Source: Alphaproteobacteria bacterium | Lineage (GTDB): Bacteria > Pseudomonadota > Alphaproteobacteria > UBA8366 | Length of the DNA: 64,000 bases | Assembly: GCA_965228975.1 (NCBI GenBank) | Contig: OZ245851.1 | Coordinates: 4,405,953 to 4,469,952, forward strand | Reading direction: 5' to 3' | Shown: piece after piece, positions 1 to 64,000 of the stretch | Layout of the letters: the number at the start of each line of letters is the position of its first letter | Position numbering within the stretch: the stretch's first letter is position 1 | Notes under the pieces: generated by a model | Database searches by the model: none | What the model was told of the DNA's origin: nothing | What the model saw: only the letters and a program-made list of their open reading frames with translations | Translations under genes and position numbers: made by a program

Positions 1-335
1 ACGGCGCCAACCGGGTGCAGGCCGCGATCGGGCGAATGGGACTCTTGGCGCTGGCCGATGTCGCGGGCCGGTTCCTCTCCGCCGGGGAAAAACGTCGGCT
101 TGCCCTTGCGCGGCTGCTGGTGCGCGACGCGCCGCTTTGGCTGCTGGACGAACCGACGGTCGGCCTCGATAGCGGGGCGCTGGACATCTTCGAATCGCTG
201 CTGGCCGATCATTGCGCCAGCGGCGGCATGGTCGCGGTGTCGACCCATACGCCGATCCGCGTGGAGCCGGCCCAGGAGATGCAACTCGGCGATTTCGCCG
301 TCGCCCGGATGGATCTGGAAACGACAGTCACATGA
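1..335 (+). CDS. ccmA: Heme exporter ATP-binding subunit CcmA, C-terminal part (5' end outside the window)
   Basis: Translation shows ABC signature LSAGEKRR and Walker B LWLLDEP. Stop overlaps the next start (ATGA at 332-335). Followed by ccmB to ccmI. Confidence 0.85.
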   Translation, partial: GANRVQAAIGRMGLLALADVAGRFLSAGEKRRLALARLLVRDAPLWLLDEPTVGLDSGALDIFESLLADHCASGGMVAVSTHTPIRVEPAQEMQLGDFAVARMDLETTVT

Positions 336-1000
336 TCGCCGCCTTCCGTCACATGATGCTGCGTGACTTGCGGCTGGCCCTGCGCCAGGGCGTGGATGCC
401 GCGATGGCGGTCGCCTTCTTCGTCATCGCAGGCACGCTGTTCCCGCTGGGCGTGGGTCCGGAACCGAACATGCTGGCGCGGATCGCGGCGGGCGTCATAT
501 GGGTCACCGCCTTGCTGGCGGTGCTGCTGTCGCTCGACCGGCTGTTCCAGCAGGATTACGAGGACGGGTCGTTGGAACAATTGGTGCTCGCCCCGGTGCC
601 GCTGGAAATCCTGGTGCTGGCCAAGATCAGCGCCCATTGGGTCATCACCGGCGTGTTGCTGATCGCCGCCTCGCCGCTGCTCGCGATCTTCCTGAACATG
701 CCGGCCGCGGCCTATCCGGTGTTGCTGCTCGCGATGGCCTTGGGCACGCCCAGTCTCAGCCTGATCGGCGCGATCGGTGCCGCCCTCAGCTTGGGCGCAC
801 GGCGCGGTGGCGTGCTGATGGCCGTACTGGTCTTGCCGCTCTACATTCCGGTGCTGATCTTCGGCGTCGGCGCCGCGGACGCCGCCGTGACGGGATTGAG
901 CCCGCAACCGCATCTGCTTCTGCTCGGCGCGATCCTCGCCGCCGCCATCCCCCTGGCCCCCTGGGCCGCCGCCGCCGCCCTGCGCCAAGCCACCGAATAG
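332..1000 (+). CDS. ccmB: Heme exporter membrane subunit CcmB
   Basis: Internal ATG at 332 of ORF 212..1000 (MIAAFRHMMLRDLRLALRQG...). Polytopic hydrophobic protein of about 220 aa, directly coupled to ccmA. Confidence 0.85.
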   Translation: MIAAFRHMMLRDLRLALRQGVDAAMAVAFFVIAGTLFPLGVGPEPNMLARIAAGVIWVTALLAVLLSLDRLFQQDYEDGSLEQLVLAPVPLEILVLAKISAHWVITGVLLIAASPLLAIFLNMPAAAYPVLLLAMALGTPSLSLIGAIGAALSLGARRGGVLMAVLVLPLYIPVLIFGVGAADAAVTGLSPQPHLLLLGAILAAAIPLAPWAAAAALRQATE

Positions 1001-1161
1001 GCCGCGATCCGACTGGACCGGCTGCCCGAATTGAATTGGCCCTTACCTTCCGACCGTCCGCCGTAGATATAACTTGCGAAATGCAATCGAGGCGGCGCTT
1101 GCCGCCGCTTGGCATTTCGGCGCAGTATCGCCGTCACCTACGCTGATCGAGACCCAACCGT

Positions 1162-2370
1162 ATGACACAAACAACTTCGCACGGCTGGCGCACGCCGACC
1201 CTGATTTTCCTGTCAGGCTGCCTGTTGCTGTTCCTGTCCTTCGGTACCCGTCAGGGCTTCGGTCTGTTCCTGCAACCGATCAGCGCCGAGTTCGGCTGGG
1301 GTCGCGAGGTCTTCGCCCTGGCCATCGCGATCCAGAACCTGATCGTCGGGGCCGCACAACCCTTTACCAGCGCGGTCGCCGACCGCTACGGCACGGGGCG
1401 GATGGTGGCCATCGGCGGGCTGCTGTACGCCAGCGGGCTGTTCATGATGGCGAATGCCTCGACGCCCTTCGACGCCTATCTCAGCATGGGCGTCCTGGTC
1501 GGCCTCGGCCTCAGCGGAACCAGCTTCGCCATCGTCTTCTCGGCGATTGCCCGGGTCGTCCCGGACGAAAGACGCACTTTCGCCCTGGGCGCGGTCAGCT
1601 CGATCGGCTCGCTCGGCACGTTCACCATGGTACCGCTCGGCCAGGCCTTTCTCGACGCGTATGGCTGGATAACGGTTTTGACGATGCTCTGTTTCGTCAT
1701 TCTGTTGACCGTGCCGGTCGGCTTCGTGCTGAAGGGCAAGCCCAAGGTGCACGCGAGCAAGCAGAGCCTCCGCGAAGCACTGCGCGAGGCACGGGGCCAC
1801 CGGGGATACCGGCTGCTGGTGGCCGGCTTCTTCGTGTGCGGGTTCCACGTCGCCTATATCGCCACGCATTTGCCGTCCTACATCGTCGACCGGGGCCTCT
1901 CCGCCGAGCTTGGCGCCTGGACCCTCGGACTGGTCGGTCTGTTCAACGTCGTCGGCGCGTTGGGCGGCGGATTCCTCGGCGACAAGATCAGCAAACGGTA
2001 CCTGTTGAGCGCCCTCTACTTCGGCCGCGCGGTGCTCTTCACCGTGTTCGTGCTCACCCCGCTGACGGAAACCACCGTGCTGCTGTTCGGCGTCATCATG
2101 GGCTTGCTATGGCTCAGCACCGTGCCGGTGACGTCGGCGTTGGTCGCGCAAATCTTCGGTCCGCAATACATGGCCACGCTGTTCGGGATCGTCTTCTTCA
2201 GCCATCAAATCGGCGGCTTCCTGGGCGCTTGGCTCGGCGGCTACCTCTTCGATACGACCGGTTCCTACGACTTGGTCTGGTGGATTTCGGTCGCCTTAGG
2301 CCTCGCATCGGCCGCTCTGCACCTGCCGATCGACGAGAAACCGGTGTCGAGGCTTGCCACCGCCGAGTAA
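1162..2370 (+). CDS. MFS transporter inserted between ccmB and ccmC
   Basis: 402 aa, about 12 hydrophobic segments, with an MFS-like loop motif (ADRYGTGRM). Confidence 0.75.
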   Translation: MTQTTSHGWRTPTLIFLSGCLLLFLSFGTRQGFGLFLQPISAEFGWGREVFALAIAIQNLIVGAAQPFTSAVADRYGTGRMVAIGGLLYASGLFMMANASTPFDAYLSMGVLVGLGLSGTSFAIVFSAIARVVPDERRTFALGAVSSIGSLGTFTMVPLGQAFLDAYGWITVLTMLCFVILLTVPVGFVLKGKPKVHASKQSLREALREARGHRGYRLLVAGFFVCGFHVAYIATHLPSYIVDRGLSAELGAWTLGLVGLFNVVGALGGGFLGDKISKRYLLSALYFGRAVLFTVFVLTPLTETTVLLFGVIMGLLWLSTVPVTSALVAQIFGPQYMATLFGIVFFSHQIGGFLGAWLGGYLFDTTGSYDLVWWISVALGLASAALHLPIDEKPVSRLATAE

Positions 2371-2427
2371 CACTCGCGCGAGCGCGACAAAATTTCACCG
2401 GAAATCGATGCAAAAAGTCCTTATATA

Positions 2428-3156
2428 GTGGGCATCATGCATCGATTCGCGAATCCGACCCGATTTCTCAGGATCGCCAACGCCGTCCTTCCATGGACCG
2501 GCGGGCTGACCGTCCTGTTGCTTGGCGCCGGACTCTATCTGGCCTTATTGAATTCGCCGCCCGACTATCAGCAGGGCGAGACGGTGCGCATCATGTATGT
2601 TCATGTGCCGTCGGCTTGGATGGCGCTGTTCGCCTATCTCACCATGGCGGTGGCGAGTGCCGTGGCGCTGATCTGGCGGCATCCGCTGGCCGACCTGACG
2701 GCGAAGGCCGCGGCCCCGATCGGCGCGGGCTTCACGGTCATCTGCCTCGCCACGGGCTCGCTTTGGGGCAAGCCCATGTGGGGAACCTGGTGGGTTTGGG
2801 ATGCACGCCTCACCTCCATGCTGATCCTGCTGTTCCTGTATCTCGGCTATATCGCGCTGGTGAATGCGTTCGACGACCCGAACCGCGGTTACCGCGCCGC
2901 CGGGATCCTGGCGCTGGTCGGCGTGGTAAACCTGCCGATCATCAAGTTCTCGGTCGATTGGTGGAATACGCTGCACCAACCCGCCAGCGTGATCCGGTTC
3001 GACGGCCCGGCGATCCATCCCGACATCCTATTGCCGTTGCTCGTCATGGCCGCCGCGTTCAAGTTCTTCTTTGCCACCGTCCTCATCCTCCGGATCCGCA
3101 GCGAGATCGCCGCCGCGAAGATCCGGAACCTGCAGCTCAGCCTGGCGCGGGGATAG
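2428..3156 (+). CDS. ccmC: Heme exporter protein CcmC
   Basis: Tryptophan-rich WWD motif WGKPMWGTWWVWDARLTS. 242 aa membrane protein in ccm context. Confidence 0.9.
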   Translation: MGIMHRFANPTRFLRIANAVLPWTGGLTVLLLGAGLYLALLNSPPDYQQGETVRIMYVHVPSAWMALFAYLTMAVASAVALIWRHPLADLTAKAAAPIGAGFTVICLATGSLWGKPMWGTWWVWDARLTSMLILLFLYLGYIALVNAFDDPNRGYRAAGILALVGVVNLPIIKFSVDWWNTLHQPASVIRFDGPAIHPDILLPLLVMAAAFKFFFATVLILRIRSEIAAAKIRNLQLSLARG

Positions 3157-3163
3157 CTCCACC

Positions 3164-3340
3164 ATGGAAAAGTATTTCAGCATGGGCGGACACGGCGCCT
3201 ATATCTGGCCGTCCTACCTGATCGCGGCAGTGGTCCTGATCGCACTGCTGGTGACGTCGCTCCGCGCGGTACGTACGCGGGAGGCACAACTCAAGACGCT
3301 GCGGCAGGCGCGACGCCGCGGCACGGGAGAGTCGGAATGA
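3164..3340 (+). CDS. ccmD: Heme exporter protein CcmD (small single-TM protein)
   Basis: Internal ATG at 3164 of ORF 3071..3340 ([30 protein letters not shown]...). Stop overlaps the ccmE start (ATGA). Exact start is uncertain; 3182 is also possible. Confidence 0.7.
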
Positions 3341-3786
3341 CTCGAAAACGGCGGCGGCTCTATGCCGTGATCAGCGGATTGACGATGTTGGGGGTCGCGG
3401 CGGCGTTGGTGTTGTTCGCGCTGAAGGACAATCTGGTGTTCTTCCATAGCCCGAGCGATGTCGTCGAGAAATCGGTCACGGCCGGGCAACGTATCCGGTT
3501 GGGCGGTCTGGTCGAAGAAGGCAGCGTGGAACGCGGCAGCGACACCATCCGTTTCAGGATCACCGACATGAAAACCACCATCCCGGTGCGCTACGCCGGC
3601 ATCGTCCCCGACCTTTTCCGTGAAGGACAAGGCGTCGTCGCCGAAGGGTCGCTCGACGCCAACGGTCAGTTCATCGCCAGCGAGGTCCTCGCCAAGCATG
3701 ACGAACAATACATGCCGCCCGAGGTCGCCGATGCGCTGAAACGCGCCGGTCATTGGAAGGAAAACGAGGGAGCGACGAAAAAATGA
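3337..3786 (+). CDS. ccmE: Cytochrome c-type biogenesis heme chaperone CcmE
   Basis: N-terminal membrane anchor and a heme-binding histidine motif ([13 protein letters not shown]). Confidence 0.9.
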
Positions 3787-5774
3787 TCGCCGAACTCGGT
3801 CACTTCGCGCTGATCCTGTCGCTTTGCGTCGCGGTGGCGCAATCGACGCTGCCGCTCGTCGGGGCGGCCCGCAACCATGGCGGATGGATGGCGCTCGGCA
3901 ACGCGGCCGCCATCCTGCAGTTCGTGCTGGTCGCCTTCGCCTTCACCGCGTTGATGCACGCATTCATCGTCAGCGATTTCTCGCTCCGGGTCGTCGCGTC
4001 GAACTCGCACTCGCTGAAACCGATGCTCTACAAGATTTCCGGCGTGTGGGGAAACCATGAGGGCTCGATGCTGTTGTGGGTGCTCATCCTTGCCCTATTC
4101 GGCGCTTTGATCGCCGGATTCGGCAAGAATTTGCCGCCGCCGCTCCGCGCGCGCGTGCTGGCGGTTCAGGCGATGATCGCGGTCGGGTTCCTTCTATTCA
4201 TGCTGATCACGTCGAACCCGTTCGAGCGGCTGTTCCCGCCGCCGGCGAATGGCAACGACCTGAACCCGCTGCTGCAGGACCCGGGTCTCGCCTTCCATCC
4301 GCCGATTCTCTATGTCGGCTATGTCGGTTTCTCGATCGCCTTTTCCTTCGCCGTCGCGGCCTTGATCGAAGGCCGCGTCGACGCTGCCTGGGCGCGGTGG
4401 GTCCGGCCATGGACGCTATTGGCGTGGGCCTTCCTGACCGGCGGCATCGCGCTCGGCAGTTGGTGGGCCTACTACGAACTCGGCTGGGGCGGCTTTTGGT
4501 ACTGGGACCCGGTGGAGAATGCGTCCTTCATGCCATGGCTTGTCGGCACCGCATTGCTGCATTCCGCCATCGTGGTGGAACGGCGCGACGCGTTGAAGAC
4601 GTGGACCATCCTGCTCGCGATCCTCACTTTTTCGCTCAGCCTGATCGGTACCTTCCTGGTGCGGTCGGGCGTGCTGACGTCGGTCCATGCCTTCGCCGTC
4701 GACCCGGACCGCGGCGTCTTCATCCTGCTCCTGCTGATCATCAGCATCGGCGGCAGCCTTGCGCTCTACGCGTGGCGCGCGCCGGCGCTCAAGGGCGGCG
4801 GCCTGTTCGCGCCGATCAGCCGCGAGGGCGCGTTGCTGCTCAATAACCTTTTGCTGACAACAGCCGCGGCGACCGTGTTCATCGGCACGCTCTACCCACT
4901 GCTGCTGGAAGCGGTCGGCGGCGGCAAGGTATCGGTCGGACCGCCCTTCTTCAACGCCACCTTCGTACCGTTGATGGTGCCGTTGATCGCCGCTTTGGCG
5001 GTCGGCCCGCTGTTGGCGTGGAAGCGCGGCGACATCATGGGGGCGTTGGCGCGGCTCAAGGTCGCCGGCGCGATCACCGCCGTGGGACTCGTGCTGTGTG
5101 GGGCGCTGGCTTGGGGCCGCCCGATCCTGGGCACCATCGCCATGGGCTTCGCGATCTGGCTCGCCGCCGGTGTCGTCACCGAGGTCGCCGAGCGCATCCG
5201 CCTTGGCCACATCCCGCTGCGGCAAAGCCTGTCGCGCGCGACCGGGCTTCCGCGCAGCGCCTGGGGCATGGCGCTGGCTCATATCGGCATCGCGGGCATC
5301 ATCGCGGGCGCCGCGGGCGCGTCGGTGTGGAAAGAGGAAGTCATCCGCGTGATGCAGCCCAATGAAACGGTGGAAATCGGCGGCTATGCGCTGACTTTCG
5401 ACGGCACGCAAGATATGCGCGGCCCGAATTACCTGACGCGGAAAGGGTTGTTCTCGGTCAGCAAGGACGGCAAGCCGCTGTTGAAAATGTACGCCGAACG
5501 GCGGAACTACTTGGTCGGCGGGCAGCAGACCACCGAAGCGGCGATCCACAGCACGCTTGCCGGCGACCTCTACGCGGTGATCGGCGACAGCGACGGCAAA
5601 GGCGGTCAGACGGTGAATGTCTACTACAAGCCGCTGGTGCCGTGGATGTGGATCGGCAGCACGCTGATGGTTTTGGGCGGGTTCGTCTCGCTCAGCGACC
5701 GGCGGCTCCGCATCGGCGCGCCGTCGCGGAAGCGCAAGAAACCCATGCCGGCGCAGCCGGCGCCGGCGGAATGA
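3783..5774 (+). CDS. ccmF: Cytochrome c heme lyase subunit CcmF
   Basis: WWD motif [19 protein letters not shown]. Large polytopic protein. Start taken at ATG 3783 ([10 protein letters not shown]), overlapping the ccmE stop. Confidence 0.9.
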
Positions 5775-5781
5775 GCGTCCG

Positions 5782-6321
5782 GTGGTGAAACGTCTTCTCT
5801 TCATCATCCCGCTGGTCCTGTTCCTGGGAATTGCCGGATATCTCGGTTACGGACTGACGCGGGATTCCCGGATCCTGCCGTCGACGTTGATCGACAAGCC
5901 GGCGCCGACCTTCTCACTGGAGGCGTTGATCCCCGGCGGCAACGGGCTCAAGACCGAAGACCTTAAGGGCAAGGTGGCGCTGGTGAACGTCTTTGCCTCC
6001 TGGTGCGTGCCCTGCCGGGCCGAGCATCCGATCTGGGTGCGCGTGGCCAAGCAGGAGAAGATCCCGATCTACGGTATCAACTGGAAAGACAAGCGCCCGG
6101 ACGCGATCGCCTGGCTGGACGAACTCGGCAACCCCTATCAACGGATCGGGTTCGACCCGGACCACAAGGGGGGCGTCGAATGGGGCGTCTACGGCGCGCC
6201 CGAGACCTATGTCATCGACCGGGAAGGCCGGGTTCGGTACAAGCATGTCGGCCCGGTATTTTCCGAGACCTTGAACGACACGATCCTGCCTCTGGTGCGA
6301 AAGCTGCAGGAAGACGGATGA
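5782..6321 (+). CDS. ccmG: Thiol:disulfide oxidoreductase CcmG/DsbE
   Basis: Thioredoxin fold with WCVPCRAE active site. N-terminal anchor, GTG start. Confidence 0.9.
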   Translation: MVKRLLFIIPLVLFLGIAGYLGYGLTRDSRILPSTLIDKPAPTFSLEALIPGGNGLKTEDLKGKVALVNVFASWCVPCRAEHPIWVRVAKQEKIPIYGINWKDKRPDAIAWLDELGNPYQRIGFDPDHKGGVEWGVYGAPETYVIDREGRVRYKHVGPVFSETLNDTILPLVRKLQEDG

Positions 6322-6839
6322 TGCGCCAAGCTCTAACCGTTACGCTACTGATGTCCCTATTGGTCCTGGGCGGGCCGGGACTGGCGGTGCAGCCGGACGA
6401 AGTTCTGCCGGACCCGGCACAGGAAGCCCGGGCACGCGCCCTTTCCGCCGAAATCCGCTGCCTCGTCTGCCAGAATCAATCGATCGACGATTCCGACGCG
6501 ACCCTTGCCCGCGACCTGCGGCTGCTCGTGCGCGAGCAGATCAAGGAGGGTAAGTCCGATCAGGGTATCCGCGATTTCCTGGTCGAACGATACGGCGATT
6601 TCGTGTTGTTGAAACCGCCGATGAGAGCCAGCACCTGGCTGTTATGGTACGGCCCGCTGATCGTCTTCGCCATCGGTGTGATCGGACTGTTCGTATTCTT
6701 CCGGACGCGTTCGGGTGGCGATACCGCCGCCGCGCCGACCTTGAGCGCCGAGGAGCAGGCGCGCGTCGAACGGCTGCTCGACGACTTGGATCCGGCGCCG
6801 GACGATGACGGCGAATCCGGAAGGGGCGACAAGGCATGA
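6318..6839 (+). CDS. ccmH: Cytochrome c-type biogenesis protein CcmH (CcmL)
   Basis: Internal ATG at 6318 of ORF 6003..6839, forming an ATGA overlap with ccmG. Signal peptide plus IRCLVCQNQSIDDSDA motif. Confidence 0.85.
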   Translation: MMRQALTVTLLMSLLVLGGPGLAVQPDEVLPDPAQEARARALSAEIRCLVCQNQSIDDSDATLARDLRLLVREQIKEGKSDQGIRDFLVERYGDFVLLKPPMRASTWLLWYGPLIVFAIGVIGLFVFFRTRSGGDTAAAPTLSAEEQARVERLLDDLDPAPDDDGESGRGDKA

Positions 6840-8215
6840 CCTTCTGGATCGTCGCCGTCCTGATGATGCTGGCCGTCGCCGCCGCCTTGCTGATTCCGGC
6901 CTTGCGGCGCGGCGGCGATGACGCGGAAGCGGCCGAATTCGATCTCGAGGTTTACCGCAACCAGCTCGAACAACTCGAGTCGGACAAAGCGGCGGGACTG
7001 ATCGGCAAGGCCGAAGCCGATGCCGCCCGCGCCGAAATCTCCCGGCGCATGCTCGACGCCGACGCCCGCCGCGGGTCGGCGTCGGGCAAACGACCGATGC
7101 CGGCAGGCCGCTGGATCGCCGGGGCCACGGCCGCCGTCGTCCCGCTGGTCGCGCTAATCCTCTATGCCGACTGGGGCGCGCCGGGCATTCCCGGCCATCC
7201 GTTCGCCGAACGCAGCCAAGAGGCCAACCAGCGGACGGCGGATTTGCGGGCGCGGGTCGCCAAGCTGCGCGAGAACCTGCAGCAGAATCCGGAAAATCTC
7301 GAAGGATGGGTGCTGCTGGCGACGAGCCTCTCGGCGCTTCGCGATTACGACAATGCCAGCAAGGCCTACGAAACGGCGCTGGGTCTCGATGCCGGAAACG
7401 CCGGGATGGTGGCGGCCTATGGCGAAACGCTGGTCATGGCCAACGATGGCGTGGTCACGCCGGCGGCGCGGGCGGCCTTCGAATCCGCGCTGGAGAAATC
7501 GGCCAGCGAGCCGCGCGCCCGCTTTTACTTGGCCATCGCCGAGGAGCAGGCGGGCAACAATCGGGCCGCGCTGGATCGCTGGCTTGCTCTGTTGAAAGAC
7601 TCTCCGCCAACCGCGCCTTGGACCAAGATCGTCCGGCAGCGCGCAATCAACGCCGCCCAGGCGGCGGGAATCGAGCCGGACAGCATCGTGCCGCCGCCAG
7701 CCGCCGCAGCCGCGAAACCGCCGGGACCAAGTGCGGGCGATGTGGCCGCCGCGCAATCGATGTCGCCCGAGGACCGTGCGGCGATGATCGAAGGCATGGT
7801 AACGAAGTTGGCGGACCGGCTGAAGAACGAGCCCGACGACCTGGAAGGATGGATGCGGCTTGGGCGTGCCTATACCGTGCTGAACCGTCCGGCCGACGCG
7901 AAGGTCGCCATGGCCAACGCCGCACGGCTCGCCCCGGACAATGTCGATATCCTACTTCTGTATGCCCGCACGCTGCGGAGCGCGGCCGACAACAAACAGA
8001 CCCCGGAATCGGTCGCCGTGATGCGCAAGGTGCTGGCGCTCGACGCGAAGAATATCGAAGGGCTCTGGCTCGTCGGCCGCGCCGAGATCGCCAGCGGCAA
8101 AACCGAGGAAGGCCGGGCCAAGATGCAGCAAGCGGTGGATGCCCTGCCGGCCGAATCGCCCGACCGCGCCAAGCTGCAACAGCATCTCGACGAGCTGACG
8201 AAGCCGAAGAAATAA
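6836..8215 (+). CDS. ccmI: Cytochrome c-type biogenesis protein CcmI/CycH (TPR protein)
   Basis: N-terminal TM segments followed by TPR-like repeats (LEGWVLLATSL..., LEGWMRLGRAY...). ATGA overlap with ccmH. Confidence 0.8.
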   Translation: MTFWIVAVLMMLAVAAALLIPALRRGGDDAEAAEFDLEVYRNQLEQLESDKAAGLIGKAEADAARAEISRRMLDADARRGSASGKRPMPAGRWIAGATAAVVPLVALILYADWGAPGIPGHPFAERSQEANQRTADLRARVAKLRENLQQNPENLEGWVLLATSLSALRDYDNASKAYETALGLDAGNAGMVAAYGETLVMANDGVVTPAARAAFESALEKSASEPRARFYLAIAEEQAGNNRAALDRWLALLKDSPPTAPWTKIVRQRAINAAQAAGIEPDSIVPPPAAAAAKPPGPSAGDVAAAQSMSPEDRAAMIEGMVTKLADRLKNEPDDLEGWMRLGRAYTVLNRPADAKVAMANAARLAPDNVDILLLYARTLRSAADNKQTPESVAVMRKVLALDAKNIEGLWLVGRAEIASGKTEEGRAKMQQAVDALPAESPDRAKLQQHLDELTKPKK

Positions 8216-8221
8216 GCCGGA

Positions 8222-9220
8222 TCAGTCTGCCGCTTCCATTGAAAAACGCTGGCGGTAGCGGCCGGGCGCAACGCCCAGGCGATTCACGAAGGCGCGGCGC
8301 ATGCGCTCCTCCTCACCGAACCCGCAACGCAGCGCGACCTGGCCCACCGGCAGGGCGGTTTCCTCCAGCAGACGCCGCGCCGCCTCGACCCGCAACGCCG
8401 TGACCACCTTGGCCGGCGTCATGCCGGTGCGGTCCCGATAGAGCCGCGCAAAGGTCCGGGGGCTCATGCCGGCGCGCTCGGCGAGCCGTTCGACCCGAAG
8501 GTCCGCCGATAGGTTGTCCGCCATCCAGGCATGCAGGTCGGCAAAATCCCCGGTGTCGGAAAGCTGGGCGGCGAGGATCGAGCTGAACTGCGCCTGCCCG
8601 CCGGGCCGTTTCATGAACACGACCAGCCGCTGCGCGGTCTGTAACGCCAGTCGCCGGCCCAAATCGGCCTCGACCAGGGCCAACGACAAATCGATGCCCG
8701 CGGTCACGCCGGCCGACGTCCAGACGCCGCCGTCCTCGATGAAGATCGGATCGCGGTCGACCCGGATGTCCGGATACCGCGACGCCAGCCTTTCGCAATA
8801 GGCCCAGTGTGTGGCCGCGCGCTTGCCCGCCAGAACGCCCGCCGCCGCGAGCAGGAATGCCCCGGTACAGACCGAGCAGGCGCGCCGCGCGGCCGCGGCC
8901 CGGGTGCGCAGCCAATCAACCGTTGCGGCATCCCCGGCGGCCGCGTGCACGCCGTGCCCACCGGACGCGATCACCGTGTCGAAGGTCCGCCCCGCCGCGT
9001 CGTCGAAGGAAACCGAAGACAGCCCGACACCCGACGAGGTGACGAGTTCGCGGCCGTCGCGGGACACGACCGTCACACGATAAGCCGGAGCCCCTCGCCC
9101 CTCGACGAGTTCCGACGCCGAGGCGAAGACCTGGGCGGGACCCGCAATGTCGAGCAGTTGGGCATCGGGAAATCCCAGGATGGCGATGTCTTTTGTCGAT
9201 TCAGAATAGGTCATTTTCAA
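8222..9220 (-). CDS. GlxA-family transcriptional regulator (DJ-1/PfpI-like domain plus AraC HTH)
   Basis: N-terminal class-I amidotransferase-like domain (CSVCTGAFLLAAAG). C-terminal AraC-type HTH (SPRTFARLYRDRTGMTPAKVV..., GFGEEERMRRAF). Confidence 0.85.
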   Translation of the reverse strand: MKMTYSESTKDIAILGFPDAQLLDIAGPAQVFASASELVEGRGAPAYRVTVVSRDGRELVTSSGVGLSSVSFDDAAGRTFDTVIASGGHGVHAAAGDAATVDWLRTRAAAARRACSVCTGAFLLAAAGVLAGKRAATHWAYCERLASRYPDIRVDRDPIFIEDGGVWTSAGVTAGIDLSLALVEADLGRRLALQTAQRLVVFMKRPGGQAQFSSILAAQLSDTGDFADLHAWMADNLSADLRVERLAERAGMSPRTFARLYRDRTGMTPAKVVTALRVEAARRLLEETALPVGQVALRCGFGEEERMRRAFVNRLGVAPGRYRQRFSMEAAD

Positions 9221-9324
9221 ATGCTAAACGCTCGATTGGCGGGAATCGAGGATTATTTGTCATTCCTGCCAATCCCCGCGTCGGCTACGATATGCGCAAT
9301 CAATCGCAAAGAGGTATCGCCGCC

Positions 9325-10017
9325 ATGACCGATCGGATCTCCGTTGGACTTCTTCTGTTTCCGCGCCTGACCCAACTCGACCTGACGGGGCCGTTCGAGG
9401 TGTTCTCCCGGACGCCCGGCGTGACCGTGCATTTGAGCTGGAAATCGTTCGATCCGGTCACATCGGATAGCGGCATGTCCATCGTGCCGACGACGACCTT
9501 CGCCGATGCGCCGCCGCTCGACATCATCTGCGTGCCGGGCGGCCCGGGCGTCGCGGAAATGATGGAGGACGACGAAACCCTGGATTTCCTGCGCGGATGC
9601 GCCGAGCGGGCGACATACATCACCTCGGTCTGCACCGGGTCCCTCGTGCTCGGCGCGGCGGGTCTGTTGAAGGGCAAACGCGCCACCAGTCATTGGATGT
9701 CGCGCGACCTGCTGCCGCATTTCGGCGCCGAGGCGGTCGACGCCCGCATCGTGCGGGACGGCGACACGATCACCGGCGGCGGCGTCACGGCGGGAATCGA
9801 TTTCGCCTTGTCGATCGTCGAGGCATTGCGCGGCCGCACGGTGGCGGAGGAAACGCAGTTGGCCATCGAATACGACCCGGAACCCCCCTTCCAGTCCGGA
9901 TCGCCGCGCAGCGCGGACCCGGCCCTGGTCGCGGACGTGCGGCGGCGGGGCGCGGCACGGCAACAGGAGCGGCTGGAAATCGTGCAACGCGCGGCGGCGA
10001 AACTCGAGGCCGCATAA
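9325..10017 (+). CDS. DJ-1/PfpI family protein
   Basis: Internal ATG at 9325 (MTDRISVGLLLFPRLTQLDL...). Nucleophile elbow SVCTGS. Divergent from the GlxA regulator, which is the typical pairing. Confidence 0.8.
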   Translation: MTDRISVGLLLFPRLTQLDLTGPFEVFSRTPGVTVHLSWKSFDPVTSDSGMSIVPTTTFADAPPLDIICVPGGPGVAEMMEDDETLDFLRGCAERATYITSVCTGSLVLGAAGLLKGKRATSHWMSRDLLPHFGAEAVDARIVRDGDTITGGGVTAGIDFALSIVEALRGRTVAEETQLAIEYDPEPPFQSGSPRSADPALVADVRRRGAARQQERLEIVQRAAAKLEAA

Positions 10018-10167
10018 CACGGGACACTTGCAGACGTTCGGTGCCGGCACCGACAAACCGTACGTGCGTGCGCGGCCCGGTATAGCCGCCGCTTCCCGTT
10101 TGGCAGGACCGGGCGTCGCGCGGTAGGGTCGAACCGACGAGTTCCATTTCGGCAGACGCCTCCACCG

Positions 10168-11715
10168 ATGAGCGCCGTATCCACCGCCGAGACCGAGAGC
10201 GACGGCGGCCCCGCGACACCGGCAAGCCCCGGCGCCTTTCAACGCGCCATGATTCTGGCGACGGCCACCTTGGCGACCATGCTGGTCAGCATGACCCTGT
10301 TGATCGTCAGCGTGATCATGCCGCAGTTGCAAGGCTCGTTGTCGGCGACCCAGGACCAGGTCGCCTGGGTCATCACCTTCAACATCATCGCGATCGCCGT
10401 GGTGACGCCGATGACCGGATGGCTCTCCAACCGGTTCGGCCGCCGTAACGTGATGATCTACAGCACGGTCGGGTTCGTCGCCTCGACGATCCTGTGCGGC
10501 ACCGCCACCAGCCTCGAGGTGCTGGTGCTGTACCGCATGTTGCAGGGCGTGTTCGGTGCGCCGCTGAACCCGTTGTCGAACGCCATCGTGCTGGACACCT
10601 TCCCGCGCGAGCAGCATGGCACGGTCAACTCGATCTATGGCGTCGGCGTGGTCATCGGGCCCATGCTGGGGCCGATTCTCGGCGGCTATATCGCGGACGC
10701 CTATACCTGGCGCTGGGCCTTCATCGCGGTCGGGATCGCCGGTTTATTGGCGGTGATCGGCGCGATCGTGTTCATTCGCGACGACCGGCGCGAGGCGAAA
10801 CTCACCCTCGACTGGACCGGCTTCATCACACTTTCCATCGCCATCCTGTGTTTCCAGCTCGTGCTCGACCGCGGCGAGCAGGAGGACTGGTTCAACTCGA
10901 TCGAGATCATCATCCAAGCGGGCCTTGCCGTCGCCGCCTTCTATGTCTTCACGGTCCACAGCCTGACCAGCCGGCGGCCCTTCCTCAATCCGCGCCTGCT
11001 GCTCGACCGGAACTACGCCATCGGCCTGATGGTCGTGCTGATCTTCGGGATGATGAATTTCACGCCGATGGCCCTGCTGCCGCCGCTGCTGCAGAATCTT
11101 GCCGGCTATCCGGACGACGCCATCGGTCTGCTGATCGGATCGCGCGGACTCGGCGGCATCCTCGGGTTCTTCGCGTCGATCTGGGTCGGCAAGCTCGACC
11201 CCCGCATCGGCATGACCGCCGGTTTCCTCATCCAGGCGCTGTCCGGCTGGTGGATGATGGCGTTCGACGTCAACCTGACCGGCTTCGACGTGGCGCTGAC
11301 CAGCGTCATGCAGGGATTCGCCGTCGGGCTGATCTGGGTGCCGCTGGTCGTCGCGACCTTCGCCACGCTGAGCCGGGAACATCTGAACGAAGCTACCGCT
11401 GTTTTTCATCTGCTCCGCTATATCGCGGCCAGCGCCTTCGTCTCGATCAGCGTGGTGATCGTGCTGCACACCGGGCAAGTGAACTACGCCCGCATGACCG
11501 AGTTCGTGACGCCGTATAACGACCTGTTGCGGGATTCGTCGGCGCTGGGACAGTGGAGCCTGGAAAGTCTGCGCGATCTGGCGACGCTCAGCGGCGAGGT
11601 CGGCCGGCAGGCCTTCATGATCGGCTATATCAACGCCTTCACCGCATATACGGTGCTGAGCATCGCCATTCTGCCGCTGGTGTTTTTCGTCCGGGTGCCC
11701 AACCGGAAGAAATAA
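10168..11715 (+). CDS. MFS transporter, DHA2 (EmrB/QacA-like, 14-TM) efflux family
   Basis: 515 aa with many TM segments. Motifs WLSNRFGRRNVM and LYRMLQGVFGAPL. Confidence 0.8.
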   Translation: MSAVSTAETESDGGPATPASPGAFQRAMILATATLATMLVSMTLLIVSVIMPQLQGSLSATQDQVAWVITFNIIAIAVVTPMTGWLSNRFGRRNVMIYSTVGFVASTILCGTATSLEVLVLYRMLQGVFGAPLNPLSNAIVLDTFPREQHGTVNSIYGVGVVIGPMLGPILGGYIADAYTWRWAFIAVGIAGLLAVIGAIVFIRDDRREAKLTLDWTGFITLSIAILCFQLVLDRGEQEDWFNSIEIIIQAGLAVAAFYVFTVHSLTSRRPFLNPRLLLDRNYAIGLMVVLIFGMMNFTPMALLPPLLQNLAGYPDDAIGLLIGSRGLGGILGFFASIWVGKLDPRIGMTAGFLIQALSGWWMMAFDVNLTGFDVALTSVMQGFAVGLIWVPLVVATFATLSREHLNEATAVFHLLRYIAASAFVSISVVIVLHTGQVNYARMTEFVTPYNDLLRDSSALGQWSLESLRDLATLSGEVGRQAFMIGYINAFTAYTVLSIAILPLVFFVRVPNRKK

Positions 11716-11731
11716 GCCCGGAAACAGTGAC

Positions 11732-12046
11732 CTAGCGCCAGCCCGGCGTATGGCTGGAGCGCCGCAGGACGATCCAGCCGCCGACTGCCGAGGCAATCAA
11801 CATCAGGGCCGCCGCACTGCCGTAGGTCCAGCGGGGCAACACGCCGAGCGCGCCCAACAACACGATCGGCAGCAGCAGCGCCACGATTACCCAGGTGCCG
11901 AGAACCGCGCGGGCAACGAGCCGCCGTTGACGCTCCGACCGAATGCGCCGAACCGAATTGATGGTGGTGACGATCGCGACCAGGCATGCAAGTACAGGCA
12001 AGGCCCAGGTGGCGATCACGCCAAGTGTGGCCGTTTCCACGATCAC
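11732..12046 (-). CDS. Small hypothetical membrane protein (about 3 TM)
   Basis: 104 aa ORF with three hydrophobic segments. No family recognised. Confidence 0.45.
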   Translation of the reverse strand: MIVETATLGVIATWALPVLACLVAIVTTINSVRRIRSERQRRLVARAVLGTWVIVALLLPIVLLGALGVLPRWTYGSAAALMLIASAVGGWIVLRRSSHTPGWR

Positions 12047-12305
12047 CGTACTCCTCTTGGATCGGCGGACGGCCTTTGGACCGGTCCGCGATGTAAGAGT
12101 CGGCCTACCGCCTTAACAAGCCCTTAATGCCTGATAACACACTGAATCTCGGCCATTCCCGGCCTTCGGCCGAATAACGCGAAAGGGCACCTTCCACATA
12201 GTGGGTATGGCGTCCGTCCCCGAACTTACTCAGTATCACAGGGCACTTACGCGGGGAGTCCCGCATGACGCCGCGGGACCGCACCAGAATTAGAGCATCG
12301 GACGG

Positions 12306-13355
12306 ATGCCGTTATTTCGCTTGAACATTCGACTACCGATCTTGACATCCGTCGTGGCCCATGTCGCGGTCGCCTCGACGACCTATTATCTAGCAACGCT
12401 CGATGAATACGACCCCACCCGACGGGAAAATCAGATCAATATGGTGTTTCTGCCGCCGCCGGTCCTGGCGGTCGAACAAAAGCCGGTGCCGCTCCCACCG
12501 GCGCCGCCCGTCGAGACCACCCCCGTCGCCCCGATTCCGGTCGAGCCGCCGCCCGCCGAGCCAATTCCCGATGCGGTCGCGGTCCCCGTGCCGAAACCGG
12601 AGCCGCCGAAGAAGCCGGTGCCGGAACCGGAACCGAGGCCCGAGCCGGTCGTGGCCAAGCCGTCGTCGCCAGAGCCGGAGCCAGAGCCGAAACCGACACC
12701 GGTAACCGAACCGGCGCCGAAACCGCAGTCCGCGCCGCAGCCACCACAGCCCGCCATCGTCGACCCGCCGCCCGCGCCGCGGCCGGATCTGCAGAAGATG
12801 CTGAAATCGCTGATTGCCTATCCCTGGTCGGCACGGATCAATTGCGAGCAGCGGATTGCGCTGGTCCGCTTGACCGTCAATGCGGACGGTTGGATCTCGA
12901 AATACAAGATCCTCCGCGGTACCGGCTACGGACCGGTCGACGCGGCGATTGGCGACAACATAATGCGCGCCCCGCGCCTGCCCTTGCCAGCCGGGACCAA
13001 ATTGCCCGAACGGTCGGAGGTGATCGTGCCGGTCGCGGTCACCTTGCCGGATTGTTCCGACCAATTCGCCGCCGTCGAGGAAGAGGGCAACGAAGGGTTC
13101 GACGACGATCCCGGACCGGACGACGGCGAAGTCGACCCCATGGGGATCGGGTCGGCGGCGCTGACCGATCAAGAAACGAGATTGGGCTTTACGGACGACC
13201 ATGGACCGTTGGACGGCGAGGTCGAACCGACCGGCCCGGGGCCGGACGATCTCACCGATCAGGAAACGGGCGATCAGGACGACCCGTTCATCCAGCCGCT
13301 AGAATGCACCTTGTTCAGGATCAATTGCACCCCTGACGAAACCAAAGTCCGCTAA
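12306..13355 (+). CDS. TonB-like energy transducer with an extra acidic C-terminal extension
   Basis: TM segment with S-x3-H signature (TSVVAH). Long Pro-rich PEPEPKP linker. TonB-C-like domain (ALVRLTVNADGWISKYKILRGTGYGPVDAA). Then an acidic tail of roughly 85-90 aa containing an internal duplication. Confidence 0.7.
   Translation: MPLFRLNIRLPILTSVVAHVAVASTTYYLATLDEYDPTRRENQINMVFLPPPVLAVEQKPVPLPPAPPVETTPVAPIPVEPPPAEPIPDAVAVPVPKPEPPKKPVPEPEPRPEPVVAKPSSPEPEPEPKPTPVTEPAPKPQSAPQPPQPAIVDPPPAPRPDLQKMLKSLIAYPWSARINCEQRIALVRLTVNADGWISKYKILRGTGYGPVDAAIGDNIMRAPRLPLPAGTKLPERSEVIVPVAVTLPDCSDQFAAVEEEGNEGFDDDPGPDDGEVDPMGIGSAALTDQETRLGFTDDHGPLDGEVEPTGPGPDDLTDQETGDQDDPFIQPLECTLFRINCTPDETKVR
13122..13267 (+). 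repeat. In-frame imperfect duplication, 90 nt period, inside the TonB-like tail
   Basis: GACGGCGAAGTCGACCCC...CTGACCGATCAAGAAACG at 13122-13177 compared with GACGGCGAGGTCGAACCG...CTCACCGATCAGGAAACG at 13212-13267. These encode DGEVDP..LTDQET and DGEVEP..LTDQET. Confidence 0.8.
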
Positions 13356-13361
13356 CGCCGT

Positions 13362-14366
13362 TTAGGTGAACAGTCTTTCGCCCGGCATGTCCTTATAGAG
13401 ATCGGCGACGAATTCACCGTAACCGTTGTAGAGCAGCGTCGGAACCCGGCCATTGGCGCCGAGCACGCGTTCGGTCGCCTGGCTCCACCGTGGATGCGGC
13501 ACTTCCGGGTTCACGTTGGCCCAAAAACCGTATTCACGGCTTTGGAGCTGTTCCCAGAAGCTGACCGGGCGTTTATCGGTGAATTCGAACCGCACGAGGC
13601 CCTTGATCGACTTGAAACCGTATTTCCACGGCACCGCAAGGCGCAAGGGCGCGCCATTCTGTTTCGGCATCGTCTTGCCGTAGATGCCGGTCGCCATGAA
13701 GGCGAGCTCGTTCGTCGCCTCGGCCAGGCTGAGCCCTTCGACATAGGGCCAGGGATACCAGCTCTCGCTTTGACCGGGGGCCACCTTTTTGTTCTCGAAG
13801 GTCACCATCTTCACGTATTTCGCCGACGAGAGCGGCCGGGCCAGATCGACCAGGGCCTTCATCGGAAATCCGCTCCACGGCACCGTCATCGACCAGGCTT
13901 CGACGCACCGGAACCGATAGAGCCGCTCTTCCAGCGGCATCTTGGCCAGCAAGTCGTCTATGCCGATCTCGAACTCCTTCTCGACCTGACCGGCGATCGC
14001 GATCGTCCAAGGCCGGATCGGCAGGAGTTGGGCCTTCTCATGGATATTCTTCGAGGAGCCGAATTCGTAATAGTTGGTGTAGGTCGTCGCCAACTTCTCC
14101 GCGGTCAATGGACGATCGACCGTGTATTTCGGGTTACGGTCGACCGGATAGAGCTTCGCGGACGGATCGGGAATCTTGGCCCCCGCCTCCAGCGCCGCCC
14201 TCTCGGCGGGGTCACCGCCGTCGCAGGCGGACAACAACGCCGGCGCGCCTAGGAGGATCGGACCCGCGGCGGCCGCCTTGATCAGGCGCCGGCGACTGCG
14301 AAACAGGCTTTCGGGGGTCGCCGCCGATTCCGGCAGTTCCCACCCCTTCGGTATGCGGATCAGCAT
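13362..14366 (-). CDS. msrP: Periplasmic protein-methionine-sulfoxide reductase catalytic subunit MsrP (YedY-type molybdoenzyme)
   Basis: Tat-type leader (SRRRLIKAAAAGPILLGAPALL). YedY-like body (YEFGSSK, RFRCVEAWSMTVPWSGFP, NGAPLRLAVPWKYGFKSIK). Confidence 0.85.
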   Translation of the reverse strand: MLIRIPKGWELPESAATPESLFRSRRRLIKAAAAGPILLGAPALLSACDGGDPAERAALEAGAKIPDPSAKLYPVDRNPKYTVDRPLTAEKLATTYTNYYEFGSSKNIHEKAQLLPIRPWTIAIAGQVEKEFEIGIDDLLAKMPLEERLYRFRCVEAWSMTVPWSGFPMKALVDLARPLSSAKYVKMVTFENKKVAPGQSESWYPWPYVEGLSLAEATNELAFMATGIYGKTMPKQNGAPLRLAVPWKYGFKSIKGLVRFEFTDKRPVSFWEQLQSREYGFWANVNPEVPHPRWSQATERVLGANGRVPTLLYNGYGEFVADLYKDMPGERLFT

Positions 14367-14524
14367 TCTCGTCTCCTCGGTCGCTGGTTTCCCGGATCAT
14401 CGCATGCAAGAGATATGGCGGCGAGGGCCACCATCGTCCACCCAGCACGCAACGGGGAACGGTGATGACGCCTCGACCGACACATGAAGGCGCTGCGCTT
14501 AGCGCAAGCGTTACCCTGGGAGGG

Positions 14525-14809
14525 TTACTTCTTGGCCTTGCAGGGGTTGCAAGGGCTGCAGGCCTTCTTCGCGGCGCAGGGGTTGCAGGCCTTTTTGGCC
14601 GCGCAAGGATTCTTGGCAGCGCACGGATTGCACGCATTCTTGGCCGCGCACGGGTTCTTGCCGGCACACGGGTTGGCCTTGCAGGCGGCGAGCTGAATGC
14701 GCTCACCGGCAACGGCGGTCGCCGTCGGCAAGGCAGCGGCGCTCGAGAGGGCAACGGCGGCGCCAAGCGCCATGGCGGTGCGAGCGAGCGGCAATTTCTT
14801 TTTCTGCAT
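14525..14809 (-). CDS. Secreted cysteine-rich NPCAAK-repeat mini-protein (94 aa, 11 Cys in the last 52 residues)
   Basis: ATG at 14809 is preceded by GGAGAA. Sec-type signal peptide MQKKKLPLARTAMALGAAVALSSAAALPTATAVA. Mature part is ACKANPCAGKNPCAAKNACNPCAAKNPCAAKKACNPCAAKKACSPCNPCKAKK. Confidence 0.65.
   Translation of the reverse strand: MQKKKLPLARTAMALGAAVALSSAAALPTATAVAGERIQLAACKANPCAGKNPCAAKNACNPCAAKNPCAAKKACNPCAAKKACSPCNPCKAKK
14527..14700 (-). repeat. Degenerate in-frame tandem DNA repeats encoding the NPCAAK units
   Basis: Recurring GCAGGGGTTGCA / GCGCAAGGATTCTTGGC / GCGCACGGGTTCTTGCC-type units on the plus strand. The repeat reads through in both strands' frames. Confidence 0.8.
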
Positions 14810-14926
14810 AATAATTTTCTCCAAACGCGTTTGTCGGACCCTCTTGGCGGAGCCCGGAAGCCTCTCGGCCCATCCGCACCGCAATGCACGGCGGAGAGGC
14901 CATATCATGGAGTGTCGCAAAACGAC

Positions 14927-14965
14927 GTAAAGTCCCGATAAGGAAGTCTTAAAGATTTTGTAAGG
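14927..14965 (-). promoter_or_regulatory. Four direct hexamers at exact 11-bp phasing: candidate OmpR-family response-regulator binding array
   Basis: Plus-strand GTAAAG (14927), ATAAGG (14938), TTAAAG (14949), GTAAGG (14960). On the coding strand: CCTTAC-N5-CTTTAA-N5-CCTTAT-N5-CTTTAC. Lies 118-156 bp upstream of the Cys-rich gene start. Confidence 0.45.
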
Positions 14966-14994
14966 GCAAAATCGCCCTGAAACCGGCGGTTTCA
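14963..14994 (-). terminator. Two adjacent stem-loops at the end of the histidine kinase gene (possible terminator)
   Basis: TGAAACC-GCC-GGTTTCA overlaps the kinase stop. It is followed by AGGGC-GATTTT-GCCCT and then TACAAAATCTTT (minus-strand reading). Confidence 0.35.
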
Positions 14995-16056
14995 GCGCGC
15001 CAACGCGAACCAGAAACGGACATCGCCGTCCTCGGCTTCCGCCCCGACCTGGCCGCCATGCGCTTCGACCAACTCTTTCACGATGGTGAGGCCGATCCCC
15101 GCGCCGCCGCTGTCGCGCGACCGCGACTTATCGACCCGGTAGAAACGCTCGAAGATAAGCGGCAGGTCCGCCGCCTCGATCCCGGCCGCCGAATTGGTGA
15201 AGGACACGGTAACGTCGTCACCCTCATTCTCGGCCACGACCGTAAGCGTGCCGCCGTCCGGCGTGTACTGCCAGGCGTTCTGGGTCAGGTTGCGCAACAC
15301 CTGCAGCAGCTTGTCCCGGTCGCCTTGCACGATCAGCGGCTCTGCCGGCAGCTTCGTCTCCACGGTGATGCCGCGTGATTGGAACTGAAAGCGGTCGAGT
15401 TCCAATGCCTGCGCGATCAGGGCGGGCAGGTCGACCTGCTGGCGGCTGAGAAACGCCTTCGCCGCATCGGCCTTGGTGAGCTGATGCAGGCTCTCGACCA
15501 ACCTGACGAGGCGCATGATCTCGTCCTGCAGAATCGCGAAGGTTCCCTTGTTCGCCTCGACCACGCCGTCGTCCATCGCCTCGAAATACCCGCGCAGGCT
15601 TGTCAACGGCGTCCGCAGTTCATGGGCAAGGTCGACAACCATCGTGCGCCGAAGGCCCTCGATCTTCTCCAGGCTGTCCGCCATGCGATTGAACGCCAGC
15701 CCCAACCGGCCCACCTCGTCCTTGGAGGTCACCTCGACCCGCGCGGAATAGTCACCCGCCGCGACGCGCTGGCTGATCTCGGTCATCTGCGACAACGGCC
15801 GCAGCACCGTCCGCGTCAGCAGGAAACTGAGCAGTACGGCAATCGCCGCCGCCACGATGCTGGCTTGAATCAGATACCCGTGCACCGATTCGACGAACAT
15901 CCTGTGCGTGTCGGAGGGCGAAATCTTGTACTCCTCCATCAGCACGGTGAAGTAGTCGGCGGCCAGGAAATCCACCGCGAACCAGACGATCAGGATCACC
16001 GTTCCGATGACGGGCAGGTTGATCGCCAGCAGTTTCCACAAAAGCTTGTCGCGCAT
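14992..16056 (-). CDS. Sensor histidine kinase (two TM segments, short periplasmic loop, HAMP, HisKA, HATPase)
   Basis: ATG at 16056 (MRDKLLWKLLAINLPV...). H-box LAHELRTPLTSLRGY. N-box LRNLTQNAWQYT. G-boxes DSGGAGIGLTIVKELVEAHGG. Confidence 0.85.
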   Translation of the reverse strand: MRDKLLWKLLAINLPVIGTVILIVWFAVDFLAADYFTVLMEEYKISPSDTHRMFVESVHGYLIQASIVAAAIAVLLSFLLTRTVLRPLSQMTEISQRVAAGDYSARVEVTSKDEVGRLGLAFNRMADSLEKIEGLRRTMVVDLAHELRTPLTSLRGYFEAMDDGVVEANKGTFAILQDEIMRLVRLVESLHQLTKADAAKAFLSRQQVDLPALIAQALELDRFQFQSRGITVETKLPAEPLIVQGDRDKLLQVLRNLTQNAWQYTPDGGTLTVVAENEGDDVTVSFTNSAAGIEAADLPLIFERFYRVDKSRSRDSGGAGIGLTIVKELVEAHGGQVGAEAEDGDVRFWFALAR

Positions 16057-16072
16057 ATTCGGCTCCTGGCCG

Positions 16073-16786
16073 TTAGGGGGATTTGGGATCGGCGAAGCGA
16101 TAGCCGACGCCGTGCACCGTGAGCAGGAATTGCGGCGTCGACGGATCCGGCTCCAGCTTCTGCCGCAGCTTGCCCATGTGAACATCGATGACGCGGTCGA
16201 CCACCACCCCGCCGTTGTCGTACAGCCGGTCGAGCAACTCGTCACGGCTGAAGACCTTGCCCGGCGCCTGCATCATCGTCTGCAACAGCTTGAATTCCGA
16301 TGGCGTCAGGGCGACGTCGGCGCCATCGACGCTGACCGCGTGCCGCTCCGGGTCCAGCCGGATCGGTCCGGATTCCAGAACGGTGCTGGCGACGGGCTCG
16401 GTACGCGCCGAGGTGCGGCGCAGGATCGCCTTCACCCGCTCCACCAATTCGCGGGGACTGAACGGTTTGACGACATAGTCGTCGGCACCGATCGACAAAC
16501 CGACCACACGGTCCATTTCCTCGGCGCGCGCCGTCAGCATCAGGATCGGTACATCGGAGTCCCGCCGCAGTGCCCGGCATACCTCCCAGCCGTCCATCCC
16601 GGGCAGGTTGATGTCCAAGATCACCAGGGCCGGGTCCTCGCGCCGCGCCAGCGCCAGACCGTTGTCGCCATCGCCGGCGCTCACCGTCTCGAAGCCGTCC
16701 TTCTGCAAATACTGCTCGACCAACGACGCGATATTGCGGTCGTCCTCGACGATCAGGATCGGCCGGCGGGGCTGTGGATCGGACAT
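16073..16786 (-). CDS. OmpR/PhoB-family response regulator
   Basis: ATG at 16786 (MSDPQPRRPILIVEDDRNIA...). Receiver domain (ILDINLPGMDG, ADDYVVKPFSPREL). Winged-helix C-terminus (LTPSEFKLLQ..., TVHGVGYRF). Confidence 0.9.
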   Translation of the reverse strand: MSDPQPRRPILIVEDDRNIASLVEQYLQKDGFETVSAGDGDNGLALARREDPALVILDINLPGMDGWEVCRALRRDSDVPILMLTARAEEMDRVVGLSIGADDYVVKPFSPRELVERVKAILRRTSARTEPVASTVLESGPIRLDPERHAVSVDGADVALTPSEFKLLQTMMQAPGKVFSRDELLDRLYDNGGVVVDRVIDVHMGKLRQKLEPDPSTPQFLLTVHGVGYRFADPKSP

Positions 16787-16902
16787 GGCGGCGCTCCCTG
16801 TACTCGACTCGTTCTGCCGCAAAATCTCGAATCGGCGCGGCGATGCCGGCCAATTTGACGTATGATGGTGCCCAAACGCAATGCACGGGGAGTTACGAAA
16901 GA

Positions 16903-17751
16903 GTGAGTGAGACCACGATACAGCCGCGCCGAAGCCTGATTTTCGTTCCGGGCGACCATCCCGAGATGTTCCCCAAGGCGCTGACAACCGGCAGCGATAT
17001 CGTCTGCGTCGACCTGGAAGACGCCATCGCGCCGCAGCATAAACAGATCGCGCGCGACAAGACGCTGGCCCTATTCGCCGAACCCCAGGCCGATGACGGG
17101 GTCGAGCGGATCGTCCGGATCAACTGCCTGCGCACGCCGGAAGGACAACGCGACGTGTTGGCGATCGGCGAGACCGACACACCGCCGCCCGCCCTGATGC
17201 TGACCAAGGTCAAAACCGCCGACGAGGTACGCCTGCTCGCCGACCTGTTGAGCGGATCACATGGCGAGATCCGGTTTCACGTGATCATCGAAACGAATGA
17301 CGGGCTGAACGCCGCCTACGACATCGCGCAATCCTGTGACCGCATCGACTCCCTGTTGTTCGGGGGGGTCGACATGGCCGCCGACCTTCGCGTCGAGCCG
17401 ACCTGGAACGGGCTGCTGCATGCCCGCCAACGGGCGGTCCACGCCGCCGCGGGCGCCGATGTCGACATGATCGACGTGCCGTTCCTGGACCTCAACGACA
17501 TGCCGGGCTTGGAAGAGGCCGCGCAGGCGTCCGCAGAGATCGGCTTCACCGGCAAGGCGGCGATCCATCCCAAGCAAATTCCGGTGATCAACGGCATTTT
17601 CAGCCCGAGCGCCGAGCAAGTGGACAAGGCGCGACGAATCGTCGAGGCCTTCGCAAACCACGACAGCGGTTTGCTGGTGGTGGACGGCGAGTTGATCGAA
17701 CGGCCGGTCCTGCGCTCGATGCACCGGGTGCTGGCGCTGGCAGACCGGTAA
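16903..17751 (+). CDS. CitE-like (HpcH/HpaI superfamily) CoA-ester lyase / citrate lyase beta-like protein
   Basis: RRSLIFVPGDHPEMFPKALTTGSDIVCVDLEDA motif. GTG at 16903 is preceded by GAAAGAG. An alternative ATG lies at 16843. Confidence 0.7.
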   Translation: MSETTIQPRRSLIFVPGDHPEMFPKALTTGSDIVCVDLEDAIAPQHKQIARDKTLALFAEPQADDGVERIVRINCLRTPEGQRDVLAIGETDTPPPALMLTKVKTADEVRLLADLLSGSHGEIRFHVIIETNDGLNAAYDIAQSCDRIDSLLFGGVDMAADLRVEPTWNGLLHARQRAVHAAAGADVDMIDVPFLDLNDMPGLEEAAQASAEIGFTGKAAIHPKQIPVINGIFSPSAEQVDKARRIVEAFANHDSGLLVVDGELIERPVLRSMHRVLALADR

Positions 17752-17779
17752 CCGAAATCAAGACTAGGGAGAGACACCA

Positions 17780-18646
17780 ATGGCCAAGGATTTGCCGCGT
17801 CTGAACGGCGCGATCCGGGCGCTCGAACAGGGCAAGCCCACCTTCACCACCTTCACCGCGCCGGAAATCGGCGCGACCCAGGCGATCAACGCCGCGCCGT
17901 ATGATGCGCTGGTGTTCGAGATGGAGCACGGCGCCTATGACGTCACCGCGATGCGCCACTGCATGCAATATATGCTCGACCGGCGCCAGATCCTGGACGG
18001 CGGCAGCCTCGCGCCCGCGACCGCGCCCTTCGTGCGCATTCCGCCGAACGGCGGCGAAATGAACCAGTGGACCGCCAAGCAGGTGCTCGACCTCGGCGTC
18101 TACGGCGTGATCTGGCCGCATGTCAGCACGGTCGACGAGGCGCGCAACGCGGTCGCCGCCTGCCGATACCCCCGCCCGCCGGAGGCACCATTGTTCGAGC
18201 CCGCGGGCCAGCGCGGCGATGGCCCGCGCACCGCCGCCGGCTACTGGGGCGTGGACCAGCAGACCTATTACAAACGCGCCGACGTGTGGCCGCTGAATCC
18301 GGACGGCGAAATCCTCGTGGTGATCATGTGCGAGGAGAAACGCGCCATCGACAACCTGCCGAAGATGCTGGAAGAGGTTCAGGGCATCGGCGTGGTGCTG
18401 ATCGGCGAAGGCGACCTGTCGCAAGATTTAGGCTATCCAAGGCAGTATGACCATCCGACCGTCGCGTCGGCGATCGACGAGATCCTGACGATCTGCAAGG
18501 AACATGACGTGGTCTGCGGCCATCCGCATGTCGACGCCGGCAATGTGGACGAGCTGTTGGAGCGCGGCTTCCGCTGGCTGATGGCGCAACCGACACTGTC
18601 CTTCGCCGGGTTGGAACGGGGCCTCGCCTCATCCGGACGCGGCTGA
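17780..18646 (+). CDS. HpcH/HpaI-family aldolase
   Basis: 288 aa with DALVFEMEHGAYD and VLIGEGDLSQDLG motifs, typical of class II 2-keto-3-deoxy-acid aldolases. Confidence 0.7.
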   Translation: MAKDLPRLNGAIRALEQGKPTFTTFTAPEIGATQAINAAPYDALVFEMEHGAYDVTAMRHCMQYMLDRRQILDGGSLAPATAPFVRIPPNGGEMNQWTAKQVLDLGVYGVIWPHVSTVDEARNAVAACRYPRPPEAPLFEPAGQRGDGPRTAAGYWGVDQQTYYKRADVWPLNPDGEILVVIMCEEKRAIDNLPKMLEEVQGIGVVLIGEGDLSQDLGYPRQYDHPTVASAIDEILTICKEHDVVCGHPHVDAGNVDELLERGFRWLMAQPTLSFAGLERGLASSGRG

Positions 18647-18788
18647 GCGGCACACCTCGGCGGGCCGGCTCAAATTTGCCGTCCGCCGCATTGCGGCGGC
18701 GGCGGATTCCGCGCATACATAAGCTATCGGGGACCGTTCTCCTCCCACCGATTTCCGGCGCAGAGACACGACAAAAGCGAGCATCTTC

Positions 18789-20420
18789 ATGCAAAAACCA
18801 GACTCGGTCCGCGGCGCGGATAGGGCCGCGCAGGCCCTGCGGGCGGCCGGCATCGAAACCGTCTTCGCCATGTCCGGCAACCAGATCATGGTCCTGTTCG
18901 ATGCCTTCCTGGACGAACAGATCAACGTCGTCCATATCCGCCACGAAGCCGCCGCGGTCCACATGGCCGAAGCCCGTGCGCAGTTGACCGGCGATGTCGC
19001 GGTTGCGCTGGTACCGGCCGGGCCGGGATTTGCCAACGCGTTGTCCGCGCTCTATTCCGCCCGCATGTCCGAAAGCCCGATGGTGCTGTTGAGCGGCCAC
19101 GCGCCCGTCGCCCGCATCGGCCAGGGCGCCTTTCAGGAAATGCCGCAGGCCGATATGGCCGCCCATCTGGCGAAGGCCTCATGGACCGTCGAGAAACCCG
19201 AAGACGCCGCTGCCGCCGTCGCCGAGGCAATGCGGATCGCGCGCGCCGGCCGGCCCGGACCGGTTCATGTCGCCCTGCCCTTCGACATCCTCTGCGCCGA
19301 GACCAATGGCGGCGCGGTGCCCGCGGCGGAGGCGTTTACGCCGTCCTCAACCGACCTGGCCGACGCGGACGCCCGGAAAACACTCGACGCCATCGCGGCG
19401 GCCGCGCGCCCGTTGATCCTGGTCGGCCCGACCTTCGCCCGTGGCAAAGGGGCGGAGGCCGCGAAACGCCTTGAGGCGGCAACCGGGGTGCCCGTCGTTT
19501 GCTCGGAAAGCCCACGGGGCACCAACGATCCCTGTCTCGGTGCGTTCGCGGAAGCGTTGCAAGACGCCGATCTGGTGGTGTCGGTCGGCAAGCGGCTGGA
19601 TTTCACCGTCCAGCTGGGCGCGGCAATGGCCGCCGATGGCGCCGTCATTCACATCGATCCGGAACAGTTGGAGCTCGACCGCAGCGGCGCGTTGTTCGGA
19701 GACCGCCTGAAGCTGTCCGCCAAGGCCGATGCGCTGCCCGCCGCCGAACGATTGACCGCTCTCGCCGAGGCACCGGGCATAGACGCCGACTGGGCCGCCA
19801 ACGTGAAAGACGCGGTGACCCACCGGCCCGCGGAATGGGCGTCGCTCTCCGGCGGACCGGACGGCCCGCTGCACCCGATCGACGTCTGCCGCGCGGTTCA
19901 AGCCAAGCTCGACGAGTCGCCGGACGCGGTGCTCATTATCGATGGCGGCGAATTCGGCCAATGGGCGCAGGCCTGCCTGAAAGCCCCAAACCGCATCATC
20001 AACGGCCCCGGCGGCGCCATCGGCGCGGGCATTCCGTTCAGTGTCGCCGCCGGCCTTACCAAGCCCGGCGCACCGGTCATCGCGCTGATGGGCGACGGCT
20101 CGATGGGGTTCCATCTGAGCGAGTTCGACACGGCGGCGCGGGCCAATTCGCCCTTCGTGCTGATCGTCGGCAACGACGCGAAATGGAACGCGGAATTCCA
20201 GATCCAGCTGCGCGACTACGGACCGCAGCGTATGATGGGGTGCGAACTGAACGCCACGCGATACGACCAAGCCGCCGTCGCCTTGGGATGCGAAGGGGGA
20301 CTGGTGACCCGCGCGGACGAAATGGCGCCGGCCCTCGACAAGGCCTTGAAATCGGGCCGTCCGACCTGCCTCAACGTATCGATCGAAAGCCATCCGGCGC
20401 CGACGGTCCGGCGCGGCTGA
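18789..20420 (+). CDS. Thiamine-diphosphate-dependent enzyme (acetolactate synthase / oxalyl-CoA decarboxylase / 2-hydroxyacyl-CoA lyase-like)
   Basis: N-terminal Pyr domain (GIETVFAMSGNQIMVLFDA...RHEAAAVHMAEA). C-terminal ThDP-binding GDGSMGF...N motif. Confidence 0.8.
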   Translation: MQKPDSVRGADRAAQALRAAGIETVFAMSGNQIMVLFDAFLDEQINVVHIRHEAAAVHMAEARAQLTGDVAVALVPAGPGFANALSALYSARMSESPMVLLSGHAPVARIGQGAFQEMPQADMAAHLAKASWTVEKPEDAAAAVAEAMRIARAGRPGPVHVALPFDILCAETNGGAVPAAEAFTPSSTDLADADARKTLDAIAAAARPLILVGPTFARGKGAEAAKRLEAATGVPVVCSESPRGTNDPCLGAFAEALQDADLVVSVGKRLDFTVQLGAAMAADGAVIHIDPEQLELDRSGALFGDRLKLSAKADALPAAERLTALAEAPGIDADWAANVKDAVTHRPAEWASLSGGPDGPLHPIDVCRAVQAKLDESPDAVLIIDGGEFGQWAQACLKAPNRIINGPGGAIGAGIPFSVAAGLTKPGAPVIALMGDGSMGFHLSEFDTAARANSPFVLIVGNDAKWNAEFQIQLRDYGPQRMMGCELNATRYDQAAVALGCEGGLVTRADEMAPALDKALKSGRPTCLNVSIESHPAPTVRRG

Positions 20421-20455
20421 GCGGCGGCCGACACTTCCCCAAGAAATCGGCACGG

Positions 20456-20484
20456 AAAAAAAGTGGGGCCACGAAGGCCCCACT
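20456..20484 (-). terminator. Rho-independent terminator downstream of the ABC substrate-binding protein gene
   Basis: Perfect 9-bp stem AGTGGGGCC-loop-GGCCCCACT, followed on the minus strand by a run of seven T. Confidence 0.8.
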
Positions 20485-20508
20485 CGATCGCCGGTCAAAT
20501 GACGGCGT

Positions 20509-22029
20509 TTATTTCTTCCACTTCGCGAACTGGAAGCGCGGCACTTCGTCGAGGCCGGCTTTGAGTTCGAGATCCTTGTGGATTCCGTAGAAGCGTTTGA
20601 CGCCGAAGGTCGGCATCCAATACGCCTGATCGATGATCCGCTTCTGCGCCTTCTTGTAGATGGCGGCGCGAAGCTCGGGATCGACCGAATTACGGGCCTC
20701 GTTCAACCATTTCGACAATTCCTCGTCGCCCGTATAGTTATTCGACGATTCCATGTCGAAGAAGGGGAACAGGATCGCGTCTGCATCGAAGATGTTGTAG
20801 CTGCCCCAGTTCCAGTTACCGATACCCGTCACCTTGCCGGCACGGCGCAGCTTGGCCATCTGTTGCGAATTCCCGCGGTAGTCCTTCAGGTTCACCTTGA
20901 TGCCGACCTTCTTCAACATCTCCACCGCCGCCTGATTGGGCAGGTTCTGGTGATCGGCATACTGCCAGAGGTCGATTTCGAACCCGTTCGGGAAACCGGC
21001 TTCGGCCAATAGCTTCTTGGCTTTCTCCGGATCGTAGTCATACCACTTGATGGTCTTGTCGTAACCGAAATGATGCGGGCTCATCGGCGTATTCACCGGA
21101 TACCCTTCGTCCCGGACCAGCTTCTTGACGATCTTGTCCCGGTTGATCGCATGCGCGATCGCCCGGCGGACCCGGACGTCCTTGACCGGCGTATCCCCTG
21201 CCCGGCCCTTCGAATCGAATTGCCAGAAGTCGATCCGGATGATCGGGAAGTTCAACACCTCGTAGTTCGGCTGGTCCTTGAAGCCCGGCACCTGGTCGAG
21301 CAGCAGGTTCAGCGAGACGTCGGTACCGCCCGAGAACAGTTCGGCAAGCCGCGTGGACGCTTCCGGCACGACCTTCAGAGTCGCTTTTTCGATCGCGGGA
21401 ACGCCCTTCATCCAGTAGTTCTCGTTGCGCACGAGTTCGACCTTGCTGCCCTTGGTCCAGCTCACCCACTTGTATGGGCCGGACCCCATGGCGTGCTCTT
21501 GCATATACTGGTCGTCCTTGCCCCACTTCGGATCCATGATGAAGAGCGTGTTCAGACGTTCCAGCGCCAGCGCATACGGCTCATGGGTGTGGATGATGAA
21601 GTTGTGGTCGTCGATGACCTCGACGCTCTTGACCCATTTGAAGTTCGGCAGCCGCGGTGACTTGCGGTCCTTGTTGAGAACCCGGTCCTCGATCGTGTAC
21701 CGGACTGCCTCGGCGGTCAGCGGGTTGCCGTTATGAAACTTCACATCTTTGCGGATCGTGAATTTCCATGACCGGTCGGTCGGCGTGCTCCACGACGTCG
21801 CGACATGCGGCAAAATCTTTCCCGTGTCCGGATCGCGCAACACCAGCGGATCCCAGACCATGTAACCCATCTGGAGCATCTGACGTGCGGACGTCTGATA
21901 CGGCTCCATGGTGTGGAACTTGGTGTAGAACGCGATGTTCAAACTGTCGCGCGCCGCCTGCGCCGGCGCCACGACCGCGACCGCGAGAAACGCGGTGGCG
22001 ATGGATAAAAGTTTAAGTCTGCCTGGCAT
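20509..22029 (-). CDS. ABC transporter substrate-binding protein, peptide/nickel (family 5) type
   Basis: 506 aa with signal peptide (LKLLSIATAFLAVAVVAPAQA). SBP_bac_5-like sequence. Adjacent to DppBCDF-like genes. Confidence 0.85.
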   Translation of the reverse strand: MPGRLKLLSIATAFLAVAVVAPAQAARDSLNIAFYTKFHTMEPYQTSARQMLQMGYMVWDPLVLRDPDTGKILPHVATSWSTPTDRSWKFTIRKDVKFHNGNPLTAEAVRYTIEDRVLNKDRKSPRLPNFKWVKSVEVIDDHNFIIHTHEPYALALERLNTLFIMDPKWGKDDQYMQEHAMGSGPYKWVSWTKGSKVELVRNENYWMKGVPAIEKATLKVVPEASTRLAELFSGGTDVSLNLLLDQVPGFKDQPNYEVLNFPIIRIDFWQFDSKGRAGDTPVKDVRVRRAIAHAINRDKIVKKLVRDEGYPVNTPMSPHHFGYDKTIKWYDYDPEKAKKLLAEAGFPNGFEIDLWQYADHQNLPNQAAVEMLKKVGIKVNLKDYRGNSQQMAKLRRAGKVTGIGNWNWGSYNIFDADAILFPFFDMESSNNYTGDEELSKWLNEARNSVDPELRAAIYKKAQKRIIDQAYWMPTFGVKRFYGIHKDLELKAGLDEVPRFQFAKWKK

Positions 22030-22164
22030 TGCGGGCCTCTCCTTTTGTCATTCGATTTCCAATTTTTCGAATTTTCCGATCATTGCGGTGCTCCCTTATC
22101 GACCGCAGCCCTTTGTCGCATCGTTCAGCCGCAGCCGGACCGGATAGTCTTTTTGTTGTTCCGT

Positions 22165-22197
22165 TTCAAAAGAATAGAGTGACCGCCGAAGGCGGCG
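22165..22197 (-). terminator. Candidate intrinsic terminator between the ATPase gene and the SBP gene
   Basis: Stem CCGCC-TTC-GGCGG followed on the minus strand by TCACTCTATTCTTTT. Confidence 0.45.
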
Positions 22198-22276
22198 CAA
22201 GTCACTTACCCCGTAATTACAACCAATGCGCCACGAATATGGGCCGATGCGGCACGTTTACATGAGAATGCCCCCA

Positions 22277-23314
22277 TCACGCCGACTCCACCGACGCGAC
22301 GTGTGCCGGCTCGGACGCCGCCGAGGCGTCCTCTTCCGATAACCAGCACTTGCTGCCGTGGGTCGGACCGAGTTCGAACATCGGCGGCCGGGCCTGCTGG
22401 CATTTCGGCATGGCATGGGGGCACCGCGGCGCGAACGGACAGCCCGGCGGCAACCGGATCAGGTTCGGCACGCTGCCGGGAATCTCCTGCAGCGGCTGCT
22501 TCCCCTTCGAAAACTTATCGCCGAGCCGCGGGATCGACCGCAGAAGTCCCTGTGTGTAGGGGTGCTGCGCAGTTTCGAAAAGGTCGTCGATCAGCAAATA
22601 CTCGACGACCTCGCCGGCGTACATGACGACGACCTCGTCCGATGTTTCCGCGATCACGCCCAGGTCGTGGGTGATCAACATGACGGCCATGTCGAGCTCT
22701 TCCTGCAGCGACAGGATCAGTTCGAGAATCTGCGCCTGGATCGTCACGTCCAGCGCCGTGGTCGGCTCGTCCGCAATCAGCAGTTTCGACCGGCAGGCGA
22801 TCGCCATGGCGATCATCACCCGCTGGCGCATGCCGCCGGAGAATTGATGCGGATAGTCGCCGAGCCGGCTCTTCGCGCTGGGAATGCCGACCTGGTCGAG
22901 CATTTCGGCGGCGGCGGCCAATGCCTCGTCGCGGCCTTTCCCTTGATGAATCATGAACACTTCGGCGACCTGGTCGCCGACGGTCAAAACCGGGTTCAAC
23001 GAGGTCATGGGTTCCTGGAAGATCATCGAGATATCGGCGCCCCGCACGTCGCGCATCTCGCTGTCCGACAGTTTCAAAAGATCCCGGCCGTCGAAATTGA
23101 TTTCGCCTTCAACGATGCGTCCCGGCGGATCCGCGACCAGCCGCATCACGGACAAGGCGGTCACGGACTTGCCGCTTCCCGACTCACCCAGGACACCGAG
23201 CGTCCGGCCTCGATGAATCTGCAAGTTGACGCCGTCGACCGCCTTGACGGTTCCGGCCGGCGTGAAGAAATGCGTCCGCAGCCCGGACACGGAGAGTACG
23301 ACGTTATCAGTCAT
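22277..23314 (-). CDS. ABC transporter ATP-binding protein (DppD/OppD-like)
   Basis: Walker A GESGSGKS, signature FSGGMRQR, Walker [14 protein letters not shown]-terminal oligopeptide-type extension with Cys motifs. Confidence 0.9.
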
Positions 23315-24317
23315 GGGTCATCGGTCCGTGCAAGTGACAAGCAACCCAGTGATCCGGCCGCGCTTCGATCATCGTCGGTTCTTCAACACGGCAATGATCC
23401 ATCACCTTCGGGCAGCGCGTGTGGAAACGACAGCCGCTCGGCGGGTTGATCGGGCTGGGCACGTCGCCGCGCAGGATCGTCTTGCGCCGGGCGCGCCCGC
23501 CCGCCTCGGCGCGCGGCACGGCGGCGATCAGCGCCTCGGTATAGGGGTGCAGCGGCGTTTGATAGAGATCCCGGTCCGACGCCATTTCGACGATCTTGCC
23601 GAGGTACATCACGGCGACCCGGTCGGCGATATGCTCCACGACCGACAAATCGTGCGAGATGAAGAGAAAGGAAAACCCGAACTCTTCCTTCAACGAATCG
23701 AGCAGATTGATCACCTGTGCCTGGATCGACACGTCGAGCGCCGAGACCGCCTCGTCCGCGATGATGAGTTGCGGCGACATCGCCAACGCCCGGGCGATGC
23801 CGATGCGCTGACGCTGGCCGCCGGAAAACTCATGCGGAAAACGCTGCATATGTTCCCGCTGCAGGCCGACCTTCTCCAGGACCTGTTCGACATTCTTCTC
23901 CCAGTCCTTGTCACCGGTGTGTACGCGATAGGCCTCGCCGACGAGTTCCTTGACCCGCAGGCGGGGATTGAGCGACGCGAACGGATCCTGAAAGATGATC
24001 TGGATACGCTGCCGGATTCGATTGAGCTCTTCCTCATCGACCGCGAAGATATTGCGCCCGTCGAAACGTACTTCGCCCGCGGTCGGCTCATAAAGTTTCA
24101 GAAGCACGCGGCCGACCGTCGACTTGCCGCAACCGGATTCGCCGACCAAGCCCAGTGTCTCGCCCGGCTTGATCTGGAAACTGACGCCGTCGACCGCATA
24201 GACGAAATTGGCGACCCGCTTCAGCAGTCCTTCGCGCAGCGGAAAGTGCATTTTCAGATCGCGGACGTCCAAGACCGGCTGGTCCGCGGCGGCGGTTCCT
24301 TCTTCTTGTACGGCCAT
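23307..24317 (-). CDS. ABC transporter ATP-binding protein (DppF/OppF-like)
   Basis: Walker [10 protein letters not shown], signature FSGGQRQR, Walker [13 protein letters not shown]. Confidence 0.9.
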
Positions 24318-24320
24318 CCG

Positions 24321-25244
24321 TTACGCCTTTCGCATCCGCGGGTCGAGCAGGTCGCGCAACGCGTCGCCGACGAGATTGATGCCCAAACAAGCCAGGAAGA
24401 TCGCGACGCCGGGTAACGTCGATAGCCACCAGACCGTCAGGATATAGTCGCGGCCCTCCGCCAGCATCAGGCCCCAAGAGGGCGTCGGGGGCTGAATACC
24501 GAGGCCCAGGAAGCTGAGGAAGGTCTCGCGGATGATCGAGCGCGCGACCTCGACGGTGGCGATGACCAACATGGCGGCCGCCAAATTATTCAGGATATGC
24601 TTGAAAATGATCCGGTAATGGTTGAGCCCTTGCGCGCGCGCCGCGATGACAAATTCCTGTTCGCGCAGTTTCCGCGTTTCTATTCGGGCCACGCGCGCGA
24701 ATATCGGCCAGTTCGATATGCCGAGCGCCAGGATGATGTTCTGCATCGACGCACCCAAAATAATAACCAGCGTCATCGCCAGCAGAATGAACGGAAAGGC
24801 CAACATGGCGTTGACACTGAAATCGACGACGGCGTCGATCCAGCCGCCGAAGTAACCGGCGAACAGACCGAGGATCACGCCGATGATCATCGAGACGAAC
24901 ACCGCCGAGACACCGACCGTCAGCGAAATCTGAGCGCCGTGAACGATCCGGCTGTAAACGTCGCGTCCGAGCTGATCGGTGCCGAGCCAATGTTCCGCCG
25001 AACCGCCTTCCATGAAGGCTGGCGGCGACAGCCGCTCCAAAATGTCCTGTGTTAGCGGATCGTGGGTCGCGACCCATGGCGCGAACAGCGCCATGATCAC
25101 CAGCACCGCCATCAACACGAGCCCGAAAACGCCCAAACGCAAGTGCCACATCTTGCGCACCATGATGTAGGCCTTGCTCGGCGCCTTTTCGACCTCGGCG
25201 GTCGCGGGCACCATGTCGGATGTATCTTCCACTCTTAGTGTCAT
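24321..25244 (-). CDS. ABC transporter permease (DppC-like)
   Basis: Polytopic protein of 307 aa with a BPD_transp_1-like EAA loop region (ARAQGLNHYRIIFKHILNN). Confidence 0.85.
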   Translation of the reverse strand: MTLRVEDTSDMVPATAEVEKAPSKAYIMVRKMWHLRLGVFGLVLMAVLVIMALFAPWVATHDPLTQDILERLSPPAFMEGGSAEHWLGTDQLGRDVYSRIVHGAQISLTVGVSAVFVSMIIGVILGLFAGYFGGWIDAVVDFSVNAMLAFPFILLAMTLVIILGASMQNIILALGISNWPIFARVARIETRKLREQEFVIAARAQGLNHYRIIFKHILNNLAAAMLVIATVEVARSIIRETFLSFLGLGIQPPTPSWGLMLAEGRDYILTVWWLSTLPGVAIFLACLGINLVGDALRDLLDPRMRKA

Positions 25245-25252
25245 AGCCTGCC

Positions 25253-26173
25253 CTATTCAAACCTGATGCGCGGATCGATCCACGCCGCGCCCACATCGGC
25301 CGCGAGATTCGCCAATATCGTAAAGCCGGAAAAGATAATCACGATCGCCTGGACCACCGGGAAATCGCCGACTTGGATCGATTCGACCGCCAGCCGCCCG
25401 AGCCCCGGCCAGGAAAACACCGTCTCGGTCACGACCGCACCGCCAAGCAGCGCGCCGAACTGGATGCCGGACACGGTCACCAGCGGAATGGCGGCATTCC
25501 GCAGTGCATGGCGCATGAGAACGGACCGTTCCTCGACACCCTTCGAGCGCGCGGTTCGGATGTAATCCTGGCTCAGCACTTCCAGCATGCCGGACCGGAC
25601 CAGCCGCATGTTGAGCGGCAAGATGAACGATCCCAAGGTAACCGCCGGCAATATCAGGTGTTCCCAGCTCTCGCTGCCCGATGCCGGCAGCCATTTGAGC
25701 CACACGCCGAATATCACGATCAGCACAATGCCGAGCCAGAACAACGGCATCGCCTGTCCGATCAGCACGATGAGAATCGTCATGTTATCGACGATCGAAT
25801 AGCGTTTGACCGCTGAAATAATGCCGAGGGGAATGGCCAGGAGCGTCGCGACAATCTGGGCGGCAATGGCCAGCTTCAGCGTCGGCCACAAGGAGGCCGC
25901 GATGAGGCTGCCGGCCGGCACCTTGGCGACCCAGGACACGCCGAAGTCGCCCGCGAAGATCACGCGGCCCATATAGTCGCCGTATTGAACGATCAGCGGC
26001 CGATTGAGGCCGTATTGTTCCTCGAAACGGGCGATGTCCTGATCGTCGGCATTTTCCGGAAGAAGTGTGGACGCCGGGTCCGCCGTGTAGAACAGCAGAA
26101 AGAAGGACACGAATGAAACGACGAGCGCAACGCCAATGGCGTGCAACAGCTTATGAACGATGTAAGTTCGCAT
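25253..26173 (-). CDS. ABC transporter permease (DppB-like)
   Basis: 306 aa polytopic protein with EAA loop (TARSKGVEERSVLMRHALRNA). Confidence 0.85.
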   Translation of the reverse strand: MRTYIVHKLLHAIGVALVVSFVSFFLLFYTADPASTLLPENADDQDIARFEEQYGLNRPLIVQYGDYMGRVIFAGDFGVSWVAKVPAGSLIAASLWPTLKLAIAAQIVATLLAIPLGIISAVKRYSIVDNMTILIVLIGQAMPLFWLGIVLIVIFGVWLKWLPASGSESWEHLILPAVTLGSFILPLNMRLVRSGMLEVLSQDYIRTARSKGVEERSVLMRHALRNAAIPLVTVSGIQFGALLGGAVVTETVFSWPGLGRLAVESIQVGDFPVVQAIVIIFSGFTILANLAADVGAAWIDPRIRFE

Positions 26174-26441
26174 CTATGTCACGTGAAATTGCCACCCTGT
26201 GAAATCAGTTTGTCACAACTTGACGGCAAGACAATAGCGGCGTCGCCCCGCAACCCATCGAATTGGCGGATCGATCCGCCCAGAAATAATTTCCCGCGGT
26301 TACCCCGTGACAATTCCGACCGGCGACATACATGATTGCGCACCTGTCGCCAGTTATGTTGCAATGCGATAGGCTCAATGGGGATAGAGGAAGGGCTTCG
26401 CCTGATTTTGGCGCAAAACAGGGAAGCTCGGGGCACATATC

Positions 26442-27605
26442 ATGACACACGGATTGTTTCGCACTGCAATAGTCGGGCTTCTGGGCGTTTGGTTTGCCGT
26501 CGGCGGCCCCGCACTGGCCCAACAAGGGCCGATGCCGGTCACGGTCGCCAAGCCGCTGGTCAAAAATATCACCGATTGGGACGAATACACCGGGCGTTTC
26601 GAAGCCGTCGAACGGGTCGACGTGCGGGCGCGCGTTTCCGGTTTCCTGGAATCGGTCCATTTCCGAGAAGGACAGATGGTCGAAAAGGATCAAGTCCTCT
26701 TCATCATCGACCCACGACCGTTCCAAGCGGAATTGGACGCGGCCAAGGCCGCCGTGGAAGCCGCGGAAACCGCCTTCAATCTGGCGGTCACGGAGTTGAA
26801 ACGCGCGGAACGGCTGGTGTCCCGCAACAATATCGCCCGCGAGACCGTCGATCAGCGCCGCGCCGCCCGGGAGACCGCGCGGGCTGAAATCCTATCGGCC
26901 AAGGCCCGAGTGCGCAGCGCCGAACTAAACCTCGAATTCACCCAGGTCCGTGCGCCGTTCAAAGGCCGGATATCGGACGCCCGGGTCGATGTCGGCAACC
27001 TGGTGGAAGGCGGTACCGCGCAATCCACCCTGTTGACCACATTGGTGTCGACCGATCCGATCCTGTTCACCTTCACCGCATCCGAGGCGGAATTCCTGAA
27101 ATACACGCGGCTCGATCTTTCCGGGCAGCGGGAATCGTCGCGGGAAAACCCGAACCCCGTCTACGTCCGCCTCGCCGACGAGACCGACTGGTCGCGCGAG
27201 GGTCAGATGTATTTCGTCGACAACGAATTGTCGCCGGATACCGGCACGATCCGCGGCAAGGCGATCTTCGACAATCCGGACGACTTGCTGACGCCCGGCG
27301 TGTTCGGACGGCTCCGCCTCGTAGGGTCGGCACCCTACGACGCCATCCTGATTCCGGACGATGCCGTCATTTCGGACCAAAGCCAGAAGATGGTCTTGGT
27401 GGTCGGCGACGACGCGGTGGTCCAACCGAAACCGGTGACGCTCGGCCCCCGTCACAACGGCTTGCGCGTTGTCCGATCGGGTCTCGGCGCGGACGAGAGG
27501 GTTATCATGCGCGGCGTGCAACGCGCCCGGCCCGGCGGCAAGGTCGTGCCGCAAGAGGGCATCCTGCAGCCCGACGGATCGCTCAAACAAGCGCCGGGAA
27601 GCTAG
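26442..27605 (+). CDS. RND efflux periplasmic adaptor (membrane fusion protein)
   Basis: Signal/anchor segment followed by lipoyl/hairpin motifs (VDVRARVSGFLESVHFREGQMVEKDQVLFIIDPRPFQAELD). Confidence 0.85.
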   Translation: MTHGLFRTAIVGLLGVWFAVGGPALAQQGPMPVTVAKPLVKNITDWDEYTGRFEAVERVDVRARVSGFLESVHFREGQMVEKDQVLFIIDPRPFQAELDAAKAAVEAAETAFNLAVTELKRAERLVSRNNIARETVDQRRAARETARAEILSAKARVRSAELNLEFTQVRAPFKGRISDARVDVGNLVEGGTAQSTLLTTLVSTDPILFTFTASEAEFLKYTRLDLSGQRESSRENPNPVYVRLADETDWSREGQMYFVDNELSPDTGTIRGKAIFDNPDDLLTPGVFGRLRLVGSAPYDAILIPDDAVISDQSQKMVLVVGDDAVVQPKPVTLGPRHNGLRVVRSGLGADERVIMRGVQRARPGGKVVPQEGILQPDGSLKQAPGS

Positions 27606-27657
27606 AGTTCCCGTCCCTTTGATATTTCAATCAAACCGGTAATTGGAGCGCGCGAGC

Positions 27658-30600
27658 ATGCGTTTCACGCATTTTTTCGTCGACCATCCGATCTTCGCAA
27701 CCGTCATCTCGGTGTTGATCACCTTGCTCGGCGCGATTTCCTATTTCAGCCTGCCGGTCGCGCAGTATCCCGAAGTCGCGCCGCCGACGATTCAGGTCAC
27801 CGCGACCTATCCCGGCGCCTCCGCCGAGACGATCGCCGACACCGTGGCGACGCCGATCGAGCAGGAAATCAACGGCATCGAGAACATGCTCTACATGCGC
27901 TCGGAATCCACGGGCGACGGGCGTCTGACGCTGACCGTGACCTTCAAGCTCGGCACCGATCTGGATTTCTCGCAGGTGCTGGTCCAGAACCGGGTCGCGA
28001 TCGCCGAGGCCCGCTTGCCCGAACCGGTGCGCCGCCTCGGCGTGACCGTGCAAAAAAGCTCGCCCGACTTGATGATGGTGATCCATCTGCTGTCGCCCGA
28101 CAACTCACGCGACCAGCTCTATATTTCGAACTACGGCCGAACCCAGATCGTCGACCGCCTCGCCCGCATCAACGGCGTCGGCGAGGCGCGAATTTTCGCC
28201 GAACGCGCCTATTCCATGCGCATCTGGCTCGACCCGGAACGTGCGGCCAGCTTCAACATCACCCCCGGAGAGGTCGTCGACGCCCTGCGGCAGAACAACG
28301 TGCAGGTCGCCTCCGGCATCATCAACCAATTGCCGGTGCCCAATCCGGGCGCTTTCGAGATCAATGTCGAGACGCAGGGGCGCCTGATCGCCCCGGATGC
28401 TTTCGGCAATATCGTGGTCAAACGCGGCGAGGGCACATCGACCGTGCGGGTCCAAGACATCGCCCGCGTCGAACTGGGATCGCAGGACTACTCGACCATC
28501 GGCTATCTCGACAAGTCGACGGCGCTGCCGATTCTGATCTTTCAGCGGCCGGGCTCGAACGCGCTGGAGACGGCCGACGAGTTGCAGCGAACGATGAACG
28601 AACTGGCCGAGGATTTTCCGCCCGGCCTCAAACACACGATCGTCTATAACCCGACCGAGTTCATCGAGGAATCGGTGGATGCCGTCTACATGACGCTTAT
28701 CGAGGCGGTGATCCTCGTCGTCCTCGTTGTCGTGGTTTTCCTGCAGAACCTCCGCGCCGCCTTTATTCCGATCATCGCGATCCCGATTTCGCTGGTCGGC
28801 ACCTTCCTGGTCATGGCCGCGTTGGGCTATTCGATCAACAATCTAACGCTGTTCGGTCTGGTCCTGGCGATCGGCGTCGTTGTCGACGACGCCATCGTGG
28901 TCGTCGAGAACGTCGAGCGCTACATCGCGCAAGGGATGAGCGCGGCGGAGGCCGCCCATAAGACGATGGACGAGGTCGGCTCCGCCCTTGTCGCAATGTC
29001 GTTGGTGCTGGTCGCAGTGTTCGTGCCGACCGCCTTCATCGAGGGCATCTCGGGCCAGTTCTACCGGCAATTCGCGGTGACCATCGCGACCGCCACCATG
29101 TTCTCGCTGGTCGTTTCGCTGACCCTTTCGCCGGCTCTCTGCGCATTGTTGCTGAAGAATACCGGCACCCAGCGCAAACAGAACCCGGTAATCTCTTCCG
29201 TCCTGTGGCCATTCCGCAAATTCGCCGATGGATTCAACTGGATCTTTCACCGCATGGGCAACGCATATGCCGGATTCACCCGGCGCGCGGTTCGCATGAC
29301 GCTGATCGTCATGATCGTCTACGCGGGATTGATCGGGTTGACGGTGCACCAGTTCCGCACCGCCCCGACCGGCTTCATCCCCGATCAGGACCAGGGATAC
29401 CTGATCACGGTGATCCAACTGCCCGCCGGATCCAGCCTGGCGCGCACCGATGCGGTCGTGAAACGCGCGGTAAATAAGATTCTCGAACATCCCGAAGTCG
29501 AACACGCGGTCGGCTTTGCCGGATTCGACGGAGCGACCTTTACCAATGCGCCCAATACCGGCGCGATCTTCTTCACGATGAAGGATTTCAACGAGCGGGC
29601 GGGCCGCGGCGCGACCGCGCAAAAAATCCTGGGCGAGGTTCAGGGCAGCCTGTTCCAGATTCAGGAAGCCTTCATCTTCATCGTGGCGCCGCCGCCGGTC
29701 CGAGGGATCGGCAATAGCGGCGGCTGGAAACTGTATGTGCAGGATCGCCGCGGCCGCGGCATCGGCGCGCTCGAAGCGGCGACCAACGAGTTGATCCAGG
29801 CGGCAAACCAGGACCCGAGCCTGACCCAGGTCTTCACCTTGTTCAATACGGCGACGCCGAAGATCTATGCGGATATCGACCGCACCCGCGCCGAAATCCT
29901 GGACGTGCCGGCCGACCGCGTGCTCGAGGCGCTCGAGGTGTTCATCGGCTCGGTCTATATCAACGACTTCAATTTTTTGGGCCGAACCTATCGCGTGACC
30001 GCGCAGGCCGACGGCGCCTATCGCGACGACCCCGGCGACATTGCCAAACTGCGCGCCCGCTCGACGTCCGGCGCCATGGTGCCGCTGGGGTCGGTCGCCA
30101 CATTCCGCGACATCACCGGCCCGCACCGGGTACCGCGCTACAATCTTTACCCTGCAACCGAGGTGATCGGCGCCACCGCACCCGGCGTCTCCACGGGCGA
30201 CGCCATCGAAAAGGTGGAGGCAATCGCCGATCGCGTACTGCCCAGCGGCTTCGACATCGAGTGGACCGAGCTCGCCTTGCAGGAAAAGCTGGCCGGCGAT
30301 ACCGCCCTTATCGCTTTCGGACTCGCGGTGGTCTTCGTCTTTCTGCTGTTGGCCGCGATGTATGAAAGCTGGCTGCTGCCGCTTGCCGTGATCCTGATCG
30401 TGCCGATGTGTCTGCTCGCCGCCCTCGTCGGTATCGGATTGCGCGGCATCGACAGCAATATCCTGGTGCAAATCGGGTTCGTGGTCCTGATCGGCCTCGC
30501 GGCGAAAAACGCGATCCTGATCGTCGAATTCGCCAAGCAGGCGGAAGAAGAAGGCATGAGCCGGATCGACGCCGCCGTGGAAGCCGCCCGTGTGCGCCTG

Positions 30601-30828
30601 CGCCCGATCCTGATGACGGCGCTCGCCTTTATCCTGGGTGTCCTGCCATTGGCCATCGCGACGGGCGCCGGCGCCGAAATGCGCCGTGCGCTCGGAACCG
30701 CGGTGTTCTCGGGTATGCTTGGCGTCACGATTTTCGGGCTATTGTTCACGCCGGCCTTCTATGTGGTGTGTCGATGGATCGCATCGCTGCGGGGTTCGTC
30801 GGACGAGAATGCGGAAACGACACCCTAG
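27658..30828 (+). CDS. RND multidrug efflux permease (AcrB/HAE1 family)
   Basis: Start at MRFTHFFVDHPIFATVISVLI. About 1056 aa with a 12-TM architecture and two large periplasmic loops. Confidence 0.9.
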   Translation: MRFTHFFVDHPIFATVISVLITLLGAISYFSLPVAQYPEVAPPTIQVTATYPGASAETIADTVATPIEQEINGIENMLYMRSESTGDGRLTLTVTFKLGTDLDFSQVLVQNRVAIAEARLPEPVRRLGVTVQKSSPDLMMVIHLLSPDNSRDQLYISNYGRTQIVDRLARINGVGEARIFAERAYSMRIWLDPERAASFNITPGEVVDALRQNNVQVASGIINQLPVPNPGAFEINVETQGRLIAPDAFGNIVVKRGEGTSTVRVQDIARVELGSQDYSTIGYLDKSTALPILIFQRPGSNALETADELQRTMNELAEDFPPGLKHTIVYNPTEFIEESVDAVYMTLIEAVILVVLVVVVFLQNLRAAFIPIIAIPISLVGTFLVMAALGYSINNLTLFGLVLAIGVVVDDAIVVVENVERYIAQGMSAAEAAHKTMDEVGSALVAMSLVLVAVFVPTAFIEGISGQFYRQFAVTIATATMFSLVVSLTLSPALCALLLKNTGTQRKQNPVISSVLWPFRKFADGFNWIFHRMGNAYAGFTRRAVRMTLIVMIVYAGLIGLTVHQFRTAPTGFIPDQDQGYLITVIQLPAGSSLARTDAVVKRAVNKILEHPEVEHAVGFAGFDGATFTNAPNTGAIFFTMKDFNERAGRGATAQKILGEVQGSLFQIQEAFIFIVAPPPVRGIGNSGGWKLYVQDRRGRGIGALEAATNELIQAANQDPSLTQVFTLFNTATPKIYADIDRTRAEILDVPADRVLEALEVFIGSVYINDFNFLGRTYRVTAQADGAYRDDPGDIAKLRARSTSGAMVPLGSVATFRDITGPHRVPRYNLYPATEVIGATAPGVSTGDAIEKVEAIADRVLPSGFDIEWTELALQEKLAGDTALIAFGLAVVFVFLLLAAMYESWLLPLAVILIVPMCLLAALVGIGLRGIDSNILVQIGFVVLIGLAAKNAILIVEFAKQAEEEGMSRIDAAVEAARVRLRPILMTALAFILGVLPLAIATGAGAEMRRALGTAVFSGMLGVTIFGLLFTPAFYVVCRWIASLRGSSDENAETTP

Positions 30829-30866
30829 GCCCATCCACCCGACCTCATCCCTGGATTGCATCGATT

Positions 30867-30889
30867 GTCGGAAAAGATCTTTTCCCGAC
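30867..30889 (+). terminator. Palindromic stem-loop downstream of the RND gene (terminator or protein-binding palindrome)
   Basis: GTCGG-AAAAGATCTTTT-C-CCGAC. The inner 12-mer is a perfect palindrome. Confidence 0.35.
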
Positions 30890-31058
30890 AGCGTGAGCAA
30901 ACGCATTTATCGAAGGTTGACCCAGATCAATGCCGGCCCGTGCCGGACCGGCTAACGAAGTGGTTGGGGGCATATGCAACCGGTCGGCTGCCCGGAATTC
31001 GGGCAAGCGGACGGTTTCGAGTGTGCCAACAAACGGAAGCTACAACGGGCCCTATCAG

Positions 31059-31499
31059 ATGCCAAAATCGACAACTTGGATCCTGGTTTGCGACAGTCAG
31101 CAGGCCCGCATTTTTGAAATTGCCGGAAAAGGCCGCATTGATTTCCTAGGCGACTACAGATCCGAGTTACCGCCGAACCGAGAGATCGAGGCCGATCGGC
31201 CGGGCCGTACGTTCGACCGGGCCGGGCCCGGGCGGCATGCGATGGAGCCTCGGCACGATGCCCATCGGCAAGCCAAACGAATTTTCCTTCGCGCGATGGC
31301 CGAGCGGCTCGACCGGTCCTGCCGCAGCGGCGATTTCACCGACCTCGTGGTCATCGCGCCGCCGACCGCCCTGGGGGATTTGCGGTCCGAATTTTCCGAA
31401 CGGATTCAATCGGCCTTGGTGCAGGAACATGCGAAAGAAGTCTCGGGCTTGTCCGAACCCGACCTCGTGGATTACCTGAAGCGGATCGACGTGATTTAA
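31059..31499 (+). CDS. Host-attachment (AtsE/Host_attach-like) family protein
   Basis: ATG at 31059 (MPKSTTWILVCDSQQARIFE...). Motifs DRPGRTFDRAGPGRHAMEP and LVVIAPPTALGDLR, matching my recollection of this family. Confidence 0.5.
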   Translation: MPKSTTWILVCDSQQARIFEIAGKGRIDFLGDYRSELPPNREIEADRPGRTFDRAGPGRHAMEPRHDAHRQAKRIFLRAMAERLDRSCRSGDFTDLVVIAPPTALGDLRSEFSERIQSALVQEHAKEVSGLSEPDLVDYLKRIDVI

Positions 31500-31653
31500 C
31501 CGTCCGACGCGGTCGACAATCAGGAAGTGGTTTGCCGGCCCGGTCCATGCCCAACGCTAGAAAATAGGGTGGCCCATCTGATCGCCGGCCATGTACCATA
31601 ACTCGTGTTCGACCCAACGGATCACTAGGCCTACGCTGATCAGGAGAGCATCG

Positions 31654-32466
31654 ATGCCCACCGCCCCCGTTCGGGACATCACCGAAGACGAAATTCGCGC
31701 CTATGAGGAAGACGGCGTTGTCCATCTGAAGGGACTGTTCGCGGCCGAATGGGTCGAGATGCTGCGGGAACGGGCGGACCATGTGCTGGCCAACCCGGGA
31801 AAACTGTCCCATGAATTGGCCCGCGAGGACGGCCGCTTTTTCAGCGATACTTTTCTTTGGCACCAGCATGACGGCTTTCGCGACTTTATATATGACTCAC
31901 CGGCTGCCGCGATCGTCGGCCAAATGATGCGGTCGGCGAAGATCAACATCGTCTTCGACCAATTTCTGATCAAGGAACCGGAGACCGACGAGCCGACCGT
32001 CTGGCACCACGATTTGACCTATTGGCCGATCAAGGGCCGGCAGGTGTCGACGTTGTGGCTGGCGCTCGACCCCGTCACCGAAGAGTCGGGCTCGATGGAA
32101 TTCGTGAAGGGTTCGCATAAGTGGGGCCAGCGGTTTCATCCGGTCGCGTTTGTCGATCCGGACAAATACAAGACCGAGGAACCGCCGGTTCCCGACATCG
32201 ACGCCATGCGCGACGCGTTGGAGTTTACCCGCTTCGATTACGAGCCGGGCGACTGCACCGTGCATCAAGGACTGCTGGTGCATGCGGCCGGCGGCAACAA
32301 GCGTAAGGACCGGCGGCGGCGCGCCTATGTTACGCGATGGGCCGGCGACGATGTGGTCTACGACCCGCGTCCGAAAATCCAGCCGATGCTCTGGGAACCC
32401 GACATGCCGGCCGGCGCCGCACTGGACAGCGACCTCTGGCCAAGGGTATGGGAAAGGGCAGCCTAG
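31654..32466 (+). CDS. Phytanoyl-CoA dioxygenase (PhyH) family Fe(II)/2-oxoglutarate oxygenase
   Basis: ATG at 31654 preceded by AGGAGA. WHHDLTYWP (H-x-D) and a distal His (TVHQGLLVHAAGGN). Confidence 0.75.
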   Translation: MPTAPVRDITEDEIRAYEEDGVVHLKGLFAAEWVEMLRERADHVLANPGKLSHELAREDGRFFSDTFLWHQHDGFRDFIYDSPAAAIVGQMMRSAKINIVFDQFLIKEPETDEPTVWHHDLTYWPIKGRQVSTLWLALDPVTEESGSMEFVKGSHKWGQRFHPVAFVDPDKYKTEEPPVPDIDAMRDALEFTRFDYEPGDCTVHQGLLVHAAGGNKRKDRRRRAYVTRWAGDDVVYDPRPKIQPMLWEPDMPAGAALDSDLWPRVWERAA

Positions 32467-32532
32467 GGCCCGCGCCGCCACATCCTTCCAGCCTTCCAGC
32501 GCGCGTCCGCCCCAACCGAAAAGGATGCGCAG

Positions 32533-34707
32533 ATGACGTTGCTCGCGGGATTCCGTATGGTGCAACTCGGCCCCGGCCTCGCCGCCGCAGTGTGCGGGCG
32601 CCTGTTCGCGGATTCCGGCGCCACCGTCACCGCCGTCGATGCAACGACGTCCACCCCGCTGGAACTCTATCTGAACACCGGCAAGGCGTCCGCGAACGAC
32701 GCCGCGGCACGGGACGCCATCGCCACGGCCGACCTCGTCGTCTGCGAAGGCGCGCCCGGCGATCTCCGTGATCAGGGCCGCGATGCGGACAGTCTGCGCG
32801 GAACGGCCAAGACCGCCGCGATCGCCATGATCTCGAATTTCGGGCAGACCGGCCCGCGCGCCGAAAATCCCGCCACCGACCTGACCTTGTTCTATGCCAG
32901 CGGCATGGCGCGCCTGCTGACCGGGCAGGTGACCGATCTGACCGAAGCGCCGATGCGCCCGGTCGGGGAACAGTCGGCCTTTATCGGCGGCATCGCCGCA
33001 GCCTGCGCCGGCATGCATGCGGTCCTGTTCCCCGGTGACGATGCCAGGATCGACATCTCGATCCAAGAGGTCTTGGCGACATTGGCGATCACCGAACTGG
33101 CGCGCGCGGGTCAGACGGGAAAATGCTGGTCCCGAAAGCGCGTGAAGGACGGCAACGGTGCGACGGTCACCATTCTTCCCGCCACGGACGGCTACACGGC
33201 GATTTCGCCGCGCGAGGATCGGCAATGGGCCGCTTGGCTCGCGGCGATGGGCGACCCGGATTGGGGCGGCGACCCGCGTTTCGCCACCAAGCCGGACCGC
33301 GTCGAGAACTGGGACGCGCTGCACGCCTTGATGTTGGACTGGAGCCGCCAACACGATAAGCAGTGGATCGCCGACACCGCGCAAGCCGCCCACGTGCCGA
33401 GCTTTCCGCTGCGCGAGCCCGCCGAACAACTCGAGTCGCCGCAACTGGCACACCGCGAATTCTATGCGACGTTGGACATCGACGGACGGGCGGTGAAAAC
33501 GCCGTCCGCACCGTTCCGGCTTGCCTATAGCGGCGACAAGGCGGCAACCACGGAGGCCCCGGCGCCGCCGGGCCCGCTTCCGTTGTCGGGTGTCCGGGTC
33601 CTGGACTTCAGCTGGGTCATCGCCGGGCCGACCGCGACCCGGCATCTCGCCGCCATGGGCGCGGAGGTCATCAAGGTCGAGGCCCCGGGTCCGGGCGATC
33701 CGGGCCGCGCCTCGGAACTGCACATGGTGCTTGGCCAGGCGAAAAAAGCGATCGTCCTGAACCTGAAGAACCCGGACGCGGTCGAAATCGCGACCGCCCT
33801 CGCCGCGAAATCCGATGTACTGATCGAGAATTTCGCGACCGGCGTGATGGAGCGGCTGGGCCTAGGGGCGGCGGATCTTCAACAGGCCAACCCGGACCTC
33901 ATTTACCTTTCCGCGTCGGGCCTCGGTCGGACCGGGCCGGAGTCGGGCGCCGTCGCCTATGGCACCCTGTTGCAATGCTATGCGGGATTCGCCGGCCTCA
34001 ACCGGCACCCCGAGAACCCGCCTCGGATCGGTTTCGCGTGGCTCGACCCCATGTGCGGCCTCATGCTGCCCTTCGTCGTGGCGTCGGCACTCTGGCAGCG
34101 GCGGCGGGACGGACGCGGCGTCCGGATCGACTTTTCCATGATCGAGGCGATGCTCTGGACCATGGCGCAGCCGCTTCTGACGACACAACTCGACGCGCCG
34201 CCCCCGCCGGCGGGGAACTTCGCCCCGCAGGCGGCACCGCATAACGCCTATCGCTGCGCGGGCGACGACAACTGGCTCGCCGTCGCCGTAACCCGGGAAA
34301 CCGAATGGAAAAGGCTCTGCGCCGCCGTGCCGCCGCTTGCCGCGATGGCCGGATACGGGTTGTGGGAGCGGCTGGCGGCACGCGACGCGATCGACGCCGT
34401 CCTCGGCGACTGGGCGCGCCCGTTGTCCGCGGAAAGCGCCGCCGACACACTGACCGGGGCCGGCGTTCCCGCCGCCGCGCTCGCGACGTCACGCGACCTG
34501 GTCGACGATCCTCATCTCAACGACCGGGGTTTCTGGGACACGCAGGACAGCGGCGTTTTGCCCGGCCTGCCTTGGCGGTCGAATTTCGGCCGCACGGCCG
34601 GCTCGGCGCCCGACCTCGGAGCCGATACCGACGCCGTGCTGCGGGACGTCCTCGGCCTATCGGACGACCGGATCGCCGAGTTGCGCGTTGCCGGGGCGCT
34701 CGGCTAG
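32533..34707 (+). CDS. Tandem-domain family III (CaiB/BaiF) CoA-transferase
   Basis: 724 aa. The second half starts with the canonical LSGVRVLDFSWVIAGPTATRHLAAMGAEVIKVE. The first half (GFRMVQLGPGLAAAVCGRLFADSGATVTAVD) is a diverged copy of the same fold. Confidence 0.75.
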   Translation: MTLLAGFRMVQLGPGLAAAVCGRLFADSGATVTAVDATTSTPLELYLNTGKASANDAAARDAIATADLVVCEGAPGDLRDQGRDADSLRGTAKTAAIAMISNFGQTGPRAENPATDLTLFYASGMARLLTGQVTDLTEAPMRPVGEQSAFIGGIAAACAGMHAVLFPGDDARIDISIQEVLATLAITELARAGQTGKCWSRKRVKDGNGATVTILPATDGYTAISPREDRQWAAWLAAMGDPDWGGDPRFATKPDRVENWDALHALMLDWSRQHDKQWIADTAQAAHVPSFPLREPAEQLESPQLAHREFYATLDIDGRAVKTPSAPFRLAYSGDKAATTEAPAPPGPLPLSGVRVLDFSWVIAGPTATRHLAAMGAEVIKVEAPGPGDPGRASELHMVLGQAKKAIVLNLKNPDAVEIATALAAKSDVLIENFATGVMERLGLGAADLQQANPDLIYLSASGLGRTGPESGAVAYGTLLQCYAGFAGLNRHPENPPRIGFAWLDPMCGLMLPFVVASALWQRRRDGRGVRIDFSMIEAMLWTMAQPLLTTQLDAPPPPAGNFAPQAAPHNAYRCAGDDNWLAVAVTRETEWKRLCAAVPPLAAMAGYGLWERLAARDAIDAVLGDWARPLSAESAADTLTGAGVPAAALATSRDLVDDPHLNDRGFWDTQDSGVLPGLPWRSNFGRTAGSAPDLGADTDAVLRDVLGLSDDRIAELRVAGALG

Positions 34708-34716
34708 CGCGCGGGT

Positions 34717-35634
34717 TCAGAACTCGCCGCTGCGATAGGCTTCGTCGAGGCGCTTCGCCTCTTCTTCCGACAATTCGTCCCACGCCTCGCCACGCCGCCG
34801 CAACGCGCCGGTGAAGTTGGGCGGGCGTTTCTCGTTGAACGCCTCTCGGCCTTCCTCGCCGTCCACGGTGGTCTGGATCAGCATCGAGTTGATCAGGTTC
34901 TGGACGTGCCAGGCCTGATCGGTCGGCAGGTTGCCGAAGCGGACCACGAACTCCTTCATCATCCGCACGGCGACCGGCGGCATCTTGACGATATGGCGGG
35001 CCATCTTCTCCGCCCGTTCCATCAATTCGGCATGGGGGGCTATTTCGTTGATCAGCCCGATCCGCAGGGCTTCCTCGGCATCGAACGGCTCGTCGGTCAG
35101 CAGGATCTTCATCGCATCGATGTATCGAAGCTGCTGGATCAACAGGCTCGCGCCCGGGCCGTGGCCGAGCCAACCCTGGGACAGCAAGGCGAACTTGAAC
35201 CGGGCATGCTCGGCGCTGGCGATCCGGATGTCGGTCGACGCGAGCAACAGATAGAGCCCAGCGCCCGCGGCCCAGCCGTTCACCGCCGCGATGATCGGCT
35301 TCCAGACCCGCGGATAGTGATCGCCCATCCGCCCGTCGACACCGGTCTGCTGGCCATGCACGGTTCCGGCCAGCGGCCAATAGATGCGGTTGGTCCGGAG
35401 ATATTCGCGATCCTCGTCGGTGAGGTCGGGTCGAGGCGCCAGGTTATGGCCGCCGCAGAAATGCCGGTCGCCGGCACCGGTGACGATACCGCAGCGGATA
35501 TCCCGATCCTCCCATAGGTCGACCCATGCCGCCGAGATATCGTCCGACGTCGCCTTGTCGAGGATGTTCGCTTTGTCGATGTTGTTGATGGTGATATACG
35601 CGACGCCGTCGCGTTTCTCGTATTCGATGGCCAA
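34717..35634 (-). CDS. Enoyl-CoA hydratase/isomerase (crotonase) family protein
   Basis: ITINNIDKANILD, FCGGHNL and AAVNGWAAGAGLYLLLASD motifs. Confidence 0.8.
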   Translation of the reverse strand: MAIEYEKRDGVAYITINNIDKANILDKATSDDISAAWVDLWEDRDIRCGIVTGAGDRHFCGGHNLAPRPDLTDEDREYLRTNRIYWPLAGTVHGQQTGVDGRMGDHYPRVWKPIIAAVNGWAAGAGLYLLLASTDIRIASAEHARFKFALLSQGWLGHGPGASLLIQQLRYIDAMKILLTDEPFDAEEALRIGLINEIAPHAELMERAEKMARHIVKMPPVAVRMMKEFVVRFGNLPTDQAWHVQNLINSMLIQTTVDGEEGREAFNEKRPPNFTGALRRRGEAWDELSEEEAKRLDEAYRSGEF

Positions 35635-35781
35635 GTCGGTACCCTCCCGTGCCCAGATGTTGCCGCCGCCACGAAGCCGCGCCCCGGCATTGTCCCGTTT
35701 ATCCGGGCCGGCGACAAACGCATTGCGCCCCGCGCGGCGGTTCCACCGGGCGGGGCGCGTTTTCGGTGTCGAACGGAAACC

Positions 35782-36726
35782 CTATTCGGCGGCGAGCATG
35801 GTGGATTCGGGCACGCGGTACCCGTAGCGCTCCTCCAAACCCAGCTCCTTCACCAACCGAAGGCCCCGCGCGAGATGTTCACCGGTCAACGCATTCAACG
35901 GTTTGCGCATCGGACCCGCCGGCATGCCGACGGCGGCCAACAGCGACTTGACCGGGACGGGGTTGATCGCCGAATAGGCGAAATGCAGCATCGGCAGGTT
36001 CTTCAGATAGGCGTCGCGGAAGCGTGCCGACTGCGCCGGATCGTCCCACGGCGTCGAAATTTCCACCATCTCCCGCGGGATGATGTTGCCGGTCATGTTC
36101 GCGGTGCCATGTCCGCCCAACGACATTGTCGGCACGACAAGGCCGAGGTTCGGCGAGCAGCAACACATGATGGAAATGTCGGGCTTGGCGGCGCATACCT
36201 GCGCGACCTGCGCGACACGGCCGGTCGATTCCTTGTTCACCTGGACGTTCGGATGCGCGGCGATCTCGAGGATTTCGTCGGCGGAAAGGTCCGTCTGGAC
36301 CCGCGGCGGGTTGTTGTAGATGCCGATGGGAATGGGCGACGCGTCGGCGACATCGAGGAAGAACCGGACGATGTCCTGCGTCGACGCGCAGATATAGGCG
36401 GGCGCGGCAATGACGGCGCCATCCGCGCCTTCACCGGCCGCCTGGATCACGTAATCGATCGTCGCCTCGGTCGTCGGGCCGGTGCAGCCATACCAATGTT
36501 CCATCGACCCCTTCTTCATCGGCATGGTTTCCGCGACGATGCGGTGGCGTTCTTCCGGGGTCAGCATCGACACCTCGCCCGACGACCCCATGATGAGGAC
36601 CGCCGATGTGCCGGCGTCGCGCTGGAAATCCAAGAGCGTTTCGAACCCGGCCATATCGATCGAGTAATCTGCGTTCATCGGCGTGATCATTGCGACGAAG
36701 GATCCGGTGATTAGGTTCTTCCCCAT
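35782..36726 (-). CDS. Dihydrodipicolinate synthase (DapA)-family lyase/aldolase
   Basis: GSFVAMITPM...GTSAVLIMGSSGE, IGIYNNPPR and VNKEST (Schiff-base Lys region). Confidence 0.8.
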   Translation of the reverse strand: MGKNLITGSFVAMITPMNADYSIDMAGFETLLDFQRDAGTSAVLIMGSSGEVSMLTPEERHRIVAETMPMKKGSMEHWYGCTGPTTEATIDYVIQAAGEGADGAVIAAPAYICASTQDIVRFFLDVADASPIPIGIYNNPPRVQTDLSADEILEIAAHPNVQVNKESTGRVAQVAQVCAAKPDISIMCCCSPNLGLVVPTMSLGGHGTANMTGNIIPREMVEISTPWDDPAQSARFRDAYLKNLPMLHFAYSAINPVPVKSLLAAVGMPAGPMRKPLNALTGEHLARGLRLVKELGLEERYGYRVPESTMLAAE

Positions 36727-36792
36727 GTCGGGTCTCCCAAATTTAGCGTGCTGTGCGCCGGAGCTGGATGCCCCGTCATGATCGCTCCGGGC

Positions 36793-37584
36793 CTACTTGT
36801 CTCCATAACTCACGGCCATCCCCTCGGCGGGATCGGCCTGCGGACCATACGGCATGATCGGATAGCGTATTCCGGAACGGCTTAGTCCTTCCATCCCTTC
36901 GATGCCGCGCGCCAACTCGTCCGGCGGCAATGCCATGAGCAATTCGTCATCGGCCACGCCGCCGTACCGCCGCTCGGCGAAACAGGGGATCGACAGGCTG
37001 GTCTCGCGCGTCGCGAGCGCCCGGCCCCAAGAATCGGAACAGGCGGTCTCGCCGGTTATCGTGAAATCGTATCGCTTGTACTGTTTCCATTGCAGGCCGT
37101 TGACGAACAGGATCATTTGTCCCGGCGTGGCGTAGAACAACACGATATCCGGCGGGTCGAGCCGCGCCGTCCGCAACGGTGATATGACGATGCCGGAAAA
37201 CCGGTCGGGCGGAACACGGGTCATCTGCGCCTGATGCTGGCGCGCCGCTTCCTGGTTTTCGAACCACACACCGACAAACCGCTCGCCGGACAGGTATTGC
37301 GGCGATGGCTTGCACAATCCCGGCACGCCGCCGCAATTACTGTCGGATTGAAGGTTCTCGGCCGTGATGCCAAGGGTCAAACCGGCCACGCGGCTGTGGG
37401 TCACGAGCTGGCACATGGTGTGCCGGACCCCCGCCTTGGGCCGCCGTAACCGGGGCACGGCATCCATCTCGGCCTGATCGTCGAACAGCTTCATGCCGAC
37501 CGGCAATGTCCGCAGGCTCAGCAACGCGGTGAGCCGTTCCGAAAGCTCCTTGAGCTCGCCTCCTCCCAATCGCTGTTCCGGCAT
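36793..37584 (-). CDS. DUF169-family protein (function unknown)
   Basis: 263 aa. LPVGMKLF, MCQLV and SIPCFAERRYGG...DELLMALP resemble the DUF169 pattern as I recall it. Confidence 0.55.
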   Translation of the reverse strand: MPEQRLGGGELKELSERLTALLSLRTLPVGMKLFDDQAEMDAVPRLRRPKAGVRHTMCQLVTHSRVAGLTLGITAENLQSDSNCGGVPGLCKPSPQYLSGERFVGVWFENQEAARQHQAQMTRVPPDRFSGIVISPLRTARLDPPDIVLFYATPGQMILFVNGLQWKQYKRYDFTITGETACSDSWGRALATRETSLSIPCFAERRYGGVADDELLMALPPDELARGIEGMEGLSRSGIRYPIMPYGPQADPAEGMAVSYGDK

Positions 37585-37615
37585 GGGCGCTCCTACTTTT
37601 TTGCTGGGTTTTCGA

Positions 37616-38341
37616 TCAGCGCGGATCTTTGCGTCCTTCCTTCGGAAGCTTGTGCGGCTTCTCCGGACGGTCCGGGCCCCAGACGCGGTCGTAATAGGAA
37701 TCCGCCAGCATCAAGGCGCCGACCGGGTTATGCGCAAGCACGCGATCCTTCGCGACGAGCGTGGTGACCGGCCCTTCCGAATGTTGGAAGAACAGGCTGT
37801 CGTGGCCGACGCAAAGGCCGAGGACCACATTGAATTCGCAGCCGGCGTCGTTCAGCAATTCCGCCTGGGACACCGGGTTGCACATCGATTCATGTCCGCC
37901 GGGGCGAATCTTCTCGGAATCCTTCAGGCCGATTTCCTCTTTCCCGATGCTGCCGTTCTTGCAGGCGGCGGAGGCCACCTCGAAGCCGTGGCTCTCAAGG
38001 ATTCCGGTCAGGGCGCGCGCCTGATCGACGAAACTGATGCAGGTGGCGATGCCGATCTTCTTGAAGCCCATTTTCTTCGCGAACTGGCAGACCTCTTCCA
38101 CGCGGGTCCAGCGGCAGTAGCCCTCGCTCTCCACACGCGCCGATTCCTGTGCGATTTGGCGGGTGAACGGGTCGGCGTATTTCTCCGCGGCGGCATCGAT
38201 GGCGTCCTGCGCCACCTTCGACGGGCAATAGCCCGGACCGCGGGTCGCGGACTCGCCTTGCCGGCACGCGCGCACGGTCGCCGGGCAGTAGGCGCAGGCG
38301 GCATCGTGGTATTTCTGGGCGGTCGAGGTTTTGAGCGACAT
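37616..38341 (-). CDS. DUF1847-family predicted metal-binding protein
   Basis: N-terminal C-x2-C-x6-C-x12-C cluster (CAYCPATVRACRQGESATRGPGYC). Core FAKKMGFKKIGIATC, MCNPVSQAELLN, LGLCVGHDSLF and VAKDRVLAHNP. Confidence 0.7.
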   Translation of the reverse strand: MSLKTSTAQKYHDAACAYCPATVRACRQGESATRGPGYCPSKVAQDAIDAAAEKYADPFTRQIAQESARVESEGYCRWTRVEEVCQFAKKMGFKKIGIATCISFVDQARALTGILESHGFEVASAACKNGSIGKEEIGLKDSEKIRPGGHESMCNPVSQAELLNDAGCEFNVVLGLCVGHDSLFFQHSEGPVTTLVAKDRVLAHNPVGALMLADSYYDRVWGPDRPEKPHKLPKEGRKDPR

Positions 38342-38450
38342 AATTCCCTCCCATTTTAGGAAGAAAGATAGGGCTATCCGCCGAGGGCCGCTTTGATGTC
38401 GATCAAAAAAACCTAAAAGAATTCAACGCCAAATCGGCGATTGATTATGC

Positions 38451-39881
38451 TCAAGTGGACGATTCCGACGAACGCCAAGACGCCGCCAGCCAGATTCGCG
38501 GCCGCAGTAGCGTCACGGCGAGGAAAGCAAGCAGCAACGCGCCGGACGCCGTCAGCGTCTTGGCGAACGGCGGCAGGAAATCCGCCCCGGCCGTGCCGGC
38601 GCCCACGGGCGTGAAGCCGGTGAAAGCCAAGGCCAGCCCCGTCGCGCCGCTGACGACACCGATCGTCCGGGTCACCATCGCAAGACTGCCGGCCACCCCC
38701 CGTTCGCGCAGCGGCAGGATCGCCGCGACGATCTCCATATAAGCGACCTGGAAGAATCCGAATCCGACACCAACCGTGGCCAATCCCGCAACCATGGTTG
38801 CGATCGATGTCGCAGTGCCCCACTGGCCGATGGCGAGCAATCCCGCCCCGACCAAGACCGCCCCGGCCAAGGCCAATCGCGGCGCGGCGATGCGATCCAG
38901 TAGCCAGCCGCCGGCGGGCCCCGCGAGCACCATCCCGGCGGGGCTCATCGCCAGCACGGCGCCGGCCGTAACCAAGGACAGGTCCGTCATCCGGTCGAGA
39001 TAGAAGGGAACCAGGAACATCACGGCAAAGCCGACCATGTTGACCATGACATTCGAGACATTGACCACCGTGAAAGCCGGATTCCGAAAAAACCGCGGAT
39101 GCAGGATCGGTTCCGGCGACCGCTTCTGCTGCCAAACGAAGGCGGCGAAGCAAGCCAACGCGGCAAGCCCGAGCAACGCCGGCACCAGCGGCTCCCCGGC
39201 GCCGGCATGCCGCGCCTGATTGATCGCCAGCAGGAACGTGCTGAGACCGGCCACCAGCAAGGCCGCGCCGAGAACATCGAACGACCGGGAACCGCTGCCC
39301 GGTTGCGCCTTCGGCAACAGGAACAGCAGGACCAACGTCCCGGCGGCCAACGGCGCCCGGAACCAGAAAACGGCGGACCAGCCCCACTCCGCCACCAGCA
39401 GGCCGCCGAGCGACGGCCCGATCACCCCGCCGAGGCCGAACGCCATCGTGTAGATGCCGAGAACACGGGCGCGGTAAGATTCCGGAAAGAGCATCGTCGC
39501 CAAGGCCGGACCGCAACTTATCACCAACGCCGCGCCCACGCCCTGCAGCGCACGGGCCAGCAACAGCCCGAGGAAGGTCTCGGCCGCACCGCAGAGCGCG
39601 AACGCAACCGCCGACACGAACAATCCGACGCCGAAGATTCTTCGATGCCCGACCAGATCGCCGATCTTGCCGAAGACCAGCGTCAGGCTGGAATAGACCA
39701 ACACATAGCAGATGACGACCCACTGCATATCCTCGAGCGGGACCGCGAAGGCGCGCGTGATGGCGGGAAAGGCGATATTCACCGAGGAGTCGAGCGGCAC
39801 CGTCAAGGTGCCGAGGCCGACGATGAACAGGCCCAGCGCCGCGCGCATCCAACCCCGCTGCGAGGACGTGTCGGCGGTCAT
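38451..39881 (-). CDS. MFS transporter (DHA2-like)
   Basis: ATG at 39881 (MTADTSSQRGWMRAALGLFIVGL...). Motifs GKIGDLVGHRRIF and LARALQGVGAAL. About 14 TM segments. Confidence 0.8.
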   Translation of the reverse strand: MTADTSSQRGWMRAALGLFIVGLGTLTVPLDSSVNIAFPAITRAFAVPLEDMQWVVICYVLVYSSLTLVFGKIGDLVGHRRIFGVGLFVSAVAFALCGAAETFLGLLLARALQGVGAALVISCGPALATMLFPESYRARVLGIYTMAFGLGGVIGPSLGGLLVAEWGWSAVFWFRAPLAAGTLVLLFLLPKAQPGSGSRSFDVLGAALLVAGLSTFLLAINQARHAGAGEPLVPALLGLAALACFAAFVWQQKRSPEPILHPRFFRNPAFTVVNVSNVMVNMVGFAVMFLVPFYLDRMTDLSLVTAGAVLAMSPAGMVLAGPAGGWLLDRIAAPRLALAGAVLVGAGLLAIGQWGTATSIATMVAGLATVGVGFGFFQVAYMEIVAAILPLRERGVAGSLAMVTRTIGVVSGATGLALAFTGFTPVGAGTAGADFLPPFAKTLTASGALLLAFLAVTLLRPRIWLAASWRSSESST

Positions 39882-39993
39882 GAAAAACTCACGGCCGGTC
39901 GGTAAATGTCCTGGCCGACCATCGGTACTGGAATGCTGATCAGGGCAACTCTCCGGATGTCCCGATAACACTACAGCATTGCGAACGCCCGTC

Positions 39994-40341
39994 CTATTGT
40001 TCCGGGATATCGTGCCGGACGTCGTCCCGCCTCAGGTCGTCGATGACCGTTCCTTCCCATAACGGCACGCCCTCGCGATAAGCGGCACGGCCAATCATAT
40101 GCGCCGCGACCGGCGCCGTGACCAAGAGGAAGACGACCGTCGCCAGGGCGCGCGTGGTGATCCCGGCTTCGCCGAAATGAAGCGCAAGCGCCAACAGGAT
40201 CAGCCCGCAGCCGAGCGTGCCCGCTTTGGTCGACGCATGCATGCGAATCAGCACGTCCGGCAACCGCAACACCCCAAGCGCCGCCACGAAGGCGAAAAAC
40301 CCGCCCAGGACGATAACCGTCGCCACCACAATTTCCATCAT
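39994..40341 (-). CDS. mrpG: Mrp/Pha monovalent cation/H+ antiporter subunit G
   Basis: 115 aa with LRLPDVLIRMHASTKAGTLG motif. Last gene of the mrp operon. Confidence 0.85.
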   Translation of the reverse strand: MMEIVVATVIVLGGFFAFVAALGVLRLPDVLIRMHASTKAGTLGCGLILLALALHFGEAGITTRALATVVFLLVTAPVAAHMIGRAAYREGVPLWEGTVIDDLRRDDVRHDIPEQ

Positions 40342-40670
40342 GACTTCGCCTCCTCACCGGAAGAGTTGGATTGTGCGTCCCCCCGGGCCGCCTGGGCGAC
40401 GCGGCGCTCGATATATCGGGCAAGCACCACCGTCGCCAGAAACGCGACGAGGGCCAGCGCAACGCCCACGTCCAGGAACGCCGCCCGCTCGGACGAGATC
40501 GCAACCAAGGCGCAAAAAGCCACCGCCAGGATCGTCATGAGGTCGAGCGCCACGACACGGTCCGCCGCGCTCGGACCCAGCAGGAGCCGGATGAAGGAGA
40601 GAACCAGGGCCGCGATCAGGAAAAAGAAACCGATATCCACCGCCCATGTGAGAATGACGCCGCTTTCCAT
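40338..40670 (-). CDS. mrpF: Mrp/Pha antiporter subunit F
   Basis: 110 aa, 3 TM segments, RLLLGPSAADRVVALD motif. ATGA overlap with mrpG. Confidence 0.85.
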   Translation of the reverse strand: MESGVILTWAVDIGFFFLIAALVLSFIRLLLGPSAADRVVALDLMTILAVAFCALVAISSERAAFLDVGVALALVAFLATVVLARYIERRVAQAARGDAQSNSSGEEAKS

Positions 40671-41143
40671 CAGTCGAATGCCTCCAGCACCTTCCGTTCG
40701 AGACCGTCCTTGATTTCGCGGCGGCTTTCCTCCGGATCGTCGATGAACATCGCATGGACATAGAGCGTCTTGCGATCGTCCGATACGTCGAGGCTGAGCG
40801 AGCCCGGCGTGAGCGACACCAGGTTCGCCACCAACATGATCTGGCCGTCATCCTTCGCGTCGAGCGGTACCGCAATGATGCCCGGACGGCTCCGATGCGC
40901 CGGGGTAATGACATCCCACACCACGCGGAGACTCGAGACGACCAGTTCATACAAGAAGAAGAGGGCGAGACCCGTGACGCTCCAGACGCGTCCGAAATAG
41001 GTCGTCGCGCCGAACAACGGCCGCACGATCCAAAGCGCGCCGTAGCCGACCGCGAATCCGCTGGCCAGGATCGGCCAGGCAAAACTACCCCACAACGCGG
41101 CCCAGCCGAGCGCCAGCAGTCCGTTCAGCAAAAGCAACGTCAT
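40670..41143 (-). CDS. mrpE: Mrp/Pha antiporter subunit E
   Basis: Real start is ATG 41143 (MTLLLLNGLLALGWAALWGSF...), which overlaps the mrpD stop. The listed ORF 40670..42283 is over-extended upstream. Confidence 0.8.
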   Translation of the reverse strand: MTLLLLNGLLALGWAALWGSFAWPILASGFAVGYGALWIVRPLFGATTYFGRVWSVTGLALFFLYELVVSSLRVVWDVITPAHRSRPGIIAVPLDAKDDGQIMLVANLVSLTPGSLSLDVSDDRKTLYVHAMFIDDPEESRREIKDGLERKVLEAFD

Positions 41144-42642
41144 CGCACACCTCGTAAGACCGTCTCGACATAGGCCGTGGGGTCGAGCAACTCGGTGGCG
41201 GACCGCTCGGCCGCGTTCAGGAATGGCTCCGGATAGAACCCGATCCAGAGCGTCAGCACGGCCAGGCCCGCGACCGGCACCAATAGGCAGGTCAGGTCGC
41301 GGCGACCGATAGCAGCGCGCGACGGCAATTCGCCGTCGGGATGCGGCTTCCAGAATGCCTCGGCCCAAATCTTGGTCATCGAGAACACCGTCAGCAACCC
41401 GACGAGCAAGGCGATCCCGGCGATGACATAGGCCTCGGCGTCGAGGCTCGCCTTGACCAGCAAATATTTCGCCCAGAAGCCGGAGAGCGGCGGGAATCCG
41501 GCGAGCGAAAAAGCCGGGATGAGGAACAGGATCGCCAGGATCGGCCGGGATTTGTACAGGCCGCCGATCCGATCCAGATCGAAGGAACCCGTGTAGCGCT
41601 GCACGACCCCGCTGATCAGGAACAGGTTCGCCTTCACGATGATGTGGTGCACCAGATAGAACACCGCCCCGGCAATCGCCAACGGCGCGAAGAGCGCCAA
41701 GCCGAGGACCATGTAGCCGATCTGACTGATGATGTGGAAGGAGAGGATCTTGCGGAACTGGTTCTGCGCCGCGGCGCCCAGCACGCCGGTGATCATCGTC
41801 AACGCCGCGACCACCGACAGGATGCCGTGCGTGTAGCCGATGTCCTGGGTGAAGATCAGGGTGAAGGTGCGGATCAACGCATAGACGCCGACCTTCGTCA
41901 GCAGGCCCGCGAAGATCGCCGAAATGGCGACGGGCGGCGTGTGATAGGACGCCGGCAGCCAGAAGAACAAGGGGAAGACCGCCGACTTGATCCCGAATGC
42001 GACGAGAAACAAAACAGCGACCGCCGTCAGCAAGCCGGTCTCTTCGCTCGCCTGAACGGCGACATGCAGGTCGGCCATGTTGAGTGTCCCGGTCAGGCCA
42101 TACAGCAGGCCGATGCCGCCGAGAAAGAGGATCGTCGATACAAGGTTGAGCGCGACGTATTTGATGCCGCCATCCAATTGCGCCCGGTCGCCGCCCAAAA
42201 CGAGCAGACCGAAGGACGCGATCAGCATGACCTCGAACCAGACATACAGGTTGAAGATGTCGCCGGTCAGGAAAGCCCCGCAAACGCCACCGACCAGGAC
42301 ATGATACAGCGCGTGGAACCCGAGCGCCTCCAGGCGGTCATCGATGTCCGCCAAGGCGTAGACCGCGACCGCCAGCCCGGCGATGGCCGTGATCAGGACC
42401 ATGATAGCGCTCAACAGGTCCGCGACCAGCGTGATGCCGAACGGTGCCGCCCAACCGCCCATCTGCCCGGCGACGATGCCGCCGGTCCAAACCCGGACGG
42501 TCAGCCAAATCGCCGCGAGCAAGAGGGCGAGACTTCCCCCGATGCTGATCGACCGCTGCAGCGCGGGCATGGCGCGCGCGCCGAAGGCGAGGATCGCCGT
42601 CGCAATCGGAATCAGGATCGGGAGGACGAGACCCCAACTCAT
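41140..42642 (-). CDS. mrpD: Mrp/Pha antiporter subunit D (NuoN/NuoM-like)
   Basis: 500 aa proton-conducting membrane transporter fold. Confidence 0.85.
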   Translation of the reverse strand: MSWGLVLPILIPIATAILAFGARAMPALQRSISIGGSLALLLAAIWLTVRVWTGGIVAGQMGGWAAPFGITLVADLLSAIMVLITAIAGLAVAVYALADIDDRLEALGFHALYHVLVGGVCGAFLTGDIFNLYVWFEVMLIASFGLLVLGGDRAQLDGGIKYVALNLVSTILFLGGIGLLYGLTGTLNMADLHVAVQASEETGLLTAVAVLFLVAFGIKSAVFPLFFWLPASYHTPPVAISAIFAGLLTKVGVYALIRTFTLIFTQDIGYTHGILSVVAALTMITGVLGAAAQNQFRKILSFHIISQIGYMVLGLALFAPLAIAGAVFYLVHHIIVKANLFLISGVVQRYTGSFDLDRIGGLYKSRPILAILFLIPAFSLAGFPPLSGFWAKYLLVKASLDAEAYVIAGIALLVGLLTVFSMTKIWAEAFWKPHPDGELPSRAAIGRRDLTCLLVPVAGLAVLTLWIGFYPEPFLNAAERSATELLDPTAYVETVLRGVR

Positions 42643-43028
42643 GACTCCGCCCCGTTCTTCCGGATGGCCGCGGCGGCCGTTGTCCCTTCGGCAATCTGCA
42701 TGGCGTCGCCGTCGACGGTCCCGAGGACGCGCCAGGACCGGTAGACCAGAACCAAGGTGAAGGCGAGCAACCCGAACCCGATCACGATGGCCGTCAGCAC
42801 CAGCGCCTGCGGCAAGGCATTGGCCACCGGCGCCGCGGGCGCGGACAGGCCGCCCGGCACCAGCGGCGGTTCGGCGCGGGTCATCCGCCCTGCGGCGAAG
42901 ATGATCAGGTTCGCCGCGTTGCTGATCAGGACGAGCCCGAACAGGAATTTCACGATGTTACGCCGAAGCATGAGATAGACGCTGGCGGCGACCAACGCGC
43001 CGACGAGAAGAGCCACAAGAGGTTCCAC
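42639..43028 (-). CDS. mrpC: Mrp/Pha antiporter subunit C (NuoK-like)
   Basis: GTG at 43028 (VEPLVALLVGALVAASVYLMLRRNIVKFLFGLVLISNAANL...), 2 nt after the mrpB stop. Confidence 0.75.
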   Translation of the reverse strand: MEPLVALLVGALVAASVYLMLRRNIVKFLFGLVLISNAANLIIFAAGRMTRAEPPLVPGGLSAPAAPVANALPQALVLTAIVIGFGLLAFTLVLVYRSWRVLGTVDGDAMQIAEGTTAAAAIRKNGAES

Positions 43029-43030
43029 GG

Positions 43031-43450
43031 TCAGTCCTCTTCTTCCAACGCGAAGACGAAGGTCAGGACCGCACCGACCACGACGAGATAGACACCGACA
43101 TCGAACATCAGGACCGTACTGACGGGCAGGCCCTTGCCGTCCGCGCTCGCGCCCGCGAACCACCACAGCCCGGTCAGGAAAGCGGCGTCCGCGAAGGCCG
43201 CCGTCAGGCCGGCGCATAACGCCACCCCGAGACCGGTCACGGCGATCATCATGGGATCCACCCGCAGCGCTCGGCGTGCCGCCGCCGCCCCGTGCGCGAT
43301 GGCGTAGAGCGCATATCCGGTCGCCGCCAGGAGGCCGCCGATGAATCCGCCGCCGGGCTCGTTGTGCCCCCGCAACAGCATGAACATCGAGAAGACCAGC
43401 ATCAGGCTGACCAGAATCCGGGTCGCGGCGTTCAGGATGACGGAATTCAC
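43031..43450 (-). CDS. mrpB: Mrp/Pha antiporter subunit B
   Basis: 139 aa with [16 protein letters not shown] motif. Confidence 0.85.
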
Positions 43451-45750
43451 GATGCGTCCTCCGAACGGGGGCGCGCCTTGAGGACCGCATAGGCGGCCAG
43501 TGCGGCGATCACGACCACGGCGATCTCACCGAACGTATCCAGGGCCCGGAAGTCGACCAGGATCACATTGACGATGTTGCGGCCGAAGGCGGCGGGAACG
43601 CTGTTCTCCTCGAAGAAGGCCGTCAGCGTGCGGTCGAAAGGAGTGTGCGTCACCGCCAGGAGAACCAATGTGACAACCGCTCCGGTGCCGAATGCCAAGA
43701 CGGCATCGCGCCGCCGGCCCCAGCGGCTGGTCTGCGCGACCGTATTCAACCGCGGCAATCGCAGCAGAACCACCGCTACCAGGATCACCACGAGCGATTC
43801 GACAAGAAGTTGCGTGATCGCGACGTCCGGCGCGCCGTTTAGCAGGAACAAGAGGGCGACGCCGACGCCGACGGTTCCAAGCGCGGCCATGGCGGCCAAC
43901 CGGGACGCGGAAAACACGACCGCAACGGTGCCCGCGAGGACCAACGCAGCGACGCCCCATTCCACCAACGCCAGACTGGGCCAAGCGCTCGGCAATTTCA
44001 GCGCATCCCGCAAGACCAGCGTCGCCCCGACCGACAGGGTCAGGACCGTGAAGACCACCGCGATATACCGGCGCAACAACCCGCCCTGCAGCCAATCCGT
44101 CTGCGCCGCCGCAATCCAGCGCAGCCCCTGCAGGCACCGATCGTACGCTTCGTCGCCGCTGATCGGCAGGCGCGCGAAGCTCGCAGCCAATACATCGCGC
44201 AATCGCCAATGGCCCGCGTAGATCGCGATCCCCGTCAGGAACGTCATCATGCTGAGCATGAGCGGCAGGTTGATACCGTGCCAGAGGGCCAACTGGACCG
44301 TTTCCGGGCGCCCGAGGATCGCCGCGACGCCGGGCTGCACCAATGTGTCCGCGACCAGCGCCGGCGCGACGCCGAATGCCAGCCCCATCACGGCGAGCAA
44401 CAAGGGACCGACCCACATTCGGAACGGCACCTCCGCCGGCGCCCTCGGCGTGGACGTTCGTTCGCCGAAGAAGGGCTGGAGGGCCACGATCCCTGCAACG
44501 CCCACCATCAATGCGTTGGCGAGGACAGCCGCAGACGCCACCAACGCCGGTTCGGAGGCGATCGCCAAGGCGCCTTCGTATTTCAGCTCCTTGCCGATGA
44601 ACCCGAGGAACGGCGGAAAGCCGGCCATCGACAACGCGGACGCGGCCGCGATGAAGACAGTGATCGGCATGACGCGCCGGAGGCCACCCAATTGGCGGAT
44701 ATCGCGGGTTCCGGTGCTGTAGTCGATATTGCCGACCACAAGGAACAACGCCGCCTTATAAAGGGAATGGACGATAAGGAAGGTAACGGCGGCGGCGACG
44801 GCGACCGTCGCTTCCGCGCCTAGGAACATGGTCAACGTCCCGAGCGCCATGACCGTGGTATAGGCCAACATCATCTTGAGGTCGGTCTGCCGAATCGCCA
44901 ACAGCGAGGCGTAAATAGCGGTCGCCGCCCCGAAGGCCGTCAGCGTCCAGATCCATAAATCGGTCCCGCTCAGCGTCGGATGCATCCGCGCCAACAAATA
45001 AACGCCGGCTTTCACCATGGTCGCGGAATGCAGGAACGCGCTGACCGGCGTCGGCGCGGCCATCGCATTCGGCAGCCAAAAATGAAACGGAACCTGCGCC
45101 GATTTGGTGAAGGCGCCGATCAGGATCAGCACGAGGATACCGGCGTAATGGGGGTGTGCGCGGATAAGGTCGCCACTGGCGATGATTTCCGACAGTTCGA
45201 AACTGTCGGCCGCGTTGCCGAGCAGGATGAATCCGGCAAGCAGGACCAGCCCGCCGGCGCCGGTTACCAACAGCGCTTGCAGCGCCGACCGGCGCGCCTT
45301 GGGCGACGTGTGGTCATAGCCGATCAACAGATAGGACGTGATCGTCGTTACTTCCCAAAAGACGAACAGAGTGATCAGGTTGTCGGCCAGGACCAGCCCC
45401 AGCATCCCGCCCATGAACAGAGAAAGGTAGAGAAAGAAGCGGCAGAAATGGGCATGGCCCGCGAGGTAAGCCGATGAGTAGGTCAGGATAACGATGCTGA
45501 TGACGCTGATCAGGAGCCCGAATGTCAGGCTCAGACCATCGATGAGAAACGAGAAGTTGACGCCGATGCCCGGCACCCATGGCACGCCGATCCGCAAGGC
45601 CTCTCCCGCGGCCACCGTCGGCAGCAAACTCGCCAATAGCCCCGCGGCGGCGATTGCGGGTACAAGCGCCAGCGGCACCGTTAGGCGCGCCATTGGCGAC
45701 AACGTCGCCCGCATCGGCCGGTCGGCCGGATCTTTAGTCCCCGAATTCAT
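43447..45750 (-). CDS. mrpA: Mrp/Pha antiporter subunit A (NuoL-like with C-terminal MrpB-like domain)
   Basis: 767 aa. The exact start among the N-terminal Met codons is uncertain. Confidence 0.85.
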
Positions 45751-45844
45751 GATCCCGTCGACTCTTTAAGTATCGTTTCTCGTTGGCGTTCGGATTACGC
45801 GCCCGGGCCTCCGACATAGTCCTGACAACGACCATGTATTCCCC

Positions 45845-45877
45845 GTCGGCAGCCGGCCGCCCACCGGGCGGCCGACG
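45845..45877 (-). terminator. GC-rich stem-loop downstream of the DUF465 gene (candidate terminator, no U-tract)
   Basis: CGGCCGCCC-ACC-GGGCGGCCG, a perfect 9-bp stem at 45854-45874 with additional flanking pairing. Confidence 0.45.
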
Positions 45878-45912
45878 CCTAACACACGGGGCAATTTGAT
45901 TTTTTGATGCGC

Positions 45913-46170
45913 TTATCGATCCGGCATTACACCTGCCGCCGGCCCGGACGAAACCCTATCGGACGTGCGTTCGATTGCGGCGAGCGCGTCCTTGATGCGC
46001 AGCTTTCGCCGTTTCATCTCCTGCATCGCCAAACCGTCAACCGCCGGCCGCGCCGTTTCTCGGCCGATTCGGTCTTCGAGTTCCCGATGGATCCGGATCA
46101 GGGTTTCATAGCGGCGGGTGAGCGCCGGTCCGTCGCTGTACTCGATGTTCAACGCAGTGCTGGAACTCAT
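45913..46170 (-). CDS. DUF465 (YdcH-like) small protein
   Basis: 85 aa with LAMQEMKRRKLRIKDAL motif. GGGAGA RBS. ATG overlaps the stop of the upstream IDH gene (ATGA). Confidence 0.7.
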   Translation of the reverse strand: MSSSTALNIEYSDGPALTRRYETLIRIHRELEDRIGRETARPAVDGLAMQEMKRRKLRIKDALAAIERTSDRVSSGPAAGVMPDR

Positions 46171-47696
46171 GTGTTTTCTCCCTGGGCCAAGGTGTATCCG
46201 GCGGTTCCGTCAAAATGCTGGAGCTTTTCGACATGCATCCAACGGTGGATATCGCCGATACGGCTCAGCAGGGCGAGGAGGTCGGCGTCGCCCTGCGATC
46301 GGTCGCCCTCGGTCCATGCGAACCGGCATCGCCAATGGTTTACGGTGTCGGTGTATGAGCTGCGCCCCGGGTAAACCTTCGTTCCGCGGTTCGAGATCAT
46401 CGAGAGCCGAAAGCTGGTCCCGAAAATCGCGGTCTCCAGGCTCTGCCCTAGTGCATCCGCGTTGCCCTTCCATTCGATGAATACGTCGACGCCGGCTGTC
46501 TCGCGCGACACCTCGCCCAACGGGCCATGAACCACGTCGGGCATTTGCAGCGGTTTGTGTTTTCTATTCACCAACTGCCGGGCGCTGCGTCCGAAGTTAT
46601 CGATGATGGCGCCCGCGAAGGCGGCAGTGCCGACCGGATCGGCATCGCGCGCTATATCGGCGGTCAGCTGCGTCCCATCCTCGAGCGTGCAATACAATGC
46701 ATTCTCGATAACGCTGGCGACTTCGCGCTCGCCAATGTGGCGCAACATCATAACAGCGGAAAGAATTAGCGCGGTCGGATTGGCGATCCCTTCGCCCGCG
46801 ATATCCGGCGCCGACCCATGGACCGCTTCAAACATGGCGACATGGCGTCCAAGGTTTGCGCTCGGCGCCAAGCCGAGACCACCGACCAGGCCGGCGGCAA
46901 GATCGCTTAGAATGTCGCCGTTCATGTTGGTGGTTACCAATACGTCGAAGGATTCGGGAGCGACCACCATCTTGTGGGCACAGTTATCGACCACGAGATG
47001 TCCGGACTCGAACTCGGGATGATCGGCGGCCACCGCCTCAAAGGTCGATTTGAAGAGCCCTTCGGTCAGCTTCATGATGTTCGCCTTGGTCGCGCATTCG
47101 ACCTTGCGCCGATCCTCCGCGCGCGCCAGCGCGAAAGCGAGCCGCGCGACCTTCTCGCTGCCTTTCCGGGAAATCAGTTTGAGGCACTGCGCAACGTCGG
47201 GTGTCTGCATATGCTCGATGCCGGCGTAAAGATCCTCCACATTCTCCCGGACCACGACGAAGTCGATATCCCGTCCTGCAAATGGTGTTGCGATGCCCGG
47301 CAGCGCCTTCACGGGCCGAATATTTGCGTACAGCTCGAAGAGTTTGCGCAACGTCACGTTCGCGCTCTTTTCACCGAACCCGATCGGCGTTTCCAGCGGG
47401 CCTTTCAACACCACGCCGGCGCCCTCGATCGCGTCCAGGGTTTCATCGGGCACACCGGAGGCAATGCCGTCGCGGAATACACTGGAACCCGCGTCGCAAA
47501 CCTGCCAGTTGACCGAAGCGCCCGCCTCCTCGACAACGCTCATGACCGAACGCATCAGTTCCGGCCCGACGCCATCGCCCGGAAGGACGACGACCGAATG
47601 CGTAACTTGTTTTTCCCGATCCACCGATGTCGCGGTAGACGGCAACGACCGGACGTTGCCGGACGACGATCCTAAAGAGTCGAATTCATACATCAT
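46167..47696 (-). CDS. Isocitrate/isopropylmalate dehydrogenase-family enzyme, long form with a C-terminal extension of about 125 aa (alphaproteobacterial-type IDH-like)
   Basis: ATG at 47696 preceded by GGAGGAA. VVVLPGDGVGPEL, NLRPV-like NIRPV, RENVEDLYAG and NMNGDILSDLAAGLVGGLGLAPSAN. The extra domain follows FAGAIIDNFG. Confidence 0.75.
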   Translation of the reverse strand: MMYEFDSLGSSSGNVRSLPSTATSVDREKQVTHSVVVLPGDGVGPELMRSVMSVVEEAGASVNWQVCDAGSSVFRDGIASGVPDETLDAIEGAGVVLKGPLETPIGFGEKSANVTLRKLFELYANIRPVKALPGIATPFAGRDIDFVVVRENVEDLYAGIEHMQTPDVAQCLKLISRKGSEKVARLAFALARAEDRRKVECATKANIMKLTEGLFKSTFEAVAADHPEFESGHLVVDNCAHKMVVAPESFDVLVTTNMNGDILSDLAAGLVGGLGLAPSANLGRHVAMFEAVHGSAPDIAGEGIANPTALILSAVMMLRHIGEREVASVIENALYCTLEDGTQLTADIARDADPVGTAAFAGAIIDNFGRSARQLVNRKHKPLQMPDVVHGPLGEVSRETAGVDVFIEWKGNADALGQSLETAIFGTSFRLSMISNRGTKVYPGRSSYTDTVNHWRCRFAWTEGDRSQGDADLLALLSRIGDIHRWMHVEKLQHFDGTAGYTLAQGENT

Positions 47697-47768
47697 TGCA
47701 GTTCCTCCATACCGCTTGATATGAGACTGCACAGAAGATTGTCCCAATCGATACATACAGGGCGTTTG

Positions 47769-47783
47769 ATTGGTTTTATCTAT
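47769..47783. promoter_or_regulatory. LysR/OxyR-type dyad ATTG-N7-CTAT (within TTGATTGGTTTTATCTATTAG)
   Basis: About 73 bp upstream of the IDH-like start, in an AT-richer pocket. Same extended motif as four other intergenic sites. Confidence 0.4.
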
Positions 47784-47822
47784 TAGTGAAAATTCGATTG
47801 CCGGCGACGGTCGAGGGCGGAT

Positions 47823-48833
47823 CTAGGCAGGTTCCGGTTCGGCCATTTCCAATCGTTCCGGGGCCTTGTCCGGGGCGGGAATCTTGACCGGGGTCTCGAA
47901 TCCGATCGGTTTCACCGCCAGAACCGAACAGTCGATCTGGTTGAGGATCGATTCCGCCGTATTGCCGATCAACAGCCCGCTGATGCCGGTGCGAGCGACG
48001 GTGCCCATCACGATCAATTCGACCCGTTTTTTGCGGGCAATCTCCGGGATCACCACGCGGGCATCGCCTTTGATGAGATGCAATTGCCGGCGCCGGTTCT
48101 CGATTTCATAACCGTCGACCACGCCATCGAGCAGCGCCTTCCGGTGCTTTCGCTCCAACCGGAGCATCTTGTCGAGCTCGGCCTCGGGAATCTTAATCCG
48201 AGGATTGGACCGCAACATCTTCTCGCCTTCGAACTGCCAGGCGTTCACGATCTGGAGCTCGCTTTTCTCGATCGCGGATAGCGACGTTGCCAGGTCCATG
48301 ATCAACGTGTTGAGACCGTTGCGTTCGGCGTCTGCGCCGTGGGGGTCCACGGCGGCAAGGATACGAGCGTACTTCTTGCGTTGACTCTGCTTGATGATCC
48401 AAACCGGGCAGGGACATTTCCGCAGCAAATGCAGGTCCAGACTTCCGAAAAACAGGTTGCGCCCTTCCCGGTTGCCCGTCGCATCCTTCATCACCAGATC
48501 GTGGCCGTTCCGAAGCACCTCCTCGATGATCTCAATGAAGGCGACGCCCTGGGCCAAGAGGCACTGTACGGAAACGCCCCGCTTTTCCAGGTCCGCAGCG
48601 ATTTCACGAAGTCGCTTTTCACGCTGCTCGAACACCTGCTGCTCCAGGTCCCAAGACGTCCGCTCGGTCATGCCGCCAAGAAAGCGGGCATAATCGCCGA
48701 TGCCGCGTTGCATGATATCAATCAGGGTCAGCGCGGCGTTGTTCGCCTTGGCAAGCGCACAGGCGCGCTCGACAACCGCTTGCGGTGGCCCTTGTTCGTC
48801 GCAGACCAACAAAATTTTCTTAAAGCGTTTCAT
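47823..48833 (-). CDS. Tandem universal stress protein (two UspA domains, UspE-like)
   Basis: 336 aa. MKRFKKILLVCD..., then a second domain starting KKYARILAAVDP.... The G-x2-G-x9-G-S/T-like ATP motif region is MGTVARTGISGLLIGNTAESIL. Confidence 0.85.
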   Translation of the reverse strand: MKRFKKILLVCDEQGPPQAVVERACALAKANNAALTLIDIMQRGIGDYARFLGGMTERTSWDLEQQVFEQREKRLREIAADLEKRGVSVQCLLAQGVAFIEIIEEVLRNGHDLVMKDATGNREGRNLFFGSLDLHLLRKCPCPVWIIKQSQRKKYARILAAVDPHGADAERNGLNTLIMDLATSLSAIEKSELQIVNAWQFEGEKMLRSNPRIKIPEAELDKMLRLERKHRKALLDGVVDGYEIENRRRQLHLIKGDARVVIPEIARKKRVELIVMGTVARTGISGLLIGNTAESILNQIDCSVLAVKPIGFETPVKIPAPDKAPERLEMAEPEPA

Positions 48834-48965
48834 CCGTCCATCACCAGTCCTGTTTCACTCCCTGACAATCGGGCCAAAAAGGGCCGGCACAACTCGCCGC
48901 CAGGTCCGCTTAGGGAAATTGGGCGACCAACTTTATCGGGCCAATCGAATTTAAAATGTGTCTTG

Positions 48966-48980
48966 ATTGGACTTGTCTAT
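48966..48980. promoter_or_regulatory. LysR/OxyR-type dyad ATTG-N7-CTAT (within TTGATTGGACTTGTCTATGAG), with a weaker ATCG-N7-CGAA dyad at 48935-48949
   Basis: 133-147 bp upstream of the usp start at 48833. The 16-mer GGGCCAATCGAATTTA at 48938-48953 is repeated as GGGCCAATCGATTTTA at 49627-49642. Confidence 0.4.
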
Positions 48981-49623
48981 GAGATCGCCGTGATGCCTTC
49001 CCGCTTTCACGGCGCGTCCCGGCAAGCGTCGGGAGCATCGGTCCCGTGTCATACGAGCGCGCAATCGCTGGCCTCGTTGCTACGCTCGTTGACATCCTCG
49101 CTCCCGGACAACGCGTCGGGCACGCCGCCACCCTCGCCAACCCTTAGCGTCCGAGGCGTCCATTCCTGCCTACCGCCCGCACATTCAGGCGAACCGCCGG
49201 ACACAACGGCCGTCGTCCGGAGGAGACCCGGCCCGTCGCCGGGCATCGTCGCCGACGCGGGCCCGACGGCGACTGCCGTCAGGACGGTGCCGATAAACAG
49301 GGCCTCGAGCGACAACTTTCTACGGCCGGAAAGTAGGGGCCGATCCGCGATATCGCAGGCTGCCAGCCGGTCAATACGCCGATCACACATGAAGGTCCAC
49401 CGTCGTGCCGCGGGTGGTATCGACCGGCACGCGTGTCGCGGTTCGCGTCGTGACCGACCGCGGATTCCGGCGCACACCTTCCGGATTCGGCGGGCGCCGA
49501 TACCATGTCGCGGGACCCATCCAATGGGTCGAAGAACCGATTGGCGCGATGTTGAATGTCGTCATTTCCTGCACCTCCCGCTCATTACGGTTTCGTCCTA
49601 ATCGAAATGGGGTTTGACTTTTG

Positions 49624-49638
49624 ATTGGGCCAATCGAT
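49624..49638. promoter_or_regulatory. LysR/OxyR-type dyad ATTG-N7-CGAT in the divergent region upstream of the LysR gene
   Basis: TTGATTGGGCCAATCGATTTT lies 63-77 bp upstream of the LysR start codon, the typical position for LTTR autoregulation. Confidence 0.45.
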
Positions 49639-49700
49639 TTTATTCGGGAGTTCGATAGAAAACCCCAACCACCAAACTTCGGATTTCAAGAGGACGATAC

Positions 49701-50621
49701 ATGCCGACCGTCAAACAACTGCGTTACCTGGTCGCCATCGCCGATACGCTGCATTTCCGGCGTGCCGCCGAGATGACGCATGTCACGCAACCGACGCTCA
49801 GCGGTCAACTTCGGGAACTGGAGTCCCGCCTCGGCGTCCAACTTGTCGAGCGCAGCCGGGCGCGGGTGGTGCTAACGCCGGTCGGCAAAGAAATCGCGGC
49901 GCTGGCGCGGACGGTCCTGCATGACGTCCAGCGCATCACCGAAATCGCCAAGCACGGGCAGGAACCGCTGGGCGGCACCATCCGGCTTGGCGTCCTGCCG
50001 ACGCTCGGCCCCTATCTCCTCCCGCATATTCTGCCGGAACTGCATGAAAACTACCCCGATCTCAAACTCTATATCCGCGAGGGAATGCCGACCGCCCTGT
50101 TGTATGGTTTGGAGGAAGGGCAGCTCGACCTGCTTTTGTTCGCGCTGCCGGTCCGGGGCGGCGACCTGCAAACCACGCGGCTGTTCCGCGAGCCGCTATG
50201 GATCGCCGCGCCGGCGGATCACCACCTCGCGGAAAAGGACATTGCGGACCGGTCCGACCTCAAGGGCGAAACGGTCCTGTCGCTCGAGCGCGGCCACCGG
50301 CTGCACGAACAGGTAAGCCACCTTTGCCAGCAGTACGGCGCGACGCTGTCCCTGGATTATGAGGGGACGAGCCTCGATACTCTGCGGCAGATGGTTGCGA
50401 TGGGAATGGGTTTGTCCTTCTTCCCGTCGCTATACGTCCATGCCGAGATGAAGGAGGACGGCCAAGTGGTCGCGCGGCAAATGCGGTCTCACCCGCCAAG
50501 CCGGATGGTGGGCATGGTCTGGCGCAAGAACAGCCCGAACCAGACGGATTTCCAAACCTTGGCGAAGTTGATCAGGCGCATACTCAAGGATCGCGTGACC
50601 GGCGTTACCGTAATGACCTGA
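49701..50621 (+). CDS. LysR-family regulator, OxyR-like but with the peroxide-sensing Cys199 position replaced by Arg
   Basis: HTH LHFRRAAEMTHVTQPTLSGQLRELE, and GVLPTLGPYLLPHILP, both align with E. coli OxyR. E. coli LEDGHCLRDQ...GFCFEAG corresponds here to LERGHRLHEQ...HLCQQYG. Confidence 0.8.
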   Translation: MPTVKQLRYLVAIADTLHFRRAAEMTHVTQPTLSGQLRELESRLGVQLVERSRARVVLTPVGKEIAALARTVLHDVQRITEIAKHGQEPLGGTIRLGVLPTLGPYLLPHILPELHENYPDLKLYIREGMPTALLYGLEEGQLDLLLFALPVRGGDLQTTRLFREPLWIAAPADHHLAEKDIADRSDLKGETVLSLERGHRLHEQVSHLCQQYGATLSLDYEGTSLDTLRQMVAMGMGLSFFPSLYVHAEMKEDGQVVARQMRSHPPSRMVGMVWRKNSPNQTDFQTLAKLIRRILKDRVTGVTVMT

Positions 50622-50639
50622 CACCGGCCCGGCGGCGAC

Positions 50640-50858
50640 CTACAGAAGGAACGCCGCGAGCAGGACCAGGATCACGATGATGCCGATTGTCGACCACTTG
50701 GTGAGCGCGACGAAATTCTCCCAGGCTTCGACATGCGGTTCGATTTCCTGTTGCATCGGCCGGCGCGGCGGCGCAGCGAATGCAGCAGCGCCATTCTTTC
50801 CATTGGCCGCGGGGGCGTTTTTCATCGCCGCCGCCGATCCCGTGCTCGGTCCATCCAT
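50640..50858 (-). CDS. Small C-terminally anchored membrane protein resembling aa3-type cytochrome oxidase subunit IV (COX4_pro_2-like)
   Basis: ATG at 50858 preceded by AGGGAGGA. The C-terminal 35 aa, EPHVEAWENFVALTKWSTIGIIVILVLLAAFLL, fit the H..W/F..F...KW-TM pattern as recalled. Confidence 0.45.
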   Translation of the reverse strand: MDGPSTGSAAAMKNAPAANGKNGAAAFAAPPRRPMQQEIEPHVEAWENFVALTKWSTIGIIVILVLLAAFLL

Positions 50859-50959
50859 TCCCTGTCCTCCCTATGGGTCGCTGCGCCGGCGGTAAGCACG
50901 CCGACGTTGTTCCAGGTGGGAAAGGGAACCGGACAGACAAATCGTTTCAAAGGGACGCC

Positions 50960-51006
50960 TTGATAGGAAAAGTCGATCAAATCACCTTATTGATTTTTCC
51001 TATCAA
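50960..51006. promoter_or_regulatory. Perfect 12-bp inverted repeat TTGATAGGAAAA-N23-TTTTCCTATCAA containing two OxyR-type dyads
   Basis: ATAG-N7-CGAT at 50963-50977 and ATTG-N7-CTAT at 50989-51003. Lies 102-148 bp upstream of the start of the small membrane protein gene. Confidence 0.5.
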
Positions 51007-51257
51007 AATTTTGCCATGTTCGAATTGGAACGATCACAGGCGCAACGCCATACTTCGAAGACGCAAGCGGTCGCCCAGACGCGCATCTCGACGAAAAGCT
51101 TAACGGTCAGCTTCCGCGTCAAGGAATTCAGTGCGGGGCGACCAAATCGAATACTGAGTCCGCCTCCGCTTGCCTCGCCGCTATACGCGGAGTCGGAGCG
51201 CCGTCGGCTGAAGCGACGGCGGCGCGGGGCGATCCGACACGCCCTTGCCGCGCGGGG

Positions 51258-51284
51258 GGATAGGGAAGAGTCCCCTCCCTATCC
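51258..51284 (-). terminator. Stem-loop overlapping the stop codon of the second usp gene (candidate terminator)
   Basis: GGATAGGGA-N9-TCCCTATCC, a perfect 9-bp stem. Confidence 0.4.
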
Positions 51285-52232
51285 CTCCAGCGCAACCGGC
51301 GAGACGAAACCGTCGGGCTTGAGTGTCAGCACCGAACAATCCACCTGCCGAAGAACGTCTTCGGCGGTCGTGCCAATGAGGAAGCCGGCGATCCCGGTGC
51401 GTGTCGCCGTTCCCATGACGATGAGATCGACGGCATTCTCGGCCACCAGCTCGGGAATCAGCAGGCTGGGGTTGCCGCGGGGCAAATGGACCTCGAAGTC
51501 CAGGTTTTCCATGTCCACTTCGGCGAGAAGACGGTCGAGTGCCGCCTCGCGCGCCCTTGTGTTTACGGCAATCAGACGGTCGCGAATGGTGTCGTCGATT
51601 TCGGACCGGCTGGTATCGAGGTCGGTCCCGGTATAATCCCACACATTCGCAATATCGAGATGACAATCTTCCATCCTTGCGAGCGAACTCGCCATCTCGA
51701 GAATTTTTATGTCCAACGGATTCAACGGGGCATCGGACGGGCCCGGATCGACAGCGGCGAGAATGCGATGAAACCGCCGCTCCGCCTTCGGCTTCATCAC
51801 CCAGACAGGGCACGGACATTTGCGCATGACGTGCATCGAGTTGCTGCCGAACGTGATGGACCGCAGGCCGCGCAAGCTGTCCGCCGTCATGACCACGAGG
51901 TCGAAACCGTCCCGCAGAACGGCCCGGACAATAGCCAGGAAGACCTTGCCTTGGGCGACCGCGCCATCGACTTCGACGCCCTGCTGCCGTAGCGGATCGA
52001 TCAATCGTTCGATCAGCGCCCGCCGCTCCTCGAAATAGCGCCCCTGCAAATCGCGCTGCTCGGAAGCCGAAGAACCGAATGGCGCGGCCGCAAGGCTCGG
52101 CATCCGCTCGATCACCTCGAGCACGGTCAGGCGCGCGCCGTTGCGTTTCGCCAGGGCGGTCGCCCGATCCAGCGCGGCATCGTCGCCAACGCTCTGGTTG
52201 TACAGCATCAGAATATTCTTAAAGCGTTTCAT
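51279..52232 (-). CDS. Tandem universal stress protein, paralogue of 47823..48833
   Basis: ATG at 52232 (MKRFKNILMLYNQSVG...). Same two-domain layout and conserved blocks (FGSNSMHVMRKCPCPVWV, MGTATRTGIAGFLIGTTAEDVL). Confidence 0.85.
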   Translation of the reverse strand: MKRFKNILMLYNQSVGDDAALDRATALAKRNGARLTVLEVIERMPSLAAAPFGSSASEQRDLQGRYFEERRALIERLIDPLRQQGVEVDGAVAQGKVFLAIVRAVLRDGFDLVVMTADSLRGLRSITFGSNSMHVMRKCPCPVWVMKPKAERRFHRILAAVDPGPSDAPLNPLDIKILEMASSLARMEDCHLDIANVWDYTGTDLDTSRSEIDDTIRDRLIAVNTRAREAALDRLLAEVDMENLDFEVHLPRGNPSLLIPELVAENAVDLIVMGTATRTGIAGFLIGTTAEDVLRQVDCSVLTLKPDGFVSPVALEG

Positions 52233-52340
52233 CTTTCCGTCCCAACGACCCGGCGAAGTACCGATCCGCCTAATGCATCGACATCGCATGTATGTGGTGC
52301 GGCAGAAAGATTTCGACGAATGATTAATACGGCCGTTTTG

Positions 52341-52355
52341 ATAGAATTCTTCTAT
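52341..52355. promoter_or_regulatory. Perfect OxyR-type dyad ATAG-N7-CTAT (within the palindrome TGATAGAATTCTTCTATCA)
   Basis: 109 bp upstream of the usp start at 52232 and about 205 bp upstream of divergent gldA. Confidence 0.5.
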
Positions 52356-52560
52356 CAGGAGGATTGGCTTCGTTCATCCATAAGCCCTTTCCTTCAACGG
52401 CATCGCCGGATGCGCCCCGCCGCCTTGAAAGGCGCCATTACCGGGCAACCTTGACTCACATCAACGATACGCCGGCCGGGCGCGGCAATATGGGCGCCCG
52501 GTTCCGACGGGCTTCGTCGCAATAGGCAGCCCCCCTCAAACCCTGTATGGAGCGAAGACA

Positions 52561-53652
52561 ATGCTAACAACGGCGATCTTTCCCGGAAGATACGTGCAAG
52601 GCGCTCATGCACTTTCGGTATTGGACGAGGAATGCGAGCGGTTGGGTGAACGGCCGCTCGTACTGGAGGACCCGAATGTCCGCGAGGCCCTGGACGCCGA
52701 CCTCGCCAACGCCGGCGGGTCGGTCGCCGAGACTTTCGGCGGCGAGTGTTCCCAGCGCGAGATTGACCGGATCATCGACCGTGCGAAATCGGAAAATTGC
52801 GATGCCGTCGTCGGCGTGGGCGGCGGCAAGACGCTCGACACCGCAAAGGCCGTCGCCTTCGAACTCCAACTGCCGGTCGTGATCGTGCCGACCATCGCGT
52901 CGACGGACGCACCTTGCAGCGCCCTGTCCGTGATCTACACCGATGACGGCGCGTTCGAGCGATATCTCATCCTGCCCCGCAATCCGGACGTGGTGATCGT
53001 CGATACCGCGCTTGTTGCCAAGGCACCGGTCCGCTTCCTCGTCGCCGGAATGGGCGATGCCCTGGCGACGTGGTTCGAGGCCGACTCCTGCCGCATCCGG
53101 CGGGCCGCCAACATGACCGGCCGTCCCGGAACCATGACGGCCTATGCCCTGGCGCGGCTCTGTTACGACACGCTGCTCGAATACGGCACCCTCGCCAAGT
53201 CGGCGGTGGAAACGCAAAGCGTCACCCCGGCGCTCGAACATGTGGTGGAAGCAAACACCCTTCTCTCGGGCCTCGGATTCGAGAGCGGCGGTCTCGCCGC
53301 CTGCCACGCCATCCATAACGGCCTGACCAGCCTAAGCGCCACGCATGCATTCTGGCATGGGGAAAAGGTCGCGATCGGCGTGCTCGCCGCGCTGTTCCTG
53401 ACGGATAAGCCAAAAGACATGATCGACGAGGTTTACGGCTTCTGCGAATCGGTCGGCCTGCCGACGACGCTGGACGACATCGGCCTCGCGAACGTATCCG
53501 ATGCCGACTTGGAACTGGTTGCGAGCACCGCCTGCGCGCCGGGCGAGACCATCCACAACGAACCCGCCGACGTGCAGCCCGAGACCGTCCTTTGGGCGAT
53601 CAAAGCCGCCGATCGCGAAGGGCGGCGGCGCGCGGAGAAAAGCGCGGCATAA
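52561..53652 (+). CDS. gldA: Glycerol dehydrogenase (iron-containing ADH family III)
   Basis: GGGKTLDTAKAVA, VPTIASTDAPCSALSVIY and GMGDALATWFEA motifs. 363 aa. Confidence 0.8.
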   Translation: MLTTAIFPGRYVQGAHALSVLDEECERLGERPLVLEDPNVREALDADLANAGGSVAETFGGECSQREIDRIIDRAKSENCDAVVGVGGGKTLDTAKAVAFELQLPVVIVPTIASTDAPCSALSVIYTDDGAFERYLILPRNPDVVIVDTALVAKAPVRFLVAGMGDALATWFEADSCRIRRAANMTGRPGTMTAYALARLCYDTLLEYGTLAKSAVETQSVTPALEHVVEANTLLSGLGFESGGLAACHAIHNGLTSLSATHAFWHGEKVAIGVLAALFLTDKPKDMIDEVYGFCESVGLPTTLDDIGLANVSDADLELVASTACAPGETIHNEPADVQPETVLWAIKAADREGRRRAEKSAA

Positions 53653-53676
53653 ACCGAGCCGTCGACAATGCGCTCA

Positions 53677-53753
53677 CCCGAGGCAGACGCGGCGGAGTCC
53701 GGCGGCGCCTGCCTCGGGAAATGCCCGAAGGACCGTAGCCGACAGGGCTACGG
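53677..53753. terminator. Two stem-loops between convergent gldA and the FAD oxidoreductase gene
   Basis: CCCGAGGCAG...CTGCCTCGGG at 53677-53718 and CCGTAGCC-GACAG-GGCTACGG at 53733-53753. No U-tracts. Confidence 0.4.
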
Positions 53754-53756
53754 ACA

Positions 53757-55124
53757 TCATAAGACGCCCTTGCTCTGCAGATCGGCGAGGTCGGTCATCA
53801 ACGCGGCATCGTCATACCGGGCAAGGCTGAGATCGGCGGCATAGTCGGGAAGGTCCGCGCCAACGAGCCATTTGGCGCAGAGGCTGCCCGCCGCGCAGGC
53901 GGCCATCGTCCCGAAGCCGGACAGCGCACCGACCACGAAGCTTCCATCGACGCCCAACGGGCCGATGAGCGGCCAATTCTCATCCGTCATCGTGTAATAA
54001 CCGCCGTAATGCGCCATCTGCCGGGGCAAGGCGCCATAGTAGGTCTTAAGACCCGGGATCAAGCGCGACGCACCGCGCAGAACGATTTCCGGGAAGTGGT
54101 CATCGACCGATGGTTCCCACTGGACCGCGGTGGGGTTCCGTTCATATGCCCAGCCCAGTTTGATCCAGCGTCCGTGGTCGCCGCCGTCCGGGCGGCAATG
54201 AATGGCGCCCGGCATCGGTTCCGTGAGCCAGGCGGTCTCGGACTCCTGACCCAGCAACTCTGTCTCCTCGTCGGACCAATCGATCACCTGCGGGTCGAGA
54301 TCGATGGAAAAGGGCATCCGGCGCGGGATAACACCGTCGCGGTCCTCGAAGGCGATCTTCTGTTGAAACACATTCACGACCGGAAGCGTGATGCCAACCA
54401 TCGCCGCGATCTCACCCGCGAACGGACCGGCCGCGTTGACGATCCTCTCGCATCGGACTTGGCGGACCTCGTCATGACCCGCCAGGTCGAGACGGAAGCC
54501 GCCGGAAGGATCGATCGAAACGACGCTGCCGGCGATCACCCGCCCGCCCGATGCGCGGAGTCTTTCCAACATGAACTGCCCAAGCTGCTGCCCGCTGATG
54601 TCGCCCGCCCGCCGGATGTGAATCACCGTCGAAACATCGTCGGCATAGACGGGAAAGGTCCGGCGGATGAGATCCCGGTCGCAAAGGACGTCGACGCCGT
54701 CCGGCGCGGCGTTCCACACCGCGGACGGATCGAAGTCGTAGGCGTCCGGCGCCCCCGCCGCGTGGAGCCGGATCGCCCCCGCCGACGCTGCGCCGTATCC
54801 GCGATGCAGTTCCTCGATCAACACATCCGGATTTACCCGCGTGGCCAGGGCATAGCCGCGGCGGGTCATGTTCAACCGGTTATCGCTGTCCCGCGCCACC
54901 TGTTCCATCAGGTCGATGCTGTCGTCGGTGAACGCGGTCATGACGGGATGCGGCCACCAGTTGCGGTAATTCTCGCCGGATTGCGCCGACGTGAAACTCA
55001 TCGGCGGGTTCGGGTCGATCACGACGATATCGCGGACCTCTTGCGCCTCGGATAGATAATACGCGGTCGCGATTCCCGTGATCCCGGCCCCGACAACGGC
55101 AACCTTACAATCGATGTCGTGCAT
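53757..55124 (-). CDS. FAD-dependent oxidoreductase (DAO family)
   Basis: N-terminal dinucleotide-binding motif VAVVGAGITGIATAYYL. 455 aa. Confidence 0.75.
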   Translation of the reverse strand: MHDIDCKVAVVGAGITGIATAYYLSEAQEVRDIVVIDPNPPMSFTSAQSGENYRNWWPHPVMTAFTDDSIDLMEQVARDSDNRLNMTRRGYALATRVNPDVLIEELHRGYGAASAGAIRLHAAGAPDAYDFDPSAVWNAAPDGVDVLCDRDLIRRTFPVYADDVSTVIHIRRAGDISGQQLGQFMLERLRASGGRVIAGSVVSIDPSGGFRLDLAGHDEVRQVRCERIVNAAGPFAGEIAAMVGITLPVVNVFQQKIAFEDRDGVIPRRMPFSIDLDPQVIDWSDEETELLGQESETAWLTEPMPGAIHCRPDGGDHGRWIKLGWAYERNPTAVQWEPSVDDHFPEIVLRGASRLIPGLKTYYGALPRQMAHYGGYYTMTDENWPLIGPLGVDGSFVVGALSGFGTMAACAAGSLCAKWLVGADLPDYAADLSLARYDDAALMTDLADLQSKGVL

Positions 55125-55165
55125 CGGTTTCCTTCCGGAACGTTCTTGCTGCCCGATTCAATGGG

Positions 55166-55807
55166 TCATGAGCCGGTGCTAGAGCTTGGACACTGCGGCC
55201 GAGCCCACGGCAGGGCCTGCCAACGCTCGGATTCGAAAGATTCGATCTTGGCCCGATACTCAAGCGTGACGTCGATTTCGTCGACCCCTTCCGCCAGGAA
55301 CCGCTTGCGCAACGGATGAATGTCGAAAGCATAGGTCTCCCCGCCGGGCGCGGTCACGATTTGTCTTTCGAGCTCCACGCCGATGCGCGCGCCTGCCGCG
55401 GCCCGGAGTTGCCGGAGCAGTTCGTCGACGGCGGCCGCCGGGAGACGCACAGGCAGCACGACGTGCCGGAAGCAGTTGTTGAAGAAGATGTCGCCGAAAC
55501 TCGGCGCGATGACGCAGCGGATGCCGAAAAAGGAAAGCCCGATGACCGCCGACTCCCGCGACGAACCGCACCCGAAATTCCGGCCAGCAACGAGGACCTC
55601 CGCCGCCCGGTAGGGATTCTGATTCAGCACGAAGCCCGTCTTCTCCGCCCCGTCCGATTCGAACCGTAGGTCATGAAACAGGATTTCGGCGAACTCGGGG
55701 CCGTGCGGCCGCTTGTTGAACCGGGTCGGACATAGTTGATTGGTGTCGACGTTGGCGACGGGCAGCGGCGCGGCGACGCCGGTGAAGGATCGGAAGCGGT
55801 GTCCCAT
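55166..55807 (-). CDS. Aconitase-family dehydratase small subunit (LeuD-like)
   Basis: GRNFGCGSSRE motif. Start directly abuts the stop of the large subunit gene. Confidence 0.8.
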   Translation of the reverse strand: MGHRFRSFTGVAAPLPVANVDTNQLCPTRFNKRPHGPEFAEILFHDLRFESDGAEKTGFVLNQNPYRAAEVLVAGRNFGCGSSRESAVIGLSFFGIRCVIAPSFGDIFFNNCFRHVVLPVRLPAAAVDELLRQLRAAAGARIGVELERQIVTAPGGETYAFDIHPLRKRFLAEGVDEIDVTLEYRAKIESFESERWQALPWARPQCPSSSTGS

Positions 55808-57220
55808 TCAGCACCCCCGCGCCAGGGTCCGAACATCCGCTACAGCGCCGGTCAACGCGGCGGCCGCCGCCATCGCCGGGCTCATCAGATGGGTGCGGCC
55901 GTTCGGTCCCTGCCGGCCCTTGAAATTCCGGTTGGACGTCGAGGCGCACCGCTCGCCCGGCGCCAGGATGTCGCCGTTGATCGCGGTGCAGAGCGAGCAG
56001 CCGGGCTCACGCCATTCGAAGCCGGCCTGCAGGAAAACCCGATCGAGCCCTTCGGATTCGGCTTGCCGCTTCACGAGCTGCGATCCGGGAACCACCCACG
56101 CCGGAATGACGGCGCGGCCCTGAACCGCGACCGCGGCGGCGGCCCGCAAATCCTCGATCCGCGCATTGGTGCAGGATCCGATGAAGACGCGGTCGATGGG
56201 AATGCCGGTCAGCGGCGTCCCCGGTTCCAGGCCCATGTAGTCGAGGGCATCGGTCATGGCGCGGCGGCGGTCCGGGTCCCGCGTGTCCGCCGGATCGGGC
56301 ACGCGGTCGGTCACCGGGACCGCCTGCTCCGGGTTCGTGCCCCAGGTCACCATCGGCGCGATGCGGGTTGCATCGATGGTGCATTCCGTGTCGAAAGCGG
56401 CTTCCGGGTCGGACGGCAGCGTCTTCCAATCCTCGACCGCGTGATCCCACAACGCGCCCTTCGGCGCGTAGGGCCGGCCCGATAGATATGCGAAGGTCGT
56501 ATCATCCGGGGCCACCATACCCGCGCGGCCGCCGGCTTCGATCGACATGTTGCACAGCGTCAGGCGCTGCTCGACCGTCATCGCGCGGACCGCCGACCCG
56601 GCATACTCGATGACATGCCCCGAAGCGCCGCCGGTGCCGATCTCGGCGACGATCGCGATGATCACGTCTTTCGACGTCACGCCGAACGGCAAGGCACCAT
56701 CGACGTCGATCCGCATGGCCTTTGGCCGGCGTTGCCACAAGGTCTGCGTGGCCATCACATGCGCGAGTTCCGACCAGCCGATCCCAAAGGACAACGCGCC
56801 GAGCGCGCCATGGGTCGAGGCGTGGGAGTCGTTCCCGGTCATGACCAGGCCCGGTTGGGAAATCCCCTGCTCCGGTCCGACGATATGAACGATCCCCTGT
56901 GCCGGATCGTCCATCCCGAACAGCCGGATGCCGTGCGCGTCGCTGTTGGCCTCGATCGCCTCGACCATCCCCCGGATTTCCGCGACTTCGATCCCGGCGA
57001 CCCCGCCCGCGCGATCCCCGGTCGGCACGTAGTGGTCGGCGCACGCGGTGAACTGCCCGGGACGCCATACGTCCAGGCCGCGATCCGTCAAGGACCGAAA
57101 GGCGTGAACCGACCCTTCCTCGATAAGGCACCGGTCGATATAGAGCAACGCTTCGTCCTCGACCGTGGCCACCACATTCCGGTCCCAGATCTTGGCGAAC
57201 ATGGTTTTCGGCGCGGGCAT
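55808..57220 (-). CDS. Aconitase-family dehydratase large subunit (LeuC-like)
   Basis: GNDSHASTHGALGA, IGSCTNARIEDL and Fe-S ligand region CSLC...ASTSNRNFKGRQG. Confidence 0.8.
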   Translation of the reverse strand: MPAPKTMFAKIWDRNVVATVEDEALLYIDRCLIEEGSVHAFRSLTDRGLDVWRPGQFTACADHYVPTGDRAGGVAGIEVAEIRGMVEAIEANSDAHGIRLFGMDDPAQGIVHIVGPEQGISQPGLVMTGNDSHASTHGALGALSFGIGWSELAHVMATQTLWQRRPKAMRIDVDGALPFGVTSKDVIIAIVAEIGTGGASGHVIEYAGSAVRAMTVEQRLTLCNMSIEAGGRAGMVAPDDTTFAYLSGRPYAPKGALWDHAVEDWKTLPSDPEAAFDTECTIDATRIAPMVTWGTNPEQAVPVTDRVPDPADTRDPDRRRAMTDALDYMGLEPGTPLTGIPIDRVFIGSCTNARIEDLRAAAAVAVQGRAVIPAWVVPGSQLVKRQAESEGLDRVFLQAGFEWREPGCSLCTAINGDILAPGERCASTSNRNFKGRQGPNGRTHLMSPAMAAAAALTGAVADVRTLARGC

Positions 57221-57383
57221 TCTTTTTCGATCCGGATCGACTTGGCGAGATGGAACCTCAGTCTAATACGCGCCGGTCGCCCCGTTAAGCGATGCCGTCT
57301 CAGGCCGCCCCGGCGGCGTCCGCTCGTGCGCCGCGCGATAATTTGGCAGGATGGACACACCAAATCTGGGAGGAGCATCCGAA

Positions 57384-57788
57384 ATGGCAAAGCTTCGTCA
57401 TGTGGCGCTCAGCGTCGAAGACCCCGACGCTGCGGCAAAATTCTATGAACAGGCCTTCGACATGAAACGGGTCCGTGAGTCCAAATTCGGCGTCATGATG
57501 TCCGACGGAACCGTGAGCCTCGCGCTGCTTAACCTGAAGGTCAACGATAACGCACCGGACGAGCGCGGCGCCGATTTCGTCGGCATCCACCATCTGGGAT
57601 TCCTCGTCGACGATATGGACGAAACCTGCGGATCGGTCGAAGACGCCGGCGGCACGTATCACGGCCAGGTCAGGAGTGTGGGCAAGGGGCCGAAATACGA
57701 ACGCAAGTACCGCGACCCGACCGGCGTCGTGCTGGACGTGGCCACGATCGAGCATGCGGAATCGTCCTGGCGCATTCCCGGCAAGTAG
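57384..57788 (+). CDS. VOC (glyoxalase/bleomycin resistance/dioxygenase) family protein
   Basis: ATG at 57384 preceded by GGGAGGAG. LRHVALSVEDPDAAAKFYEQAF and GIHHLGFLVDD. Confidence 0.7.
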   Translation: MAKLRHVALSVEDPDAAAKFYEQAFDMKRVRESKFGVMMSDGTVSLALLNLKVNDNAPDERGADFVGIHHLGFLVDDMDETCGSVEDAGGTYHGQVRSVGKGPKYERKYRDPTGVVLDVATIEHAESSWRIPGK

Positions 57789-57845
57789 CCGGCCTCGAAG
57801 GACCAGCCCAACGCCCATGCAACCGATAAAGGAAAGAGCGTCGCC

Positions 57846-59024
57846 GTGACCGATGGATTGATCAGCCTACCGATCATCGAAAAACTCATCGGGTTCGATA
57901 CCACCAGCCGGGAATCGAACCTGGACCTGATCGACTACGTGCAAGAGTATCTCGCGGATTTCGGCATCGAGTCGCGCTTGGTGCACGACGAGGACGGACG
58001 GAAGGCGAATTTATACGCCACCGTGGGCCCGGCGGACCGCAGCGGTATTTGTCTTTCCGGCCATACGGACGTGGTGCCGGTGGACGGCCAGGCGTGGGAC
58101 AGCGATCCCTTCGAAGCGCTGGTCAAGGACGGCAAGGTGTTCGGCCGCGGCACGTCGGACATGAAGAGCTTCATCGCCATCGCGCTGGCTTTCGTGCCGC
58201 AGTTGCTCGACCGCGGGCTCAAGACGCCGGTCCATTTCGCCTTCTCCTACGACGAGGAGGTCGGCCACCTCGGCGCCAAGCGTTTGGTCGAGGTAATGCG
58301 GGAAATGCCGGTCAAGCCGGCCATGTGCATCGTCGGCGAACCGACGAGCCTGGGTGTCATTATCGGCCACAAGGGCAAGAAGAAGGTGCGTGTGCATGTG
58401 CACGGCCACGAGGCGCATTCGAGCCTGACGCATGAAGGCGTCAACGCGATCGAATATGCCGCACGCCTGATCGCTTTTATGCAAGGCTTGTCCCGAAAAT
58501 GGCAGAAGGAAGGCCCGTTCGACGAAGACTGCGACGTGCCCTTCACGACCATGCAGGTCGGCCTGATCAGCGGCGGGACCGCGCCCAACATCGTGCCGAA
58601 GAGTTGCAGCTTCAACATGGAGATCAGGCATCTGCCGGCGGTCGACCCGGAGGTCCTGTTCGACGAGATCCGGCGGCACGCTCGCGAGGTGATCGAACCC
58701 GAGATGCAGGCGGTCGCCCCGGACGCTCATTTCGAGTTCGAGGAAACGCCGCCGAATCTGGCGCTCGACACCGACCCGGACGAGCCCGTCGTCGCCTTCG
58801 TCAAACGTCTCGCCGGACAGAACAAGCACGGCAAGGTCGGTTTCGGGACCGAGGCCGGGCTGTTCCAAAAACGCGTCGGCATCCCCACGGTGGTCTGCGG
58901 ACCCGGCGACATCGCCCAGGCGCACAAGCCGAATGAATTCATCACACTTGAGCAAGTCCGCAAGGGAGAGGAGTTCATGGCCCGGCTGGCGGATTACGTC
59001 TGCACCGAAGAACTCGGCGGCTAG
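57846..59024 (+). CDS. M20-family deacylase (acetylornithine deacetylase ArgE-like)
   Basis: GTG start with an AAAGGAAAGAG RBS. LSGHTDVVPV and GRGTSDMKSF motifs. 392 aa. Confidence 0.7.
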   Translation: MTDGLISLPIIEKLIGFDTTSRESNLDLIDYVQEYLADFGIESRLVHDEDGRKANLYATVGPADRSGICLSGHTDVVPVDGQAWDSDPFEALVKDGKVFGRGTSDMKSFIAIALAFVPQLLDRGLKTPVHFAFSYDEEVGHLGAKRLVEVMREMPVKPAMCIVGEPTSLGVIIGHKGKKKVRVHVHGHEAHSSLTHEGVNAIEYAARLIAFMQGLSRKWQKEGPFDEDCDVPFTTMQVGLISGGTAPNIVPKSCSFNMEIRHLPAVDPEVLFDEIRRHAREVIEPEMQAVAPDAHFEFEETPPNLALDTDPDEPVVAFVKRLAGQNKHGKVGFGTEAGLFQKRVGIPTVVCGPGDIAQAHKPNEFITLEQVRKGEEFMARLADYVCTEELGG

Positions 59025-59115
59025 GCCACGGCCCGGTCCGCACTTCGGTTGATCTCCCGGCCCTTCCGGACCGTAAACACCAACGGTGGGTCCGTTCGCG
59101 AGAAAGGGTGCGAGA

Positions 59116-60684
59116 ATGGCAAGCGCGCGTACAGAAAAGGTCCGGCATCTGGTCCTTGTCCTGGGCGACCAGCTCGACGCGGAGTCGTCGGCCCTGGACG
59201 GATTCGACCCGGCGCGCGACACCATCCTCATGATGGAAGTCGGGGAAGAAGCCACCTACGTCCCGCAGCACAAGATCCGGCTCGTCTTGTTCTTTTCGGC
59301 GATGCGCCATTTCCGGCGGACGCTGGAGGAACAGGGCTGCACCGTCCACTATGCGGCCCTCGATGACGCGGACAATCCCGGTTCTTTCGGGGGCGAGATC
59401 GCGCGCTGGGTTCGTAAGACACGGCCGGAAAAAATCATCGTCTGCAAGCCCGGCGATTTCCGCGTCGAAACCGCCCTTGCGAAAGCCGCAGCTGCGGCCT
59501 CCTGCGATCTCGAGATTCGGGCCGACCGCCATTTCATATGCGCGTTGGACGATTTCGAGGCGCACGCGGCGGACCGCAAGACATTGCGGCTCGAAACCTT
59601 CTATCGGGAAATGCGGCGGCGGCACGAGGTGTTGATGGAGGACGGCAAGCCGGTCGGCGGCGCATGGAACTTCGACAAGGACAACCGGGCAAAATTCGGC
59701 AGGGACGGCCCGCCGCACATAAAAGCGCCGCGCGCCTTTCGGCCGGACGACATCACCCGAGAAGTGATCGCGATGGTCGAGCGGCGTTTTCCCGACAGTC
59801 CCGGCCGCCTCGACGGGTTCGACTATCCCGTCACACGCGACCAAGCCCGGGCGGCCCTGCGGGACTTCATCGACCACCGGCTTTGCAACTTCGGCACTTA
59901 TCAGGACGCAATGGTCGCCGGCGAACCCTATCTCTATCACTCGCGGCTGTCCTGCGTGCTCAACCTCCATCTGCTCGACCCGCGCGAGGCAATCGACGCT
60001 GCCGTCACCGCGTATCATGCGGGCGACGCGCCGATCAACGCGGTCGAAGGATTCGTGCGGCAGATCCTCGGCTGGCGGGAGTTCATCCGCGGCATCTACT
60101 GGCTGAAGATGCCGAATTACGCCGACCTGAACGCGCTCGACGCGGAGCTGCCGATGCCTGCGTTCTTTTGGACCGGCGAGACCGACATGAACTGCGTGCG
60201 GCAATCCGTCGGGCAATTGATCGATCACGCCTATGCCCATCACATCCAACGCCTGATGGTCCTCGGCCTGTTCGCCATGCTGCTGGGCGTGCGGCCCTAT
60301 GACGTGCACCGTTGGCATATGTCGATGTATGCCGACGCGGTGGATTGGGTGTCGCTGCCGAACGTGCTGGGCATGAGCCAGTACGGCGACGGCGGCATCG
60401 TCGGCAGCAAACCCTATTGCGCGTCGGGGAACTACATCGACAAGATGAGCGACTACTGCGCCGACTGCCGCTTCAACCCGAAACAGGCGACCGGCGACGA
60501 GGCCTGCCCCTTCACCACCCTGTATTGGGATTTTCTGTCGCGGAACTTCCAACGGATCGAAGGCAACCACCGCATGGGGTTCCAATTGAAGAATCTGGAT
60601 CGCAAGGATGCGCGTGAGCGCCACGCGATCCAGGACCGGGCGGCAACGCTAAAGACACGGATGACCGAAGAAACCTATCTGTAG
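59116..60684 (+). CDS. FeS-BCP type cryptochrome/(6-4) photolyase (PhrB/CryB-like, DPRP family)
   Basis: ATG at 59116 (MASARTEKVRHLVLVLGDQL...). C-terminal Cys pattern C-x2-C-x12-C (YCADCRFNPKQATGDEACPF) plus an upstream Cys, as in [4Fe-4S] photolyases. Confidence 0.75.
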   Translation: MASARTEKVRHLVLVLGDQLDAESSALDGFDPARDTILMMEVGEEATYVPQHKIRLVLFFSAMRHFRRTLEEQGCTVHYAALDDADNPGSFGGEIARWVRKTRPEKIIVCKPGDFRVETALAKAAAAASCDLEIRADRHFICALDDFEAHAADRKTLRLETFYREMRRRHEVLMEDGKPVGGAWNFDKDNRAKFGRDGPPHIKAPRAFRPDDITREVIAMVERRFPDSPGRLDGFDYPVTRDQARAALRDFIDHRLCNFGTYQDAMVAGEPYLYHSRLSCVLNLHLLDPREAIDAAVTAYHAGDAPINAVEGFVRQILGWREFIRGIYWLKMPNYADLNALDAELPMPAFFWTGETDMNCVRQSVGQLIDHAYAHHIQRLMVLGLFAMLLGVRPYDVHRWHMSMYADAVDWVSLPNVLGMSQYGDGGIVGSKPYCASGNYIDKMSDYCADCRFNPKQATGDEACPFTTLYWDFLSRNFQRIEGNHRMGFQLKNLDRKDARERHAIQDRAATLKTRMTEETYL

Positions 60685-60698
60685 GCTGCGCGGCGCGG

Positions 60699-62141
60699 TT
60701 AACCGTCGGTGCCCGTCATGACCTGCACCAGCGCCGAAATATCCGGCATGGTTTCGAGCGCGGCGACCCCGGCGATCAACCGGTCCGCCGTGTCCGCCGG
60801 CATCGCCTCGGCGGCATAGGCCGCACAATCCGCGGCCTTGGCGGCGAATTCAGGTGTCGTCATCACGTTTTTCGGATGACCCTTCGGATAATCGACCCTC
60901 ATTGCCGCCGTCTTGCCGTCTTGGAATTCGACCATCACCTTGGCCGGTGTGATGAATCGGCTCCAGTCCCGGTCGATCTCGTCATCGACATATGTCGACA
61001 CTCGCGATGTAAGGTCGAGCACGTCCTCGCGTTGCAGGCCTTCGTCGGAGAAATGGCGCAGGCTCAGTTCTCCGTCGGTCCAGGCGGCCGCCGCGGCGTA
61101 GGGGATGCTGAACTGTGCCTCAACGATCGTGCGCGGCGCCAATCGGACATGCTCGGGTACGCAGACCATCTGGTAACCGGGCCCGGTCACGCCGACGCGG
61201 ATCGACTTGACGTCGCGCGCGGGCCGGCCCGTCTCCGCGCGCAATAGCAGAACCGCATTGGCCGTCGTGTGCACCGCGCGGCAGCAGGGATAGGGCTTGT
61301 AGCTCAGGTTCAGGAGTTCGAACCGGTGGCCCAGACCTTCACGCACCGCGGCGGGATCGACCTCGTTCCGCAGATAGACCCGGAAGAACCCATCGAGTCC
61401 CTCGAACACATTCTGCGCGCCCCGGATACCGCGCTTGGCGAGCTGCACCGCGACCACCGCCGCCTGGGCGGCGAGCCCCGGTTGCAACCGCTTCATGAGC
61501 GACGCATCGCGCGTCACCTGATGATTGCCCGCCACCGAGCTGTAGACGATGCCGAACGCATTCACCAATTCTTCGGCGGTCAGGCCGAGCGCCCGGCCCG
61601 CCGCCGCCGTCGCGCCGAAATAGCCGAGCAAGGAGGTGTAGATGAAGCCGCTGTCGATGATGTCCAGCTTGCACGCCACGCCGAGACGGCATGTGGTTTC
61701 GATGCCGGCGGCGACCGCCGCGATCAGGTCCGCGCCCGACAGGGTGCCGCGCAGCTGCCCGGCCGCGATCGCCGCGGCAACCGCCGAAACGCCCGCATGC
61801 AGCACGGCGGCGTCATGGGTGTCGTCATAGTCGCGGGCATGGGACATGCCGCCGTTGACCCAGGCGGCGTGATGCGCCGGGAACTTTCCGCCGAAGACGA
61901 ACATATCGGCCTGCGCCGCCCCGCCCCACTCCCGCACGAGGCCCGACACTTCCGCGATCGCCGGCGCGGACGAGCCCGCCAGCGCGCAGGACAGCGTATC
62001 GAGGATGTTGGTCTTGACCGCCTCGACCACCGAAGGGTCGAGGCGCGCCGTGTCGATCGTCGCGGAGAATTGCGCCAGATCGACCACCAGGTCGCGGGGT
62101 CCCACATGCAGGGTTTCGGCTGTCGCGGCATCCGGCGTCAT
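60699..62141 (-). CDS. MmgE/PrpD family protein (2-methylcitrate dehydratase-like)
   Basis: ATG at 62141 preceded by GGGAGAA. LDTLSCALAGSSAP, ARDYDDTHD and KPYPCCR motifs. Confidence 0.8.
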   Translation of the reverse strand: MTPDAATAETLHVGPRDLVVDLAQFSATIDTARLDPSVVEAVKTNILDTLSCALAGSSAPAIAEVSGLVREWGGAAQADMFVFGGKFPAHHAAWVNGGMSHARDYDDTHDAAVLHAGVSAVAAAIAAGQLRGTLSGADLIAAVAAGIETTCRLGVACKLDIIDSGFIYTSLLGYFGATAAAGRALGLTAEELVNAFGIVYSSVAGNHQVTRDASLMKRLQPGLAAQAAVVAVQLAKRGIRGAQNVFEGLDGFFRVYLRNEVDPAAVREGLGHRFELLNLSYKPYPCCRAVHTTANAVLLLRAETGRPARDVKSIRVGVTGPGYQMVCVPEHVRLAPRTIVEAQFSIPYAAAAAWTDGELSLRHFSDEGLQREDVLDLTSRVSTYVDDEIDRDWSRFITPAKVMVEFQDGKTAAMRVDYPKGHPKNVMTTPEFAAKAADCAAYAAEAMPADTADRLIAGVAALETMPDISALVQVMTGTDG

Positions 62142-62323
62142 ATTGTTCTCCCGATAGTGTCGGCGCGGCCGAGCGTGCCCATTCGACTGACCGGGCAACC
62201 GGCCAGTCTGAAAAATTATTGTAGCATGGAAGCCCACATCGATACGCATATTGGCGCGGTGCGCCGGCATTGATCTATCATCCGGGCCGGCGACGCGAAT
62301 TTTCAATGAGTCCGAGGGAGAGC

Positions 62324-63199
62324 ATGGGACGTGAATTGACAGTGGCCTTGGCGCAGACCGGACCCGTACCGAGCGACGATCCCAGTGACGGCGTGACCGA
62401 GGCCTGCGGCTTGATCGAACAGGCCGCCGACGCCAACGCCGACCTGATCTGTTTCGGCGAACTGTTCCTGGCGCCCTTCTTCCCCAACCGGCTGGAAGAG
62501 GATTTCGACCGCTATTTCCTGCACCTGCCGGATTCCCGGATCAGCCCGATCTTCGAGACTGCGAAGGCGCGCCGTCTCGCCATGATTTTCCCGTTCGCGG
62601 AGAAGACCCAGAGCAGCTACTACAACGCCGCCCTGGTGGTCGATACCGACGGCCGGACGGTCGGCACCTATCGCAAGACCCATATTCCCGCCTATTTCCC
62701 GACGGAATTGCAGGGCGGTACCGGCAGCTACGAAAAATTCTATTTCAAGCCCGGCGGCGACTTGCCGGTGTTCGACCTGTGCGGCGCACGCATCGGCATA
62801 CAGATTTGCAATGACCGGCTATATCCCGAACCGAGCCGTGTGCTGGCCCAGCGCGGGGCCGAGATTCTGTTCATGCCGATCTGCTATTCGACCTATGGCG
62901 ACACCGAACACCGCCAATCGCTTTGGGATTTGCCGCTGCGGACGCGCGCCTTCGAGAACGGCGCCTATGTGGTGGCGGTCAACCGGGTCGGCGACGAAGG
63001 CCCGCGCCACCATATCGGCCGCAGCATGGTGGTCAGCCCGCGCGGGGCTATTCTTGCCGAGGCGAGCGACACCGATGTCGAGTTATTGCTCCACACGTTC
63101 GATATCGATGCGGCGGCGGCGGCACGCAAGAAATTCCCGTGGTGGCGCGACCGCCGGCCCGATCTGTACGACGACCTGGTGGCTGGCGAGCAGGATTAG
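62324..63199 (+). CDS. Carbon-nitrogen hydrolase (nitrilase superfamily) protein
   Basis: Glu-Lys-Cys triad contexts: CFGELFL, YRKTHIP, IGIQICNDRLYPE. Start may be 62306 or 62324. Confidence 0.8.
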   Translation: MGRELTVALAQTGPVPSDDPSDGVTEACGLIEQAADANADLICFGELFLAPFFPNRLEEDFDRYFLHLPDSRISPIFETAKARRLAMIFPFAEKTQSSYYNAALVVDTDGRTVGTYRKTHIPAYFPTELQGGTGSYEKFYFKPGGDLPVFDLCGARIGIQICNDRLYPEPSRVLAQRGAEILFMPICYSTYGDTEHRQSLWDLPLRTRAFENGAYVVAVNRVGDEGPRHHIGRSMVVSPRGAILAEASDTDVELLLHTFDIDAAAAARKKFPWWRDRRPDLYDDLVAGEQD

Positions 63200-63211
63200 C
63201 CGCGCATCGCG

Positions 63212-63667
63212 CTATGCAGCCGTCTCCAGCGCCGCACCGTTCAAATGGATGCCCGCCGGTTCGACGGAGAGGGTTTCCAGCGAATGCAGGATATAGGCCG
63301 GCTTGTCGGGCGCGGTCTCGCCCAGCAGTGCCCACAACGTTTCGGACGCCAAATATCCGCTGACCAGCTCCGCCAGACACGCGGGGTTGTCCAGAAGCGT
63401 GCGTACCCCGGGATAGCCCAATGCCACGACGCAGGGAATTTCCAGCCCGCCGTGCTGGGCGTCGTCGCGCTTGCAGTCGTCGACGAACGCGGCGATCCGG
63501 TCGCCGGCACAGCCAACGAAATCCTCGGCCGAGACGACGATCTCGTACCGACGGACCGCAAGTCCGCCGGTGTAATGGCCGAACAACCCGAAATTCATTG
63601 GCGAAACGGCAATAGTCTCCGGCGTCTGCGGTTTTCCGCCGATTCGAATATCGACGCCTGGTGTCAT
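63212..63667 (-). CDS. Hypothetical protein (151 aa, no family recognised)
   Basis: ORF whose third-position GC looks coding-like by eye. No recognisable motif. Confidence 0.45.
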   Translation of the reverse strand: MTPGVDIRIGGKPQTPETIAVSPMNFGLFGHYTGGLAVRRYEIVVSAEDFVGCAGDRIAAFVDDCKRDDAQHGGLEIPCVVALGYPGVRTLLDNPACLAELVSGYLASETLWALLGETAPDKPAYILHSLETLSVEPAGIHLNGAALETAA

Positions 63668-63751
63668 CCGATGTCTCCCATGCGAACCCCAGCTGATCTG
63701 GTGTCCCTGTCTCTCGGACCGCGCCGGAGCCGTCGGTCGCGCAGCCGTTGG

Positions 63752-64000
63752 TTACCGTTTCGCGGATCGGGCGGCGACGTTCAGGATATCGATCTTGCCG
63801 TTCTTCAGCCCGACAGCCAGGAAGCGCCCATCCGGACTCCAGGCCAAAGCTTTGACGCCGCTGGGCGGCCAACCGGCACTGTCCATGGGCCTCAAGCCGG
63901 CGGCGGTCCAAAGACGCACCGTGTCTCTCGAGTACTTATGGCCGGTGAAGGTCGACCCGCTGGCGAGGATTTTTCCGTTCGGACTCCACGCAACCGCGTC
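63752..64000 (-). CDS. WD40/beta-propeller repeat protein, C-terminal end (5' part outside the window)
   Basis: My own reverse translation from position 64000 gives DAVAWSPNGKILASGS...VKALAWSPDGRFLAVGLKNGKIDILNVAARSAKR, then a stop at 63752-63754. This ORF is not in the supplied track because it runs off the edge. Confidence 0.6.
   Translation of the reverse strand, partial: DAVAWSPNGKILASGSTFTGHKYSRDTVRLWTAAGLRPMDSAGWPPSGVKALAWSPDGRFLAVGLKNGKIDILNVAARSAKR

Follow-up and report, generated by a model that had tools for sequence, protein, structure and literature searches.

A conserved bacterial locus joins a two-component system to a gene for a small, predicted secreted cysteine-repeat protein (the NPC peptide) and to periplasmic methionine sulfoxide repair: the synteny of regulator, kinase and peptide with MsrP or MsrB is conserved among relatives of the alphaproteobacterium whose DNA was analyzed here (one stretch of 64 kb, the window). 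The peptide belongs to an undescribed family of secreted cysteine-repeat proteins. We propose that the locus is a self-contained envelope-stress module with the peptide gene first. The reading we tentatively prefer, at somewhat less than even confidence, is that the operon is induced by oxidants and that the peptide is a sacrificial periplasmic thiol sink, the cysteine counterpart of MrpX. This starts from the observed gene content, frame conservation, synteny, cis element and composition, to which binding of the element by the regulator, export of the peptide, an oxidant signal for the two-component system and an oxidant-scavenging chemistry of the peptide would be added.

Gene content of the locus

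As the initial annotation had it, four co-oriented genes lie on the minus strand. An OmpR/PhoB-family response regulator of 237 aa (16073-16786; Response_reg and Trans_reg_C domains) is followed by a sensor histidine kinase of 354 aa (14992-16056; HAMP, HisKA and HATPase_c), the 94-aa NPC peptide (14525-14809) and msrP (13362-14366), whose product is the catalytic subunit, a molybdoenzyme, of the periplasmic methionine sulfoxide reductase. MsrP matches the NCBIfam equivalog NF003767 at 408.7 bits (cutoff 207) and Oxidored_molyb (PF00174) at E 1.6e-28, and shares 45% identity with its E. coli counterpart. Its N-terminus shows on inspection a twin-arginine motif, S-R-R-R-L-I-K, followed by a lipobox, L-L-S-A-C-D, that six orthologues keep and the E. 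coli enzyme lacks; the protein is predicted to be a Tat-exported lipoprotein. The gene had been called an orphan, and tblastn with E. coli MsrQ indeed finds no match across the 64 kb of the window and 16 related loci. Small stem-loops occupy the spacer between the peptide gene and msrP (14367-14524, minus strand). In loci L083 (z -5.7), L086 and L087 (z about -2) the corresponding spacer folds into strong GC hairpins, and the window's own fold is no better than shuffles (z -0.7); such hairpins may act as a partial terminator.

The two-component system and its putative target site

Between two predicted membrane helices the kinase exposes a periplasmic loop of only about 30 residues (ADYFTVLMEEYKISPSDTHRMFVESVHGY), in keeping with its earlier description as a short-loop sensor. 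A loop consensus of LAADYF..LME.Y.IsP..tHqMF.da.HrY is shared by 82 kinase homologues of the same length and contains conserved Met and His residues, including H-x-M-F and H-R-Y motifs. These residues can be set beside the methionine switch of HprS (bioRxiv 10.1101/2021.09.09.459708). The broader kinase family has 7040 matches at E<1e-30, with identities of 59-61% at the bottom of the best 120 of the 7040, and the regulator is 73% identical to that of L083.

To which known system could this pair belong? The best NCBIfam models for the regulator (BaeR, MtrA, PhoB, HprR and CopR) all score below their cutoffs. BaeSR is rejected even though its models are the best or near-best named ones (BaeS 263 bits against 603, BaeR 240.8 against 380), as is identity with CpxR (165 bits against 341). 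The parallel to HprSR and CusSR that the initial annotation had drawn does not extend to kinship. Membership of HprSR (YedVW) is rejected: the regulator reaches 155.5 bits with the HprR model, whose cutoff is 353, the kinase shares 28% identity with HprS and the regulator 38% with HprR, and in place of the large periplasmic domain of HprS, with its Met72 and Met153, there is a loop of about 30 residues. A CusSR/CopRS-type system fails likewise, at 196.9 against 292.55 for the kinase and 177.9 against 279.2 for the regulator (TIGR01386 and TIGR01387 cutoffs).

The peptide gene is preceded, at 14928-14965 (minus strand), by a row of four C(C/T)TTA pentamers that recur every 11 bp (CCTTACAAAATCTTTAAGACTTCCTTATCGGGACTTTA); this element occurs once in the window, against 0.02 matches expected. 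Tandem repeats are the typical form of OmpR-family binding sites, and the reverse complement of the element (GTAAA-N6-TTAAA-N6-ATAAG) resembles CpxR half-sites. In the window, L002, L083, L087 and L085 it is unchanged while the intergenic sequence around it has diverged, a recognizably similar element occupies the same place in L151, L152, L154, L156, L157, L158 and L159, and L084 has a truncated copy only. In Desulfuromonas a similar pentamer element precedes msrB. Where the locus has been broken up the element stays with the peptide, both in L002, where an IS element separates the two from the two-component system, and in L154, where another gene detaches the peptide operon from it. A tandem C(C/T)TTA element thus lies upstream of the first downstream gene in nearly every locus, and we propose it as a putative binding site of the response regulator.

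A cysteine-repeat peptide predicted to be disordered

The peptide gene starts with an ATG at 14809, preceded by GGAG about 9 nt upstream. Residues 1-34 (nt 14708-14809) form a predicted signal peptide: lysines are frequent at the N-terminus, a hydrophobic core follows, and A-V-A stands ahead of G35. From this signal-like appearance export by the Sec pathway is predicted. The 60 residues of the mature repeat (nt 14528-14707, minus strand) consist almost only of C, K, A, N, P and G, with 18% Cys and without acidic, aromatic, Met or His residues. All 11 cysteines fall within residues 43-90, about ten of them with Asn-Pro before each and with flanking lysines. Translation and inspection thus bear out the peptide as first described, 94 aa long with a Sec-type signal and 11 Cys. 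AlphaFold2 gives it a pLDDT of 46 and no secondary structure, with the mature part below 50, and it is predicted to be intrinsically disordered. The prolines, one per repeat, had been held to argue against a helical Csp-type fold; the model agrees, and the Cys-lined four-helix bundle of Csp is rejected. Searches of Pfam, NCBIfam and PDB return no match. Among orthologues the Cys count ranges from 8 to 12 and both repeat number and Cys positions drift, with swaps among Cys, Ser and Ala, while NPC-A-A-K is retained, the Lys:Cys ratio is close to 1:1 and the pI lies at 9.2-9.7. In an alignment with 24 homologues the N-P-C-A-x-K columns are invariant.

Could such a frame be no more than a chance reading of GC-rich DNA with an 18/45-bp tandem repeat? 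Periods of 18, 27 and 45 bp are detected by Tandem Repeats Finder at 14539-14675, and plus-strand ORFs overlap the gene, but a chance ORF has next to no probability given a signal peptide, a ribosome-binding site and hundreds of homologues, all in one frame. Substitutions among relatives are also biased toward synonymous changes, at 8 synonymous to 0 non-synonymous against L001, 15 to 3 against L088 and 28 to 16 against L151. Homologue counts and codon changes together refute the chance reading; the conservation in relatives of the minus-strand frame, which the initial annotation had made a point to check, is confirmed, and by this codon comparison the frame is a real gene under purifying selection.

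Synteny and the wider family

Seven loci were sampled from the kinase side, through kinase orthologues of 61-77% identity from Alphaproteobacteria, a Nitrospinota bacterium and Desulfuromonas. The NPC peptide is the first downstream gene in six of the seven (L151, L152, L154/155, L157, L158 and L159), among them the Nitrospinota locus, L159. MsrP is encoded in all five of the peptide-bearing loci in this sample that extend far enough, and the seventh locus, L156 of Desulfuromonas versatilis, has MsrB in place of MsrP and no NPC peptide. The closest peptide homologues (60-75% identity; L083, L084, L086 and L087) are encoded after an orthologous kinase, before MsrP, or both. Between peptide and MsrP, L083, L084, L152, L154 and L157 carry SCO1/SenC and two secreted Cys/His-motif proteins; Sco1 and the two partner genes are gone from the window, L151, L086 and L087, where peptide and MsrP have stayed. 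None of the called genes of L001, L002, L083, L084 and L151-L159 matches a bufferin or RiPP Pfam family (MNIO/DUF692, DUF2282, BUF-type), and a bufferin-type or other RiPP precursor is rejected on this ground and on the peptide's own lack of a Pfam or NCBIfam match.

Beyond these loci there are 211 homologues of the peptide at E<=0.01 and, at E<=0.001, 485 clusters (50% identity) of an NPC-repeat family, defined here by an N-terminal signal peptide and tandem (C)NPC(NPC)AAK(K) units, a definition that the window peptide fits. Neither Pfam nor NCBIfam has a model for the family, and no description of it was found in the literature. In its CNPCNPCAAKK branch, 80 genome and about 60 metagenome loci lack this type of two-component system and are essentially devoid of msrP; they carry haem-domain fusions, DUF6969 and YeeE-like genes instead. 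Of the 80 genome loci, 48 encode a fusion of the repeats to Cytochrome_P460, and in others the repeats stand on either side of a SoxA/TsdA-like monohaem domain; in the fusion proteins they resemble long linkers of variable length between signal peptide and catalytic domain. The suggested link of the peptide to the two-component system and MsrP therefore holds in the kinase-orthologue loci, across phyla, down to 61% kinase identity and with a conserved element upstream, and fails in most of the wider NPC family.

A model for the peptide and its alternatives

In the model that we tentatively prefer, the short-loop kinase and the OmpR-family regulator would activate a promoter with tandem C(C/T)TTA repeats. 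The NPC peptide would be the first and probably most abundant product, MsrP would be made by read-through past the peptide gene, and in relatives the operon would also yield Sco1 and the two secreted Cys/His proteins. Exported by Sec and disordered, the peptide could act by bulk chemistry through its roughly ten reactive cysteines, which would be consumed sacrificially by fast thiol-reactive oxidants such as HOCl and chloramines, and MsrP would repair the methionine damage that escapes it. Methionine sulfoxide repair is what the regulons share, which points to an oxidant as the signal, and a role based on composition is consistent with a varying Cys number, a preserved NPC-A-A-K and a peptide for which AlphaFold2 finds no fold. 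MrpX, encoded with YedY under SigF (PMC4436054), is an experimental precedent for pairing msrP with the gene of a small sacrificial peptide that is secreted, and OrhKR controls an msrQP-like pair together with an MrpX-like peptide (PMC8550376). Against a thiol sink, the operon encodes no reductant for the peptide, and since MsrP cannot recycle oxidized Cys and the mature peptide has no Met, an MrpX-type redox cycle is not directly applicable. Free thiols are also hard to keep reduced in a periplasm that contains DsbA. Most wider-family members have no Msr or two-component link, so the basic function of the repeat may differ.

Sco1 and the two Cys/His proteins of the fuller operon in relatives would fit copper equally well. 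The peptide might then be a metallothionein-like periplasmic buffer of soft metal, most likely Cu(I), holding it in thiolate clusters, with the His and Met of the kinase loop (H-x-M-F and H-R-Y) sensing copper, Sco1 and its partners handling it and MsrP repairing the methionines that it oxidizes. The composition (small, rich in Cys and Lys, with CxxC and no aromatics or His, and predicted disordered) speaks for this, as does the finding in E. coli that copper induces msrP and oxidizes periplasmic methionines (PMC9302797). We consider copper buffering doubtful on balance, since kinase and regulator fall below the heavy-metal model cutoffs (197 against 293 and 178 against 279 bits), none of the loci shows an efflux pump, a multicopper oxidase or a gene of CopC/CusF type, Sco1 and its partners are dispensed with in the window, L151, L086 and L087, and the Desulfuromonas system is paired with MsrB only. 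At 18% Cys the mature peptide also lies below true metallothioneins, for which about 30% is usual. Could the peptide instead act on the kinase itself, as CpxP does on CpxA and ZraP on ZraS? Reduced peptide on the loop would keep the kinase off, oxidation or metal loading would release it and its strong induction would reset the circuit. The peptide's place right after the kinase, in two phyla and in six of seven sampled loci, is conserved at least as well as its adjacency to MsrP, and the loop is too short for a ligand-binding domain yet highly conserved; feedback circuits of this kind typically have a small periplasmic protein at the top of their regulon. This accessory role is nonetheless unlikely, as Desulfuromonas has kinase, regulator and cis element but no NPC peptide, drifting repeat numbers and Cys positions are unexpected at a specific protein-protein interface, and NPC repeats are widespread without a kinase, including in long haem-domain fusions.

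Those fusions bear on two further readings. As DsbA-oxidized structures, the repeats could be a disulfide-stapled spacer or an envelope polycation with no buffering role, which would suit their linker-like behavior in fusions and the strongly basic peptide; this is quite improbable, since it leaves the stress-type regulation with Msr enzymes unexplained and sits poorly with odd or variable Cys counts, Cys/Ser swaps and the lack of a predicted fold. Alternatively, dithiol/disulfide couples in the repeats could serve as a redox relay or electron reservoir, or carry sulfane sulfur, feeding an MsrQ-less MsrP here and fused cytochrome P460 or SoxA-like haem domains elsewhere. None of these loci has msrQ beside msrP, the MsrP of the window is predicted to be a lipoprotein, and the haem-fusion loci also carry genes resembling YeeE/YedE sulfur transporters. 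Such a relay is very unlikely all the same: it rests on context only, msrQ could sit elsewhere in the genome, no nearby gene encodes a reductase to recharge the peptide, and we know of no thiol-dependent reduction of a YedY-type molybdoenzyme.

Comparison with known systems

Small, Cys-rich and with Lys-rich spacing, CxxC and no aromatics, the peptide recalls SmtA-type metallothioneins and Csp1/Csp3, of which Csp1 is likewise exported. It differs from them in its lower Cys density, its regular NPCAAK repeat and its predicted Sec export and disorder, and it matches none of the metallothionein or Csp models of Pfam and NCBIfam. Like CpxP, Spy and ZraP, it is a small, putatively periplasmic protein encoded beside a two-component system whose prime target it appears to be, but it has neither the LTXXQ helical fold nor sequence similarity to them, and the pentamers of the cis element are spaced at 11 bp and not at the 10 bp of CpxR.

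The gene context has closer parallels. As with OrhK/OrhR and c3566-c3568 of uropathogenic E. coli (PMC8550376), an OmpR-type system adjoins an Msr operon that also encodes a small peptide, sacrificial there and putatively so here, and as with HprSR and hiuH-msrPQ of E. coli K-12 (bioRxiv 10.1101/2021.09.09.459708), the operon is one for periplasmic Msr; OrhKR and HprSR directly control these adjacent reductase operons (PMC8550376; bioRxiv 10.1101/2021.09.09.459708). The present system is set apart by its kinase loop of about 30 residues, its C(C/T)TTA repeats at 11-bp spacing and its lack of msrQ. In yedY1Z1-mrpX of Azospira suillum, under SigF/NrsF (PMC4436054), a small Sec-type peptide of low complexity, rich in one oxidizable sulfur residue and in charged residues, likewise shares an operon with MsrP/YedY and adjoins a dedicated envelope-stress regulator. 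There the regulator is an ECF sigma/anti-sigma pair and MsrQ/YedZ is present, mrpX comes last where the NPC peptide gene comes first, and the two peptides have no sequence relationship. MrpX is 20% Met; here Cys at about 18% replaces Met, so that MsrP cannot regenerate the peptide. With no Met in its mature part the NPC peptide is not a member of the MrpX family, and it is by gene context that it is the analogue of MrpX.

A predicted secreted cysteine-repeat peptide between a histidine kinase and MsrP

The initial annotation placed four co-oriented genes on the minus strand, and the ORF list and translations bear out all of them. They encode a 237-aa OmpR-type response regulator with Response_reg and Trans_reg_C domains (16073-16786), a 354-aa histidine kinase with HAMP, HisKA and HATPase_c domains (14992-16056), a 94-aa exported-type protein built of Asn-Pro-Cys-Ala-Ala-Lys units and preceded by GGAG about 9 nt ahead of its ATG (the NPC peptide, 14525-14809), and the methionine sulfoxide reductase MsrP (13362-14366), whose match to the NCBIfam MsrP equivalog, at 408.7 bits, exceeds the cutoff of 207. 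The sole extracytoplasmic portion of the kinase is the short loop that had already been quoted.

The NPC peptide starts with a 34-residue leader, basic, then hydrophobic, then A-V-A, and its remaining 60 residues consist essentially of C, K, A, N, P and G alone. The mature part holds 11 Cys and 11 Lys+Arg and lacks acidic, aromatic, Met and His residues (pI 9.4). Could such a composition be the by-product of repetitive DNA? The underlying sequence does repeat with periods of 18, 27 and 45 bp, but a chance ORF is ruled out by the predominance of synonymous codon changes against relatives: synonymous and non-synonymous differences number 8 vs 0 in locus L001, 15 vs 3 in L088, 7 vs 2 in L089 and 28 vs 16 in L151 (L handles denote related genome or metagenome loci). 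The proposed minus-strand frame is thus conserved in related genomes, the nearest of which differ mainly at synonymous sites, and it is a real gene under purifying selection, DNA periodicity notwithstanding.

With 5.8 billion proteins as the database, homologues at E<=0.01 number 211. Almost all are 75-160 aa long, with a signal peptide followed by (C)NPC(NPC)AAK(K) repeats; every one is annotated "hypothetical" and none carries a Pfam domain. A profile search of 1.84 billion cluster representatives extends the family to 485 of them at E<=0.001. The peptide matches nothing in Pfam or NCBIfam, a PDB sequence search gave chance ribosomal-protein matches only, and full-text literature searches found nothing relevant on NPC repeats, on P460 with cysteine-rich repeats or on periplasmic metallothionein-like proteins, in keeping with the earlier view that the peptide belongs to no characterised family. 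AlphaFold2 with a 25-sequence alignment gave a pLDDT of 46 and no secondary structure. Orthologues carry 8 to 12 Cys, with Cys/Ser/Ala swaps, and retain the N-P-C-A-A-K unit. A Csp-type fold was rejected. A RiPP or bufferin precursor was also rejected, because a modifying enzyme is absent nearby.

Linkage to the two-component system and methionine sulfoxide reductases

The suggested association of the peptide with the two-component system and msrP stands in the branch closest to the window, whose peptides are 60-75% identical to that of the window, and fails in a distant CNPCNPCAAKK branch, towards which the genome sample is skewed by the tight alignment used in locus sampling. In the close branch, L087 has the order kinase, NPC peptide, MsrP, and L086 has NPC peptide, MsrP. 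Fuller arrangements are found in L083 (regulator, kinase, NPC peptide, 143-aa protein, 181-aa protein, SCO1/SenC), whose kinase is 73% identical to that of the window with almost the same loop, and in L084 (kinase, NPC peptide, 163-aa protein, 182-aa protein, SCO1).

An independent test from the kinase side used seven loci with orthologous kinases, drawn from a broader family of 7040 matches at E<1e-30, the best 120 of which reach down to 59-61% identity. The order regulator, kinase, NPC peptide, MsrP recurs in L151 (kinase 77% identical). L152 (71%) has regulator, kinase, NPC peptide, 140-aa protein, 181-aa protein, Sco1 and MsrP; L154/L155 (62%) keeps this order with an opposite-strand gene separating the operon from the two-component system, and L157 (63%) has the same order with proteins of 146 and 176 aa. 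In L158 (63%) regulator, kinase and NPC peptide are followed by a spondin-like protein, MsrP and proteins of 141 and 180 aa, and in L159, from a Nitrospinota bacterium (61%), the contig ends after regulator, kinase and NPC peptide. The peptide is therefore the first downstream gene in 6/7 kinase-sampled loci, and MsrP is present in all five of the NPC-peptide loci that extend far enough. The lone exception is L156 of Desulfuromonas versatilis (61%), with regulator, kinase, a small ORF, the other methionine-sulfoxide reductase MsrB instead of MsrP, and DUF7482. The window operon, with NPC peptide and MsrP, is the minimal form.

Several features of these loci deserve separate mention. At L156:6065-6760 (AP024355.1) a four-pentamer CTTTA element is followed first by an ORF of 38 codons whose start resembles a signal sequence and next by msrB (SelR), and the opposite strand carries two SurA-like isomerase genes close by. 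In a related strain with proteins about 95% identical (L002:4057-7651), a 4-kb insertion separates the kinase from the NPC peptide; it comprises an IS element (rve/HTH_Tnp_1), one gene each of the LysR and DUF2306 families, and an ORF of 118 aa. The promoter element described below, the peptide and msrP are all intact. The fuller operons place two uncharacterised secreted proteins between the NPC peptide and Sco1/MsrP (L083:5456-5887 and 5892-6437; L152:6673-7658). The ~143-aa protein has the motif C..H-H-x-C-x3-C and the ~181-aa protein C-E-L-x-G-x-C-P-x2-C-G; both are without matches in Pfam and PDB. L036:3580-4275 encodes NPC repeats joined to a domain homologous to the 143-aa protein (blastp E 8e-7).

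A conserved promoter element

Alignment of the kinase-peptide spacer reveals one invariant block in diverged surroundings, C(C/T)TTAC-AAAAT-CTTTAA-GACTT-C(C/T)TTAT-N5-CTTTA, that is, three to four pentamers at 11-bp spacing (14928-14965, some 120-155 nt upstream of the peptide ATG). It is unique in the 64 kb at <=2 mismatches, with 0.02 matches expected. A recognisably similar element occupies the equivalent position in L151, L152, L154, L157, L158 and L159 and lies before msrB in L156; L084 has a truncated copy only. The element accompanies the NPC peptide gene both in the interrupted L002 operon and in the detached L154 operon. OmpR/PhoB-family regulators usually bind tandem direct repeats one helical turn apart, and we infer from the repeat architecture that the adjacent regulator would bind here.

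Other signals around the peptide gene are weaker. A generic sigma-70 scan found a single weak promoter-like site, which overlaps the start codon; a generic terminator scan gave nothing convincing, and an Rfam scan no match. GC-rich hairpins lie 3' of the peptide gene in L083 (z -5.7), L086 and L087 (both z -2.0), and the peptide-msrP spacer of the window folds no better than shuffles (z -0.7). The same is true of the window 5' leader (14810-14900, minus strand; z -0.1; its counterparts are L086:1-111 and L087:640-743). Just 5' of the ribosome-binding site, a GC-rich segment, GGGC(C/T)CCGCC(A/G)AG(A/C)GGG(T/C)CC, is shared by the window, L002, L086, L087 and L151.

A short-loop kinase and a predicted lipoprotein MsrP without adjacent MsrQ

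The top or near-top named models for the two-component system are BaeS and BaeR, with WalK, MtrA, PhoB, CopRS and HprR also scoring, and none of the named NCBIfam two-component models reaches its curated cutoff. Orthology to HprSR or CusSR was rejected on these scores and on the low identity to the E. coli proteins (28% for the kinase vs HprS, 38% for the regulator vs HprR). The kinase N-terminal consensus LAADYF..LME.Y.IsP..tHqMF.da.HrY, with invariant Met and His, is conserved in 82 homologues. Periplasmic Met residues of HprS have been proposed as an HOCl-responsive redox switch that is reset by MsrP (bioRxiv 10.1101/2021.09.09.459708), and by analogy one may speculate that the short loop houses a similar switch.

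The description of msrP as an orphan agrees with tblastn, in which E. coli MsrQ found no match in the 64-kb window. The N-terminus of MsrP combines a twin-arginine motif with a lipobox bearing Asp at +2 (LLSAC-D), conserved in L086, L151, L152, L154, L157 and L158. Whereas E. coli MsrP is soluble, the protein of the window clade is thus predicted to be a Tat lipoprotein retained at the inner membrane.

Downstream of msrP lies a convergent plus-strand gene other than msrQ, encoding a TonB-like protein (12306-13355). It has an extended Pro-rich region, matches the TonB C-terminus weakly and ends in an unusual acidic extension that repeats the motif DGEV(D/E)P.G.G...LTDQET. Several loci also share, in synteny downstream of msrP, a gene for a small membrane protein (~100 aa) beside an MFS transporter (window 11732-12046, minus strand; L151:9150-9458; L152:9516-9815); its shared motif is RRRL.AR...W......LG.LPRW.

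NPC repeats fused to haem domains

The distant branch was sampled in 80 genome and 63 metagenome loci. The window-type two-component system is found in none of the 80 genome loci, and msrP lies within 8 kb in one; among the metagenome loci both occur only in L088 and L089, which are near-identical to the window. In 48/80 genome loci, NPC arrays follow a signal peptide and are fused N-terminally to a Cytochrome_P460 domain (PF16694), as at L021:7935-9275, L080:7260-9077, L045:7959-9149 and 45 others among L005-L082. These arrays hold 11-56 NPC units, with >100 Cys in L080. A free NPC peptide gene frequently adjoins the fusion gene. Other loci have NPC repeats on either side of a SoxA/TsdA-like monohaem cytochrome c domain with CxxCH (L052:5562-6368, L054:7896-8933, L071:7504-8481, L018:1089-2036), a type common among metagenome loci L095-L149.

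Conserved neighbours of the haem-NPC genes are the His-rich DUF6969 protein (51/80 loci; L003:3951-4670), on which no literature was found, a YeeE/YedE-like Sulf_transp membrane protein (L031:6000-7187) and a secreted protein of ~165 aa (168 aa at L003:1932-2438). P460, DUF6969 and YeeE homologues were sought within the window and none was found. In Kiloniellaceae (L048, L056, L065, L066, L069, L078, L079) a free NPC peptide stands in a different conserved order, namely a DedA/VTT membrane protein, an FAD oxidoreductase, the NPC peptide and an unrelated kinase of ~490 aa, and in L110 DedA and oxidoreductase genes alone stand beside it. This FAD pyridine-nucleotide-disulfide oxidoreductase is MerA-like, and its score under the MerA cutoff leaves no clear mercury link. 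Haem-fused arrays beside DUF6969 and YeeE-like genes point to redox or sulfur chemistry in the periplasm of marine bacteria that has yet to be explored.

What does the peptide do?

Methionine-sulfoxide repair is the invariant content of the regulon, and damage to sulfur amino acids in the periplasm is therefore the most likely effect of the inducing condition. A precedent exists in Azospira, where the secreted MrpX (20% Met, 44% charged) is made with MsrP under SigF control as a sacrificial oxidant sink (PMC4436054); an MrpX-like peptide of uropathogenic E. coli is controlled by the OrhKR two-component system (PMC8550376). The NPC peptide is of comparable design, with Cys replacing Met. Together with the drifting Cys number and the lack of an AlphaFold2 structure, this likeness suggests a role played by composition rather than fold, and our tentative preference is for a thiol sink in the periplasm that consumes fast oxidants. 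Against this, oxidised cysteine is not recyclable by MsrP, the operon is without a gene for a reductant of the peptide, and the means of keeping periplasmic thiols reduced is left unexplained. If the peptide is a thiol sink, bacteria would treat cysteine, and not methionine alone, as expendable within an oxidising compartment, and keeping these thiols reduced there would pose a problem of its own.

A copper buffer, somewhat unlikely in our estimate, would account for the metallothionein-like composition and for the Sco1 and two secreted C/H-motif proteins of the fuller operon, one of which is homologous to the domain fused to NPC repeats in L036; the copper induction of msrP in E. coli (PMC9302797) also counts for it. 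The gene order would also suit a kinase accessory or feedback ligand, which appears improbable, and the haem-domain fusions and missing msrQ leave some room for an electron or sulfur relay, which we consider very improbable. There is also a minority chance that the NPC repeat is a novel kind of redox or ligand module of the periplasm, a portable poly-cysteine thiol "capacitor" or ligand array of a previously unrecognised class. It would be deployed either free, as a stress-induced peptide (in the window, with a predicted lipoprotein MsrP lacking MsrQ), or as tens of copies joined to cytochrome P460 and SoxA-like haem domains, and the repeats would pass electrons, sulfur or metal to and from the redox enzyme that is attached or co-expressed. 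The short-loop kinase and C(C/T)TTA-box regulator would then constitute a new phylum-spanning sensor of envelope Met/Cys oxidation.

Comparison with known systems

By the tests applied, the window module falls outside the HprSR, CusSR, BaeSR, MrpX, Csp and bufferin families. Its peptide, although metallothionein-like in lacking aromatic residues and His, matches no Pfam or NCBIfam metallothionein model, and its Cys fraction of 18% is under the roughly 30% usual for metallothioneins. New are the NPC-repeat family itself, a type of secreted cysteine-repeat effector without a family model or mention in the literature searched; the short-loop two-component system, which spans phyla, and its C(C/T)TTA box; the MsrP predicted to be a Tat lipoprotein, with Asp at +2 and without MsrQ; and an operon of modular build, with Sco1 and two Cys/His proteins present in some loci and absent from others. 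Few model systems are known for how the periplasm is defended against chlorine and oxygen oxidants, namely HprSR-MsrPQ, SigF-YedYZ-MrpX and OrhKR. By analogy, the module appears to resemble known systems that combine an envelope-stress regulator with msrP and a sacrificial peptide, and it may represent a third regulatory solution, in which a widespread two-component system of the short-loop type, marked by a recognisable promoter box, has putative control of MsrP in Alphaproteobacteria and of MsrB in Desulfuromonas.

Follow-up and report, generated by a model that had tools for sequence, protein, structure and literature searches.

Canonical enoyl-CoA hydratases employ two catalytic glutamates, which in rat ECH are Glu144 (within GGGxE) and Glu164 (within xPE), and MysH is an Fe/2-oxoglutarate (2OG) dioxygenase that acts in the tailoring of mycosporine-like amino acids (MAA). 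Family III CoA-transferases are paired with crotonase-superfamily proteins in the CaiB/CaiD system (carnitine CoA-transferase and crotonobetainyl-CoA hydratase) as well as in benzylsuccinate CoA-transferase BbsEF (PDB 9fn0), which is composed of two non-identical halves, one with and one without the catalytic Asp, and has the crotonase BbsH as its partner. In DddD, two CaiB-like domains (residues 1-416 and 439-821) are arranged in tandem within a single protein (PMC7174347). The reaction of MysH has been described as alpha-hydroxylation of an N-linked glycyl group (PMC10666671).

Within the window (the whole stretch of DNA that was analysed, 64,000 nucleotides), an 8.2-kb region of an alphaproteobacterium contains relatives of these enzymes next to two genes of families without assigned function:

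31654-32466, plus strand: PhyH gene, 270 aa (Pfam PhyH, E 2.6e-33)
32533-34707, plus strand: doubled CoA-transferase, 724 aa (Pfam CoA_transf_3, twice in one ORF, E 7.6e-126)
34717-35634, minus strand: crotonase-superfamily gene, 305 aa (Pfam ECH_1, E 4.4e-36)
35782-36726, minus strand: DapA-like lyase, 314 aa (Pfam DHDPS, E 3e-39)
36793-37584, minus strand: DUF169, 263 aa (Pfam DUF169, E 5.8e-42)
37616-38341, minus strand: DUF1847, 241 aa (Pfam DUF1847, E 9.3e-65)
38451-39881, minus strand: MFS transporter, 476 aa (Pfam MFS_1, E 2.9e-48)

The layout given in an earlier note on this DNA proved accurate: all seven genes and their families were recovered with Pfam, at the same positions or a few codons away, and two units converge at 34707/34717 with stop codons 9 nt apart. 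Gaps between the genes were 66, 9, 147, 66, 31, and 109 nt, i.e., within the previously stated maximum of ~150 nt, and no regulator gene is present inside the region. All proteins of the region scored below the NCBIfam equivalog cut-offs, and the cluster, which had been called uncharacterised, could not be traced to any characterised pathway.

The earlier note had joined the seven genes into one pathway of uptake, CoA activation, hydration, aldol cleavage, and hydroxylation. To follow the arrangement across genomes, ~170 related loci were compared, including 83 DUF1847 loci (each taken with 10 kb to either side and searched by tblastn with the window proteins) and 82 doubled-transferase loci, of which 17 lie on contigs with at least 3 kb and 9 on contigs with at least 5 kb of flank; as metagenome contigs are often short, missing partners are partly a sampling limit. 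Only one of the DUF1847 loci (L004) contained the complete cluster. A second one (L005) had the cluster minus DUF169, which is absent altogether from this 93%-identical relative. DUF1847 of these two loci was 93 to 95% identical to that of the window. The whole arrangement was likewise kept in L089 from the doubled-transferase set. However, L004, L005, and L089 are near-identical relatives (DUF1847 identity, 93 to 97%) and therefore amount to approximately one observation. In L001, DUF1847, DUF169, and the DapA-like gene were kept together, and the surrounding 10 kb contained no orthologs of the CoA-transferase, crotonase, or PhyH of the window. At ∼77 of the 83 DUF1847 loci (orthologs 70 to 95% identical), DUF169, the DapA-like gene, the crotonase, the CoA-transferase, PhyH, and this MFS gene were all absent nearby. 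The DUF and DapA-like genes never occurred at the 82 doubled-transferase loci save in near-identical relatives, the DUF genes being found at a single locus of this kind. Hence, the units separate outside near-identical relatives, which does not fit a single pathway. Lack of co-conservation between the DUF genes and the flanking enzymes had been named in the earlier note as the outcome that would speak against its proposal, and this is what we found. The CoA enzymes also lose their suggested value as a pointer to the role of DUF1847 and DUF169, as the DUF genes are not tied to them across loci. These results indicated that the region is probably not one pathway but a mosaic in which three or more units of separate inheritance lie next to each other in one alphaproteobacterial lineage. 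Two widespread DUF families are thereby spared an annotation by genomic association that is tempting but unsupported.

The transferase and the crotonase-superfamily gene facing it, which together span the convergence point, are the only widely conserved unit of the region. An ortholog of the crotonase (77 to 99% identical) was found at 35 of 82 doubled-transferase loci and in every case lay on the strand opposite to the transferase. Among the loci with a flank of 3 kb or more, 14 of 17 had this ortholog, as did 8 of 9 with a flank of 5 kb or more. We assigned the transferase to family III by a CoA_transf_3 match together with a catalytic Asp in an xxD-x3-Q/x-x3-G segment, which is represented by Asp116 in the N half. 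In PDB alignments, Asp116 of the N half (residues ∼1-345) coincided with the catalytic Asp of 4ed9, 10uh, and 9fn0_A, and the C half (∼346-724) had Gly477 at the corresponding position, as in chain B of 9fn0. Both residues were invariant in all 82 doubled-transferase orthologs. In the transferase, a half with and a half without this Asp are covalently fused; the description of the protein as doubled holds in that two CoA_transf_3 stretches are present, but the halves are not equivalent. The fused protein might act as a built-in pseudo-heterodimer with a single active site, as does the benzylsuccinate enzyme with its two subunits, and CoA would then pass via Asp116 from a donor thioester to a carboxylic acid. 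The likeness to BbsEF, which includes a crotonase-superfamily partner, has bounds: the halves are fused in one polypeptide instead of forming two subunits, and their sequences are only modestly similar to it (E 6.7e-12 and 1.4e-41). The hosts belong to Alphaproteobacteria from soil and water, and neither the window nor the 82 related loci contained acyl-CoA dehydrogenase, SDR, or thiolase genes of the bbs type.

Unlike canonical hydratases and BbsH, the crotonase of the window does not have the two hydratase glutamates. Alignment with 3rsi placed Tyr128 and Ala149/Leu150 at these positions, and the motifs GAGLY and FKFALL stand where GGGxE and xxPE are expected. Tyr128 and Leu150 were each found in 34 of 34 orthologs, and at residue 149, 30 orthologs had Ala and 4 had Ser. 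With both catalytic glutamates missing, the hydration step proposed previously is doubtful. The crotonase-like protein may work on the thioester made by the transferase, for which isomerisation, decarboxylation, or a different enolate-based reaction would be likelier than simple hydration, and the transferase could recycle CoA, as in CaiB/CaiD or ScpC/ScpB. The pair is conserved, uncharacterised, and common in soil Alphaproteobacteria, and our results redirect attention to its single-Asp fused transferase and atypical crotonase; its substrate, once identified, would define a new CoA-dependent conversion.

PhyH is a unit of its own, a lineage-specific add-on upstream of the transferase. The exact 270-aa sequence is already on record with the same start. 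Its best solved relative is MysH (PDB 9c9n), to which it is strongly similar (E 6.8e-46), and the iron-binding HxD...H residues are present, suggesting an Fe(II)/2-oxoglutarate dioxygenase of MysH-like type. In contrast to MysH, however, the host is an alphaproteobacterium and no mysABCD or other MAA genes are located around the PhyH gene; its adjacency to the transferase is limited to close relatives (L004, L005, L089, and L090), and PhyH was present at 2 of 82 doubled-transferase loci. The slot upstream of the transferase is variable and may be taken by a luciferase-like, VOC-family, or amidase gene. In other lineages, a luciferase-like monooxygenase or VOC-family gene is located there, on the same strand as the transferase only in L087 and L088.

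The third unit, the MFS-DUF1847-DUF169-DapA-like arrangement, is specific to this lineage. DapA-like orthologs were found beside DUF1847 only in L001, L004, L005, and L089, and orthologs of the MFS gene only in the latter three. The DapA-like protein is a predicted class I (Schiff-base) lyase of the DHDPS family, with the Schiff-base Lys in VNKESTG and with Tyr and Arg of YNxPxR conserved as in DapA. It differs from DapA in that the TT motif is replaced by SS, and it scored 166.3 bits against the cut-off of 206.15 for DapA (4-hydroxy-tetrahydrodipicolinate synthase, TIGR00674). The MFS_1 match lies in the frame of ORF 38451-39971 and not in that of the overlapping ORF 38413-39852. For the MFS protein, the best NCBIfam match was TIGR00711 (DHA2 efflux; E 1.5e-51; 175.6 bits, below the cut-off of 230.2), and most of the 25 matches listed, including the best 12, were efflux pumps; four weak matches were nutrient-transporter subfamilies. 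By its best match and top families, the protein thus appears efflux-like without being a certified member of TIGR00711, and the uptake function proposed before is doubtful for a transporter that seems closest to DHA2/EmrB-type efflux permeases.

DUF1847 matched PF08901 over its full length (217.4 bits; gathering cut-off, 25). The motifs reported previously are present in the translation as C16-x2-C19-x6-C26-x12-C39, CNP (154-156), and GLCVGHD (175-181), and both of the latter are conserved across the family. Family-wide conservation comprises two groups of four cysteines (C16, C19, C26, and C39; C101, C127, C154, and C177) as well as H180 and D181 (Met1 numbering). With two four-cysteine sites, DUF1847 is probably a metal (Fe-S or Zn) or redox protein, as far as can be predicted from conserved residues. 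The family had been thought to occur mostly in anaerobes and archaea, but it is not confined to these, as the clade is abundant in metagenome-assembled genomes (MAGs) of Alphaproteobacteria, SAR324, Nitrospinota, and Rokubacteria. Identities of at least 70% were found across several phyla, and these, together with the eight cysteines in two groups, are family-level facts useful for later work. The AlphaFold2 model was poor (pLDDT 55; 16 close homologs), and Foldseek searches with this model retrieved an aspartate racemase C-domain (E 5.8e-4) and Dph2 (E 1.3e-3) with TM scores of ∼0.3, which is only a hint of a Rossmann-like core. The sequence match to Dph2 was not significant (E 0.62). Clustering of neighbouring ORFs revealed no neighbour family in more than 11 of the 83 DUF1847 loci, and syntenies were lineage-specific only. 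DHDPS-family genes were located within 6 kb of DUF1847 at 11 of 83 loci; this association is weak, as the family is large and paralogous and direct adjacency was found in only 4 to 5 of 83.

DUF169 matched PF02596, also over its full length (144.3 bits; gathering cut-off, 27), and contains four clade-invariant cysteines (C57, C83, C181, and C200). Its AlphaFold2 model was confident (pLDDT 88), and a fold search with this model against the PDB gave no match. Orthologs (66 to 70% identical) stood alone in six of six independent, unrelated contexts. No paper using the DUF1847 name or identifiers and none characterising DUF169 was found in the literature searched, which agrees with the previous statement that neither family has an assigned function; DUF169 is mentioned there only incidentally, beside TauE in Desulfovibrio, as one of the predicted partners of YedE, and now and then in SepRS clusters. 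DUF1847 and DUF169 are normally stand-alone genes in varied contexts, and their neighbours in the window are little informative on their role.

The seven genes could instead represent one recently assembled catabolic island of this lineage, in which an organic acid or betaine-like substrate would pass through transport, CoA activation, a crotonase step, DapA-like cleavage, and PhyH oxidation, and accessory redox roles would fall to the DUF proteins. Shared strand and tight spacing are consistent with such an island, as is the occurrence of the full arrangement in L004 and L089 and of most of it in L005, but these loci count as about one observation, and everywhere else the units are found apart, including the absence of DUF169 from L005 and of the CoA genes and PhyH from L001. 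Moreover, the transporter is of efflux type, the crotonase is devoid of hydratase residues, and the scores for CaiB (NF002914; 104.5 bits, cut-off 413) and CaiD (NF002936; 100.2 bits, cut-off 500) fall far short. We therefore consider the island quite improbable and favour the mosaic of separate units. The same scores bear on the notion, raised before as a CaiB/CaiD-type pairing, that the transferase/crotonase pair is a carnitine/gamma-butyrobetaine system; a DddD-like DMSP system was considered as well. The pairing of a family III transferase with a crotonase does resemble CaiB/CaiD, is widely conserved, and makes recycling of CoA between substrate and product plausible here too, and DddD likewise has two tandem CaiB-like domains; CaiB/CaiD identity, however, did not hold. 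The closest solved relatives of the transferase are formyl-CoA, benzylsuccinate, and YfdE-type transferases, the protein is doubled in contrast to CaiB, and caiT, caiA, and caiC-type genes are absent near the pair. Compared by description, DddD, a CoA-transferase/lyase that releases DMS from DMSP, is ∼100 residues longer (∼820 versus 724) and has a different genomic context (dddT/B/C/R), and neither a BCCT transporter nor dddBC-type genes were found near the transferase. Together with the atypical crotonase, this renders either identity very improbable, leaving the pair as a separate, uncharacterised unit of the mosaic.

A different question is whether this clade has a genuine functional module that is made up of DUF1847, DUF169, and perhaps the DapA-like lyase and to which the CoA genes are unrelated. 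The two DUF proteins would then be a pair of cysteine-rich metalloproteins with a 2-oxo acid or an amino-acid derivative as substrate. In the window, L001, L004, and L089, their genes follow each other in tandem, 31 nt apart, and they are adjacent again, but convergent and beside different genes, in L006, which hints at a link; MAG CAYFNG01 carries both, although unlinked (L047 and L085), and the proximity of DHDPS-family genes to some DUF1847 genes would also fit. On the other hand, all adjacent pairs belong to a single narrow clade (DUF1847 identity, at least 88%), DUF169 is not nearby in L005, L007, and L008 (DUF1847, 86 to 93%) or in 75 more distant loci, none of the six DUF169 contexts includes DUF1847, and no fusion proteins were present among the best 120 matches of either family. 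Thus, we regard such a module as unlikely. Its stronger form, a new two-protein metallo-redox system working with the DapA-like Schiff-base lyase in this clade, appears to us to be improbable. If it were true, the recurrence of the two genes side by side (tandem at four loci, convergent in L006) would give the first genomic hint of what these two long-known DUF families do. The mosaic of independently inherited units remains our preferred interpretation of the region.

Scans for Rfam families and tRNAs over the entire window gave no matches, and a promoter and terminator scan of positions 30800-40600 performed no better than on shuffled sequence. The closest regulator found is a LysR gene at 49701-50621. 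Within the region, the five genes on the minus strand follow one another in the same direction at distances of 31 to 147 nt, making their co-transcription in this organism plausible.

ORF listing and Pfam scans recovered seven genes at the positions where the earlier note had correctly observed them, in two convergent units whose stop codons are separated by 9 nt. Their tight spacing, given as no gap longer than ~150 nt, was confirmed (largest gap, 147 nt), as was the absence of a regulator gene inside the seven-gene region. An ORF overlapping the transporter gene (38413-39852) had no Pfam match. G+C content was ~61 to 67% across the whole window.

Genes of the region (ORF listing and Pfam) and its flanks
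26442-30828, flank: RND efflux pair
30930-31499, flank: baeRF12/Host_attach gene
31654-32466, plus strand: PhyH
32533-34707, plus strand: 724-aa protein with two CoA_transf_3 domains
34717-35634, minus strand: ECH_1 crotonase
35782-36726, minus strand: DHDPS-family (DapA-like) protein
36793-37584, minus strand: DUF169
37616-38341, minus strand: DUF1847
38451-39881, minus strand: MFS_1 transporter (frame of ORF 38451-39971)
39971-45750, flank: Mrp antiporter operon

The seven genes had been interpreted as a single pathway for an organic acid or betaine-like compound. Comparison of all window proteins with 83 DUF1847 loci (tblastn, 10 kb on each side) revealed no partner genes of DUF1847 in ~77 of them. 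The entire cluster was present in locus L004 (DUF1847 95% identical), and L005 (93%) carried it without DUF169, the DapA-like gene following 77 nt after DUF1847 (L005 10708-10785). L001 (88%) exhibited the order Mrp-DUF1847-DUF169-DapA-like and then an MFS gene other than that of the window; orthologs of the window transferase, crotonase, and PhyH were all missing within 10 kb. In L006 (88%), DUF1451 and DUF1847 were followed by a convergent DUF169 (L006 1090-2742), an adjacency that hints at a DUF1847-DUF169 link. DUF1847 was absent near DUF169 orthologs (65 to 93% identity) in all six unrelated contexts examined. The partnerless DUF1847 loci and separate DUF169 contexts thus indicated that the DUF genes are not co-conserved with the flanking enzymes, an outcome that the earlier note had named as refuting its reading. 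Of the proposed single pathway, only the pairing of transferase and crotonase was supported. A mosaic of three units fits the region best. The first would be the transferase/crotonase module, conserved and uncharacterised; the second, a MysH-like oxygenase specific to the lineage; and the third, equally lineage-specific, the efflux-type MFS gene together with two DUF genes that otherwise stand alone and a DapA paralog.

Orthologs of the doubled transferase are numerous (~720 aa, 65 to 91% identical), and in two genome loci the transferase was followed by a convergent ~305-aa crotonase gene. An ortholog of the window crotonase (77 to 99% identical) was found in 35 of 82 transferase loci, on the opposite strand every time; the fraction was 14/17 where both flanks reached 3 kb or more, and 8/9 where they reached 5 kb or more. 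Across loci, the crotonase (77 to 99%) was better conserved than the transferase (64 to 70%). PhyH adjoined the transferase only in two near-identical loci of the 82, and the DUF, DapA-like, and MFS genes were present only in L089 (96 to 97% identical). Other neighbours varied (ABC substrate-binding, amidase-like, luciferase-like monooxygenase, and VOC-family proteins). Since the opposite-strand crotonase is kept with the transferase, the two form a putatively functional pair spanning the convergence point, and the crotonase belongs with the transferase rather than with the DapA-like and DUF genes on its own strand. This pair resembles the suggested CaiB/CaiD-type pairing, but transferase and crotonase scored far below the cut-offs of the CaiB and CaiD equivalog models, respectively.

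In family III CoA-transferases, the GYD/AYD segment is the site of the catalytic Asp (Asp169 in formyl-CoA transferase). The C half of the transferase, a strong Pfam match, aligned with this segment of solved enzymes through VAYG477TLLQ, placing Gly at the catalytic-Asp position, as in chain B of benzylsuccinate CoA-transferase BbsEF (9fn0_B, MGYGVNL). In the diverged N half, the Asp of PATD116LTL aligned with the catalytic Asp of solved enzymes and with that of 9fn0_A. Asp116 and Gly477 were both kept in 82/82 orthologs. From these alignments, we infer that each polypeptide is a pseudo-heterodimer whose halves are joined covalently and which has a single active site. The DMSP enzyme DddD, as described in PMC7174347, also has two domains in this layout; it is ~100 aa longer, however, and lies in another genomic context.

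The crotonase has GAGLY128 in place of the hydratase GGGxE and FKFA149L150 in place of xxPE. Tyr128 and Leu150 were present in 34/34 orthologs, with Ala (30) or Ser (4) at position 149. Its second-best solved relatives, the isomerase-like 6sla and 3hrx, also lack both glutamates. The proposed hydration step is doubtful because of these missing glutamates and Glu-less relatives; isomerisation, decarboxylation, or another enolate chemistry appears more likely.

The best solved relative of the PhyH protein was MysH (E 6.8e-46). MysH is an Fe/2OG enzyme and hydroxylates the alpha position of an N-linked glycyl group (PMC10666671); no MAA genes were present in the window. The MFS protein, previously taken for an importer, best matched DHA2/EmrB efflux families, which counts against uptake. 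The DapA-like protein fell below the DapA cut-off and keeps the Schiff-base Lys and YNxPxR residues. The baeRF12/Host_attach gene (release-factor-like fold) keeps its position between RND efflux pump and PhyH in L004, L005, and L089. The Mrp operon, a complete multisubunit cation/proton antiporter, lies directly upstream of the MFS and DUF genes on the same strand; Mrp-DUF1847 synteny recurs in L001 and L005.

DUF1847 homologs number in the thousands (best 120, 71 to 94% identity; 1387 family clusters at 50% identity). The 80 best matches of a genome scan were all metagenome-assembled genomes, with no isolate genomes, from Alphaproteobacteria, Gammaproteobacteria, SAR324, Nitrospinota, Rokubacteria, Methylomirabilota, and Tectomicrobia. 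Orthologs in L004 to L083 keep 70 to 95% identity across very different phyla, which points to unusually strong constraint or horizontal spread. When all neighbouring ORFs were clustered, every family was confined to 11 or fewer of the 83 loci, and the only syntenies were lineage-specific: an Asp/Glu-racemase-like gene, M1 peptidase, and oligopeptide ABC transporter in one lineage, and elsewhere MmcB plus UPF0047, sulfatase, and SDR or acyl-CoA dehydrogenase. In L028, L033, L034, L038, L064, and L073 (positions ~9 to 13 kb of each), DUF1847 directly follows the Asp/Glu-racemase/arylmalonate-decarboxylase-like gene, flanked by the transporter and M1 aminopeptidase.

The reported C-x2-C-x6-C-x12-C, CNP, and GLCVGHD motifs of DUF1847 were visible in the translation. 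Alignment of 45 diverse members showed eight conserved cysteines in two groups of four (C16, C19, C26, C39 and C101, C127, C154, C177; Met1 numbering), as well as conservation of His and Asp in GLCVGHD. This pattern suggests a pair of metal sites (Fe-S or Zn). Structure prediction yielded a poor model (pLDDT 55), its Rossmann-like core giving weak fold matches only; the best Foldseek match was an aspartate racemase domain, comparable to the racemase-like neighbour gene. For DUF169, which has four clade-invariant cysteines, the model was confident (pLDDT 88) and had no Foldseek match in the PDB (best E 0.11). Searches of a literature library found no paper using the DUF1847 name or identifiers and none characterising DUF169.

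Among close relatives, DUF169 comes and goes and flips orientation (missing in L005, convergent in L006, where the adjacent DUF1451 is a zinc-ribbon gene). The Sneathiellales metagenome-assembled genome CAYFNG01 carries DUF1847 and DUF169 on separate contigs (L047, L085). Longer DUF1847 relatives from homolog searches (P0401, P0402, P0404, P0405, P0412, P0484, and P0507; 327 to 383 aa) matched the query in 2 to 3 stretches, the top-scoring one in the C-terminal half, and may be duplications or fusions that could provide a functional hint.

Follow-up and report, generated by a model that had tools for sequence, protein, structure and literature searches.

Six putative two-part operators and a predicted local regulon of an OxyR-like LysR-type regulator at a universal stress protein locus

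The window, that is the whole 64-kb stretch of DNA analysed here, encodes a LysR-type regulator of the OxyR clade among genes for two tandem universal stress proteins (USPs), an isocitrate dehydrogenase, an Mrp antiporter and several small products. The features of the locus are as follows:

43447..45750, minus strand: mrpA, first gene of the Mrp antiporter cluster, downstream of DUF465 (Pfam Proton_antipo_M/MbhD/MbhE) and followed by ORFs for MnhB and MNHE
45913..47696, minus strand: IDH-DUF465, predicted target operon (Pfam and NCBIfam)
46167-47696, minus strand: NADP-isocitrate dehydrogenase (IDH)
45913-46170, minus strand: DUF465
47823..48833, minus strand: tandem universal stress protein USP1 (UspE-like; two Pfam Usp domains), predicted target
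49383..49574, minus strand: 63-aa ORF, predicted target
49701..50621, plus strand: LysR-type regulator, OxyR clade (Pfam HTH_1 and LysR_substrate)
50640..50858, minus strand: 72-aa membrane protein like aa3 oxidase subunit IV (COX4_pro_2; Pfam PF07835, 31 bits), the COX4-like mini-protein, predicted target
51064..51295, plus strand: previously unannotated non-coding transcript with deduced ends, predicted target of operator D(-)
51279..52235, minus strand: tandem universal stress protein USP2 (two Pfam Usp domains), predicted target
52561..53652, plus strand: gldA (glycerol dehydrogenase)

USP1 and USP2 are paralogues with about 40% protein identity. The 63-aa ORF has no match in Pfam or NCBIfam and is conserved as a protein in loci L002-L004 of other genomes (78, 62 and 35% identity, 18 invariant positions).

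A sequence-only reading of this DNA had described seven occurrences of an OxyR/LTTR-type T-N11-A dyad in five intergenic pockets; all seven were found where it had placed them and their T-N11-A nature was borne out. The pattern ATWG-N7-CKAT occurs 11 times in the window, where 4.9 +/- 2.1 occurrences would be expected, and eight of these fall in 47738-52355. The extended form TGATWG-N7-CKAT has six matches at five places (0.29 +/- 0.56 expected in the 64-kb window), all confined to 47767-52357, a count reached in none of 100 shuffles, while TTGATWG by itself shows no significant enrichment (14 versus 8.6 expected). When AT-rich pockets were defined as 80-nt stretches of at most 50% GC, those inside 47690-52420 (1431 nt) held eight ATWG-N7-CKAT and six TGATWG-N7-CKAT matches, and the 42 other pockets of the window (4897 nt in total) held none of either. 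A similar frequency in other AT-rich DNA, which would have refuted the earlier reading, is thus not seen in the window.

The dyads are real, as claimed, but the functional unit appears to be an operator some 50 bp long that combines two different dyads, and not the lone dyad. The strong dyads each have a partner 31 bp off (47738, 49654, about 50930, 51018-51036 and 52309). Within an operator the strong dyad is site 2, of the form TTGATAG-N7-CTATCA. The layout consists of site 1, GATTGnnCCAATCGAAA, followed exactly 31 bp on by site 2, with the consensus TTGATAGnnnnnnTCTATCA; site 1 has a distinct consensus, CCAATCGAAA, the dyad centres lie 31 bp or about three helical turns apart, and site 1 is on the target-gene side in all six operators. 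The dyad at 48935, earlier called weak, is in fact a good copy of the partner type of dyad and falls within site 1 of operator B, and the occurrence at 50989 is better read on the minus strand. The operators, with their scores in the matrix described below, are:

47732..47787, plus strand: operator A, upstream of IDH-DUF465, 40.8 bits; site 1 at 47736-47754, AGATTGTCCCAATCGATAC; site 2 at 47765-47785, TTTGATTGGTTTTATCTATTA
48929..48984, plus strand: operator B, upstream of USP1, 45.3 bits, the top of the window; site 1 at 48933-48951, TTATCGGGCCAATCGAATT; site 2 at 48962-48982, CTTGATTGGACTTGTCTATGA
49618..49673, plus strand: operator C, between the divergently oriented 63-aa ORF and LysR, 39.0 bits; site 1 at 49622-49640, TGATTGGGCCAATCGATTT, facing the 63-aa ORF; site 2 at 49651-49671, TTCGATAGAAAACCCCAACCA, with a degenerate right half, 27 nt before the LysR ATG
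50926..50981, plus strand: operator D(+), upstream of the COX4-like mini-protein, 19.4 bits; site 1 at 50930-50948, weak, with AAATCG inside; site 2 at 50959-50979, CTTGATAGGAAAAGTCGATCA
50985..51040, minus strand: operator D(-), back to back with D(+), 41.5 bits; site 2 at 50987-51007; site 1 at 51018-51036
52304..52359, plus strand: operator E, upstream of USP2, 27.8 bits; site 1 at 52308-52326, degenerate; site 2 at 52337-52357, TTTGATAGAATTCTTCTATCA, with perfect 8-bp arms

An independent operator matrix was built from 73 loci, with the window and its four close relatives left out. Applied to the window it gave six matches of 19-45 bits, all in 47.7-52.4 kb, and recovered precisely the five intergenic pockets. 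Against a null maximum of 9.0 bits (50 simulated windows), the only other score above it was operator A on the opposite strand (10.0 bits), and the best-scoring site elsewhere in the window reached 2.7 bits. Site 2 of operator E scored alone is the best of the window (34.4 bits). Site 1 is weak in D(+) and E (whole operators 19 and 28 bits), which counts against the main reading given below.

Phylogenetic footprints in L001-L004 coincide with the operator sites. Operator E is kept in all four loci, as are D(-), with scores of 31-37, and the D(+) blocks CAAATCGTTT and TTGATAGGAAA..TCGATC; IDH is preceded by operators in L003 and L004 as well, and L002 has an operator orthologous to B upstream of USP1. 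Operator D(-) faces rightward, toward the plus-strand transcript, and a conserved -10-like CCATACTT lies beyond it at 51050-51057. The transcript is 85-97% identical in L001-L004, and 1-nt indels among these loci exclude a coding function. Conservation is high in its 3' 140 nt (51155-51295), which form four hairpins when folded; where only one side of a pair has changed, pairing survives in the plus-strand RNA but is lost in a minus-strand one. No Rfam family was found for it.

Two neighbours stand apart from the predicted targets. gldA, previously proposed as a possible regulon member, is probably outside the regulon: its nearest operator, E, turns site 2 towards it and offers no site 1 on that side (minus-strand matrix score of -0.9 there), and gldA has a separate conserved block resembling a promoter, with TTGACT at about 52450. 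mrpA has no operator of its own in the window and a hairpin is located after DUF465, and control of mrpA by the regulator at this locus is uncertain.

The regulator has the NCBIfam OxyR equivalog as its top NCBIfam match at 265 bits, under the 329-bit cut-off, and scores 203 bits against P. aeruginosa OxyR 4x6g. In the alignment to 4x6g the position of OxyR Cys199 is occupied by Arg, and Cys208 is kept. Among 81 regulator sequences the Cys199 column holds R, K, Q or N throughout and Cys in none, and the one conserved cysteine column is equivalent to Cys208. Because residue 199 is Arg, a signal cannot be sensed via a Cys199-Cys208 disulfide. The recognition helix is nearly identical to that of OxyR (HVTQPTLSGQLRELE versus HVSQPTLS..), which would explain the ATAG/CTAT half-sites recognised by OxyR proteins (PMC3378865). 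The earlier label of an OxyR-like regulator thus holds as to the clade, but the protein is not a canonical OxyR, as it lacks Cys199, falls below the cut-off and goes with 31-bp and not 22-bp spacing.

Conservation at orthologous loci, which had been suggested as a check, was found. Among 80 loci, from Kiloniellales-like bacteria to Rhodobacterales (LysR orthologues of 51-96% protein identity), 77 have an operator of more than 25 bits immediately before the LysR orthologue, and its dyads keep the 31-bp register throughout; in two of the three exceptions, L014 and L016, the operator stands before a USP instead, and in L043 a weak copy (18-21 bits) is still upstream of LysR. Matches above 18 bits in 1.39 Mb of loci occur only beside LysR, USP, DUF465 or Mrp genes, and a pattern scan of metagenomes made without LysR as an anchor gave seven matches with a full-operator score of at least 40, each of them adjoining LysR, USP or MrpA homologues. 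LysR has MrpA on its divergent side in 65 of 73 judgeable loci and a tandem USP there in 48 of 80 (46 with MrpA behind, plus two short contigs). An operator directly precedes MrpA in L008 and DUF465 itself in L006, L007, L011 and L012; in L002 the operator is 284 nt upstream of MrpA, and the interval holds just a 48-aa ORF. The conserved core target, absent from the sequence-only reading, is the tandem-USP/Mrp cation/proton antiporter cluster. The regulator lies beside such a cluster in many marine alphaproteobacteria.

Site 1 includes a hexamer resembling a -35 box, TTGGnn. Relatives from the Rhodobacterales have the alphaproteobacterial -10 sequence CCTATCT 17 bp beyond TTGGAY, at a fixed distance from site 1, and the USP ATG lies 35-40 nt beyond the operator edge. 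This geometry would put one dyad centre near -33 and the other near -64 relative to the target promoter, which is the classical layout of LysR-type activators. The region has no strong E. coli-type promoter, as expected for activator-dependent promoters.

The six two-part operators most likely bind the adjoining OxyR-like LysR-type regulator. Since a matrix from distant genomes recovers the pockets and the operator is linked to LysR orthologues, a local regulon of two tandem USPs, IDH-DUF465, the COX4-like mini-protein and the small ORF is well supported as a prediction, so that the earlier proposal of one regulator for these genes is partly supported, with gldA as an exception. Judged from 64 kb of the source genome and 20-kb loci of others, it may be local or the visible part of a larger one. 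We consider it probable that the dyads are the halves of six operators of the 49701-50621 regulator acting as follows. A tetramer would occupy both dyads, site 2 serving for recognition and site 1 for activation; the protein would repress its own promoter through site 2 and, upon a signal, activate the weak promoters towards which site 1 lies. Ancestrally the target would be the tandem-USP/Mrp-antiporter cluster divergent from the regulator, and the operator would have spread in this lineage to IDH-DUF465, the second USP, the COX4-like mini-protein, the 63-aa ORF and the structured RNA. We read the protein as a classical LysR-type activator/autorepressor with a non-thiol signal; what points to activation rather than repression is the geometry together with the LysR-type paradigm.

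It is unlikely that the same regulator and operators work mainly in repression, site 1 over the -35 box blocking RNA polymerase until the signal, since the dyad centres take the activator layout and the target promoters are without good consensus hexamers, like activator-dependent ones. Site 1 nevertheless overlaps the -35-like hexamer, and the LTTR NdhR does repress an Mrp-like mnh operon in Synechocystis (PMC4390856). Hardly likely is main use of the sites by another OxyR-clade protein, either a paralogue or a canonical OxyR whose gene lies outside the window, with the adjoining LysR as bystander or competitor. Such a protein would have the same half-site preference and could use the sites, the half-sites being those of true OxyR, and a P. 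aeruginosa OxyR ChIP-chip site precedes PA1054, in a six-gene operon (PMC3378865). A paralogue lies just downstream of LysR in 16 Rhodobacterales loci; however, the operator stays beside this LysR in 77 of 80 genomes, paralogue present or not, and the fixed 31-bp spacing and distinct site 1 differ from the canonical OxyR layout with its 22-bp spacing. The PA1054 operon, which speaks for the alternative, encodes the Sha/Mrp antiporter.

That these are not regulator sites at all, but chance AT-rich similarity, mere core promoter elements, or relics of a duplication or of a small mobile repeat, is very improbable. The lack of enrichment of TTGATWG alone, the paralogy of USP1 and USP2 and the -35-like hexamer within site 1 would agree with it, but the full dyad is strongly enriched and missing from the 42 other pockets, has symmetry up to the perfect 8-bp-arm palindrome of operator E, is kept at orthologous positions while the flanks diverge, and is recovered by the distant-genome matrix. 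Similarity is absent outside the operators, and neutral DNA similarity between USP1 and USP2 would be long gone because the proteins are only about 40% identical.

Among known systems OxyR of E. coli and P. aeruginosa is the best sequence match of the regulator, and both share Cys208 and ATAG/CTAT half-sites arranged as T-N11-A dyads, two to an operator (PMC3378865). Canonical OxyR sites comprise four ATAG elements with heptanucleotide separation and 22-bp dyad spacing (PMC3378865), whereas here the spacing is 31 bp and the second dyad follows a different consensus. Cys199 is replaced in all 81 members, and the neighbouring targets are USP, Mrp, DUF465 and IDH genes, not catalase or peroxiredoxin genes as for OxyR. 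Toledano et al. (1994) are reported to have found that OxyR in its reduced form also touches two pairs of grooves separated by an additional helical turn, wider contacts that resemble the 31-bp spacing.

The E. coli LysR-type regulator NhaR controls nhaA in response to Na+. NhaR and NdhR are LysR-type regulators of Na+/H+ antiporter genes, as predicted here, but belong to different LysR subfamilies; PDB 5y2v ('Rubisco operon transcriptional regulator'), which we take to be NdhR, matches the window regulator at 80 bits versus 203 for OxyR. The effectors of NdhR/CcmR, as repressor of mnh, are 2-oxoglutarate and NADP+ (PMC4390856), beside which the NADP-IDH in the predicted regulon is only suggestive. 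LsrB/VtlR of Rhizobiales is likewise an OxyR-like LysR-type regulator of alphaproteobacteria, acting beside OxyR, and its function needs the conserved cysteines C144 and C273 (PMC11975290), versus the single Cys208-equivalent column here; its gene neighbourhood also differs. Another alphaproteobacterial homologue of OxyR, OxyR-Like (MGMSRv2_2107) of Magnetospirillum gryphiswaldense MSR-1, lacks the reactive cysteines; the pdh operon is its reported target, and its phenotype concerns magnetosome formation (PMC5308003). Its authors placed it closest to the aminoethylphosphonate LysR type (PMC5308003), which the window regulator matches at 107 bits versus 265 for OxyR. DNase I footprints of OxyR-Like on its own promoter and pdh revealed GATA-N9-TATC plus a second A/T-rich site (PMC5308003); compared by this published description, site 2 here has exactly the GATA-N9-TATC form, and both systems have a second site.

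All seven ATWG-N7-CKAT dyads that the sequence-only reading had ascribed to a local regulon of an OxyR-like regulator are present where it had placed them. The loose core (ATWG-N7-CKAT) was found 11 times in the window with 4.9 matches expected, and the extended pattern TGATWG-N7-CKAT six times at five places, all between 47767 and 52357, with 0.29 expected; a count of six was reached in 0 of 100 shuffles. TTGATWG alone was not significantly enriched in the window. The possibility, raised by the same reading, that the motif is equally frequent in other AT-rich DNA did not hold within the window: the pockets inside the region (1431 nt) contained eight loose-core and six extended-pattern matches, and 42 other AT-rich pockets (4897 nt) contained no match to either pattern. 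Its closest relatives place the source organism, an uncultured alphaproteobacterium, near Kiloniellales, Pelagibius and Denitrobaculum.

Genes of the region
43447-45750 (-), mrpA, followed by further Mrp subunit genes
45913-46170 (-), DUF465 gene
46167-47696 (-), NADP-isocitrate dehydrogenase (IDH)
47823-48833 (-), tandem USP, USP1
49383-49574 (-), 63-aa ORF
49701-50621 (+), LysR-type regulator
50640-50858 (-), 72-aa COX4_pro_2 protein
51279-52235 (-), tandem USP, USP2
52561-53652 (+), gldA

The unit of recognition is predicted to be a two-part operator, i.e. two dyads in a 31-bp register, rather than the single dyad assumed before. Alignment of the sites revealed a different second dyad beside each of the strong dyads at 47766 and 48963, exactly 31 bp off on the promoter-proximal side (47735 and 48932, CCAATCGA in both). 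Loci encoding relatives of the LysR protein were then collected (80 loci, from 96% down to 51% identity, spanning close MAGs, Pelagibius, Denitrobaculum and many Rhodobacterales), and 250 nt upstream of each LysR orthologue were subjected to EM alignment. One conserved two-part element was found upstream of the orthologue with >25 bits in 77 of the 80 loci, comprising site 1, (T)GATTGnTCCAATCGAAA, 13 variable bases and site 2, TTGATAGAnnTnnTCTATCA. The register is invariant, with 31 bp between the dyad centres in all operators. The element has the layout of an LTTR operator in these 77 loci: a T-N11-A dyad with a second site, in the region divergent from the LysR gene. Of the remaining three loci, L014 and L016 carry it before a USP gene instead, and the copy upstream of LysR in L043 is weak (18-21 bits). 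In alignments with the four close relatives of the window (L001-L004) the operator blocks are kept while their flanks drift.

A 56-nt matrix was rebuilt from 73 loci, with the window and L001-L004 excluded, and used to scan both strands of the window.

Operators recovered by the matrix, with score and the feature on the site-1 side
48929-48984 (+), operator B, 45.3 bits; USP1
50985-51040 (-), operator D(-), 41.5 bits; plus-strand feature right of 51040
47732-47787 (+), operator A, 40.8 bits; IDH-DUF465
49618-49673 (+), operator C, 39.0 bits; 63-aa ORF, with LysR on the site-2 side
52304-52359 (+), operator E, 27.8 bits; USP2
50926-50981 (+), operator D(+), 19.4 bits; COX4-like gene

The only further score above the null (10.0 bits) was operator A on the opposite strand; elsewhere in the window the best score was 2.7, and 50 simulated windows gave a maximum of 9.0 and a mean of -5.0. 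A model built from LysR-adjacent DNA of distant genomes therefore recovers exactly the five pockets, resolved into six operators, and single-site scans left the picture unchanged. Throughout 1.39 Mb of the loci, matches of >18 bits occurred only beside LysR, USP, DUF465 or Mrp genes. There is one operator per 20 kb in Rhodobacterales, three to five per locus in the clade of the window and six in the window itself. The window illustrates how an operator can spread in the neighbourhood of its regulator and recruit further genes there, perhaps a small RNA as well. A metagenome scan with the pattern CCAATCGAAA-N13-TGATAG, not anchored on LysR, returned mostly chance matches; the full operator was present in seven of 120, all seven beside LysR, USP or MrpA homologues, and the scan added no new regulon members. 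Together the site-2 copies of D(+) and D(-) make up an imperfect 47-nt palindrome (50959-51007) with 12-bp perfect outer arms (TTGATAGGAAAA / TTTTCCTATCAA), which implies two regulator complexes back to back at a divergent promoter pair.

Site 1 of each operator faces the gene or feature reading away from it. The predicted local LysR-type regulon is well supported in this form, with changes in membership: the Mrp link and a candidate RNA are added, and gldA, named before as a possible target, is not counted, because operator E has its site 2 towards it, the reverse orientation scores -0.9, and gldA is preceded by a conserved TTGACT-containing block of its own, about 100 bp nearer than operator E. 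This block, CCTTGACTCACATCAACGATACGCCGGCCGG (52450-52480, +), is identical in L001, differs at two positions in L002 and is probably gldA's own promoter, independent of the operator. The 63-aa ORF directly behind operator C belongs to no known family; it is conserved at the protein level in three relatives (78, 62 and 35% identity).

The promoter geometry was read from 46 Rhodobacterales loci. Read towards the USP gene, these contain TTTCGATTGGAyCAATCA and then, at a fixed distance, CCTATCT, giving a promoter-like pattern TTGGAY-N17-CTATCT with the USP start codon 35-40 nt past the operator edge. The alphaproteobacterial sigma-70 consensus is CTTGAC-N17-CTATAT, to which this pattern is close. 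On that basis the centre of site 1 would lie near -33 and that of site 2 near -64 of the divergent USP promoter, in agreement with the textbook LysR-type layout, in which the activation site covers -35 and the recognition site is near -65. The LysR start codon of these Rhodobacterales follows the 56-nt operator window, which ends 2 nt past site 2, by 2-46 nt (mostly ~3-15 nt), so the regulator's own promoter must, we infer, overlap site 2, as would be expected for autorepression. Corresponding patterns were discerned by eye at operators A (TTGGGA-N17-TCATAT), B (TTGGCC-N17-CAATTT), C (TTGGCC-N17-CCATTT) and D(-) (TTGGAA-N17-CCATAC), and CCATACTT at D(-) is invariant in five of five genomes. 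A scan with an E. coli-type consensus for strong sigma-70 promoters gave no matches between 47.6 and 52.6 kb. Two other assignments were rejected on spacing. An FNR/FixK-type box (TTGA-N6-TCAA) does not fit, the spacings here being TTGAT-N11-ATCA or N7 and never N4, and an EcfG general stress sigma promoter (GGAAC-N16-17-CGTT) near 50925 has a spacing of 13.

A conserved partner of the regulator is the Mrp antiporter. Of the 73 loci with contigs long enough to be judged, 65 proved to have an Mrp cluster on the divergent strand relative to LysR in a tblastn search with the window's MrpA; a tandem USP comes first in 46 of these, and the other 19 have no full-length tandem USP beside LysR. By coordinates, the USP stop abuts the mrpA start in Rhodobacterales. 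The Kiloniellales-like clade has a second operator before DUF465, with mrpA coming next (L006, L007, L011 and L012). The second operator of L008 lies immediately before mrpA, and that of L002 is 284 nt away from mrpA with only a 48-aa ORF between. These arrangements point to an ancestral unit of LysR divergent from (USP)-(DUF465)-mrp. The window itself contains, immediately downstream of the dyad-bearing region, a full Mrp-type cluster (38451-45750, -) encoding MrpA, MnhB and MNHE domains and then an MFS transporter, which the sequence-only reading had not mentioned. Here IDH-DUF465, with its own operator, stands between USP1 and mrpA. The 163-nt DUF465-mrpA gap contains a GC-rich hairpin without a T-run, GGCCGCCCGGTGGGCGGCC (45855-45873, -). 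With this hairpin behind DUF465 and no operator belonging to mrpA itself, co-transcription of mrp with IDH-DUF465 is uncertain. Across the loci the tandem USPs, DUF465 and the Mrp antiporter are linked in one predicted control unit, which connects the poorly understood USP and DUF465 proteins with the homeostasis of ions or pH.

No conserved ORF was found right of operator D(-) in the window and its relatives, as the relatives differ by 1- and 2-nt indels. A 206-aa ORF (51016-51636) was rejected as a gene: it has no Pfam match, runs antisense to USP2 and is frameshifted by indels in relatives. The 140 nt that precede the USP2 stop (51155-51295, +) show 85-97% identity in each of the four relatives, whereas the flanks diverge, and their fold has four hairpins. 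On the plus strand, seven one-sided substitutions preserve pairing as G-U; on the minus strand they would leave C-A mismatches, a bias that gives modest evidence (sign test p ~ 0.04, five sequences only). Rfam returned no family in the whole window, this segment included. The segment may encode a small RNA, convergent with USP2 and putatively controlled by the regulator through D(-), with ends placed by inference.

The regulator (306 aa) has the LTTR domains PF00126 HTH_1 (74 bits) and PF03466 LysR substrate-binding (174 bits), its best matches are OxyR proteins and its recognition helix is almost identical to that of OxyR, which explains the ATAG/CTAT half-sites. The protein is OxyR-derived but not an OxyR: it scores 265 bits against the OxyR equivalog NF008361 (NCBIfam; cut-off 329), its operator has a 31-bp spacing, and the position of Cys199 is occupied by Arg in alignment with P. 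aeruginosa OxyR (4x6g) and by R, K, Q or N in all 81 orthologues. Cys208, the resolving cysteine of OxyR, is kept in the window protein and in 70 of the 81. The numbering is that of E. coli OxyR, and the 4x6g alignment leads to the same assignment. No peroxide-defence genes (katG, ahpCF, dps and others) stand beside the six operators. The family extends through marine alphaproteobacteria (Kiloniellales-like bacteria, Pelagibius, Denitrobaculum and many Rhodobacterales), and databases call it OxyR, the regulator's public name being 'hydrogen peroxide-inducible genes activator', though peroxide sensing in the OxyR way is impossible for it. Sixteen Rhodobacterales loci (L018-L020, L025, L034, L041, L045-L050, L052, L056, L072 and L076) have a second LysR paralogue in tandem, ~300 nt downstream of the orthologue and ~50% identical, with Ala, Thr or Val in place of Cys199 and Cys208 kept.

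A tentative account, which we regard as possible but short of probable, is that a widespread OxyR-derived regulator without the thiol switch couples a non-oxidative cue (cation or pH stress, or a metabolite such as 2-oxoglutarate or NADP(H)) to the USP-Mrp module, and that in this lineage it has also gained further targets in a compact island, among them the NADP-IDH and a new structured small RNA. The regulon model is useful and in principle not surprising; it supplies a precise operator and a predicted regulon for a LysR-type family, both open to testing.

The regulator was also compared with known systems. The PA1054 operon of P. aeruginosa encodes the Sha/Mrp antiporter. ChIP-chip placed a site of P. 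aeruginosa OxyR before this six-gene operon, and the OxyR motif, in which heptanucleotides separate four ATAG elements, implies a 22-bp dyad spacing (PMC3378865). The half-sites match those found here, whereas the spacing here is 31 bp. OxyR-Like of M. gryphiswaldense (MGMSRv2_2107) is an OxyR homologue without reactive cysteines, with footprints at its own promoter and pdh comprising GATA-N9-TATC and a second A/T-rich site (PMC5308003). That box is contained in the site 2 consensus TTGATAGAnnTnnTCTATCA, but the published domain description indicates a different LysR subtype, making orthology doubtful. LsrB/VtlR, whose function depends on cysteines C144/C273 (PMC11975290), was rejected on its published cysteine pattern, as the 81 orthologues share only one conserved Cys column (window residue 209). 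HhmR of Halomonas looked promising and proved unrelated to mrp. In the literature searched, no description was found of this regulator family or its USP-Mrp link, of alphaproteobacterial USP, DUF465 or Mrp genes under a LysR regulator, or of any regulator of Mrp operons in these bacteria. NhaR exerts LysR-type control of a cation/proton antiporter. NdhR is a repressor of an Mrp-like operon and responds to 2-oxoglutarate and NADP+ (PMC4390856), and together with NhaR it provides a precedent for LysR-type control of cation/proton antiporters.
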